Part shown: positions 1 to 64,000 of the stretch, in pieces
How the letters are laid out: each line of letters starts with the position of its first letter
How positions within the stretch are numbered: the first letter of the stretch is position 1
NCBI GenBank assembly: GCA_965649765.1
Contig: OZ287751.1
Location: 66,960,001-67,024,000, forward strand
DNA length: 64,000 nt
Reading direction: 5' to 3'
Source of the DNA: Bispira polyomma
Lineage: Eukaryota
Translations under genes and position numbers: made by a program
The notes under the pieces: generated by a model
Told to the model about the DNA's origin: nothing
Databases searched by the model: none
What the model saw: only the letters and a program-made list of their open reading frames with translations

Positions 1-499
1 TGGCATCAAAGGTGTACAAAACCTAAAAAAAAAAGAAAATCTTCAATTCTGGAAGATTTGGAGAAATTTTTCACAACCGTAAAGTTGTACATCACCACTT
101 ATTGTTTTTTTATTACAAATGTATAATTTGTAAGATCTAGCATTAAAGATCACTTGTTTGTCTACACATGTACTGTTATATATTTTGGCAGTTGAGTTTT
201 TTCTGTAATCTTAGATCCCATATAAAATTTTATATACTTTTTTCATTTCAGCAGGGATCCTGTTAAGCTGTGTAGTAATGTTTTGATTTTTATATACATC
301 TACAAGTGCTTTGACAGGTATTGTGGAGAGAGGCGTGGGTCTAATGTATACACACTTTACAGTTTACCTCACCTCCAGACCTTTACATCACACTGGTACA
401 ACATTAGTCATGTCTCCTGTTGATAACAAGGATGCAAGTTTTATGTGGTAAATAAATGAGATTAGGAACAAACATGTACATACATATGCACAAATTGAA

Positions 500-718
500 G
501 TTGAATTTGAATTTAGGTGGGTTTTACATCGCTTTTAACAGCCTAAGTTATATTGGGAGGACCAGATTCAATGGTAAAGCACTGTTAACGGCTGACCTAC
601 AGCAAGTAGCTGACAAACTTGCCCACATGAATCAAGGAACGAACGGGATTTGAACCCACCTTGATGAGAGGCGAGTGATTGTTGAGCAGGCACTTGTAAC
701 CACTAGGCCACGGCGGCC
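500..718 (-). mobile_element. tRNA-derived SINE, family A
   Basis: Minus strand has A box TGGCCTAGTGG, B box GGTTCAAATCC and (AAATTC)n tail; homologous copies at 20733, 21293, 37173. Confidence 0.85.
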
Positions 719-1298
719 ACTACATATGTACAAGAAACTTAAAGACCCATATCTAATGTAACCAATGGCCACTGAAATGAAGATTCGAAAGTCGACCACC
801 AGTTTCAGATTTGTAAATATTTATGGAGGTCTATAGACTAAACATCATAATGTCCTCATGGAAGGATCTTGCACAAGATCTAACCTACCACTGTGTGACT
901 GGGGTATTATTAGGAAACACAAGAAACGGTCGCATGATATTGGCGACCAATTTGCCAACCACCACCACTCTGCTACATGCAAATGTAGGGTAGTAAAGGT
1001 AGTATAGTGAAGAGAGGTGAAAGGACATGCAGGATTATGTACAAGTATTCTAGGAGAGTATATACAAACAGGTTACTACAGGATGTCTATATAGAACAAA
1101 TATCTACTACACAATATTTACAATAATATGAGAAACACAATCGAGAAAAAGGCTCCATTTTCCAAAATTGTGAGGGATAATAACTGAAAATACCTGTGTA
1201 GAATGCTTTTTTTTGCCGTTTAAAAAAATAAATAAATGTAAATTCTGCAAAATCTGGCATGCTGTATCCATAAATATATCCAGCATTATCCACACTAT

Positions 1299-1514
1299 GT
1301 GAGCGTTTCCATGCAGGCAACTTTTTAAGGCGATGGCCGACGGCGATTCTATCAGTTTCATTGATTTAAAACCAAGTGTTTCCATGTGAGATATTCAGGT
1401 TTAAATACAGGTATCTATTTTTCTCAAATAATTGTATAGAAACATAATAATTGAAAATTGCCTGTTAAACGTCGGCTGGTCGCCTCAGAAAGTTGCCTGC
1501 ATGGAAACGCTCAC
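1299..1514. mobile_element. MITE (PIF/Harbinger-like), internally deleted copy
   Basis: 26-bp TIR gtgagcgtttccatgcaggcaacttt; 3-bp flanking repeat tat/tat; longer copy at 36691-37133. Confidence 0.85.
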
Positions 1515-1985
1515 TATGTTTGGATATATTAAAGCCTCTTCTATAGAGTGTAGTTAGTGCTACATATATATAGGTATATTTACAGAACACCATGCATAAC
1601 ACCATACACTCCTTCCACCAAAAGAGTCTACATGTACATAGTGTACAGTACATACAGCCTCACTACAGGAATACCAACGGTGACACATTAGCAGTAATCT
1701 AATCTGACAATCTTTTATTAACCCCCCCATACCCTGCTCTTTCTATTTAATGTTCATTAACCACAATTAGAGTAAATCAAGAGCCATAATCTTATCAACT
1801 GGTAGGTTGCATGTCAACATTATCAGAAAATTAAATGAAAAATCTAAGAAAAATAACTACCTTCATCATAGTTTTTAAAAGTTAGAATCAATTATACTTC
1901 GTCAAGTGAAACAGAGTTCACAACATGCCTCAAAGTATGTTATTACAATTATTTCCAGCCACAATACTGATAATGTGTCAAATTA

Positions 1986-2103
1986 GTCCCCCGTATTCGC
2001 AAACATTCTTAATAAGAATGCAATTGTCAGAATTTCTTAGGCTCAGCCGATCAGATTGTTTGAACCAAAAGTCTAAGAATAAGAATCTTTGTGAATATCA
2101 GCC
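1986..2103. mobile_element. Short degenerate MITE (gtattcgcaaa...tttgtgaatat termini)
   Basis: Imperfect TIRs resembling those of 23077-23303. Confidence 0.55.
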
Positions 2104-2451
2104 CAGAGATGGGTTAAATGTACATAAGGAATAAACCCATGGTGTTATGTATACACATGACTACAAATATATACATGAGACTACTACACAAACAGATATT
2201 ATTAGTATAGGACAACTCAGGGTGCAACATTAACATAGGCTGAATGGCCACACAACTTTCCTTATAGGGAAACCCAATTTACGCACTGGCCCGAAAATTG
2301 ATTGTTTTTACACGGTTAAGTAAAATTTTGGCCTGGGACAGTAAAAACCTAGCCTAAACTACCTCAGTGGTCCTATACTGATATTGCTCCATGGGAAACA
2401 GTTAATGTTGTTCCCTGTTATTTAACAAAGACTCAAAGCCTGCATGCTTGC

Positions 2452-2604
2452 CTTGTCGAGTTCCTCTGTACTCCCAGTGACCTTGACCTGACCTCTGTCC
2501 TGCTCCCCGAGGCCCTGCAGTGCAGTTGTACTTGCACTCAGGTCATCAATGATACGGCTCAGGCTGGCAATGTCAAGGTCATCCGTGGGAGTAATGCTCC
2601 CATC
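2452..2604 (-). CDS. MTSS1: MTSS1 coding exon 13 (153 nt): DGSITPTDDLDIASLSRIIDDLSASTTALQGLGEQDRGQVKVTGSTEELDK
   Basis: acaccccag|GAT phase 0 fits exon 12; ends at probable GC donor AAG|gcaagc or reads on to TAA at 2422. Confidence 0.72.
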
Positions 2605-5600
2605 CTGGGGTGTTTGTATATACAATACTGGGGTACAGTCAGGGGTTTAGACAACAACAACAAAAACAGGGGCAAATGCTCAAATAAACACACACACTAT
2701 AGTTACTAGTTAGCTTCAAGTTCCTTAGGGGTTGGGGTAAGCTAGCAGAACCTTTAACTGGCCTTTACCTAGACACAACGTCTCGGAGCCAGGTTACGGT
2801 TGGGGAGTTTAAGTTAAGCAAAAATCATTCAAGGTTTGTGTCCATTTATGTCATTAGCTGAGTTAAATCTAAGAATCTCATTGGCTCTCAGTTTCAAAAT
2901 GAATACATTTTATAGCTCCTTAAATTAATTTGAAACCTTTATAAATTGGGGCACCAGTTAAATGCATGGCTCAAATTAGTTAGATCTCTTGAATTTTGTA
3001 TTAAAGTGCAACACTTTAGGGAATTAGGACTCTTAACTCATTCCTTTGTTGAATACTGGCCCTAAATGGTGTGAATCTATTGAGTAAGCACTAAATGGAA
3101 CAATGTTTTCAGCATGTTATCATCCAGGTAGCTCAATCTACCTAAATGGTTTAAGTTTTATTGCTATGGAATTTCTAGGTGAGGTTGGATTTTATATTGA
3201 ACCGTCTGAACATTGTAAAAGTCTTAACACATTCCATGAATTGCTCACTTACTCTATCCTTTCTTTGTCTATTAACATGTTTTTTTTACCTAAATTGAGC
3301 AATGAAAATCTCCTATGTTACATTAATGAAAGATGTCTATAGTTATAAAAACAGATGCAATTTCATTCAGTTTTGACACCTTTGATGAATTAATCAGACT
3401 ATCTAACATCTTTGTGAACTCCCAGCAATCCCTGCCTAATTACTATAAATATTTATTCATCTCAATTCACATAGACATGTGCTGGGTACATTTCCTATAT
3501 GCATGCAACTGGGTAGTGTTTTTACAGTAAGAGGTTTTTCCATGTAAATATGGCTATATCTACATCAATTTAGACAAGGGGAGGGATGGTATAGTGGGTA
3601 CTTTAAAAACCTTTAATTTACATCCTGGGGATGTTTATTTGAGCATAAGCTTTTGAAAAAAAAAACATATACCACTAATGACACTAACAACACAACATCT
3701 AGGGCAGACTAAGTTACACTGTCAATGAACCAACCCCATAATGAGCAGTGCAGGGTCTGTATTTTACTGTGCTTTGATTATTTTGGGGGAAGAGAGGAAG
3801 TAGGTTTATATGGTTTTTGTCTGATGAGTCATTCTAGAAGCTACAGTGGCTACATTGTCGACAGATTTTAAGCTCAACTCAGACTTAAAGCTTAAATCTG
3901 AAGCCCTGTCTTGAGTAAAGATACTTCAAATCTGACTGGATATTTGAATTCAGCGCTGAAAGCTCAATTAAAATGAATGGTCACAAGTACAGGTTTCTTC
4001 CATGCACAAAAGGGAGTCTGAGTTTCTGTGGAGAATGCAAGGCCATTATACACAGCAGTTATATGTTCTACAAAAGTGCAGAAGACAGATTCAAAATCCT
4101 GCCTATTATTTCTGAGGACTGAAAGTTTTATACTAGAGTTTGTGGCTTGAAACATATATCTTTCGGCAATTATCTGTAAAATATGAAAGGTCTATATATT
4201 TAGCACAGGCTCAAGTCAGAAAAAGCATTGCTATAAAATTTACTTAATTTGGCCCCAGACTTGAGACGCTACATCAACAGTGTGGATTTAATGGTATCTT
4301 TCAAATCCTACTGATCCAGTTACAATCATTGATTTCTTGTTAACCCCTGTTAGGTTTTTCAAGTGCAAAGTTGTCAAACCTTTTTAAAAGTAAAATATCT
4401 GGAGCTATGCTCCTGGGTCTAGCTTTTGTCCTCTTTGGGCATCTTTTATAAGGTTTTACTGTATGCACAGGGGCCATTAATGTCAAGAGTTCTGTTAACA
4501 CTAGTCAAAACATAGGGGACCTAGGGATCCTGAACTGTTTGTCTATAGAATGACTGGGTAAACAGTGAGAAACTGGTAACTCTGCTCTTCATGTAACTGT
4601 GTGTAGCTTTGTTAAAGGCTCATGTTTGTTCCAAAGTCTCATTTGTTTTTAAAACGAATTTAAAATATTCTAATATTTAATTTCATTACGTGGCCAAGAA
4701 AGAAGCTGTTACACTTACAACTACATAATTTGTATTACCTGTATTGAAATTTATACTCGTTTATCTACCTTTACCTGGTTTTTAATTAACCCTTTTCTCG
4801 ACTGCCAACAGCCAACCAGAGCATCAGTAACTATCATTCCACTAACAGTAATTAGCTGGAGTCAAACTGGGGACCTTTGTATTACCAGAAAAACTCTTTA
4901 AACTAGGGAGTTGAACCAGGAACCTTCTGACCACCAGAACAACTCCCTATCCACTAGACCACAGGATACAAATGCTAAATAATGATAAGTTTAAATACAT
5001 CCATATTTTTAACAAGTTCCAACATTGAGAAGGTAAATACATGTACATACTTATTTTTGAATAAGTTCAAAATTGAATTTGGCTTTCTGCCAAAAAAACA
5101 TGAGCCTTAAATAAGTTTAGACTGTGTTATATTAAACATTCTTTGATTACAGAAAGCAGCTTCACATGTTTGTTCCATCAACTACTGCAAAAAATACAGT
5201 AGGAAGACATGGGGCTCTCAAAAAAATCCATTCCAATGACAATATATAGGAATATTGACTCAAACATATAAGTATAGAGACAGAGAGAGGTAAAAAATAC
5301 TGCCAAACCACAATAACTAGATGTGAGATATATATATAAGTGTGCAGAAAGTTCAAAATACCACATGTAACTCTTTAAATGCTCCTCTATACCAACGAAC
5401 AAACGCCTTTCTGACTGAGAACATAATAAGGACAGCAAGCCCTCATTTCCATGTATCCGACTGCCGACGACCTGCAGCAGATGACCTAACACCAATTCTG
5501 TCACATCTTTTTATTTTATCTTCATGTGTTTCCATATAACAGACGCAGACCGATACTGGCCAATTTTGTAGTGATAGGAGTGAACAAAAACGGTTGCATC

Positions 5601-8600
5601 AAATGAATATAAATTTTGCAGGAGTTTCCAAATGTTGATGATCTAGGTGTTTTTATATAACAAAATATAGGACCCTAAAAAATCTGAATCCTGTTTCATG
5701 GAAGATATTCAAGATACACATAAATTAACATTGCAATATGAAATCTTCAGATGTGTGAGGACTACTGAAGTTATGATGTACAGCAAAGATGTTATCGTTG
5801 TCAGCAGTTTTATCATTTGAAGATTTATTGTTTCAATACTTAGCTATATAGAAACACTAAAATCGGCCAATGGGAATTGGGTGCCAGCCCTCGGCTACAT
5901 GGAAATATAGGCTAAATTTTAGTTGCGTTGACTTTTAGCAGGTAAAATAATTTGGCAAAAACTACTGAACAACAAATGAAAAACTTCAAACAAAAGTTTT
6001 TTTAAATTCAAGCAAATGTGTCAATTCCTGAGCATTCAAGGGTTAAATGTGGCAACACAAATAAACTGAACTTTTAACATTCAAAACAAAGAGTAAAACT
6101 AAGCTTCTAAAATAAAGGACTAACAAAAGTTTACATGCAGATTCGCATTTCATTTCACAAATTCAAAAAGTATAGACTTTTTGTTTTGCAAAATGAAAAT
6201 ATTCAGACAATGCAAATTTATGTCTCAAAATTCTCTTTTTATACTGTCTAAAAATACTAAACAAACAAATAAAATAATATAAAATGAACACACAAATACA
6301 CAAAAGAATAAAAAAAAGTATACTACGAAACAACAAAGTTATACATATATATCAAAATACAAGTCTGTGCACAGTTTGTACATACTAATATATTTGTGCT
6401 GTATGATATAATGCTTGCTATCTATTATGGTCTAAACTAAAAAAACACACCCACAGATAACACTGTTTGGCTCTATTGTTTTTCACCACATCCCCCTACT
6501 GTGTACTGTAAAATAACTGACTGTCTGTTTTTGTACTGTGTAAATGATGGAGGAAATCAAAGTGGCAGACAGATAATTTTCCACTTATCATTTATTACCT
6601 AGTTCTAAAACATCCAACACTTTGCCAAGTAAACTGTAAAACAATTTCCAACTGGAGCAATCAGTGGGCATATATGACCTGAATGTGAGCTTTTTAAGAG
6701 TTTCAAGTTACCAACACACATGTCGGTCATAAATTGTCCTCTGAGACAAAGTGTGTTGTGCTGGCAAAAACATGTATCTGAACAAGCTACATGGTATCAG
6801 GGAAAATAGATATTCAAGTTAAAATGTACAAGAAATGTTTTTCATTTCTGGACAAATAACAGGTCATACGTGTGTTCAAATACCAGATATATTACATAAA
6901 ATCTTTCACAATAACAAAATAGCACCAGAGATTTTGAAAAATGCTGCAAAAGGGGAGGGATGACCTTCCAAATAATTTCAAGGTCAAACAAAGGTCAGAC
7001 CTACTAAAGTGATGTCAAGGCTCTATGTATGTATATGTATGTATACCACAAGATGAATTTCCTATCACTGGTGTTTCTAGGGAGTGGCCTAAAAGTCATT
7101 GTCATACCCCAACCAGCGACCCACAAAACACGAGCAAAATAGCCCAAAGGGTCAAATGTACTTGTATATGCAACAAAGCAAAGTGACCATCCAGTTAGTC
7201 CACCGATATAGGAATCTCACCTATTTCTCAACAAAGTATTGTGACAGAATAAATTGGTATCATGATTTAAATAGATTAAAAATATGATATAGATACACAG
7301 GGGCCAAGTCCAACAATGGCATGGTTTGAAAATTTAAACCATTCCATGGAATTTTGCTGCCATGATTTTATCAGCATTGCAATTGCAAAAAAACTGGATA
7401 TAGATATCCACTTCAGTCAAACCAGCTGCACAATTAGGATTCATATTAATATTTAACTTCACTTTACAAAAACAACATTTTAAAATAATTTAGATGGTTT
7501 GAGAAATAAATTATGGAAATATTTCAGTTTTTGGCAGCCTGAAATAGGATGTGGTAATAGGATGTAGTAAAAAAATTCTTATGCCTAAAAAACCATGTTT
7601 CATGTTAAAAATCAAAAAGTATGGTATATGTTTTAAGCATACTGCCAGCGTTGAGCTAATAAATCTGCAGAGTATAAAACTTGAACCAAGTGCCCAGTGG
7701 AGTTTACATTGGCTATCTATCAATAAAGCAGATTCTGATCATTCTATTGCTCCTAGAGTCAGCAGACTTCTAACACCACAACCCGGTAGGTCTTGTCTCT
7801 CAATTACTAGGCAACCAATCAACTGTAGGTCCTCATTCATTCCAAAAAAACTTCTGTCATTTATTGTTTTCTTTCTATTTACTTACTTAACAGCTTAGTG
7901 GCAAAGATCACATACATCTTAAAAGTATAAGGGATTTCACAATTAACTTACTTGAAATAGGGTCAGGTGATAATCTATTTCAGGTGATAATATGTAAACT
8001 TGTGAGGCTTTGCCATTGCGATTTAAATACGTTTTATCTTTGTGTAATTAAAAGCAGATAAGAGTGCCCGAGTTGATAAGTCTGGATGCATTTTCTCCAA
8101 ATATTTTAAATCTTGTGTTTAGAAGATATTGAGAAATATATCAGTATTGTGTTAAGTTCAAGGAAAGATTCCACAAAAACTTTAAAATTTCTAGTCAAGT
8201 CTTAAAGTTTTTTTTAAATAAACAGTGACAATAGAAACCCAGAGATTCAATAATTCTATAGTATTTACCTTTTTAAAGAATATTAACTTGCTTTGTTTAT
8301 GGCATCCTTTCATTGTATTTAATAAAATAACAACCAACTCAACTATTTGGTCCATATGTTTGATTGGTCCAATATTTTGGTATAAAACAACCTGGAAATG
8401 CCTTAGTTTCTATTCAGTTTCCTGTAACTTCTGTTTTATGTGTTTTGGGAGACCGTGACAGAGCCGGGTGAAGCAGTTTTTTTTTTTTTTTCAAGAATGG
8501 TGCCAAATGCCAAAATCAATTCAAAGCAAGCTATACCAATGATAAACCCATGTATTAAATTTGTTTATGATAGCTGTAATACTTTTCCTTAACATGAGCG

Positions 8601-11600
8601 CAAACCAAATTCGGACGCCAGACGGCATAGCACAAAAATAATAGTACCCCCAATGTAGGTGATGTGTTTCCAGGTATAGAGCTATCATTAGTCTGTTTAT
8701 CACCTCTCACCCTCTAGCTGTCCCTTACCTGTGATGGCACCGAGTGCACAGTTTGTATCACTACTTCACTCATCTATAGAGTTACCATAAGGCTGTCTAT
8801 TACCTCACACCCTCTATCTGTCCCTTACCTGTGATGGCACTGAGTGCACACTTTGTACCAATGCTCCACTCGTCTCTCCGGCGTAGTGCGCCGTGGGTGT
8901 GGTCACTTCCTCTTCCTCGTCCTCCTCGGGGATGTCCTCATGGCGACCTTGACATTTTTCCATTTCTACCGCCATCTTGGCAAGGTCATCTTGGTTCACG
9001 TACACAGGGTGCTGGACAACTACAATAAACGAGAGAAAACAAAAGTACAGATATTAACTTTGGGGAACATTGGTATGTACTTCACACCAGCCTTCAGCAA
9101 CTTGCCAAGTATTTACTGTAAATTTTCCCATATGCATACTGATCCCTAAATTTGAACCCACAACTGCAGAGGTGGGAGGCAAGTGTTAACACTAAACTAC
9201 CAAGACCGAAGTAAATGAAAGAAGCCTAATATACACAGTACATTCTGCAATAATTTGCCAATCATTTTGGACAACGTTTTGCCCAGTTATTATAGAGCAT
9301 TAAGGAACAACATCATTGTCTATCTAATACAGGGAAATACAGTTTTGTATGAGGATTGCTCAAAGAAAAATAATAATATATCATACTATGTTGATTGTCT
9401 CACTGCCTTATAACAACTTCATAAAATAATCTTTTATAACCTCAAAGGCTGTTTCTATATATGCTGCATCCAGCATCTGGTAAACCGCTGTGATAAGTCT
9501 GCTATAACTATGTAACAACTGTTTTGTTATAACCATGGTACCACTCCAAATATAGAAATCAGTACCTTTTGTAATTATTGCATAGTTGAACGTGAATTTT
9601 CAATATTTTAGACCTTTTTTTAGACTGTTATATTTTGAACTACACTGTGTATAAATTAATATAATATTTTATATTTTACACTATATAAATTACAACATTT
9701 AAATGATATTTTAAGTGAATAATGAAAGTAAAGCAACCCTCGTGCTGCATATTTAAAAATTTGACCACTCAAGAAGACCAAGCATACCATCCTCGTCTTA
9801 CAGACTCGGATATTATTGCTTTGTCTTTTCTCGTGGTAAAATTTTACTATATGCGTCACTCGGGTAATTTAACGATTTTATTTTGTGTTGTGATAGAGTA
9901 ATCAGTTAATGGTTGATTTACTGATTTACATTAATTATAAAATTATTATTCGATGAGCCTCCTATGCTCTGAAAACAAATCATCTCCAAATTGACCCGTG
10001 CTGTTTCAAAGTCTGTCAAAAACGGCAAAGAACGCAAAGATCGCTAACGAAATGGAAAGTCTGGTAAACCCTCCAAAACGGTGCCTATGTTGAATAAAAC
10101 TGTAGACAGTAAAGTTCCTCAGCTATAATACATGCTGCCCAATGAAAAAATGGACAGTCTTCTTCTCTTTAAACTTTCCAGCAGTAGATCGAGCTAGGTG
10201 TTGACACAACGGCGACCAAATTAATTGTGAGGGGTATCTCGAGGACGAGAGTTAAAGGGACTTCCGGCGCATGCGCAGTGAGGTTGGTGAGAATAATTTA
10301 AGTCAAATCACAAGAATTGTCTTTTAAAAAAAAGACTTTAAGTGATTTTTTGGTCGAACATATTTGGGTGTACTAAATTAAAGCATTAGTGAGGATAAGG
10401 TAAGGTGTATTTATCGCAATAAAAAAAAGCAATTTATTTAAACAGAACAATTTTTTAAATAATTCTAGCTTGTTAATTGATGGTTCATTTCCTATCAAAA
10501 AACAAAAAGCTATTGGACATATGATACTTTGATTACATTATAAGAGCAAGTTAATTTATTTGAACAAAACATTTTTCAAAATAATTCTAGTTTGTTCTTG
10601 GTGGTTCATTTCCTATCATAAAACAAAAAAGTTACTGCACATATGATACTTATATTGGTCTCCCAGAAAAATTTCCAGTCAATTTGGTTATTTGTGAAAA
10701 TGAAACTCGAGATAATGGCACAATTCTATGAATTAGTTTGAAAGTTCCTGTTCTATTACAAATTGACTATGACATCATTTTATTCTTTGCTATTAAATCG
10801 GCACATTTTGTTTAGCGTTACAGTCAGTGGGACCTACTAGAATTACATATATGTTAACCACACAAAGAAAACATCTGCACCATGTACCAAGCTTATCTTA
10901 CGCCTATAATAAAGTCATCAGAAACTTGTTAAATTGTCCCCAACATTGTGTGCCCTTTATCATGAACTCTCTTTTAAAGCCGGGCTCTCACACACAAGCA
11001 TCAGAGCGATGGAATAGTACAAATTGAGACTCATAGTGAACCTTGGAATATTCAAACCTTGAATATCCTTAGAAACCATATATTTTGGATGGATTAGCTG
11101 TACATTTAACGTGTTCATGCAGCAATCATGCAACAGTCGTGAAGGTACATGTATTTGTATCTATTCTTCTTTGTCACTTTCCGTTGGGAATCGTATACAT
11201 TTGTACCTTTCTGCAGACCGATTGGGGGCTATACATAAACTTTTTGTCTCCCAATCGCAAAGCATCCAAGGTTATCAAGAATTTCTGGATCATCATTAAC
11301 CTCAGTTTCTTGGACTTAATATTCTTTCTGTAGTGAAACTCTAAACAACATAGACTTCAAACTGAATTGTAGTAGATGACAAAATTTCAACATTTATCAA
11401 ATACAGAAGACCTCACATTTAAGCCAGACATTGAGTTCAGTCGGAACTTATTAAAAATAATTTAAACACAGTTTCAGTGTGTGTGACTGTGTACAAATTG
11501 ATACATAAAAGCTAATTAATAATTATACCTATTTTTATTTTGCTACCTTTGTCAAGAAAGCTTTTTTTAATAATAAACAAAGGGAAAACAATAACAAAGA

Positions 11601-14600
11601 AATAAACAGCTCTTCTAGTTCATCAAAGTCATTACACGTTGCCGTTCACATGTTCAGAATTGCCTTGAAGTTTAAATCCAATAAAATGAAGGTCTCTTCT
11701 AAATTGGCAAGGTTTCTTTTTAAAACCCGATTTCAGCCCTCCAAGAACTTTGTAGCCCTTTTATGGACGCCAGCTCTAATGGACTTAATGTGAAGTAATC
11801 ACAGGATGAATCACCAGCACAGAAAATTGGATGTGGATGGACTGTACGGAGGGAACCACTTTTATGAAAGCTAGTTTTTTTACTTAAACTATCTACATAT
11901 CCCTTAAACGTTTTAACACTGTATGAAACTGTCACTACTGCTATACTGTAGTACAGAATAGAGTGAAATCAGCACAGTAGCAGCCTTTGTGTGAAATGTA
12001 CATCATCTATATATATATATAATATACAGGGTACTTTGCCCGATTCAACAAAAACCACAAAGTCACATAATGTCAGTTTTAGTGCTCAGACATAATAAGA
12101 CTTAAATCACAAAGACCCATGAACAAAGTACCAGAGACTGCAGAGAAAATGCTATATATTTAGTGCATATAGCAACAGAAACCCATTTCATTTCATTTTT
12201 TTATTTTCTCTTTGTTTATTATATGTTGGCTGAAGTCTGCCCCTGGCATTTACCATGTAGGTTATATAAGAAACTCTACTACCAATTTACAGAGAAGTAG
12301 ACTCAGTAAAGTAGACTCTCTGTAACCAGAATCAGTAGAAGACCAATTTCTTTACCAATTGGAACCAATTTTCTGGTCCCATACAGTCAAAACATATTAG
12401 TTTTAAATTAGAGCATACGTAGATGTTATTTCTAACTCCTAACCAAGTCCTATAAATAATAGTCATTTGACATGTAGAGATTCTAATGTACCCCACTAAT
12501 ATGAACAACACACAGTTATAATAAAACAACATCCTTAGTCTGCTAAAAGAATTTCTTTGATAACTGTTTCTGTATTTTTGTTTCATTATATCGTGTAACT
12601 AGTGCATGCACATATTAATTAAGCCTGATATTAATGCTGTTAACTTGATTACATGTATATAAATTGAAGAAGATGAACTTTTATTTCTACTTAGTCTTGT
12701 CCACCCACATACAACAAAAAAGACTCACTTGATGTTCTTAGTAGTATATCACAGAAGGTAATAGAAGGTAAATCCCCAAGGCTAATTCTTGGTGGCAGGA
12801 GAATATATCTTATAATTGTGTATTTGTTTTATGTAAGGGACCAGTGTCTTGCCTCTTGATTTATGATTTTGGCAAAAAAACAAAGTAGGGTTTTTCTAAA
12901 ACACTGAGGTCTTTTAAAGGTACAGGACACATTCTAGATAGATATAATTCTTGATATAATCAGTCTTTAACACAACTCGTCCAGATTTACTGACAGTCTT
13001 CTTAGTGAGGTGCGAGGCGACTACTCTAGACTACCTACGAGCATGGTTTCATAGCTTTCATGAGTACTCAGATCTGCATTACACTGTGTGTGTGAATGTA
13101 TATTGAGTTGAATTAACTTCAATGCAGATTATGCAGGTTTTCCCTGCAAGTGATACTTAGGATAACTCCTAGATCTGGCGAATAAAAATTAGATAATTTT
13201 CTAATGGGAACATTTCGTCTTGCCTCCCTAGTGTTCACTTTACATACAATATAAAAGGTTGTACATAGAGTAATTGGTTTCTAACATATTTACATGCTTT
13301 GCTGGTAAAGGCCCTTACACTTTAAACATGATTAAAGGTTTTTGTATATTTGATGTTTGAGTTCTTATTTTTACACAGCACAGTCTAAAAGTCTGATACT
13401 CGATGACAAAATCTCACACTTGAATTTTCTTTGTACACATAGCCCAATTTTGTTTTTTTTCTACTTGCTACTCATCTTGTCTTCAGTAACCTTAACAGAG
13501 GAAAGAAACTTTCTGTTTCCTCTGTAAAACCTACCAAGAGGGCTGGATCTCGAGCTTTCTCAATCGCTGCCACTATGTTATGGAATAGTCTCCCACTTGA
13601 GCTTACATCACTAGAAACACTTTCTAGCTTTGGGTAAAAACTTTAAACCGTTCTCTTTAAACTCGCTCACCCCCCTTTTTGTTTGTCTCCCTGTGTACCC
13701 CCACATCCATCCTTAGAACCTGGCTATGTGTTTTATACTTCTTCATTGGTTAATTAATTTTGTTGTTGCACTTCAGAAGATGCCCGAATCAATAAAGGCG
13801 CGATAAAAATATGCAATACCAAAATAATACTCACCTCTATTTGGGTCGTGTTGTAGTTTGTTTCCAAAGTCCGGGACCATAGGTGGAGCCACTGGTTTTC
13901 CCCTGGGTTTAGGTCCGGGTATGGGTGGCTTGTAGTCCACTGTATCATAGTTCTTCTCCTTGCCTTTGACCGAGGCCGTCTTGATGTTGTTAATACATGG
14001 CACGGCGTAGTGTGAGTTCTGCTTCACTTCCATCTGCTGCTGATGCTGTTGCTGCTGTTGTTGTTGCTTGGACAGTACTCCTGGCTCAGGGGGTTCGAAT
14101 AGCTGAGAAGTCAGGGCAGGGCGGTTGTGTGACTTCTCATAGGCCGTGGATATGGTGTGTGGGCGCTCCACACCGCCTTCCTGTTGAGAGTATGGGGCTG
14201 AGGGGGGGTCGGGCCAGTTAGACCAGGTCGATACGGAGGAGGAAGGGTAAGAGGGGGAGGGGGTGGTGGCATTACTGTCTGTACCACTGCCATTACTGTC
14301 TGTGAGGGAACTCTGGAAATAAGACAAGAAACTTATACCATCACTGTCTGTTTCTACTGTATATGAGAGAAGTCTGGCAATACGACAAGTACCTTATACC
14401 ATTACTGTCTGTGGGAGAACTCTGGAAAAGAAGACAAGAACCGTATACCATTTCTGTCTGTGAGGGAACTCTGGAAAAAACTAATTAACACCATTACTGT
14501 GAGGGAGCTCAGTGGAAACCCAGAAAGATCAAATCTCTTGCATGCTGACCTATAATGTTAATATGGGACTATAGAGGGACAAAATGTTTACCGTCTCCAC

Positions 14601-17600
14601 CCAACATTTCACTCACCCAACTGGTACAAATATTTCTCTAATGCTATTAAGTTTTACTCTTCAAACCTTCAACAACTTGGCCAGTGGTTAGAATTTTGTC
14701 ACTCTTCTAAAAGTGAGACCTAAAAGTGATATTGGTCATCATGCCTACATTATTGTTGTACCCTGTTCTACCCCTACTGTTGGTATCGGTTCAATGAGCT
14801 CTGCAAACTAACTGTAATACTAACCATTCATAAACATCTGTTTACGAGTAAAAAAGCTTCTAGAAAAAAAAAAATTATGATCAAAACCCTGAATATATTT
14901 TGTCTATATATATTTTTCCCAAGATATGTAAGCAATACTACAAATTATTTAGGCACCAGACTTTTATAGTGGCACTCAAGTACTGTTCAAATTTCTTCAA
15001 AGACTACCGTAGTTTGAATGTATGTTTTGTTCCACACGCAACATTACAACTATATGGTACAAAATGGCCAGAAAGCCATATAATAAGTTTTCAGACTTTC
15101 TATCTCAGTTTGTTATGCAAATACTCAAAACACAAACTTGCTTTTGCAAATGAACTGATGGTTTATACAAAATTTGTACTGGAAATTACAGTAGAAGAAT
15201 AGCTTTGCAACATGAAAAACTGTTGAGGAAAAAAACAACCCCAAGCTGAATTCAGGCCAGCTAAGTGTAATCACACCTGATCTGGTCCATCATTGCAATT
15301 AAAGTTTTTGTAATCATGTATATACATACTGCATTTAAACTGTACTGGACCCTTAAAAATCGATGTAATGATATTTCCAGAACCATTCCATGGCAGTTTG
15401 AAGCGTGACTAAATGGTGACTAAAAAATACACAGTTCTATGGGTTAAGGTGCCAACTAAATGAAATATTGTCAGAAAATCTACAGTTCGCAACTATTGGA
15501 GGGAAATTTAGTAATAAGTTGAGAGTAACTTGGTGAGAGGGAAAAAATTTGCTTGTTATTCAGTGTGCTAGTGTCATTTGCTGTCAAAACATACATACAC
15601 GCTGTTATAGCACATTTATCATTACCTCTGCTAAGGTGACTAAAACACACACAGTTCTATGGGTTAAGGTGCAGACTGAGTGAAATATTGTCAGAAAATC
15701 TACTGTTTGCCATTATTGGAGGGAAAATTAGTAAGCGCTGTATAGCACATTTATCATTACCTAAAGAGGTTATGTTCTTATCTATGTCCATTGGTTGGTT
15801 TGGTTGTTTTTGTCACCAGGATTAAATGCATTGTGACAGTGTGTAGGTTCTAAATGACCTTAAGATTGAGCCTCAAATTATATCCATGATTTTTGATTTT
15901 TAAGTCATAAGTCGATGATGTCACTGTGCACTAATTCCATGTCTGGGGATAGAAGTTGCACAAAGGTCCAATGTATTTTTTTTATCCTTGGGTTCATTGT
16001 ATATCTCTGACTTATAGGAATTCCTCTCTATGTACTATGACAACTGGCTTTTAAATTATGTAACAGACATACAGTACTTAAAGCCTTCAGACAGAAGTAA
16101 GTCAGATATTTGGTCATTTATATTCCTGACAAGACCACCACAACAGACTACTGCTCCACCACCAAAGGCTTTACACAATGGATGGAGGTTCTACCTGAAG
16201 GCAATATGTTGTACGTCTGGCAGACTGTCAATAATTAAAGTGGCCAGAGATACTGAACACAAACTGGCTTACAGTGAATATTATACAATGGTGGAGTCCT
16301 TCTTCTAAACATTTCAACAGTTATTTAATAGTATTAATAGTTATTTAATAGTATAAAAATAGTCCTTTCTAGTGTTCTATATGATATAGTACATAGGTGA
16401 CATTAGTCACACAAGCACTAATAGACAGGATTTTATTAGTTTAATAAAGTTTGGATTTAAAGTCATTTTGAACATGTTTGCCTTATATCACGACAGAAAT
16501 ATTATTGGTGGAGGATATCAGAGCATAGTAGTTGGTCAGGGTTTTTCTGCTCTGCAAACCACCAGCCTTCAGCAAGTCTGCTGTCACCTTTCCCACATAC
16601 ACACTCAGGACCAAGATTTAAATATTTTTAATCTTACATTGCGATCGCCACATTTTTTGGTCGCATAAACAAATACTCCATGTAGACATACACATCACTA
16701 ACCTATGGCAAGTACCTGAAATGTTTCTACTTAAATGAACCAATGTCATCAGAGATGACTCTGAAGCAAAGTGTAGCATCTTACTAAAGGTTAAGAGGAC
16801 TCACTTGGTATCAAAGCAGTGTAGACAATATACATGCAGAGAAAAAGGTTAATCTAGCCCTCAAAATAACATTCAGTTCAGAACATCCATATCCATCTAG
16901 ATATCACAAACATTGGATGACTTTAGCAAAGCAACAGACAAGTTAGCATAGAGACATGAAATACAACATGTAGACCAGCAAAATAAAATACATTCAAAAT
17001 GACTTTAAATATGAAAGAAACAGCTTCATTTTACCTGTCTATGCATTTAGCTTGCACTTCTTGGTGTATGCAGGATGTGGACTGTTTTGTACTTATCACA
17101 GTAATTCTCTACCAAGGGATTAAAAGGGTGTTTACCAGGCAGGTCTCAAGTCAGTAGTTTGTACTTGTATTGTATTTGTGATTTATGGGCCAATGATGTT
17201 GTCATCTCATTCAAATAACTGAAAAGCGGGTTTAAAAGGGCATAAACAGCTGTTTTATCGCAACCTGTTTGGTGCAGCAAGATTAAATTTGGATAATACA
17301 AGGTTTGCGAACATAAGAGGGATTTTACTATAAAACAACAGGCAATTGTAACTTTGGGAGAGTGAAAATGTTTCTTTGTTTCTTCTAAAATTGGATATAT
17401 GGACACTACAGGTTCAACTGGATAAATTTTCTCTGATTTAAGTACTTACCAAAGAATTCTGTGTAGGAATGGATGGCCACACAAATATATATACCAAAGC
17501 CTGCCATTTGGATACGGTTCAGGTGTCACACAATATCCCAATACGTACCTTTGTTATTGCTAGCACACCTGGCGAGGGAGGCCTCATACACACAGCTTCC

Positions 17601-20600
17601 TGGGAGGTGAATCCAGAGTCTTGTGAGGACACACTGGACAGACGTACCATACCAGGGGGAAGTGACTGGTAAAATACAACAGGCCAATCATTACTGGCTT
17701 GTCATAGGGTGGATACAATAGCCACTTGTCAATGGCCGGTAAAATAGAACAGCCACAGAATTACTCGCTTTTTATAGAGCGGATAAAACACCACAGCCGC
17801 TTCTCAATGAGCATTAAAATACAACAGCCCTATGATCACTGGCTTGTCATAGAGCAGATAAAACATGACCGTCGCTTGTCAATGACTGGAAAAATACAAA
17901 AGTAGCATAATTACTGGCTTGTCATAGAGCAGATAAAACACGACCGTCGCTTGTCAATGACTGGAAAAATACAACAGTCGCATAATTACTGGCTTGTCAT
18001 AGAGCAGACAAAACACGGCTAGTCAATGGCCGGTAAAACAGCCGCCTCATTACTGGCTTGTCACAAGCATGTACACTGGTTACTCGGGTGGAGAAAGACT
18101 TCTTGCTAAAGCTGCAAGTCGCATCGATTATCACCCACACCGACTCAATCTAACAGTCAATGCATCGAAAAACAAATTTTAACTAAACAAAGTTTTCCTA
18201 TCTAAACTCAGTTATTTTTTTCAACAGTATAACTTTAAATTTAAATGTAAGATGGACCTAAAGTTACAATTTTGTCTAATTATTTATACTTTCTTTGGCA
18301 ACAATGTGCTTTGGGCATATACTAAAATTCGGCAAACAGGTAGTAAAATATACATGATCGAGTCGCAAAGCCTGGGCTTAATGCATCGCTATATTGGTAA
18401 CAGTCGACCAATGCATCGATCTCTGAATGAATTGTTGCAGCTTTACTATTCCAAATATTCATCAAATATAACTGACTTGTTAATGTGGCGTGAAAAATCA
18501 ATTCCAGTTATTTGACAAATAAATTCTTTAATTTGCTTAGGTAGAAATCAACATTGATTGCACAATTTGTTTTTTAATGAGTTTCCCTTTAAAGAAGCTA
18601 TAGCTTAGATATACAGTCAACCTTGTTTTACTATAAAGTAGTTTAATCTTCTTCAGTTGTCAAAACTTTGAAAAGTGTGAGCAGTGTCTGTGGTTAAAAC
18701 AGATAATATTTGATGATAAATGATGTCTTTAGGTTTTGCTAATACTTCCTGTATGAAAGTAATTAACAAGGTATATGTTTACATTTGTCAATGCCAAAAT
18801 AGTAGGAATTCTGTAGTGTATAAGAACAACACCAGTAAATTGAGACATAAGGCGACATCACACTTTTATCGCTTGAGGCACGTGAATTCTGTTAAACCAA
18901 TTTAACATCAACTTAAACCTATGAAGTTAGTTTCTGGAAGTATGTAGAACAATGAGATGCAATAATACCCAGTAATCTCTAAGTATAACATTTGGATATA
19001 AAAAAAATAGTCCTGAATGTTTTCCATTACTTTCTGAGACAGAAGTCTACTCTAAATGTCTATTGTAAACAATTTCAAGGAATTTTATTTTCCACAAATA
19101 AATACATCACTTTTCATCCTTTTATGTCAACGCAGAGAAAAAAAAATATAAGAAAACATGTATCTCTGATGACTTGGTCCCATCAATAGCCATCAACAAG
19201 TCAAGTTATACACATGATAAATTCACTTTAAACACAACACTGTGACGAACCTTGTAACTCAATATACAAAGAGAACCTATAATTAAAGATAATCATATGT
19301 ATAACCAGTGTTTTTTTATAAAACTGAACACAACATATAGCATACCGTTCCACTGACAAATTAAAGCCATGGTTTATTTTATTCAAAAGCACACTATCTC
19401 ACACCTAGAAGCAGATTTACTTCATATCTTCAACTTTTATCACAACAAAGCTGTAATTTTCAAAAAAGTTTTAAAAAAGATAATTATTATCTTTCATGCA
19501 CTAAAAAGAACACGATTGGATATCTATACGTGCTCCAAGGAATAATCAAAAGAATATTCAGTATTTATTCAATATTTAACCACTTAAACTATAAGCAATG
19601 AACATGCAATTTGAAATTCATGCATAGCTGACACTTCATGAGAGGCATACCACGTTTAACTAGAGCAACAACTATCAGAGTAGTAATCACCCAACTTTCG
19701 CCTTCTCATTTCCATTTTTCAGGGAAGTTGGTTAAGCTTTCTGCTCTGCAAACTACCCGGCTTCAGCAAATCTACTGCAAAGATGGAAGGCAAGAGCCGT
19801 ACCTCTAGACCAAGCTTCTTCCTATGGTTACCATACACTTACCAGTGAAGGGTTCCTGAAGTTGTGACTTGGAGATGGCTTGTTGCTATGGTTACCACAC
19901 ACTTACCAGGGAGGAGTTCCTGTTCCTAAAGTTGTGACCTGGAGAGGACATGTTGGTGCCTCCACTAGAGGAGGAGTTGATGCTGCTGATGCTGCACATA
20001 CTGGACTTTCTGGAGCCCAGAGAACTTGGGGAACTGGGAGGGGTCTGAAAAACAGTGGGAAAAAGTGGCCATTAGAGACCCACAAAATGATTAGAGTTTG
20101 GAATTACGCCAGACACTTCACTTTATGAATTTCATTGCTATATTCCCTTTGGAATAAACCCTCATGTTAAGCTAAGATAGACGTGTATTTTATGTCGAGT
20201 ATTTTACTATGACAAATAGTACCACACAGCCAAAATAGACATGCAAAGACACAAGGTATGATATGATAAGTCCTGCCTAACACACCAGGTAATTCCTGAT
20301 AGGTCCAGCCTTGTGGGTCTTAGATCGAAAGTCCCTGGTTCAGGCAAGTCCCAGACAAAGTAGTCACTGAGGCATATCTTTCTTGGGCAAGATGTGAACA
20401 TACAATTGTCTTTTGATGATGACTAGTGATATGTTGTAAGACTAGCGCTTACCTTGGCAACAAATGCCTGACAGGATAGATTGTCATTGGTACAATACAC
20501 ATATTTTAATCCCAAAACACTAAAATTTCCACAAGTGGACACCTCTCTATATTGTCCTCACCTGATAGGTCCAGCCTACACCCCCTGTGACCTTGAGGTC

Positions 20601-23600
20601 AAGGATGACTTGTTCGCTGGCTGCCGGCAGTCCGGCGGGGTCACTGGCTTGTAGACAGAGGTGTTGTAAGATCTCCTGTAGATGAGTGACTTCCGTCAAC
20701 ATGTGGATCTCCTCATCCTATAGAAAAAAAAGAATTTGAATATAGTTGGGTGTTTACATCGCTTACAACAGCTTAGATTATATCACAACAACCAGATTGA
20801 ATGGTGGAAGAAGAATGGTGGTAAATCACCGAAAACTTGCACAGAATCTCTCAGAATCTGTTCTAATGAGAAATAAGAAAGTTATGTTTGATGTAAAGGT
20901 GATCCGTTCTGGCATGACTACATCTGAACAATACTGGAGTTTTCTCTTACCACCACAGGCTTCAGACAGCTGATGAACATACAGAAGCGACTCCTCTCCT
21001 CTATCAGTGCATTCCTCACTGCATTCTTCTCCGTCTCTTCAAGTACCTGGTACTTCTCATTGACCTCGTGTAGAGCCGAGTCCAGGCGGCTCTGTACATC
21101 CGACTTACCTGGACAGGACACATGACATAACACATGTATTAGGATGGGATCGCTTTTAACAGCGATATATGATGTCATGATAGGCAGTTTATTGGTGGAA
21201 GCAAGCAGAACAAGGTAATTGGTCACGATTTCTGAACTGTAAACCACCGGCATTCAGCAAGTCTACTGCCAAGTTTATCACATAGACTTCGCATTTGAAT
21301 TTAGTTGGGTTTACATCGCTTTCAACAGCTTAAGTCATATTCCGATGGCCAGATTTAAGAGTGCAAGAATCCCCAGTGCTAAAGAACTTCAAACCACTGA
21401 CCTACAGCAAGTACCTGACAATCTTTCCCGCATGAAGGTACAAACAGGATTTTAACCCACATTGATGAGAGACCAGTAATTGTGAACCTAACACTTCTAA
21501 CCACTAGGCCAGCGAAGTCCATGTCTGAGCTTAGATTCAAAATCACAACTGCAAGGGTGGGAGGCATGAGTGTTGCTAATCATATTGTAGTGTGATAGTT
21601 ATCAATAGGTCACTGTATTCTACTTTCAAGGTATAATGTACTTTAAATACCTCAGTTTTAGGTGTAGTGTGTCACACGCAGAATGTTAAAAAAAAATATT
21701 AAACTAGGTTATCTACATTTGGTAACTACAATTGGTAATTGGCATTTATCATTGTTGGGATTTCCCCTTTGCATGGTTAATATTTCTTAAACACAATTGT
21801 TGATTAGACTAAGTGTAGTATTTCTTACCAAAAAAGTGTTTAGAACAAAGAAGTGCATAATTCACGAAAATTGTAAATTCAAATTTTAATGGCCTGGGAG
21901 CAATTTATGCTGCACCAAAAAATAGCTTGTACATGTCATTACTTCATACATCATGTTCATACACCTAAACAGTAGTAGTAAACACTGCTTCTTATCAGTG
22001 AGGCTATCCATCACAACTGGTGATTAATTAATACAAATCATCATATCTATAAAAACAATGACATAAAACTATTCTTACAAGTAGCATTATATACATCATA
22101 GATAAAATACAATGGAAAACAGGTGATAGGTGTGCTGCTGTTAAGAGGTATAGATTACAAAAACATTGTTAGGTTATCTATATACATTGCAGGGTGTACT
22201 GTAAGCCTATTGTACAATGTTTAATGTTGGTTAATTATTTGAATTAGCCTCTTAAAACTTAATACTGAACTTTTCCAATTATTTGATCATACATGTATTT
22301 CTAATTACGATAGCTCTTTTATCCAAATGAGTTAGCAATCTCCACACTTAGAGAGATTGTGCACTAAAATTCTAATTTACCGATCATAGCTTTGGAGTAA
22401 AGCTTTTTTTTTATCAAGTGTGCATATGTACAAGACAATCAAAGATGATATGTTGCCAGATGATTAAGTTAGCAAAATAAATAAATAGCGTTAAAGATTG
22501 CGACTGCTTAAAACTTTGCTATATCTTTTAGTCCATGTGTCCTTATGTATGTACCATAGTGGGATCTCCAAGTATTTTGACCAGTTGGTAATGTGGAATC
22601 CGTGTTCTAGATTGACACCTGGCATGATATAAACTCTTCAAACTTGATAGCCATGAACAATAGATATCACATACCATGACTGGACAGTATAGTGACCAAT
22701 ATTTTCCTTATATATTATACAATTTTAAAGCTAGTGTTTGGACCAATAGCAAGGTTCAAATCAAGAGATGAAAGAAATATTTAACTGATAACCTCAATGC
22801 CTCTTGGCAGTGAAATGTGTGTCACAGTGTACCACATCAATCAGTCCCAATCTCTACTAGGAGACACCTTATCCAGTAAAGCAGTCGCACATAGCTAGCC
22901 TTGCATACATCTCAAGTTTGTCAGATAATCTCACTTTAAATTTGACCAATCTTCTACTTGCCAGGAATGAACCAGGCAATACAGTACATTCTGATTTATT
23001 ACATGTACCGGTTCATATGTTTTGAAAAAGTTACAACTCAAATGAGACTCTGCAACAAACTTGAGCTGTAAGCCAGGGGCCATATTCACAAACGGTTAGT
23101 CTTATCTTAGTATTGAGCTTAAGATTTTGGTCTTTGATTTTGGTCGGAAAGGTTAAGAGTTTGGTCTTAGTCCCAGTGACAGTAAGAAATGATCATTGAT
23201 TAATGTTAACTTGCTCTTGACACTAAACCTAACAGTAAAGTCTTACATATTTTAGATATACATGTAATTGTAAAGGCTAAGACCTTTTGTGAATACGGGG
23301 CCCCAGGCTATGGTGTAGGATGTGAGTGAAGGTAACAACAGAGAAGACTAAGGCACTACTAGATAAGCAAAGTGTGGACACCTCTGATCTCACCCTTTTT
23401 CACTTTCTTCTGGAGTCGGATGGTGTCTGAGGATGCCTTCTTAATGTCAGCACGCGCCTTCTTGTAGTCTGAAATACAGGAAGTAAAGTATAGCTATTAA
23501 ACGTATGGTCAAACACTGTAGCTTACTTCAGTTTGGATTTAAGCAAGCTTTCAACGCGTTTGTGTCACATCACCAATGGCCAGTTCACCGGTTTTTTTTT

Positions 23601-26600
23601 TTGTTTTGTTTTTAATTGGGATATTTAACGTCCACTCTAGTACCTGTTTAGGTTATATTGGGATGGGTAGTTGGAAACGCTGGAGGAAACATTGCATACA
23701 GTTGATAAAGGTTCTGCACTGAAACCAGCGGCCCACAGTAACGAACTACCACATTTCCCCCATAGGCATCGACAGGAGTCGAACTCACGCCACCCAGAGG
23801 TGAGAGACCAGTGATTGTGAGGCGCAATGCTTGCTAACCAATAGGCCACCACGGCCCCTGTTCACTGGTGGAGGAAATCAGAGCAGAGTAGTTGGTCAAG
23901 GTTTTCCGCTCTGCTGCCTCTGCAAAAAACGGCGTTCAGCAAGTCTACTGTCAACATTTCAACATACACCAAGCCAAGATTTGAACCTATGACTACATAA
24001 GTGGAAGGCGGGTGTGTTACAACTACACCACTGAGTCCTCCAGTCAAACAATATAAACACTACTACTATTTAAACAGAACAGTACGTAGACATAAACCTC
24101 TATTATCTGAATTATACAATTTATAAAAACAGTTTTAGTAACCAAAATGTACATTTTCCGATTGTTTTTTCATACTTATTGTCGTAAAATGCTTTTTTTT
24201 TTTACAAATTTGCTCTCCAAAATCTTACATATAGACAAAATATAACATCAAAGGACATTATCTTGTGGGCACATCGTTGCTAGGGTGTTGCTAAGGAGTG
24301 TACACTTACTCATGGTAAAGCATTAGTTGACGTCATTTCTGGAGCAAATGATGTCAAACTAACGCAACAAGAGAGGTCTACTGTGTCAGGTTGTTCAAAA
24401 TTAAGTATTGTTCAGCAAATTTGTCTTAAAATGCGACTAACTTTCTGAGAAATCTAAAAAATTTTCCTAGCTTTGCTTATACATCCTGACTATCAATCTC
24501 AACATTGTCATTTGACATTCTATGTGCTATTTTTATCTTGGTTAATTTCAGTCTACAGATCCCCCTCTAATACAAATTCCTTTTCTAAAGGCCAGAAAAT
24601 CTGTCCTCCTCTTTCCAGATACATATAATAGCCAGGATTTTCTTGGTTAGCCCCGGAGTATTCGGGGTGATTATCTGTATACAGTCTCATATAGGAAACA
24701 AGTAATGGACCATGTCTCTCTGCCTTAGCCTCTGAAACATGTGCCGGGAATTTTAGATCAGCTAGGACAAAACCATAGTCTGTACAGGAAATGGCCTACC
24801 AGCCCACTTGTATCATAAAAATAAGTTTCCACCCACTGAGGATACTGGAGTAAAATGGTTATTGGCGTTATCAATATATTTTTTTTATAATTTTTACAAA
24901 AGATGTAGCCCAGTTTATTGTAACTGCAATAATGATGAATATATAATTAGTAGTAGGTAAATCGTTTATCGATATCGACAATATTTATTGTTTGGGCTTT
25001 TGCATGCCGATATCGATGTCTAATACTAACACATCGATATCATAAGTGACACATATTTCACCGTTGGATCACATTTTTACGATAGTTATAATGACATTTT
25101 AAAGATATTACCTTTTGAACAATGCATAATAACCATTTTATATCCATTTTTACTTGTAAACCTATTTGGCGGTTCTCACTTCCGGTTTCATTCAGGCAGG
25201 TTTTTCGTTTTGAAGATACGTTCCACTTTTCTTAACTTTATTTCTATGTCCCGATATTGGTCGATATTGAAATAATTGTAGGTTTGATATCGATCTCCAC
25301 TAACCTAAACGCTTTACCCACTAATAATTTGGTACAAAATATATGGATTTATTATATAACATTGACAATAGGTATTGTCATCTATTGTATTATGCATTTT
25401 TTTAACGTGCCTTATTGATGCAAAGCAATTCTTTTAAAGTACAACAGAATCAATAAGAGAAGGTACAGGTAACCTATAATCAGAATGTCATTAGTCCACA
25501 CAATGATGTTAAATATATTTAAGGGAATCTCTTCCTTGAAAAATGTCAACTTGAAGCTGAATACGAATACTGTAATATCGTCTAAGCTAATTTTTCTAAG
25601 TGGTATCTACAATTTGCAAAGAGCTCAGCCCTTCAGCACTCCAACAACACATTTAGACTAAGTTCCGCTGCCTTTTAGCCCCATTTAGAAAGAGCAATGA
25701 GTTGAACATTTCTGGTGGGTTCTTCAATTCATCTCATTCCGACTCAGGGATAAGAGAATGTGTATACCAGGCATAAAACCCAAAGACTCCCTACTTGAAT
25801 CAACTGAGGGCAATTCTGGATCTGAAGCCTTTAAATGTTACAGTGAGCTATGTGGCAAACCCTACACTTCTGGTAAATCTTTCAATGACATTAAATCCAA
25901 AAGAGATCAGATTGGGACTAGGTTTAATGCAGGAAAAGGTTAAAAGTACTCCCATTTGGGTCTCTGAGCTAGAGATGTGGAACAGTTTATTTGTTGGTCT
26001 CCGGTTTTAGTGTTCTCCAACTGATGTACTCCTCTAATGACAATCCAGAACAAGAGTTGTCTTTTAAAAAAGACAAAGGCGCACAGTGTGAAATACACTA
26101 ACATTGATATGGCCACTATAATATACTCAGGCCCCAGGCTGCGCCTGATAACAATAAATCTGACACCCGGGTTGATTGATTCCAACCAATCCATGAATGC
26201 TTTACATATTTTCTAAGATGGCGGTGCCCTTTTCATAATGCAAAAAAATATCAGGCTGAACCTGATAAAAATCCTTACTATAAACAGAAGCAGGGAAAGG
26301 CTTTTATTTACCATGAACAAATACATACGCCTACACTTTTTTAAATAAAGCATTTTTATGTATAGACACGCAGAGTATGAATAAGTTGGCGGTTTTATTC
26401 TGTATTATAACTGAAACATTTACCGCATAAAAAACTTTAACATAATATAATAGAAATCTTAGAAACAACAACTTTTTGATTCAGCTAAATTTTCATAAGA
26501 TATTGATATCAAAAAGCGTGTCAGTATTTTTTATAAACCTTAGTTTTTATTAGTTAGTATCACTTATCATTTGGATAGACCAGGAAAAAAACATCAGATC

Positions 26601-29600
26601 ACAACATGAAGTACTTTATCTGTGTACAAACATGTACAAAAGCTGTGTAAACTTCCGCCATCAAATACCCACATATATCAGGGACCATGAGGACAAAATC
26701 ATTTTAGCATAAAGGTGACTAAACACCTTGAGCCCTCAAATAACTGTGGACATGAGCCCAGTTCTTCTGACAGAAACCAAAGCATGAATTTTCTTACTTC
26801 TCAGATAAATGTAACCCATTCTGACAAGGTGATTAAAACAGAGAATCTTTAGGTGTGTACATATGATATCTACACCTCAGTCCTTTATCTAAGCATAAAA
26901 CCTTTTCACTTTAGGATCACTATCCCCTCTATCACATTATGCTATATAATATATATGATAAGAGTAAATATCTGAAATACGCCACTGTATCTAAAATTCA
27001 CCACATAGAGAATGTTGTGTTTTTTGGTAAAATTGTGGGTAATATTTGCTAAAATTGAGATTTCTGTGACTATTTTGCCTTTCTTACCTAAATTCCAGTT
27101 ATTGTTTGTTTGCCCAGTTTTTATTGATTTGCCTTAAATTTTCTAGAGGGTGAGGAATTTCAGATAGAGTGGCAAATTTTAGATTCTTGCTCCATCTGGC
27201 CTTCATATACATATTGCCTTTTTTATGTCAGTACACACAAAACAATATCTATACCACATTACAACACAACCAGCCAGCCTTGAGACGGTCTGACAATCTT
27301 AGGCAAACATGTCAACCTATACCTTTGTACTAGAAAAACCATCTGACATCTGCTTTTTATGGGCCAAAGGCAACACAAAACAGCTGAGAAATAACAATCT
27401 GCTTATTATTATAATAAAACACTGATAGCAACAGTTCAGAAAAGTCCCAATATCAACTAGTTTTTTTAAAGACAACATGTGTGCAACAAATTATTTTGTA
27501 TCAACACAAGTTCATATTTAGTCAATTTCTCACATTTTCAGCATTATAAATAGAACTCCTATCATTGTTTGTAAACAATGACACAGTTTTCCAATGATAT
27601 TCATAAAACTACATCTGTGTGCCAAATGAAAAGATACTTTTTCTATTATTTTTAAAAACGTTGTACCAAGCCAATGAGTTTTTAAGTATAACCTCAAAAG
27701 AGGTCGAAAATGTCCAATGTAAAATGAATTCCAGCTTTTGTGTTGTTGTAGAAAAGAAACCTCTCTCATGGTCACCTTGCATATTATAGAGACTGTATAC
27801 ACACAGGATTTTTTATGACACACAGAGCATCATCTACCACTTGTAATAAAATATAATATAAAATCATTGTTAATAAATTATTTTTAATAATCTTATCGGT
27901 TCTTAAACTGACAAGAGCTTCTAAATTTACTACTTATAACACCTTTAATCATTTCTATATATCAATTAAATAGTCTTAGCAGTATCACACGTCCAGGGAC
28001 CGATTCATTGATAGAGAAGTCACATGACTAAAATCTCCTGGTTTTTCCGGGCCCCCACTACCCCCTGGCTATTGTTTGGATGGTATCAGGGTCTAGGGGG
28101 TTGCATGTTAATCTACTCACTTAGAAACAGGGTTTATGATTTGTTTCATGAATTGTTTATAAATGCCACACAATGATATAATTAAAGACACCTCTTCATA
28201 CACCAAAGAGAGGATGGGCTTAATGAAAAAAAACCTTAAAACAATCCAATAAATCTCAATTGCGGTTAAATATAATTCACAACATAAAGCCGTCACTTGG
28301 ATTTAAATATAGTAAATCATACCTCCCTTAAATTGTGCTAATTCTGTACTTCGTTTAAGCATATATAATTAAGAATCCTATTTTGTTGGCTCAGCACTTA
28401 AAGACTCTTCACACAGTACACTGCAGGATCTCACACGCATATTATTGCCGAGGGTTAGGAGATGGCGGCGCTTTCATGCTGACCTTCCGACGTTTCTCCA
28501 CTGACACCTTTGTACGAAAGTAATACCCCAGAAACAATACCAGCCCATCCCCCCCCCATCACCACCAGACCCTTTGTCAGCATATATACTGCTTAATGAA
28601 AATAGACCAACGTGTTAATATTTATGAGGGCTGCTAATTAATATTTCTGTAATAGAAAGGACAAGGTTGGATGGAGATGGAGAGATTTATAGCATCGCCA
28701 TATAAATACAGTGCATTAAAACAGAATAGGATCCTCTATTTTCCGAACATGTGGGGGAGAGAAAGATTGTTTGGATAATAGAAGGTTCATAAAGCAGAAG
28801 AACATTTTTTGTATAAAATCAGAAGAGCACTCAAGTAGAGTGTACATCTCTGCCAAACTTAGTACCATTACCATGGCGACTGTACCATAAAAATTACAAA
28901 CAAATCCAGGAAAATCCGCCCTTCTACCCAGATCCACTCTAAACTTTAATGCTCCATTTCTTCAACAAATTTCATGTAAATTTGTGACATAGTTTTTGTA
29001 GAACAATCCTAGTGACAAGCCAACTAACCAACGGATATGGGCCAAAACATCACCTCATCGGCAACGGTAAATAAAAACAGATCAGAACTTTTGGAGACTA
29101 AAATATAAATGTTTTTACTTCTGTAGCATCACAATCAATGACTGGACATCCTTTATGGTGCACATCCAAATCAGTATGTGAAAGAATAGACAGACAGGAA
29201 AAAAGCTTCATGATCAGGGTTCAGTCGTGGCCAGCAAAAGGTGGAAAAGTAAGTTTGATGTGTTTTGAGTTTTGTCCTAAAGCCTGTAATTATTACCTCA
29301 AAAAATGTGAAGACTAGTAGAGTTTTAATAAATTGAAAATTTGAATAATATACATTCTTTGAAGGTGGTGTAAGTTCAAGAAGCTACATGTGGATTATAG
29401 TAATATATCAATATTGTCAACACATGTGTACTAAAAGCTACAAGCTGAGGTGAGAGTCATTCATCTTTAAACATCATCAAATGTCTTCTCTAGTGATCAG
29501 CTGAACTGATCAAAAGACATTCAATGACATTTTAAATGAGTTTATCAGGACTCTCAACATAAAATAGACCCTCATTCCACATCACATGACTGTTTTGTTT

Positions 29601-32600
29601 GAAAGTAAAATGGTAAGGAGAGCTCATAGTCTATTGGTATAATTTATGGTGATGAAAAGCCTCCTAATAATTACGCCAGTTGATAAAAGCTAGTATGTAC
29701 TGACTAATTATCTGTAAATATATTTGTGCCAAAATTCTATAAGCTTTATATTTCTCCTATGTTGATCAACAGTCCCCAAGTTTCTTTTGTATACCTCCAA
29801 AGAAAGCATGAAATGTATAAATGTGATTATTCATTTCTAAATATATCAATGAATAGGTGTAGGAATAGCTTTATAAATAGCCCCAAAATTATATGGTGGG
29901 TCTTTTTTCTGCCACCTTATTAAATGGCCATTATATACTACATCAAGTCTATGGGTCCAATAGAGCTGATAATCAGTTATTTAATGTGAGCAACAGATAC
30001 AACTGGCTAGTATTGATTAGCTTTCATGTGTCAAAGCTAATATGATTTTTTCATTTGTACCATAAAACCTTTAGTACCTACCATGGCTGGTATTCCGAAT
30101 TAATCACTTATTTGATAAAGTATCACAGAGGCTTGGACATGTATGAATATACTGCAGCAATAAATCTAACAGTTATGGTAACCTACTACAATATTCAGGC
30201 AGATCAAGTGACAGCTTAGAGTTGATCATCTTTGAGATTTCCAGCTCATATGCTTGTGATGCCCTTTATGCATCACAAGATTCCAGTCTTTTCCTTTTAG
30301 TTTTTTTATACAATTTAAATGTCTAAATATTCAGGGGTTTTCCCCGGATGTTAAGCAGAAGTTCTGACCCTCTACTCACACGTTACCAATGAAGCTACAC
30401 CATTGCTGGATCCTTTTTATCCAGCGCATATAGTAAAATTACCTGAGTGGTGTATATTTAAAAAATATGACGAAAAAAGATAATCAGTACAATTCAAACC
30501 AGAAAGTGACCTTTTTGCTATAATATTAAATTTGAGGATTATTTCAATTTTTTTGGTCAACCTAAAATCAAAGCGGTTGTACAACAATGGCTAGAAATGG
30601 TATAAAATTAACCAGACCACAAACCCCAACCACTTCTGAGATCTACTTGTCGACACATATCAGACGATCCTCAAACTAAAGCATACGATCACGTCATACT
30701 GACGTCATACGTCAGTATGACGTATCGCCTACAAAAATGGAAAAATATGTCTGCGCAGATCTGACCCCTAGATCTTTTGTTTGTGCGTTATTCATGAAAT
30801 TTCTGCTTAAATTTAAGCGTGTGTATGTGTAATCGGAAAAGCTGTTTATTCTTGTCAGTGACCAAAAAGAAATATTCAGTAATAAAGTTGGGCTAGTGAT
30901 GTTTTTACCGAGATTTGCTGGCTCTTATGTAGGGTTACATCATCAATGTTAACAGCTATAAAACAGGAATAGGATTCCCAGAGTACCATGTCTCTTTAGT
31001 CGAAATATTTCAAAAAATTGTTTTTATATTCTTTTTTTTTAGCTTGTCAAATGAATCCCATTCATTATTGGCTGTTATTTACTAATCCGTCTGTGGTAAC
31101 ACGTTTTTTACCCTGGTTATGAAAGGGGTAACAGATAATCATTACTCTTAATACAGTGAAGAACTGGGAAGGGGTGAGAGGGGGGATAATCATAAATCTC
31201 ACCAATAACTAGGATTGGTACAAGTGGGCTGTGAAGTGTTGAAAGAAGTGCCACCTTGAGAATATACAGAACAAAGTTTTAGCCTTGTCACAGGCTCAAG
31301 TCTACTCTGAATTATGGACCCAAGACCAGACCCAAGACTAGTGGGGAAATTGTTCATGGATATCGATAATATTCATTGTTTGGGCTCACAGGTGCTGATA
31401 TCGATGTGTAACATCTGTACAACAATTTTAATCATCTTTGAAGTTAATACCTTTTAATTAAGAAATTATAAAGCATTTTAATCTGTTCAGTTTTGTTTGA
31501 GTATATTTTCTTGTTTTAAAAACATGATCCAGTCTGTTGGAATGTCCCGATATCAGCTGATGTCAAACTAATTTGCCTTTGATATTGAAATTGTGACACA
31601 CACAAGTGATTTACCCACTATCTAAGACACATGAAAAATCTAGTAGCAAAAATTTATTAATACTTCAAGACGATGTGCTTATCTAGAATATGAAAACACA
31701 AGTGTGGTAAAATGGTTGCAGGCGTCATAGGCCACTTATTATAGTATTGATGGAAACATTGGGCTCCAGATACAAAATTATCTGACATTAAGTCAAGAAG
31801 TCTGACTTTATATTTACAAATTTGAACTTTATTTTTATTGTCAGAAAATCCCCAAATCTTTGACTCCTACTGCTCTGATACGTACAGTGGCATTGGCAAT
31901 AGTTAGCTTCTATTATTACAAAGAAGTCTGGGTCAGGAAAAAAACCACTGCAGGCGAGTAGACAATGTATCTAACAAAAAGCCCATTCTGAGAAGCTAAA
32001 TGTATATTGGGAGTGGGAGTGGGGGAGTGGGAGTGGGGTGGGGGCTTTCTCCATAATCTGAGACTTGGTCAAGGCTAGAGAACAATTCCACAGAGAGCAG
32101 TTAGCTTCTCCAGTTTGTGGCTGGGTAAATCTGTAAAGATCTCTTAACCTTTTGGCCTGAGGACCAGGCAGGCATTAAAACCAGCAGTGAAGCACGCACA
32201 CACAGCCTGGCTTCATGGATTCATCCTTCAAACAATACAATCATTACTGGGTTGAATAAGGTGCAGATTTCATGGCAGGAGGAGGAAGGGATTTTATTAT
32301 GATTGCAACTTCCTACTCTTCTTCCTTCAGTAGTGTGGAAGTTCTTAATTACAGGAGCTATTTTCCACTAACTAAAAGCAGTTTACCTTAGAATCCAAGA
32401 CAATGCCAACCCCACACTACAGTAAAAACTTGTATTGTGTTGAAACAGCAAGACTGTTCAGATAATAGAAGGGTCACAAAATAGAAGACAAACTTTTGTA
32501 TCAAACAATAGGAAAATATAAATTCTGCAAGAGTAAAAAGTATGTTTGTAAAATCGAATATTTGAACATTAGAAGTTTGGATGACAGATGTAGATGTACT

Positions 32601-35600
32601 ACAGTATACAGTAGAACCTCTATTATACAAACTTCCATTTTTCTAATTATTTGATTTGATGAACTCATTTTTTATTACTTTATACAGAAATATTTCTTCT
32701 ATTTTATGAACCTCCTCTTATTCAAACAAATTCTTGCTTTCCCAACATGTTCGGATAATAGAGGTACTACTGTATTTCACTCTACACCTTCCCATTCTCA
32801 AATCAAAGATGGACTTTAAATAGGATAGTTTACAACAGATGGTACCACTGATAATATCTAGGGTCTAGGCATCAACACTTTTGCATATTTTTTTAACAAT
32901 CCCCTGTATTTATCATAAAGCTTCAAATAGTATTATTTTTTTCAACACAAACCATGTGCATCCAAAATTCTAACTCATTTACACTTTTGGGGTAACTTTT
33001 CTGCACTACATATGTAATAAACTCCTTACAAACATTGGCGGGCACACACAATGTCACTCATGATGTGCTCAGCCTTAAACCTCTGGCCCCTAGACCTCTC
33101 CAGTTTCTGTCATTAAAAGATAGGCTGGTATGAACCACACCACAGAAGGCATATAGTTACATCATACAAAACACTTTCCAAAACATTACACAATCCCAAC
33201 AGGCTCAGTTTACAACTTCCATACTTTATAGCTTTGTCAGATAAGACCCTTTTAAACTTCAACGTGAACTTTCACACAATCAAATATAACTCATCTAAAT
33301 ACCTGGAGGGGTTTCATATGTAAAAGTATTAAGATATATAGGATTCTAACTCACGTAAATAATGTTACTCTGGAATTACAGGATTAAACCATACTGAAGT
33401 ATAGAACTTTTACGTAAAACAAATGTGAGGTCTTTAATGACTATGACCTGTTATCAATAAAAGTTTGTTCACTCTTGTCACTGATTTTGTTCATCTGTAC
33501 CCATAAGATAAGATAAAGGCTGGCATTCAATGGTCTCTTGTGTAGCTTAAAAAGGGGTCCAATTAGTTCAAGAAACTGAAGTAAAACTAACAAATTATGT
33601 TCCTGAACATGCAAATATTCTACACTAACATTTCTTACAGCCAGTTATCACTTATATTCATAAATCACTATATCAATCGTGATTTTGTCAAAACAGTAAT
33701 GTTGTGTAACATTAGCATCTAATATTATGTTTTTTTTCCAACTTATTATCAATACTTACCCAGATATTTCTTTACTGCTGCCATGTTACTTTCTGAAATG
33801 CTTTATAAAATGGGTTCATATTAAATCTAATCTAATAGCTTAGCTAATACATGTATCCTGATTTGAGTCTTGTTAGTGGTTCATTGTTACTTGGGTTGCA
33901 TTTTTCAGGCTTTGCCACAGCTTTGAAATACTTCAACAGTAGACATATTTAACCCTTTTGACCCCTATGTCAATGGCATTTGTTATTCCTAGAATCTCTG
34001 TCTATCGTTTGAAAAAATGCCATTGTTGAATGTCTTGTTTTAGTGACTCCAGCTATCTATAAAACACCAAATAAATTTCGGTCAATTCTCAGTGATAGTT
34101 TTTTTGTCTTGGGGTCAAAAGAGTTTATTTTACTCAATTATTACATAATACCAGCACAACCCACTCTCAGTCTCCCCCTCATCACTCCCAATTGTATAAA
34201 AATTAACTTAAAGAAACTAAACAGATAAGTTGTTTGTTTCACATTTAACTCTGGCCATTATGCAAGTAAACACATCTGCCATACTGTGATGATACATTTT
34301 GAAAACAAACCCCCTCATTATTCTATGAAATACTGGTCCTGATATTAAACAATACAACCTGCATGCCAGCACATGATTATAATACCTACAACAACTGGTC
34401 CTGGACATATTGATGACACACATAAACTTTGTCTCTGTGTGAAGCCAGTTACAGTAGGTCTCATGTGATCAGATAATACACAGCTCAGATGTACTACATT
34501 ACAAAGTGTAGTCTGTGTAACAATGATAGGTATTGTATGAAGACAAAGGGGTTACTCAGTGGTACATCAGTTTGATACATGTGTCACAAGATACTAGTGC
34601 TATAAGTTATAGGATACAATTCTAGGGTTTTGCTTAGTAAAATGAACATAAATACCTTGATAAGGCAGGCAGTTCAGAATCTTCGTATTATGTTTATACA
34701 CTTATTCATTAATCAAAACAATGTTATTAATGTCAAAGTCATGACAATGTGATTACAATGTGTCAAAATGAGGTCAGAACATGGAACTGGTCGTCCACAC
34801 TTATTATTATATAAAATTAAGATGAAAACATTTTTATCATTTAGTTACCATGGTAATAGTTTTAGATTTCAGTTGAAAGTCACTTTCATCATGTCTTGTG
34901 TCACATCACGACAGGCAGTTCACTGGGAGGAAATCAAAACAAGGCAGTTGGTCAAGGTTTTCTGCTCTGTAAAATCACCAGCCTTCAGCAAGTCTACTAC
35001 CAACTTTTCAAATACACACCAGGGCTGAGATTTAAACCCACAACTGCAGAGGTGGGAGGTCAGTGTCTTACCAATTACAAAACTATACTATGTCTAATAA
35101 TATTAAATTGGTAATCTATCTCCAAAGCACATGTCCAAATACAGCTATTCTAAACTTGCAGATCTTATAGTCTTATAAACGACTGCAAAAAGTGCAGCAC
35201 AAGCCATGTAGCAATGCATCAGTGAAATATTTCACAGAGTACTTTACGCCTGACATTCTTTTACTAGAATCAGTTATCTCAAGTACAGAAAGCCATCAAT
35301 AACACTAAACACGTAAAACGGTTTCCTAGTGTGAAAGAAATGCTCTTGCAGCATTCAGAGGGAATCATCTTGTACCAGCATGAAATATGTTCATCTATAT
35401 TCTCTCTGTGTAAGGGGTGGGTGCAACAGTTGGTAAGCTCAACGGTAAAAACAGATACATTGTTATAAGAGACTACATGATAGTGAACATCTCTGGGACA
35501 AAAATTCACATATGATTGCAATCTAACCTCAGAAAATGGAAATCCTTTAACAGAAATGAGATAGATATAATACTAATTGCTGTCAATAAGAAAATGTTAA

Positions 35601-38600
35601 TTTAACCAATTTTTAAATTCTGTCAGGAAATATATGTGAATCTTGTCTGCAAAACAATGGACAGGTCACTAAACTTGTATAGGTTTAAGTGATTCAATTC
35701 AATAAAAAAGAAATTCAACAAAAAAAAATTTATCCAATCATAGATTCAACCATACTAAACACTCATTAGCCATTAACAATGTACGTGTAAAATTATCAAG
35801 TATTTAAAACAACTACTGAAACAAACTTGCCCAGTAATACTATTTACTATCAGCAACAGTGGCGGTTAAGAGAAGAAAAAAAACACACAAAAAACTTCTT
35901 ATTAAGAAACTGTGTTAATTTATTCATGGAAAGTGACATCAATACTTTCAACGCAGATTCAGCTGACTTTAAAAAAGCTCCTCACCAAAATAACGGAGAC
36001 CAAAATAGAAACTGTGAGCCTGAATAACTGTTTATCAATACTGTGCTGGAGTATAAAAACTCCATTTGGCAGAAAATGGCCTGTAATCCAGTGTGGTGCT
36101 CCACACCAGGCAATATTAGAACCTAATTTACAACATTCCAGCCTCTAGAATGAACAGAAGGACTTGCTTAAAAGGAATGTGACAAAAAGACAACAACAAA
36201 AGACTCAATGCATGTTTTATAGATTAAGTGAACAGAACTGAATGATTACCATATTGTGCAGATCACCACTCACTGGCAGGCATACTATATATTTTAAGTA
36301 TAACATCTGAATTTCGCCGGACAGTAAATTTTGCCAGTTGACATTTTTCGACTATACAAGCAATTAAGTTTCTAAAAATCAAACACAAAAATCAACAATT
36401 TATTTGTTTTTTGAAAATTTACATTCCTTAAAATTTCCATAAAATCGGATTATAAAGCGATTTACTTTTGGTGGTGAAATGTTACGGTGAGTGGTCAAAA
36501 TAACTAGCGCACCGGCATGTGGGTTGTCCTAAATATAGTAACAGGGCCAACACAGCATTGAAGTCAACAATGTACATGGTCAGTAGTCCTAGTTCTCACT
36601 TGTGTGTGAAACCAATAAAAGTATTCACTTCACTTGTGCAGCACTGACCAGTGTGCTCCCCTGATGCCTGTGTATTAACTACTCGACTAAGTGAGCGTTT
36701 CCATGCAGGCAACTTTCTGAGGCGATCAGGCGACGGCCGACGGCGATTCTATCAGTTTCACTGATTTATAACCAAGTGTTTCCATGTGAGCAACGCCGAT
36801 AGGCGACAGGCAATGCTAGGCGATTTTTTCGGTACTAGGAGCAAAAACAATCGCCTGACATTGCCCGTCGCCTTGTAAACATAGCCGTTTTTTTTAAATA
36901 ACTCAAAAATTACTGAACATAAAAAATTAATAAAAATATGACGAGAAAGCTTATTTTATTGGGTATATTGTGCTTTTTGCTGCATCAAAATCAGTTGAGA
37001 AATGGCTAAGATATTCAGGTTTAAATATAGGTATCTATTTTTCTCAAATAACTGTATAAAAACAAAAATTGAAAAATTGCCTGTTAAACGTCGGTTGGTC
37101 GCCTCAGAAAGTTGCCTGCATGGAAACGCTCACTTTGTAACAGAACAGATAAAGTTTCACCTGTGCAATTTAGTTGAATTTGAATTTACTTGGGTTTTAC
37201 AGCACTTTCAACAGCTTTGATCATATCACAATTTAATGGTGGAACAAAACAGTACTAAAGCACTGTAAACCAATGACCTATAACAACTACTTGGCAGACT
37301 TTCCTAACATGAAGGAACAAATAGGGATTCAAACCCACATTGGTCTAAGCGCTTCTAAACACTAGGCCACTGTGGCCCCATTCATCTGTTCAAACTAAAG
37401 GCCATCTTTTTTTGTGTACATAAATTACAGATTGGTCGGCTACCGTGTTAATGTAAAGCACTTAATTAAAACAGTCTTGCCTTACTTTAAAGACACACAC
37501 ATGTGATGTTGTTTCCAGCAGTCTACAGCTACCGAATGTTTGGCAATGTGTTACCAGTAATAATAGTTGTCACACACACACACACACACACACACAAAGC
37601 CACATAGAAATACAAGTGGTCATGTCAACACCTGACAGGCTGGAGGCTGTAAAGTGACTACATACAGTACACGGGGTATTCACAAACGGCTGTCAGTCTT
37701 AACTTAGTCTTAAACTTAACATTTATCGTGTCTAAAATATATAAGATTGTCAACACTAAACATTGATATTTTCTTATTGTCACTGTGATTTAGACCAACA
37801 CCCAAACCCATGCGACCAAAATCAAACAGCAAAATCTTTAGCTAATAAGACCAAGTTAAGACTAAGATATGTTTCGTGAATATGGCCCCTGCCTTACAAA
37901 GTATTAGCCACAGCTACATATGTACTTGATTGTAGTATCCCTACAATACACATATAAATCTATATAAAGCAAGCATGCTTACATTACTATTACTTATTAG
38001 GAGAAAGGTTCATTTATAAAAACACGAGCAAGTGGAACATTAGCAATCCATGAATGCAGAGTTAGAAAAGAAAAAAAGTTTTTTATTGTGACTGGCAATG
38101 ACCAAATTATTGATCAGATGATAATATGAACAACTAGGCAGAGTAGACAATCTATTGCATGTAAAAAACCCAGTAAGGAACTCTTGGATGGCTACGTAAA
38201 TATTTGAGTAGTACTTCAGACTGATACGACGATCTGAACACAAGACTACGAACCATTGATGCAAGAATACCAAGGAATGTAAAAGGTTATTTTTAATCAA
38301 ACAAACTGATTATTTTAGATAGAATTTGACCATCAGATACCAATCCACAACACTGCCCTATACAAGACTATTGCATGTATTATACAAAGCTGTTAGCCCT
38401 CCATCTGACAAAGAGTCAAAGTGTCACATTATTTGAACTTTAGAAAAGATATCATTAGTGTTGCAAAGATTAATACAGATGGTGATAAGATCTTTTAGGT
38501 GGAGACTTATTATTTTATTATCATGTCAAGTGAACAGTGTAGGAAGGAGTGCTTGTCAAAGTGCATCTCTTGTAGCAGACAAATATACACCTTATGAAAC

Positions 38601-41600
38601 AAAAAGTTACAATAGTAAACACCTTTTATGGTCAACCACTTGTACTTACATTAAACCTAACCCAGTATGTTTTTATATTAACCACCAAAGTGATGTTAAA
38701 TATTAAAATAACAGTTTAAATATGTTACAGTTTGGACACTTTTCCGGATACTGTAGAATTTCTTTTATCCAAACATGTTGGGAGAGCAAGATTTTGTTCA
38801 AAAATTAAAATTTTGTTCAAAAATTAAAAATTGGATCAAATAGAAGATGCACTTAACATAAGACAATAGCAAAAAATTAGGCTGAGAGAGTGGAAATTAT
38901 TTTATATTTACTTTTAAAGTGGACATGAGCTGATGAACTTTAATATTCAGATTAAGAACTTCTGATAGAATAGGTTTTATTATTCAACTAGTATATTGAT
39001 GAAGACTGTGTGTTTTGTGTAAGCAATGCTGCAAACACAGGATGTTTTTCAAACAACACATTAAAACATTTGAGCAACAAAGAAGAATTTTCCACCCAGT
39101 TACCCATGCAGTAAACGAATGTAAACAGCCTTACAAAACGTTACACCCCTGGATACTGTAGAACTGGACATTTTAGCTGAAAGAAAATATTCACTTATCT
39201 GCAATATTTGAGTAATTTAGCTATCTTTCTGTCCAAATATCAATACAATTTTAAATGTTTACTGAGAATTAATTTTCAGTATCCTAACACATTAGCTAAC
39301 AATAATTCCAGGTGAAAGTTTCCACTTGTAGTACACATATTGTATCTTCTGCTTTTACTGCAAGACCAGAAATCATTAACTCAGACTCGTTCACTCAAGA
39401 CTCAGCTATGTAGACCAAAATATCACTGCTGAGTAAAAACAGTAGAAGTTCTGGTGAGCTGATTAAGTTAAGCTGGACCTTAGGGTCATTCCACAGGGTC
39501 CCTGGTGGGTGAACTTTAGTATGTACTAGCTGGGTCGCCCTCCAATTAATTCACCAAAATGCTAACCATCACTAAATCTCAGTGGACAGTAATTAAAAGT
39601 GCCTCAATAATGTGTTTCAACTTCACATGTTAAGCTCATCACATAAGGAGGCACCCTATGCTGCCCTTTTTCTTTCCTTGTCAATAATCCCAGATTAATA
39701 ATGCTCAAACACTTAAACATGCATATGGCAAGACAAACTCCTTCTCATTACAACCGAACCTCAATAAAACCCTAGTAATATAAAGATGCCTATGTATTAC
39801 CTTAGAAATCATACAGTAAACCTTCATCCCAGCGGATGAATTTCATATGCAGTTGTGTTTGATTTCAACAAAGTGCCGGTCTCGAATTGGTAGTCATTCT
39901 TGTAATTTATATGCTGCTCAAACCAAAAGGATCTCTCCCTGTGGGGCCGTTTCTATATTAGGGCTAGAACTGCTGCAAAGAATGAGATCAAGCAGCCGCT
40001 CACTAGCGTAGAAGATGGCAAACCAGATACCAAGATTCTGTTCGTTATGAATGCAAAATTCCAAAGCAAGAACCAGTTGACCAAAAATCATACAATTAAG
40101 AAGGAATATTGTTGCAATTTCACCATATTCACATAATACCAATAATTATTATTATGAGCAAGTTTAATACATTTTTGCATTTAGAAAAAAAAAACAATAA
40201 AATATTGCGGAATTTCATATGTATGCTGTTGGTTCAGAAAAGTGATGCATCAATGGACTGTGACAAATATAGAGATGATGTTTTGCCAATCAATCCTTAT
40301 TTTTTTACCAGCAAATAGCGCCGAAATATAGTATGTGTCAGAAAGCACTTTACAGCAAAGAAAATATAAATAATACATAGATAAAATGGTAACTTTATGT
40401 TCATCTTAACATAAATTCAAAGTTATTACACTGGTTTTTCGATGCATCGACTGATTAGGTGAGTGGGCGATAATCGATGCAAATGAATACTTTGCCTTGC
40501 AGCTCCAACATTACATGAGCGACAAGCCAATAGCCCGATAGTTATGAGTGCAGTCAAGGGCAGTTGAGGTCCTATTGTACAAGGGTGACTGTTCTCTCAC
40601 CTTTGGCGTGATCTTTGTCCAATATGACCGACGTTTTCTTCCACTCTTCCATACGTTCTTGCATTGGTACCACTAACACATCCAGTAGACATCTGAAAAT
40701 ATATCAAATGTAGATGCAATTCATCTTTCTTTGATTTTTATCTAAAACACTATTCCTGTAACCTACCAATATCATGAAGTATTTTAGAAATTTTTATCTT
40801 GAATAGTAACTTTTAGAAAAGACATGTGTTGACATGTGTGGAGAGTACGAATGGATGATGAGAGTCGTGTGATAAGCCAAGTCATGTACCTTCACTAAGC
40901 TGATCCTGAGTATTACGTGTAGTTTATTTTTTTGATAACCTAGCTGTGGACTATTGGCCCGTCATATAACATAATTCTTTTAATCAGCGAGTACATTGTG
41001 ACGTAATAAAATGTGCTTATTCATTGTGCAGTAATATGTCTTAACCAAACACCACAAGATTTGCCACATCGCAACATTTAATATTTGATCATGACTGTCT
41101 AATTTGCACGAAAATCTGACATACTTTGACTAAGTATAACTATAAACTTATTGCGTTAACAAATTATCATCTGGACACTGAAAATATGAACATCATATCT
41201 AAGATTTTATACATGGCTCAACATTCTTATAAGGATTAATATCCTCTTTCAAGCTGGATATGATGTATATGAGGTCCATTCTAAAGAGGTTGATAAATAG
41301 ATGGAAAGTACACATATTCTCCCATCAGTCTGCACTTTTCATATCTCTGTCATAGGTAATAAAGGTTGAGAGAAAAAATTAGAAGATTTCATAGTTCAAA
41401 GTACAATGTAGTTAGTATTCACACTTTTCATATTCATGTGTACATGTACATATTACTCCATTAACATTTACTTGACACAAATTTTTTATGTAAATATTGG
41501 GTCTACATTCTTGTAAATAGTCACAATTTAAAGTAAACCGCTGTCAGTTAGCCCATAGGCTTTTATCATGAGATGCCATTATTTTCCGTTAAGTATTAGA

Positions 41601-44600
41601 ACTATCAAAATTTATAACACATTGTGTGATACTCCAAGACAAAACAGCCCCAAAACAACAATTAAACACTTATTATACAGAAGTCATCTTGATCTAAAAT
41701 AACTTTTAAGTATAAATTTGTTGCTAATTAATTTAAACAGATGTTCAAATGGTACAAAAAGCTGAATTTCATGAATGTATGAGCATTGATACATATTTTG
41801 TGAGTTAATAAATGTAGACTCTAATCCCCATCTTGTCCCTAGAAGTACATTTAAAATACAGACTATTTCAGTAGCAAGATATTCCGCACGAAGCTTCATG
41901 TGTTGGCCAGTTGTAATGTTGTCGTGCTTAAGGTTGAAATTTTTTTCACAAACTTGGGCCACAACCAAGGCTAGTTCTAATGCCACACAATACTCCCAAT
42001 ACACTGCAAAAATGGTGTCAGGACCTTTTGCAGTAAACCTACTTGACCCCGGCTTTCTGAGTACATTTGCATGTCTTTGTTTGCTGAGTAAAACCGCCTG
42101 GCTTATTGTTTTTTATTGCTGTGTTAATACAAAACACTGCGTCACTAACAGCTAAATGTGTACACATAAAAGAGTCTACTGCATAAACTGCACCTCCAAT
42201 TTGTGTGAGACAAAGAACAAGAAAGTCACGAAAACAGAAAAAGGGACTTTAAAAATTTGTGTATTACCCAGATGACAAAAAAAACGTGGAAATAAAAATT
42301 TATTTTAAGAGCATGATAAAAACATTGATAACTACTTTTTTAAATTTTAATAGTCAGGTGAACCTTAAGCAAGCAGTACAGAAAACATTAAGGCATTAAA
42401 AATTTGAGACCAAGCTGGTCACAAAACTCTGAAAAGATATTTGCACCTGAGCAATGCAAAGCTTCCCTAGCTTAACTTGCCTCAGGCTCTCAAAATATCC
42501 CCCTTTCACTTTTTGCTTACTTTTATTCTTTGCTTTAAATAAATAAGTTGCTAGATTACTAGTTGAGATATACTTCCAGGGCCAATGTTTATAAGATATA
42601 TTTATTACTTGGGGATCAATGCCAAAAAGTGAAGTCACCTGGAAAATCAGACAAACTTACCAAAAGACATAATGTACTTAATATTGCTACTTAAATAGGT
42701 AAAAAACAGAAAGAACCAAAACCTAACAGGATTTTTCAGTGTAGAGTTTTAGTAATACATCAATGACAGTAAATAGTGTCTGAAGATCTGATATACATAG
42801 TGTATACAGTGTGCACACATAACCTCAAGGAACCCACCACCTCCCATACAACTCAGGCCTAAAGCCAGCCAACAACAGCTCAAATTGAGTGAAATCGATT
42901 GGCATTGTGCATTTATTGCCACATGGTCATTGATGCAGAAATGTGTCCCCAACAGAGAAAAACAAACCGGCTCACACATTTATATTGAACCGGAGAAGTA
43001 TGCTCTCTAAAGTGGCGTTAATCCAGCATAATATAATTACATAAAAGCACTACTGACGTGTTGAATATTTAACATCAAAGTCTGCCAAAGAGTAAGTTAC
43101 CTTCTATTTATGACATACTGCTCAAGGATTAGGCAACAATTGTGATAAATTCTTCTATAAAAAGTTAGTCCAATTATACTGGCACACCTTCTGGCCACTT
43201 GTATTATGACAGTAAATATTTTTCAATCAAAACCTTTCATTGTATTGTATTTTACTTTGCATTTTTAATGTGCCTTATTGATGTGAGGCATCTTCAAAAG
43301 TGCAACAACAGAATCAATTAAGCAATCGAAAAGTCCCAAAAAACATAACCAGGTGATAATAATAGATGTGTGGGTATACAGGGAGGGAATTAAAGAGGGG
43401 TAAGCAAGTTTCAAGAGATAGGTTAAGTATTCTCCTAAACCCAGACAGTGTTTCTAGTGATCGAAGCTCAACTGGGAGACTATTCCATAACATGGGGTAG
43501 CAATTCAGCAAACTCTAAGTACAAACCTTTTAGTGGGTTTTATAAAGAAAACAAAAAGCCTCTTTCCTCTCCTAAGGTTACTGATGGAAAGACGAGTAGC
43601 CATATAGAAGGGCTGTTTAGATACAACAGCTTCAAAAGTGGTGACATGGATTTTAAACAAAATTCTACAATGTTAATGGAAAGCCAATGTAATTTTTTGA
43701 GGTATGGAAAGACATCAGTATTGATACCAAGACGAAAAAATTATCATACATAGATAGTATTGAATGGACAGTAATAACTAGTTTATGTGAGACTTTTTTA
43801 CCCCAAACAGAAGGGAATTGCAGTAGTTGAGGCGGCTACTTACAAAGGAATTAGCCACAGTTACAGCAGTATGATACTGATTCTATCACTTTCTCTACTA
43901 CCACAGAAACTATTTGCAGGTACCTGTTGCTAAATGTTTAATCACTTACATTAGTTGATATAACCAGCCTATGTAGGTGTTGGCCTGTAAACCCCCATAT
44001 TTGTTTACCATAAACTATTTTATTCTCCTCCAAATCAGCCAGAAAATCAAACACATGGAAATTGTATAATGTTTTTGGGTGTCAGTTTTCTTAAGTCAGA
44101 CTTTTATCTGATTAGCAGAAACATGGAACAGGACATATAGTTTAATTACAGAATACAAGACTTACGAGGAAAACGCCTTCAATTTCCCCTCAATACTTCT
44201 GTGTCTCATACAAAGTCTGGTGAGAGCCGAGCCGATCTCTCTGGTGGCTCCTACAAATACACAACAAATACATTAAATACATTAGTAATTTAGTACAATG
44301 AAATCTTGATCTCATCATATGCTACATATACCACCATATGCTACAAAAACCACTGAAACTAAATTAAGGGTTTTGCTTTTATACTTGGGGTGGGGTGGCG
44401 CGTTGCGGCTGAAAATTTTACAGTCCAATATGATATTGCATTGGTTTCACATACAAGCCGTACAACCATGAGCAGTTGGCATGGCAAATTGTACAACATT
44501 TTCTAACTTGCCACTTGATAATCTGTACTATGTTGGTTTTTTCATTAGCGTTTTGGGATTTACTCAATCACATGTTAAAAATCTTTTCATGGAAAGTCGT

Positions 44601-47600
44601 ACTTAGTGTGACATGTGTAGAAAGAACTGCATCCTCCACAGGGATCAAAATTTGTGCTGTGACATGCTGCGCCACGCTGCATCCTTACTATATACAAGGC
44701 CCTTAATGGTTTCATATAAAACATTTAAATGGACAAACAGTACTTTCAATACACAAAGACCAGTTGTAAACACACATGACATCAGATCAGTGAAAATAAC
44801 ATGCAGAGATTCTTCAAATGGTAACAAAGAAGTAAACAAATTTAAAACACACTTACAAAACCCAGGATATGACCCAATTTAATTGTTATTTTCTTTATAA
44901 AACTACTCAATTTATGGAACTCTATGGCACTGAGAAACCTCTTAAAAAGTAGTAGTACCCTTTATTTCATAATGTAATTCAAACTTATGAGGTCAAGATT
45001 ATCAGCACCAGTCATGGCCATAAATAAAAACCACAAACAAGGAATTTACCCAAACGAAAAGGATATGACGAACAAAATCCCCTATATAAGTTTACTGGTA
45101 CAACATATCACTAACTGTTATGGGATAAACACTCTCATTCATAGCATTTGATATTACTGTGTCTATTATGTTCACTGAACATGTAGATGTAGCCTGTAAA
45201 TACAGTTGAAATCAATTTCCCGGACAAAAATGTTAAGTCATGTTATATGTAGAAGTTTGTATATATTTATCCTATTTAGTGAGGTACCATTGTTTTCATT
45301 AAGATTTACCCTGTTAAAAATCCTACATAAGTTAAAAAAGGACAGTAGACTTAGAATAAGTAGCAGAGTAAGTAGACTTGTAGAACTTAAATTCATGCAC
45401 AACTTGAACCAATTTTGTGCTCCTAATACTTTAAAATAAAGAATTTAGGCTCAAATAAATGACACCTGTGGATTTGCCCACTGTAAAAAGTGTCAAATAT
45501 TTTCAGAGTGAAGATTTCTAAAGTCATAAAAAAACAGAAAATAAATGGGATATATAAGACCCACTTATATGCCAGTGTAGCTGTGTTAGGGTATAATTCA
45601 AGTGGATTAGAGTTTTGAGTTATAAGTTTTGTAAATTGTCTTCAACAGGCTTTCTTCACATTTTATGTTTACACATTTTCCTCATAATATATTATATTAC
45701 TCACACCAGATTTGAAGCCAATAATTTAATAACACAGCTGAAGTGTGCTTTTTCACAAACTTACATTAATGATGAAATGGTTGAAATACTTTTTTTTTAA
45801 TTTTTATTTAGTTTTACAGCTGAAGGAAAGTACATTTTCACCTGTGAGGGCTTTAGTAAAGCCATATGTTGTGAAGAAGTCACAATGTCAATACTAAGCT
45901 GACATAAAAATCTGGAACATTAAGCAGGTTTGCACTCAATATGTAGCCAAAATAGATACCAAATAAGTTTCATTCATTTGGGAGCTCTCAACATCTTGAA
46001 ACAGAATTTATTGACAACTATCCACTACCCCATTACAAGGGAGAACCCTGACTCCAACACGACAGTTTTTTCTGAAGATACTATTATTAAATCACAAGTG
46101 GGAAAAATACACATTTAAATACAACCCAATCCTGTCAGTCTCTCAAAACTGGGCAGAAATAGAGAAACCTTCACTGCCTTCCTATCTATTTATACAAACA
46201 GTGACCAGAAATTCTTTGACAACCTTTCCTTTTACACAATTTGCACAGATGTGTTAACATAGTAGAGTTGACCTTGGTAGTAGTAATCAAACTCAATAAT
46301 GCTAAGGTGCTACAATAAGCTTGCTGAAGGCTCCGGTTTTTACTCAATAATATACTAGTTTAATTTATGTTTGGGTTTAATGTTGCTTTATACAACTGTG
46401 TATTATCTTATCAGATCACAAGGTGCAGTAGTTAAGTTTTTTTTGGACCAAGAAAAGCGGAGTAGGGTTGTCGGTCATAATTTCTGAATTGTATTGTATT
46501 GTACATTTCTAACGCGCCTTATTGATGCTAGGCATCTTCTAAGGAGCAACATCAGAATTGCAAACTACCAGCCTTCAGCAAGTCCACTGCCCACTTTCTT
46601 ACATACATGCTGGGGCAGAGATTGGAACTTATGCCTGCAGAGGTGGGAGGTGTGAGTCTTACCTCTTTACCATTGAGGCCCCTAACTCTTCTAGAATTAT
46701 AATTAAAAATTTTATAAGTTCATACACAACACAACATTCTGTATAAACATACTGTTATTAGTGTTATATCTCTGAGAAGAGAATGACTCTTTTCTTTGAA
46801 GTGAAATACATTTATCAAAAACCCCCACAATAATCCCCAGGAATAGATACATTGGTGAAAAGTTGTATTTTACACTATTATATATACAGGGAATTTTCCG
46901 AGCACAGACCATTAGCCCAGACTTTCATAACAGCCCAACAAGGTGCAAGCATGAGCCTGCTGTTAGGCTAGGTGCAGCTGGGAAAGGACAGAATTGATCT
47001 TTTCACATTTTACAGCCCACATTGGACATGTAACATCTTGAACATGCTCATGCAGTTATTCAACAGTAGAACTGTAACAGAAAAAAAGCTGTAATGAACA
47101 TTTAGAATGAGAAACTAGACCTATTTTCTATCAATTCTAACAGCATATCCTACTAATCATGTAAGGTTGTATACTACATTAATTTTAAATAATTTAAAAC
47201 AAATGAAAGAAACCTTTCACTTAAATGCTGAAGGTGGTGTTAAATATATAAAGATTGTCATACTTTCAAATTTTTCTTTGTAAATTAAAGTCAGTTTTAG
47301 AGCTTCCTAAAATGGTGAGCTGATTTTATGGCAATGTAAAACCCACACTTGTAATGCACACAATATGGATGGATTTAAAGCAAACAAACCCTTGATATTA
47401 AAACTTACTGAAGAGATCTTGAGGTAATATTATCTGTGTACATTGGAAATTAACTGCAAAAACACTTATAGAGCAGAGCAGATCTCCCTAATTATACAGA
47501 GACACTGGGTATATAAAGTTAATTGTGGGTCTAGCCTTGAGGGTGGACTGTAGTGGTAAACTAACTGAACTAAGTGGACCAAACAAGTCCAGAAAGGTGT

Positions 47601-50600
47601 AGCAGTTGGATTTAGTTATCCGAGATAATCTGAATATCCTCAAGCTGAGGTGGCATTTGGTTTTTATCACAGTTTCTAAATGTAAAAATTTGATTTTAAG
47701 GGGTAAGAATTTACCTCTGGGCAAAATGCAGAACTGGGATATATTCTAAACATATCCAAGGCTTGGCACAGAATTTTTGACAGTCAGCCACTTAAAAATA
47801 ATAAGCATTTTAAAGAATTAATATTTAATTCCACCTTCACAAAACTGTTAATGTTCTTTGCATATGTTTGATCTTCTACAATTTATTATCACAACTATTT
47901 TTAGACCATAACTTTTAAGATCTCATAAAAAAATTTTGTTTCATTTCTTCTCACAGATAAGTAAAATAGAAGCAGTTCACCATCAGCTCATCTTGATATA
48001 GAGAAGGTAAGTTTAAGTTGCCTAGTTACTAATCATTAATACTTCACTCAGAATACACACAATAACATTGAGCAGTGATATTTTCCGTTATCCACATTAT
48101 ATATAGAATTTATTGTATTGGCACTAGGCATCCTTGGGTTCATCCTTCACAGTCTATCTCCCCACACACACAGAACTACACCATCTAACAAAACAGCCAG
48201 TGAGTGAAGATAGACAGGACTATCATGATGACTAGAAATACTCACTCACTGAGTAATGGTTCACAGACATCACACAATATTGTCAAGACCTCAAATTTCA
48301 AATTGTGACTAAAGTGTCTGACGTTGGTTTTATTGTATGTAATACCTTTATTATTATTACTTTTTGTAAACAAACAGGACACTGTAATAAACGAAATTCT
48401 ATTCTATTCATTCTGTAACTGGTAAAACTATTGTAGAAATAGGCTTTTAGTTAAATGTCACTTTCAACACGTTTTGTGTGACACAAACTGTGTCACATCA
48501 CAACAGACAGTTCACTGGTATAGGAAATCTAAGCTGGGTAGTTCAGGTCACACTGTACAACTGAGTATTATATTATGAGGGACAGTGTATTGGTCAAGGA
48601 ACTCAAAACTGGTCAGTTGGTCAAGGATTTTGGCTTTGCAAACCACCAGCCTTCACCAAATCTACTCCAACTTTCCTTTCTCACATCTATACCAGAGCCG
48701 AGATTTAAACCCACAACTGCAAAAATGAACGGGTATTTACAACTGCAATAGCGAGAGGGTGTTAGATATTGCAGATATGCCCCAGTGGTTTAGAAAAGAC
48801 ATCGGAGACTTGGTTTTGTTTAAGCTATTAATGGTATATTAATATATAGGCTGTTCTTAGTCTGATAAGACTACTAACACGACACAGCTTTTTCTGCAAT
48901 TCTGATGGTAGAAAGCTTTGGTAAAATTCAGTATATTCTCATTGGCCGTTTTCATCTGTAAGATTGATTTCCAGAAGAAAATAGCTCCTCCAGAAAATGT
49001 AATATTGCAGTAAATATAGCCTCCAATTGTGGTAAATTCTGTAAATATACCTGGTTTGTCATCGGTTAATTATACCTCCAGCTGTTAGTTCAGATATTGA
49101 CACATGTATCTGATCGGACATTTGTTAACTCAAGGTAGATATGGTATTTGATAGCACCACATGTAGGCCTTTGCCTATTGATAACTGTGGGTTTGCTGAT
49201 ATATCACAGCCTTTTGTGGTATATGTATAGGTAAGGAAGGTAACCCCTCTGTATTGTGCCAGAAAAACATCAAGAACCAATATACATTTTTGAGCAATAA
49301 TAGTGCTGCTTTAACAAGGTGAACTTTGACCAATTTACTAAATTCATCATACCAACAGGACAGTTGACCAAAATAAAACATAAAGCAACTTGGACATGAT
49401 TAAATGATTACTAAATTGTATTCCATTTATTAAGATATTGAATTCAAAAAAAGAATAAAGTACCTAGGATTATTTAAGGGAGAGTACGTACCTAGGATTA
49501 TTTAAGGGAGAGTACTAGAACTCCCTAAATAAACATACAATCACAATACTCTGGCCTCCAGACAACACTACAGAATCCATAACATTTAGGTTAGCCTGCT
49601 CTAAATCAAGTTTTATTGGTCAGAAAAGGTTAAATCTGGCCCAGTAAGGATCCGCAATTTATCTAAAGCAATATTACACTGTATCGTCTTTGACATAAGC
49701 AATTGCATCTGGGAATCTCTATATATGTTCCTCAATTTAGTGGGTAGGTTACAAGATACAGGCTGAGTTAGCAATGTTAACTTAATAACAGTTGACCAAT
49801 CAAGATAAATGTGACACAGGCAGACATTAAAGAGGCCAATGATAGGATCACAAGACACTGTTCTCCATCACACAAAGGCAATCATAGGACCAGACCCAGA
49901 TAGTTCAGCTTGTGCTAATTAATTTAATCTCTCCTCATTAGTCTCTACTCTATTCAGCCTCATATAAAGGAATTTTGTCATCAGCCCCCTTTTTACCCCG
50001 ACTGAAACTGGGGAGTTTTATAATCCACATATTACTGGTTCATCTTTCACAGTAAAAAAAGTCCAAATGAACTATCCATACCAGATCCATACCAATGATG
50101 TTTTCACTATTGTGGGACAAACTGTGCTCATATTGCTGACATATGTCCAGTCATCTGCTAAATTTTAACCCACTCTTATTTATGTAAAGATAAATAAGAG
50201 TGAGCCATGGCTGTACAATGTTTGAAAACGTTGCATAAAATATTACAAAGTATTCCTTGTGTGCATGTTTCTTGATGCTATATGTCGTTTCAGTATCGTT
50301 TACGTTCTGTCCTTTCTACAACGACTATTTCAAACTGTTTGAAATGATCATGGCAGGGCTCTCGATTTCTGTATTCGTCAGTGGTCATCACAAAACTATG
50401 AATTAAGTAGCACTAAGTAGCAGTGATAAACTACTAATTGGCTGTACGTTGAAAATTTGTTGTTTAACGTAACTAAATAACGTTACTAAATGTTACCAGA
50501 CGTTACTCAACCTCCCTTAACGAGGCCAAATACTGACAACGACGTCATAATACATTCGTTTTCACTACAACACTGAGTGCTACGTTTAAACTTACATACA

Positions 50601-53600
50601 GACTTTACAGTAAGATGATTTGTGTATGTGTGACCAGGCCATAATTATAAAAGACAAGAATTCAGAAATTCTTGAGATTTCCCCCTTGAAATAATAAAAG
50701 ACATAACAAAAGCAACCAAGCTACAAAATAACTGCTGATATTCCATGGACATTGCAAATGTCGAGTCCTTCAAACAGTTCTTTGCCAAGTCCATATTTCC
50801 CAAGTTTAATAAATAAACTCAATGTCAAACTTGAACTGAAATACTGCCTTTATAAAAACATCCCTTGTACACAGAAATATTAGATACTAAGAACTAGTTG
50901 CCAGTATAAGCCTAGGGCCTGAATGGTGATTTTAAATATGAACTTTAATATTTTCAGTCTACAGTGACAAGGAGAGCTCGTATTGTGTCTGGTTTTAAAA
51001 GTCTGGACTGAACTTAGTTAATTATGAAAATGTCTGTAAAGCGAGTTAATATTTGTGACTATGTCTCATGCTGACACAACTCATTACTGCCAAGTTTTAA
51101 AATTGCCAACACAAAGAACTTTTATATGAATAGCTCACTGATCGGGTAAATAATTTAAGAACAGTGTACACAGAAAATACTAGTACCATAAGGACCCATA
51201 AACACACTACAAAGCAGCCAATTTTTTTCAGTTCAATGTTTACCATTTCGAAATTCTGTTTTACCTTATTATCAGCATATCAGTGTCCATTTTAGAAGAA
51301 ACAAAAGACCGTCACATTGGTCAACTTACAGAACAATATACACATGTACATGTTTATATCTTTCACACCTGAAAATGTTATGAGAAATTCTTCTTTAAAA
51401 GATCTAAATTTGTACATAATGTACAGTATATGAAAAACTTTTGGGTTCATCCTTACAAAACAGATAGAGATATCATTCCAACTGAAGTGTTACCCCTTAA
51501 ATATACATCTTTTTGCTCTGTGTGTAAAGTTTAATGTAAAAAACATTATGCAAACACTCAGGAGAAATCTGACCGTATGACTCCGAGGCATATTACCCTA
51601 CAAAAATACTGTTAGCTTTTGAGAGTATTATTGTGGACTTTCAATTGTACCCTAGTTAAAGACAACTGTTATTACTAACAACACACATCAAACGTGGATA
51701 ATAACTTTACTATTATTCACTGTTATTTCTATATATGGTTGAATATTATCCAGGCAACAGCCAGGCTGGTACATTATTAAAAGACAGCTGGTTTCACTAA
51801 AGTTATGTGGAATTAATGGATCTGTAAAAACTACTAATTGGATGTTATGTGCTGGTTCCGCTCTCCATCTCGCTCATGTTCGCGTAAACGCCCATTCCTA
51901 ACTTTTTAAATATTACGGAAAACGGCCAATTAATTTTGCAAAAAAAGTATTATATAACAACAAATAGCATAAAGAAACTATCAAAAATCAATGTTTTTAT
52001 GTGCAAAACTTTGTAAAACATACCAGTTTAAGGTAACTTGGTCATATAAACAGCCATCATTTGCGCTTCCTGTGTACACTAACAATGGTGACCTTTTCTC
52101 ACCTGGGAGCACCGGTAATTTCCGGTACACAGTTGAAGATAAAAACAACAAAATGGGGCTGTTTTTCGCAAGAAATTGTATGGATTTGTTGATTATTCTA
52201 TTTGACAGATGAAATAGGTGAGTTTTATGTCATTTTATAGCAAAAAAACGAGTTCGCATAACGGCCCATTCTTGCAAACGCCCACCCCCAACTTTTTTTA
52301 ATTTGTCATTTTCGCCCCTGGCACTTCCGAGAGCGGAACCAGTTTAACCTTCATTCGTCCTGAACCTGAAATAAATTACTGCCATTTAACGTAATTCATT
52401 TTGGTTTTCATTCTGTTATTTTTGCTGCCTTAACATTTTTTGAGATCATTTCAGGTTAAAGTTTCAGACATTTGGCAATAAGTTAAAGTCTTCTTTCATC
52501 TTATTTACTAATATTTATATTCTGTATGTCAGAAAGATAAGGCATTTTTTTGGAGGGGGCAAATTCTTATTCTCTGATAGATTTATTTGGCAATATAAGC
52601 AGTATATATGGACCAAATTAAATATTATGTAATTAAATATTACGTTAGCTTTACACTAGAATCTCTATTATCGAAACATGTTGGGCAAGATTTTGTTTGG
52701 ATAATAGAAGGCTCATAAAATGGAAGAGGTATTTCTGTATAATATAATAGGAAAAATAATTTGGCAAACTGTAAATCAGTTTATAAATCTGACTATTTGC
52801 ACTATAGATGTTTGTAACGATAAAAGTAAAACTGTACATATTATAAAAGTAGCTGGACTTTTTATTATTATTTGATTGTATTTCTTATTTTTCAATCACC
52901 ATATGGCAAAAAGGCATTAACTAGTTCTGTTGAAGGTGTTCAGCCTATTACAGTTGCCATGGTGTACCGGTAGCTGTGAAGTGTCCTCCTCTGAAGTGCT
53001 GTCTGAGAGGTCACACCTCTGAACTCATGTTGCCACCTGTCAGGTATTACATTTGTTTTCAGAAAACTAATTGAAACTGTTGATAAGGAGGCTCATTTTA
53101 CCAGTCAATACTTCCTTCTTTGGTTTGAGGACCCATTCTGACATTTGACACGACATGGGACATGTTTTTGTAGTTGTAAACCGTTGTACACATCAAGTTG
53201 GCAAGAGACAGAGATCTTTTTGTTTTTCCACCTTGGACAAATGACAGTTTGGCATTAATGCAGTAAAAGTAGCTGGAACCAAGAATGGGGTTGCCCTTGA
53301 TTGTAATCTCCATTTACATCAATATCTTGTACTTAATTTGTCAAATGATAAGATTTCTAATACAAAATGGCAAAATTAGTTGCTTTCTTCAACCTCTTAC
53401 AACCTCCATTTTCGTATTCTGTGTCTGAAGCTTTAAATGACAGATATTACGTTTAAGTGCATGGTGTTGTAATCTGGGAAAGGATGTTATAAATTTGGCA
53501 CAAAAGTTTATCATGCATTAAACTATACTCGTAGTTTTTTATTTGTGCTAGAGAACTTTATATAATATCTGTTAAAACATCTCAAACAACCTATATAGAC

Positions 53601-56600
53601 TGCTAGTCCATTTGTTCAGTATATTGTTTTAGTTGTGCTAAATTCAAATACCTGGTTCTGCTCTAACTACAGTTCTCCCTCTATGAAAAATATTACGCCA
53701 GAGATTGTGCACCAACAAATTCGTTTAGCAAACCAGAGTTCAGAGAAATATTTAACCACATCCCCAAGCCATTATGTGTTAATCAGCACTGCCCATTAAC
53801 AGTACAACAATGCAATTAATGGTTCCCTCAGTCCAGTTGGTGTCCCACTGGGAGCTCAGAACCCTGCTCAAACTAATATCACCATTTAACCATTTGGACC
53901 CCCAAGAGAAAACAATCCTGTTATGGGGAACTGAAGCAATTAAGGTGACATAAAGCTGGAGTCACTAAAACACACACCACAGAATATTTTTGGCATTCAA
54001 TAACTGTCTCACATATAATAACAGACCAGTCTGCTGTACTAACAATTTCCTATTGGAAAAAACTGAAGGAAAACAAAATAATATTTTGGGGTGTGGACTG
54101 CCTGCAGACAGACATAGGTTCTGGGAGTCACAAATGTTGTCAACTGCCTGCCAACAACACACTGACAGGTTTAGAGAATGTTTTTGAATTTTTTTTACAA
54201 CCTTGTGTATATGCGATCTATGTTAACTGATAGAAGAAAATGTTCACCACCTTGTGTATATGAGATACATGCTAAACTGATAGGTAATTTGAAGTTTTAT
54301 TGCTGCACTTCCTCAGTTACAGTTTACATTCTGCCCAGCATGTGAGGCTAATAAAGCTGATACACCTCTCATATCAGTAATAAACACATTAAACAGTAAA
54401 CAAGAGGGAAAAGTGTTGTATTGATAAATCTGTTAAGTGTATGACGTCATTTGCTGGGCATTTCCTGTATCACTTCCTGTACACATACTGTGAATAAATA
54501 CAAACCATTGTACTTACCAATATTGATGATGGAATTAACAATGTTTACAATCTTGTGTTTCTAACATAACTCTTGAACTGATGTGTAATTCGTAGTTTGG
54601 TTCAGTTAATCCTGATTTTCAGTATCTAACTGTATTGGAACTTTGTTGGGTACATAAAATGTAGAACACCAAGAATTAGTCAGAACCAGTTTGCAAGTTG
54701 ATCTTCATGTAATGTTTGACAAATAAAGGGTCGAAAGCGAAGGGGATGGCATATCTTAGAGAGAGGCCATTTATTTAAATATTTATGGTATGTTAGAGAC
54801 AACTATTTATGTATGTATAACAACACCTTAATAGTCTGGTGCACTCCTACTCTAGCTAAAGGCTAACTGATGCTATCACTACACTAGCCAACTGTTACTT
54901 ATAACCCACTCACTGCCACTGTTACTTGTAGTACCATATAGCAATGGACTAATGGCGCCAATTATCTCTAGTAACATGCCAGACAACTGCTGAGATATAC
55001 AACAACTAGACCATATAGTATATACTAAACAATAACACATACACTGACACATTCCAAATAAAGAGGGTTTCCAGTTAAAACATTCAAGGCAAATCTCAAG
55101 GTGCCAGAAGAGATACCGCTACTAATAAAGCAGATCGCAACTCAAGAGGGTAGACAATAAGAGAATATGTGTAATTGGAATCACATACCGTATATCCACC
55201 TATATAGGAGTAATAGGGTTCTACTTAAAGCGGTTTGACAGGGTAGTCTTCATAGAGTCGTGTTGTTGTTTTTACTTTAGGCATAAAACAGCAACAATGA
55301 ATCTTAATACTGGAATATTTTATTGAGTAAATAAAGTTGTATGCTCTACACAATACACATTGAAGTTACCATCTATCTTTACTTGAAATTTGTTTTTGTT
55401 TCCAAGCAGTTTCTTAAAAGAAGCATACACTCTTTAGAGTCTGGTCTTGTATAAGCTATTGCTAGAAAGATAGTCTCCTTCCTATTCATGTTTTGGTAAA
55501 TGCTCAATCTGGTAGGGTTTTACTGTTTTAAGACCTTTTACTGTTTACTTTAGATCTAATTATGCCTTAAAAAGTGTCAATAGCCTGTTTATTGTACACT
55601 CAAATTAACCACCTAAGATACATGTGGTCCAGATTTAACTATCCTGTATTAACCTCTATAATTACTTATGATATTAAATATTGTTTTTTGTGTTAATTCT
55701 GTCATAAAAGAATCCTGTTGATATCATTCTATAAGAGCTTTGTTTCCATGTAGCCAGTTGTGGACGCCGATTTTGTCAGTCTCTATATTTTGCACAGTCT
55801 TTGTTGAGTCTCTATGCACTGGACGATACTAATGTATTGTAGGACTCTGTATGACTAGAAACTCCAATATCCACATAGCTAACTTGGGATCTCAAAACTG
55901 GTTCCACTTATACCTAAATTTGACTTACACCGGTTCTACTTATACAGATGCTACTGTGGTATATATTTGAGGTTTTAGTTGACATATTGTAGTACATATA
56001 GTACAACACACCGTGCACGAAACAAAAAGACACATCAGTCACCTTTTACTTTTAAATACTTGCTCTCTACCGACATGAATAGGAATCATGTCAAAAGTCT
56101 CAACAAGGCTAATCAACATACTATAGTTAATATGCCAATCATACCCTGACATTTTATGCATGTCTCCTGTGACATTTTGGGGGTGTATTTTGAGAGACAG
56201 AAAATCTCATTAATACAATAGTGAGGTCACAACACAGCAGTTTACTATTTAGCCAATTAGCCAGGCACACTACAGGATAGCTCAAAAACTGATAACTGTA
56301 CAAAAACATTTGGAATAACACTTTGCTAATTTAGTATAAAATTTTGTTATGCTTTTACGGACGGAAATATGAAGTTACAAATTGATAGTTTTCTCTAATT
56401 CACACTCAATACTAAAGTAGTTGAAAGTAATACATAGCCAAACATTCATCTAGTATGTTGTACAAAACATCTGTTCCTCAAGTAAATAAATAACAAAACA
56501 CTATTCTTAGTGATATAGCCCACTTATATCAGATTTACTATTAATAGTATACGACACTCTGTCCGCATTTATTGATTTGCCAGAGTGTCAAGCGGAAGGG

Positions 56601-59600
56601 TTAAAGGTATATGATATGTGTAACTTAAACAAATAAGCCTTCAGTTATGAATATCATTTGGATACCAAAAAATATACGTTATCTGGCAAGCCGCCATATC
56701 ATTTGACTGTCACTTTTTGTACAAACACTCAAAAGTTGTCATGTATAGTCATAAGCCTTCTATAATGTGTATGAAATGCTTTAGAAAACAGACTCAATCC
56801 ACATATATAAGGATTTGCCAACCCTAGATCATAAGTATTCATAACGCCATTGAATATATATCTCTGAGATTACTTTATTTTAGGTTTACATTAGTGATCC
56901 TATAATTGATTACACTTTAATCAAACAAGTTTAACTAAAGCAGAACTACCTTTACACAAGCACCTTTTCCAGTTAAAAGGAGAAAAATTACAGAATAACT
57001 GGTTAAAACCATACATTCACTTTTATACAAAAGGAAATTCATCTCACATAGTTGTTTTACTTTTACAAAGTGTATCCTTGTTTCAAATACTGTTGTCTAA
57101 CAAGTGCATTCTGAGTTTCCTTTAATTAGGAAGTTTGAAAGCCTTTTCAACTGGATCACGAAAAACATAAAACAGTCAAGGCAGAACTTCCAAGCAGTCA
57201 AATATAAATGAGTTGAAAAGTGTTTCACAAATCATTAGTTAAAAACTCTTACACTACACTTTTAAAGGGAAAATTTAGTGATTGTTAATATATTTTAATC
57301 TTTTGCAAGTCATTAATCCCTACACACCCAGGTAAAATAGAAGCACAGTGGTGAAATATTAATGACATCCGCTGGGAATTCATGTCAGTGAGCAATGGTG
57401 GTAAAAGTCAAATAGGAATGTTTATAAAATGAAACCCAACCTGTATAATGTTGAAATCATGTTGGAAAGCGACTTGAACTCTGATCCCTATGTAAAAAGT
57501 GGTCACACAATCTCAACAAGCAACAGACACAGTGCATTCTTTTGAATGAAAAATCTTCACTATATGTAGTAGGGTTTGTGGGTGTTTCTTTTAAGTGGGT
57601 CTTTTTCTATTAACAAGAAAGACTGTGAATCCACTCAGAAGTGTACCTCACTTTGATGGGCACTCCTTTCCCTTTTTTATACTGTTCTGAAAATGTTATC
57701 ATACCAAGGTGTTTGTGTAGTACTATGTTTACAAGTCATTTCTACAAATAACAGACGGAGGGGTGTTGTCAACATGTAAACAAGACATGAAATGATAACA
57801 TGAAAGCAAGTTAAGATTGGGAACAGAAGTAAAAAATAGCCACAAAAACAGCAGCCAAAGTATACATTAGAGGGACCCACATTTTGTTTCTTCATTTACA
57901 GTGCTGACATGATCTAAATTATAAAGATTTAGTGTAATTTATGACTTGTAAGGCAGAAAACTATCTGTCATATGTTAACATATTGATAAATATACAATGT
58001 ATTATGGGAAAGTAAAACAAATTCAGCAAATCTACATGATACATTAGAGCCTCCATTATACAAACTTCTATTATAAAAATATTTAATGTTATGAAGTCCC
58101 TTTCACTCTCCCAAAGTTTTATATGTCTACTTTTCACACTAATGACAAGTTTAGTACAGGAATAATTTCTATTATTTCTAAACAAAATCTTCCTCTCCCA
58201 AAAAGTTCTGATAACTGAAGCAGTTCTTTATATACTTCACAAGTCTTGGCCAGATGTTGTTTGGATAATAAAAAATTTGTAAAATAGAAGAGGCTACTAA
58301 GCATAAAAATATAGGAACATGTAAATTTATGCGAGAGTGAAAGAATTTTCATAAAATCAACTATTAAAGACAATTGAAGTTTAGATAATAGAGGTTCATA
58401 TGTGCTAAGCTTGCACAACAAGTGCTGACTTTACAGATTATGCTAATTATGTACAACATCTAGGTAGCAGTGGAATCGAATCGGGATTACTCAGAGATTA
58501 ACACAGAAAGGGAAGTCCATTTTTACCATTTAAAAATTGCCTTATTTCTTACTACAGCATAAACTGAGGAAGTAGTTGTTTTTATAAGCAGTCAGAAAGT
58601 ATAAACAATACTGTTGCCAGCAAATGGTACAATGTGTTTTTAAACAACTGTGCTTGCCTAGGTATTTGTAGGTATTTGTATTAATGATTTTTATATATGG
58701 TGGTGCAACGCCTCAAAAGTACTATGGCAGAATCTGTTGCTATAACTTATCCAATAGACCAAGAAATAAATTACAAATAAATCCTGTATTTATTGCAATG
58801 GGTTCATGATCACTATAATACAAGAATTTCTATCTTACACTACATCAACTATTTGTAACTTATTAAAAAGAACTCCAGTAATGGCGTTTTGCAAAGATCA
58901 AGTCTGGGGAAACAGGAAAACACTGCAGGATGACACAATTAATTGAGCAATTTATAAATGATGACAACTGTTACACATCAAATTGAATTGACACAATCAA
59001 CACAATAGCACAAAAGCCATATCTACGAAACAGAGAACTTGCATACCTCTGCTGGCTGTTGCCAGATCAGCCAGTTTCTGGAAAGCATCCAGCCAAGCTG
59101 TAGTAGCTAGTAGCGTGGATCTGAAATAGACACAAACAAGTTAATATAAAGCCCCTTCTGTGAACTACAAGGCCTCATGTGATGACTACACCCCATTGAT
59201 ACAATTCTGTTATAATTGTGAAAGACACAGAAACTAACTTTCAATGCTAATAATATTTGAAGTATTTCTATTGTACCAAAGTGATTATCATTTATCATCC
59301 CAAGGCGATTGTGTTCTCTGAGAAGGGATATTCCTGTAACATGTACAGTACTGGTTGTCATCGGAAGGTAATTGCCTGTTCCAGAACTTGCTCAAGGAAA
59401 AATCTTTTTGGTAATCCTTTTAAATCATAGACTGACAGTGAAGGCAATTGAGTTCCAAAATGCATGTCATGCTTAAAATTTTGATTCCGAGCAAAATATG
59501 TTGGTATATATATTATTTCCAACACTAATGATGCTTTATGTTTACTTTAAAATTCTAAACATTGAGTATACATTAATTGCCTTCCCTGACTGGGAAAATT

Positions 59601-60820
59601 ACCCTACAGGTCGTGACACCTCAATATTTTTCCTTACAAGAAGAACCAAATGAAAATTTATAAATTTGATTAGAAAGTTTCTTTTACTTAATACAAAGAT
59701 GCTGACACAGACGTAGCACAAAGTTACAACTTGCAAGGAGGATAATATAAGCGTAATATAATTTCCCTATCTGTATACATCTAGAAAAACCTTTTGTGCA
59801 CCATAATCTTACACAAATTGGGTTTTTTTTACAACTTCTCTCAAGAACAATGTAATCTTTTAACATTGTGCTTGTTTTTATTTGTAGGTTTACAACTGTA
59901 TCTTACCTTATTGTGTTGTGAAGCTTTGAACTTTTACTCAGGAAGTCCTCCCATACAGGTGTGCTTTGCTACAAAGATAATGCATGTGTGTGTCACAATA
60001 AAATATTATTTTAGCCGTAGAATGTCAGAATTATAAATAGGGGTGAGACGGGCCCTTAAAAAACAGCCCGAATAATCACTAGCATCTAACCGGTCCAAAA
60101 CCGGGTACCCGCGAATTTAGTATGCACCAATCCCAGAAACCAGTCTAAGAAAATGGCGGCAGATGTAAACAAAATCTATCGAAAAATAAAGGCAAATATC
60201 TAGGGGAATATTAGAAATTAGAACGAAAATGTATGTTGGGAGCAGAAATTAGCCCAAAGTTATTGTTTTCGCGAAGTGAATTAGGATTATAGGCAATAAT
60301 GACAGATTTTTACTATAAAACGTATATGTTTTCGAGTCCCCGAATAGCAATTTCGCCCCAGTTTTCCCAAATATTTGGTCCGTAATCGGGTAACCGGGCG
60401 CCCTGTCTCATCCCTAATTAAAAATGCATATTGTATAAAGTGTAAGTTTCGTTATTATTTATAGTAGTGTACCATGACTGCTCCATTAACATTACCACAA
60501 AGAAAGAGTCATAAACATGGACATAAAATTCAGCAAGTTACATATTAATACTCATGCTGTCCTGTACTAAAGCCTGGATTTCTTTAAATTCATGTTTTAC
60601 CTTATAAAGCAAGTTATATCAAGGTAATTATACCAGCCTGAATTATACTGTTATATTATGGCAATTTCGTATTTTATATTACATATACAGTGTAGATGAT
60701 ACACCAAACTGTTAATTTACTTTATAGTTCACTCTATAGATGCTTTACCTTCATATCATTCATAATTTGTTGAAACAGGCCCCCCAGGGCACTGCATTCT
60801 TTTTCTATGTTTAAATCCAT
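2452..60820 (-). CDS. MTSS1: MTSS1/MIM-like I-BAR (IMD) domain protein, multi-exon gene (13 coding exons in window, 3' end probably outside window)
   Basis: Spliced translation MDLNIEKECSALGGLFQQIMNDMKQSTPVWEDFLSKSSKLHNTIRSTLLATTAWLDAFQKLADLATASRGATREIGSALTRLCMRHRSIEGKLKAFSS...EEWKK...LDKDHAKDYKKAR...LQKKVKK...ALIEERSRFC...SEQVILDLK...TPPSSPS...RLSSVSSQDSGF matches the MTSS1/MTSS2 family as I recall it; all exon phases are mutually compatible. Confidence 0.96.
4790..4965 (-). mobile_element. Degenerate tRNA-derived SINE
   Basis: Minus-strand A box tggtctagtgg and B box ggttcaactcc; partial internal duplication. Confidence 0.55.
8690..8876. repeat. 100-bp-period duplication of exon 12 3' end plus donor
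   Basis: ctgtcccttacctgtgatggcac occurs at 8718 and 8818 with flanking similarity. Confidence 0.9.
8829..9019 (-). CDS. MTSS1: MTSS1 coding exon 12 (191 nt): VVQHPVYVNQDDLAKMAVEMEKCQGRHEDIPEEDEEEEVTTPT...SVPSQ
   Basis: ttattgtag| ... |gtaagg; phase 1 to 0 fits exon 11; GC-rich coding composition (ORF 8814..9005). Confidence 0.83.
9085..9208 (-). mobile_element. SINE family B, partial
   Basis: caccagccttcagcaa...tttgaacccacaactgcagaggtgggagg shared with about 7 other copies. Confidence 0.75.
9736..9865. mobile_element. Crypton-type terminal hairpin
   Basis: 130-bp imperfect palindrome (36/50 paired in the outer arms) with three symmetric TC/TC mismatches. Confidence 0.55.
10433..10652. repeat. 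About 120-bp tandem duplication (2 diverged copies)
   Basis: aaataattctag...ggttcatttcctatca...catatgatactt occurs twice. Confidence 0.85.
13460..13830 (+). mobile_element. L2-clade LINE 3' fragment
   Basis: Decayed ORF2 end KRAGSRAFSIAATMLWNSLPLELTSLETLSSF followed by a 3' UTR and tail shared with 43240, 25383 and 46492. Confidence 0.8.
13835..14312 (-). CDS. MTSS1: MTSS1 coding exon 11 (478 nt): SSLTDSNG...RPHTISTAYEK...polyQ...KPPIPGPKPRGKPVAPP...HDPNR
   Basis: tatttccag| ... |gtgagt; GC-rich open frame (ORF 13773..14327); Ser/Pro-rich region; phase 0 to 1. Confidence 0.88.
14290..14515. repeat. About 49-bp tandem repeat (4-5 units) containing the exon 11 acceptor
   Basis: Unit ccattactgtctgtgagggaactctggaaataagacaagaaacttata repeated with divergence. 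Confidence 0.9.
15415..15761. repeat. Local segmental duplication (about 100 bp, copies near 15415 and 15635)
   Basis: ggtgactaaaa...cacagttctatgggttaaggtgc...tattggagggaaa twice; tatagcacatttatcattacct twice. Confidence 0.85.
15755..15835. mobile_element. Helentron-associated non-autonomous element end
   Basis: attacct...gaggttatgtt...ttggttggtttggttg...caggatt; reverse complement of the end of 28823-29070. Confidence 0.5.
16450..16620 (-). mobile_element. SINE family B, partial
   Basis: agtagttggtcagggtttttctgctctgcaaaccaccagccttcagcaagtct core. Confidence 0.75.
17450..17458 (-). CDS. MTSS1: Candidate 9-nt microexon (NSL) of MTSS1
   Basis: ccattcctacacag|AATTCTTTG|gtaagtac; phase 0-0 in a phase-0 intron; 90-nt upstream intron. 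Confidence 0.5.
17549..17665 (-). CDS. MTSS1: MTSS1 coding exon 10 (117 nt): SLPPGMVRLSSVSSQDSGFTSQEAVCMRPPSPGVLAITK
   Basis: ttttaccag| ... |gtacgt; RLSSVSSxDSGFxSQ motif. Confidence 0.92.
17664..18062. repeat. Minisatellite, about 65-75-bp units x5-6, first unit contains the exon 10 acceptor
   Basis: Unit gactggaaaaatacaacag...ttactggcttgtcatagagcagataaaaca...cgcttgtcaat. Confidence 0.9.
18107..18445. mobile_element. hAT-like MITE
   Basis: TIR taaagctgcaa/ttgcagcttta; repeated atcga subterminal motifs; inverted partial copy at about 40430-40505; TSD not evident. Confidence 0.6.
19725..19812 (-). mobile_element. SINE family B fragment
   Basis: agttggttaagctttctgctctgcaaactacccggcttcagcaaatctactg. 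Confidence 0.6.
19822..19945. repeat. 64-bp-period duplication of exon 9 3' end plus donor
   Basis: ctatggttacca.acacttaccag...gttcct.aagttgtgac.tggaga twice. Confidence 0.88.
19907..20044 (-). CDS. MTSS1: MTSS1 coding exon 9 (138 nt): TPPSSPSSLGSRKSSMCSISSINSSSSGGTNMSSPGHNFRNRNSSL
   Basis: gtttttcag| ... |gtaagt; serine-rich region with TPPSSPS and SRKSSxCS motifs. Confidence 0.93.
20562..20717 (-). CDS. MTSS1: MTSS1 coding exon 8 (156 nt): DEEIHMLTEVTHLQEILQHLCLQASDPAGLPAASEQVILDLKVTGGVGWTYQ
   Basis: tttttctatag| ... |gtgagg; end of IMD, SEQVILDLK motif; phase 0 to 0. Confidence 0.94.
20733..20850 (-). mobile_element. SINE family A 3' part inside the 233-nt intron 7
   Basis: gaatttgaat...gggtgtttacatcgctt.caacagctta as in 500-718. 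Confidence 0.7.
20951..21108 (-). CDS. MTSS1: MTSS1 coding exon 7 (158 nt): GKSDVQSRLDSALHEVNEKYQVLEETEKNAVRNALIEERSRFCMFISCLKPVV
   Basis: cctgtccag| ... |gtaaga; overlaps ORF 20918..21253; phase 1 to 0. Confidence 0.95.
21160..21580 (-). mobile_element. SINE family B interrupted by a SINE family A copy (21293-21520)
   Basis: B core (cattcagcaagtctactgcc) lies left and B head (cacaactgcaagggtgggaggca) lies right of a full A copy. Confidence 0.75.
23077..23303. mobile_element. Harbinger-like MITE
   Basis: TIR gggccatattcacaaa / tttgtgaatacggggccc; CAG target duplication; inverted copy at 37673-37888. Confidence 0.8.
23394..23468 (-). CDS. MTSS1: MTSS1 coding exon 6 (75 nt): DYKKARADIKKASSDTIRLQKKVKK, basic membrane-binding patch
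   Basis: tatttcag| ... |gtgaga; phase 1 to 1. Confidence 0.95.
23530..24042 (-). mobile_element. SINE family B interrupted by SINE family C
   Basis: B tail 23530-23591 and B body/head 23860-24042. Confidence 0.75.
23592..23859 (-). mobile_element. tRNA-derived SINE family C with A-rich tail and TSD
   Basis: Head ggggccgtggtggcctattggttag, B box gagttcgactcc; TSD gttcaccgg (23583-23591) / gttcactgg (23860-23868). Confidence 0.85.
24951..25323. mobile_element. hAT MITE
   Basis: TIR tagtaggtaaa / tttacccacta; 8-bp TSD ataattag/ataatttg; cgatatcg subterminal motifs. Confidence 0.8.
25383..25460 (-). mobile_element. L2 LINE 3' tail fragment
   Basis: tattgtatt...aacgtgccttattgatg...caacagaatcaat shared with 43240 and 46492. 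Confidence 0.65.
28823..29070. mobile_element. Helentron-associated non-autonomous element (HINE/DINE-like)
   Basis: aagagcactc...tctctgccaa start, aaatttcatg...agtttttg...aatcct core, (accaa)-type microsatellite, terminal degenerate hairpin acctcatcggcaacggt. Confidence 0.65.
30691..30723. promoter_or_regulatory. Perfect 15-bp inverted repeat made of CRE/ATF sites
   Basis: acgtcatactgacgt-cat-acgtcagtatgacgt; contains a full TGACGTCA plus half sites. Confidence 0.45.
31339..31620. mobile_element. hAT MITE, same family as 24951-25323
   Basis: tagtgggg...ttacccacta termini; TSD cccaagac/tctaagac; shared internal cattgtttgggct...gatatcgatgt. Confidence 0.75.
32009..32044 (+). repeat. (GGGAGT)n G-tract, G-quadruplex-capable
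   Basis: gggagtgggagtgggggagtgggagtggggtggggg. Confidence 0.7.
32609..32772. mobile_element. Tc1/pogo-like MITE
   Basis: TIR cagtagaacctctattat / ataatagaggtactactg; TA on both sides; related copies near 28725, 38751, 52654 and 58045-58400. Confidence 0.8.
33953..34123. mobile_element. piggyBac-like MITE
   Basis: ttaa|cccttttgacccc ... ggggtcaaaagag|ttta. Confidence 0.55.
34872..35085 (-). mobile_element. SINE family B
   Basis: tgtgtcacatcacgacaggcagttcactgg...caccagccttcagcaagtctact...aacccacaactgcagaggtgggagg. Confidence 0.8.
36691..37133. mobile_element. MITE (PIF/Harbinger-like), longer copy
   Basis: About 35-bp TIR gtgagcgtttccatgcaggcaactttctgaggcga; ggcga/tcgcc internal motifs; same family as 1299-1514. 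Confidence 0.88.
37173..37379 (-). mobile_element. SINE family A
   Basis: gttgaatttgaattt tail ... cactaggccactgtggcccc head. Confidence 0.8.
37571..37596. repeat. (CA)13 microsatellite
   Basis: Direct reading. Confidence 0.95.
37673..37888. mobile_element. Harbinger-like MITE, inverted relative to 23077-23303
   Basis: ggggtattcacaaacgg ... gtgaatatggccc; internal sequence is the reverse complement of the 23077 copy. Confidence 0.75.
40601..40692 (-). CDS. MTSS1: MTSS1 coding exon 5 (92 nt): CLLDVLVVPMQERMEEWKKTSVILDKDHAK
   Basis: attttcag| ... |gtgaga; EEWKK and LDKDHAK motifs; phase 2 to 1. Confidence 0.95.
43240..43615 (-). mobile_element. L2-clade LINE 3' fragment
   Basis: ORF 43314..43511 contains MLWNSLPVELRSLETLSGFRR; homologous to 13460-13830; (caata)n tail. 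Confidence 0.8.
44166..44250 (-). CDS. MTSS1: MTSS1 coding exon 4 (85 nt): ATREIGSALTRLCMRHRSIEGKLKAFS
   Basis: atttgtag| ... |gtaagt; near-invariant IMD motif; phase 1 to 2. Confidence 0.96.
46370..46682 (-). mobile_element. SINE family B carrying an inserted L2 tail (46492-46554)
   Basis: Insertion flanked by a gaattg direct repeat (46486-46491 and 46555-46560). Confidence 0.7.
48445..48722 (-). mobile_element. SINE family B
   Basis: tgtgtcacatcacaacagacagttcactgg...caaaccaccagccttca...gatttaaacccacaactgc. Confidence 0.75.
49460..49515. repeat. Perfect 28-bp tandem duplication
   Basis: gtacctaggattatttaagggagagtac x2. Confidence 0.9.
51852..52342. mobile_element. Non-autonomous DNA transposon (probably Tc1/mariner group)
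   Basis: Perfect 14-bp TIR ctggttccgctctc / gagagcggaaccag; repeated aaacgccca motifs; CpG-rich. Confidence 0.7.
58045..58400. mobile_element. Two adjacent degenerate copies of the pogo-like MITE family (32609 type)
   Basis: cctccattatacaaactt..., tgtttggataata..., agtttagataatagaggttc. Confidence 0.55.
59047..59120 (-). CDS. MTSS1: MTSS1 coding exon 3 (74 nt): STLLATTAWLDAFQKLADLATASRG
   Basis: tatttcag| ... |gtatgc; LDAFQKxAD motif; phase 2 to 1. Confidence 0.95.
59907..59968 (-). CDS. MTSS1: MTSS1 coding exon 2 (62 nt): QSTPVWEDFLSKSSKLHNTIR
   Basis: ctttgtag| ... |gtaaga; PVWEDF motif; phase 0 to 2. Confidence 0.95.
60038..60416. mobile_element. hAT MITE in MTSS1 intron 1
   Basis: TIR taggggtgagacggg / cctgtctcatcccta; 8-bp TSD attataaa/attaaaaa. 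Confidence 0.82.
60749..60820 (-). CDS. MTSS1: MTSS1 coding exon 1 (72 nt): MDLNIEKECSALGGLFQQIMNDMK
   Basis: ATG at 60820; donor AAG|gtaaag; acceptor ttttgttgtag 13 nt upstream of the ATG implies a further upstream exon. Confidence 0.95.
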
Positions 60821-61488
60821 GTCTGCACAAAATCTACAACAAAAGTGCACATATACATATCCAACGTAGTCTTAATCATTAAATACAAAGTTTTACTGTC
60901 GAAAAGTTGGGTATTGAAATGTAGACCTGCACTGGCTATGGCTTAACCTTGGCCTTAGTCATCTCGAAACTTACATGGACTTTGTTCTAATTTACAAGGT
61001 GACTGAGGCCTAGGACAGGTCAAAGTGCCACCTGGCCATGCCCTCTGTTAAAATATAGACCAAGTATTCTGTCACTGTTTTGTGGCTGTTGTAGCTACTG
61101 GCGACAGAGGCAGTACAGTACCATTCGCAAAACTTCACAAATCTTGCAAGGCAGCAAAAAACTAGATCTACTGTGAATAATGATTGAGATTTATAAGGAC
61201 ACCTGTAAGGTGAACATGAGTAGCTAAAGCTTCTGTCTTAGCATGCTTTAACTATAACCGTCAAATGATAGACTTAATATTTTGCCACTGTACTTTTTAA
61301 GAGAAATCCAAGGATATATTACCTTCAACACTGTCTAAATATACATCATGATAATGACCATTATATATAATCCCACAGAAAAATATCCAAATAGTATTTC
61401 TTTTAAAAATGTTTAAACATACACAATTAAGGCATATACATGTATCCAATCAGGTACATATAATATCCTCCTACTGTGCTATAATCTA

Positions 61489-61882
61489 CAGAACTACGCG
61501 GTAAGTACAAGTTTCACCTATACTTCTTTACCCCTACCCGCACCGTATCCATAGAAATAAAATAAGCATCTACTTGTCTTTATAATGTGTAGGTCCACCT
61601 GTCGTGTCCGCACCCGTGAAAAGTAATACAATCACCCGCACCCGTATTGGAAGGGTTCTGACCCTTTTTTTCACGGGTGCGGGTGGAAAAACAGTCAATT
61701 TGCGTCATATATGGGAACATTTCAATAAAATTATTAATGTACTTCTTGATTTACTGATACAAAAACGGATGAGAGTAAGGATAGGTGTAACTACAAATCA
61801 CGGATACGGGTGCTGATAGGGATAAGGGTACGGGTGAAAATAATGATAGGTGAAACTTGTACTTTACTCGGTTGAAATTCAG
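61489..61882. mobile_element. MITE with long imperfect TIRs and acccg/cgggt subterminal repeats (hAT-like)
   Basis: aagtacaagtttcacctat (61503) / ataggtgaaacttgtactt (61847). Confidence 0.7.
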
Positions 61883-63164
61883 TGGCTGTCAATAAATATT
61901 TCCAATGAACTGTCACTGTGTAAACAACTTGAAACACGAAAAACAGATATAGGTTACCTATATGTGTAAGTGGTAACAATATAATTTCACTAGTCGGTAC
62001 ATTATTCCTTCAGTTATTCATATCCCAGATTGTAAACACAAAATATTAAACCGATGCACGTCCACTACGGATCCACACAATCATCCACACAAGGCTTGCA
62101 TAAAACTGTTCTGCTTCAGACTATGACCAAGCACCTGCAACATTTACACTTCTGTTTAAGCAGGATTTAATAGACTGTTAGGGTAGACCGACAATTTTTA
62201 GTAAATCGTTGAACGAAACTTTTTAGAAATCGTACTCTGTGAATGAATTACAACAAAATATTTGTTCATAATGATATAGCTTCAGCGCAAATATTTGTTG
62301 AATACAATAATTTAAGATCCTATTCGTGGTAAAAAAATAGACGTTTTGCAACAATTGCTTAGGTACCTAACAATAATTATTTTTATTTAAAAAATGAAAA
62401 AGTAAGCTTTACACCTTTCGGCAACCATGCACGAGCATCCCTTAGACTTGTAAATTTTAGATTCGCAAAAATGAGTATTAAGGTTATTATTTTCTTTATA
62501 TATATCAAAACAGTTATTGTTATTTACTTGTAGCAGTAATGACCCTTTTTACAGTTATAATTTGTTATGTTTTGATAATAAACTGGGTTTTATGCTTTGT
62601 GCAATTTGGAGTATATAACTAAAACATATGTATTTGATATGCCATGTCTTCGGTCACAGGAAGAATATGGTACAACAAAGGTGGGGTAAGTTGGCCTTAA
62701 TATGCAGCAATGTTCTACTGTGTATCCAGCTTACCTCCAAAGCAGTTTTTGAAAAAGACTCATTCAGAAACTGGGTGTAATTTTATATCAAGAGATTGAA
62801 ACAATTTTCATCAGAAATCCTTCAACTGGCGATTTAATGTAGACTGCCCTAAAATCACACATTATGTATGGCCATGCAGCTTCATCTGGTGGGGTAAAAT
62901 AGCCAACACTTTGAAAGGCATGTAAAGATTGTTTGAAAAGACCTATGTGATGCCCAATAGATATAGTTATCAAGTTGATCATGCAGGCCATTTCTGGCAC
63001 AAAATTTCCAGCTGTACATGACTCTACACAAAAGTTGTAGTTGGGTGTGTTTTCTTTACGAACCTTTTTAGTGAAAGGAATACATTTAAATTATTTGTCT
63101 TTTATATTTAAGACAAATAAATATATTTATCATAATACCACTGCTTATGGCAGTTATCTCCCAC

Positions 63165-64000
63165 CATATTATTATTATATTATTAATATTAGTTAAATTT
63201 ATATAGTGCTTTATTATAATTACTCAAAGCGCTTAAACAAATTAAACTATAACATTACTATAACAGATAAAAAGGATAGTACATGAAACTATTAAACAAG
63301 ATATATATGTACAGAAGAGATTGTGAAAAATAAAACTAAAGCTTAAACAGTAATTATATAGATAGAGTTAAAAATAATAAAATGTACTGAAGGAAATATT
63401 GAATAGAATAGTTCACAAGTTGCAAACAGTTTTAAAAAGATATGCATGTCTTTAACATTTTTGAAATCATGGCAAAATGTTGCCAATCTAATATGTGCAG
63501 GTAATTTGTTTCCCTCTCTTAGTATGGCTTGTATTGAAATGATTGTATAGATGTGCTGGATCCTAATAGATGTTCCTGAATCTTGTTATCTGTTCTTGAT
63601 CTACAGGTAGCCGGTGTAGCTTGATTAAATACTCATTGGCATTGTCCCTTGAACTAGATTGATGTATTAGTCGTGCTGTAGCATTCTGGAATCTTTGTAA
63701 ATACTGAATATTTCTCTTTTTGTACCAACCAGTAGACTACAGCACAAGTCTAAGCACGATATAACAGTACTAGTGATTTACATGGATCAAATGATAAAAG
63801 ATAAAACTTTCTGATTCTATACAACTTTCTTAATTGTCCTTAAATGGAAGCAGTTTTATAAAGTCATCCATGTTCATGTTTTCATCAAAATAAGATTCTT
63901 GATCGAGGACACAGATTTTATTGTGTAGTCACTAACTGCAATTTTGATGTTGGGTTTATTGTTAAGATGATATTTAGATCCAAATAGTATCACTCCTGTT
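63165..64000 (-). mobile_element. Decayed L2-clade LINE (ORF2 C-terminal half and 3' tail), continues beyond window
   Basis: Broken minus-strand frames SVSSIKNL..FDENMNMD, ISCLDLCCSLLVG, LQRFQNATARLI, NKLPAHIR; tail aagcgctttgag...gcactatataaat followed by AT-rich repeat. Confidence 0.75.

Follow-up and report, generated by a model that had tools for sequence, protein, structure and literature searches.

The window analysed here is a 64,000-nucleotide stretch of the Bispira polyomma genome, whose assembly comprises 1.04 Gb in 75 contigs, and it carries on its minus strand an MTSS1/MIM-like gene in which 12 exons joined at GT/AG boundaries form a single open frame. The translated exons resemble MTSS proteins of Octopus, Argonauta, Mya and Ptychodera, with exon 7 reaching 73-79%, and the motifs are nearest to those of mollusc proteins. 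A match of exon 7 to the Pfam IMD family (PF08397; E 1.4e-14) identifies the N-terminal IMD domain, and in the homolog P0004 the IMD match stops at residue 237, within the region corresponding to exon 8. Searches by tblastn with four homologs located exons 1-8 and 10-12, exons 1-8 matching MTSS homologs, and our spliced aligner, whose splice matrices were trained on these MTSS sites themselves, recovered the first ten introns. MTSS1/MIM I-BAR genes encode a C-terminal WH2 motif. A probable exon 13 of the minus-strand gene lies at window positions 2422-2627, where the in-frame acceptor would be 2604 (weak, at 2.7 bits) and a similar out-of-frame AG stands 23 nt upstream; a search for further exons in the 10 kb past the window yielded weak alignment only. 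The exons, and the repeats found at their edges, are as follows.

20951..60820 overall, minus strand: I-BAR exons 1-7; homolog match, open frame; no junction copies
60820-60749, 59968-59907, 59120-59047 and 44250-44166, minus strand: I-BAR exons 1-4
40692-40601, 23468-23394 and 21108-20951, minus strand: I-BAR exons 5-7
20562..20717, minus strand: exon 8 (end of the I-BAR domain and linker); homolog match, open frame, spliced aligner
20295..20312, minus strand: copy of the 3' end of exon 8, 17 nt exact, without GT
19907..20044, minus strand: exon 9; open frame, spliced aligner
19800..19961, minus strand: exon 9 donor duplication, 64-bp period; GT kept, 10.9 bits like the real donor, out of frame
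17663..18068, minus strand: minisatellite of 75-bp units with the acceptor of exon 10 at its end
17549..17665, minus strand: exon 10; homolog match, open frame, spliced aligner
14279..14500, minus strand: exon 11 acceptor array of 49-61-bp units; three AG-bearing copies, all out of frame
13835..14312, minus strand: exon 11; homolog match, open frame
8829..9019, minus strand: exon 12; homolog match, open frame
8675..8875, minus strand: exon 12 donor duplication, 100-bp period; GT kept, 13.5 bits like the real donor, out of frame

When local copies spanning a junction were scored (+2/-3), five of the 24 junction ends of the gene reached 34-127 and the other 19 scored 23 or less. These five exon-edge copies are genuine. 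They involve the donors of exons 8, 9 and 12 and the acceptors of exons 10 and 11, the same five exons named in a preliminary description of this DNA, which was also borne out in finding none beside I-BAR exons 1-7 (0/14 ends, all at most 23). At exon 12 (score 127, offset 100) and exon 9 (score 60, offset 64), the 3' end of the exon was copied together with its donor at the 100-bp and 64-bp periods originally reported. The acceptor of exon 11 has copies scoring 71, 56 and 50 at offsets of 61, 158 and 109; of the four to five units first described there, three are clear and a fourth is faint. The acceptor of exon 10 does lie inside a minisatellite, as had been noted, with a 75-bp period, 4.8 units and copies scoring 65, 57, 52 and 42, but its unit is nearly all intron and includes only 3 exon bases. 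The AG is gone from the two nearest of these units and kept in the two farther ones, which outscore the real acceptor (8.9 and 7.0 bits vs 5.7).

The copy at exon 8 (score 34, offset 266) differs in that it ends one base beyond the junction, at the G of the GT, where it reads GA, and it is therefore a copy of the exon end and not of the donor. It is non-tandem, 17 nt long and 266 bp distant, and its spanning of the boundary is marginal. The second, more decayed echo proposed at 20264-20286 reaches a score of 18, which is noise level. Templating of the exon 8 copy by mRNA was rejected, as the bases that follow the copy mismatch the start of exon 9. At exons 9, 10, 11 and 12 the repeat unit spans the boundary and is arranged head to tail in the flanking intron, as TRF arrays at exons 10, 11 and 12 and as the 64-bp repeat at exon 9. 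Seven of the ten scored copies keep their GT or AG; none of the seven is in frame, and the sequence they would insert contains stops. The copied sites lie near 19843 (exon 9), 17886 and 17961 (exon 10), 14374, 14422 and 14471 (exon 11) and 8729 (exon 12). A separate in-frame 21-nt internal repeat (TDSNGSG/TDSNATT) at the start of exon 11, window 14270-14304 on the minus strand, has a core in common with the acceptor array and is a wholly exonic duplication surviving in a low-complexity region. Searched across the genome, the arrays of exons 10, 11 and 12 each matched the window alone, a result that is no proof of rarity.

That such copies might be products of assembly is a virtually negligible prospect. 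The copies have diverged from their originals, with TRF matches of 79-85%, and read-derived contigs span the copies at exons 8, 9, 11 and 12 and reach 17896 in the exon 10 array, with 0 differing letters. These contigs come from three runs on two samples of one study, possibly including the source sample of the assembly itself, which is the one point in favor of an artefact; the listed contigs of both samples agree with the assembly, with the proviso that contigs drop rare variants. Over window positions 8000-21500, the listed contigs of both samples show no differing letters across ~13 kb, which suggests low heterozygosity there.

To place these copies on a wider scale, we surveyed dynein heavy chain and myosin loci outside the window, 1.6 Mb in all. 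Introns in these two gene families were called by our own spliced aligner on homolog profiles, so that the junctions are predicted from sequence, and introns flanked on either side by well-aligned, gap-free protein sequence were retained (322 of 554, 94 of 189 and 115 of 238), giving 1,062 ends. A copy is carried by 182 of them (17.1%), 88 donors and 94 acceptors, and the 5/24 of the window is unremarkable against the sampled rate (P 0.32 at 15.7%). Rates per gene vary widely, from 0/42 in one dynein stretch to 8/24, with 3/86 in two myosin II-like genes. The repeat units measure ~40-300 bp and combine ~24 exon bases with ~35 intron bases, the spare copy being intronic, and most copies are two-unit and decayed. 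Donors and acceptors are affected equally and independently: both ends of one exon are copied in 12 cases against 12.5 expected (335 exons), and both ends of one intron in 18 against 19.1 (531 introns). Since copies do not co-occur at the two ends, the copying is neither exon-wide nor intron-wide. Duplication of whole exons was considered as a source and accounts for just one of 111 cases.

The MTSS copies belong to a class of repeat already known as mirages, the founding paper of which is reportedly Canestro 2002. Tandem repeats spanning exon-intron boundaries were so named in lancelet Adh3, with further examples in globins, troponin C and PGBD5 (PMC3087553, PMC3902484). The lancelet genes are described as spliced normally, with their duplicated splice sites silent, and mirages were proposed as a route to intron gain (PMC3087553). 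The suggestion in the preliminary description that the copies supply raw material for new exons and introns is thus a published hypothesis (PMC3087553); in the MTSS gene and the sampled loci, we saw no case of a new exon or intron derived from them. As in B. polyomma, the amphioxus mirages (Adh3, BflGb6, BflGb9, troponin C, PGBD5) consist of tandem boundary-spanning units at either exon end, with intronic copies that often keep AG or GT, and the reported units of 10-160 bp (PMC3087553, PMC3902484) compare with ~40-300 bp here. The sections cited concern single loci of another animal and state no rate, whereas the copies described here occur at 17% of 1,062 ends and are mostly two-unit and decayed. 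Splicing fidelity and length instability are reported for amphioxus. Outside the founding 2002 study and that of Gao and Lynch (2009), the literature searched yielded no genome-scale rate of mirages or enrichment test. A human parallel is the 37-bp VNTR of F7 intron 7, in which the first unit straddles the exon-intron boundary and the donor copies downstream are functional yet silent, the most upstream site being chosen (PMC1557585). As reported there, this is one locus with donors only, and it leaves the silent upstream acceptors, 94 of the 182 copies here, unexplained.

Whether junctions are enriched in copies depends on how these are counted. The preliminary description had proposed a process focused on exon/intron junctions, to be detected as an excess in base coverage, and by that measure there is none: in the dynein set, 17.4% of ends (112/644) and 20.7% of deep-intron positions are duplicated, and in the pooled data 17.1% and 19.2%. 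Coverage counts each unit of an intronic array but one per junction, and it was therefore dropped as the main test in favor of a per-array count, in which each array contributes a single unit, the one nearest the exon. Counted in this way, the dynein set has 111/644 against 28.3 expected (3.9-fold, gene bootstrap 2.9-5.2), the myosins 20/188 against 9.7 (2.1-fold) and fresh dynein stretches 51/226 against 12.0 (4.2-fold), the fresh set being drawn largely from further portions of genes already sampled, together with three new loci, and having two introns that lack a matched background. Pooled, the 182 copies stand against 50.0 expected, a 3.6-fold excess, and to this extent the idea of junction-focused duplication has statistical support. 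The copy rate drops to baseline ~50 nt from the junction.

Neither GC content nor dilution by dispersed repeats explains the excess. The GC-matched comparison that had been called for leaves 33.8 expected against 111 observed with each array counted once, and the background rate is lower, not higher, in non-repeat intron (3.7% vs 6.2%). Exchanging which unit is taken as the original gives a similar background of 5.0%. A methylation-driven origin is likewise unsupported, exon CpG depletion being uncorrelated with rate over 15 dynein loci (rho -0.07). The excess shrinks with the length of the exact run, from 2.7 at 20 nt and 2.6 at 25 nt to 1.4 at 35 nt, with 2.3 and 1.4 in the replicate. In the window, which was chosen for this feature, the 5/24 ends compare with 2.1% intron coverage (P ~1e-4), and the intron background is 0.86% with each array counted once.

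The position of the five MTSS copies had raised the alternative that they are tolerated only beside exons for disordered protein. They do occupy 5/10 ends past the I-BAR domain and 0/14 within it, a partition of chance probability 0.006-0.04 that was chosen post hoc, and exon 11, among the exons concerned, holds the in-frame 21-nt repeat. However, the sampled dynein and myosin regions are mostly folded motor domains, and copies are found at 17% of their ends; disorder is therefore not required. Clusters and gaps like those of MTSS are also present in the sample: at least five copies occur in 18/509 ten-end windows, which come from 3/15 dynein genes, and zero copies in 91/449 fourteen-end windows. 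Moreover, the decoys that keep GT or AG shift the frame, and protein disorder would be unable to buffer them. We therefore abandon the restriction to disordered protein as very improbable; the idea is compatible with our sample of folded regions only in a weaker form, as a modest extra effect of disorder.

Another alternative is that selection maintains the copies, either because they serve as reserve or regulatory splice sites or because they are partly coding. GT or AG is kept in 140/182 copies (77%), and copied donors are stronger than uncopied ones (10.4 vs 8.7 bits, P 0.001). Additionally, differences between exon and copy in the dynein loci (L005-L083) are 3.1 times as frequent at 4-fold as at 0-fold sites (bootstrap 2.2-4.1, and likewise with CpG removed), above the 1.6-2.6 of simulations and thus exceeding the prediction for neutral copies. 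Against this, mismatches at GT/AG (7/128) are about as frequent as at second codon positions (59/971), which is what a neutrally evolving copy of an unchanging original would show; offsets modulo 3 (45/57/38) show no frame bias, and 6 copies are in frame without a stop; and the seven MTSS decoys all shift the frame and introduce stops. Maintenance by selection is accordingly improbable in our judgement; to go by frames and mismatches, splicing likely ignores the copies, which are likely harmless by-products of duplication. In strength, 44/85 copied sites equal or exceed the real site. Exons that bear a copy are also longer (190 vs 163 nt), and the longer exons and stronger donors may mean that some duplications have been purged. 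The copied exon portions are shorter than simulated ones (24 vs 39 nt), but the simulated units are longer too, and the difference does not establish selection against long exon copies.

The remaining question is whether the junction excess reflects birth or survival. Duplication could be even along the gene, with those anchored at an exon edge staying recognisable for longer because the original is unable to decay or be deleted. Local duplications are indeed dense in the genome, taking up 19% of deep-intron positions, coverage is no higher at junctions, and the excess is smallest where copies are closest to perfect (1.4, interval 0.7-3.2). Yet by our own reasoning a simple analytic ceiling for such an effect lies at ~2-fold, against the 3.6 observed. 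We also ran simulations of introns flanked by exons under constraint, allowing for substitutions, indels, duplications, deletions, insertions and homology-driven expansion and collapse; the simulation is our own and simple, and several runs are off the real background rate. Twelve runs with uniform duplication, in which exons were frozen and deletion, turnover and homology-driven collapse were included, gave ratios of 0.21-1.35, whereas boosting junction-spanning births 4- and 6-fold gave 2.6 each, and the same pipeline returns 3.7 for the real dynein set. Even duplication with prolonged survival is, in light of these runs, the less likely account of the excess. The per-array excess and the uniform simulations together make a raised duplication rate at exon edges the best inference. 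The 6-fold simulation also declines with exact-run length (2.6, 2.1, 1.5), less steeply than the real data, so longer survival may contribute. We lean, by a little, towards a birth bias that is probably accompanied by some survival effect.

Our overall reading, to which we assign a probability of about 0.55, is that these are mirage tandem duplications, present at about one-sixth of sampled junctions, likely unused, and likely born more often at exon edges than deep in introns. Local duplication, through break fill-in or slippage, would create the first copy, which unequal exchange would sometimes expand into an array; as the exon-adjacent site would stay in use, the copy would decay without being removed. 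Duplications including the exon edge would arise several times more often than wholly intronic ones, and our guess is that breaks or nicks near exon edges are the cause. In mammalian cells, breaks with complementary 3' overhangs give rise to small tandem duplications via CST, Pol alpha-primase and NHEJ (PMC8355091), a tested source of local tandem duplications. The abstract of that study draws no link to splice junctions, and applying this route to exon-edge copies would be by analogy. A more ambitious proposal, about which we have somewhat more doubt than belief, is that an exon-edge mutational process, involving breaks or nicks from splicing, paused polymerase or exon-positioned nucleosomes, duplicates junctions at no less than four times the intron rate. 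One junction in six would then have a second splice site at hand, and the genome as a whole would keep a permanent stock from which introns could be gained and splice sites could slide.

The five MTSS copies themselves probably do nothing, and the type of repeat is known; it is the rate that is the useful part. If the 3-4-fold junction excess is a birth rate, it would tie DNA repair to splice-site position and would make intron gain by splice-site duplication directly testable, in a genome offering very many natural trials. The silent upstream acceptors that match the real one in strength also constitute a ready test of 3' splice-site choice. Local duplication covers ~2% of MTSS introns and ~19% of the sampled dynein and myosin introns, and at one of the sampled loci (L085, positions 958-1750) a long tandem array, seen in the open reading frame listing, abuts a myosin head exon.
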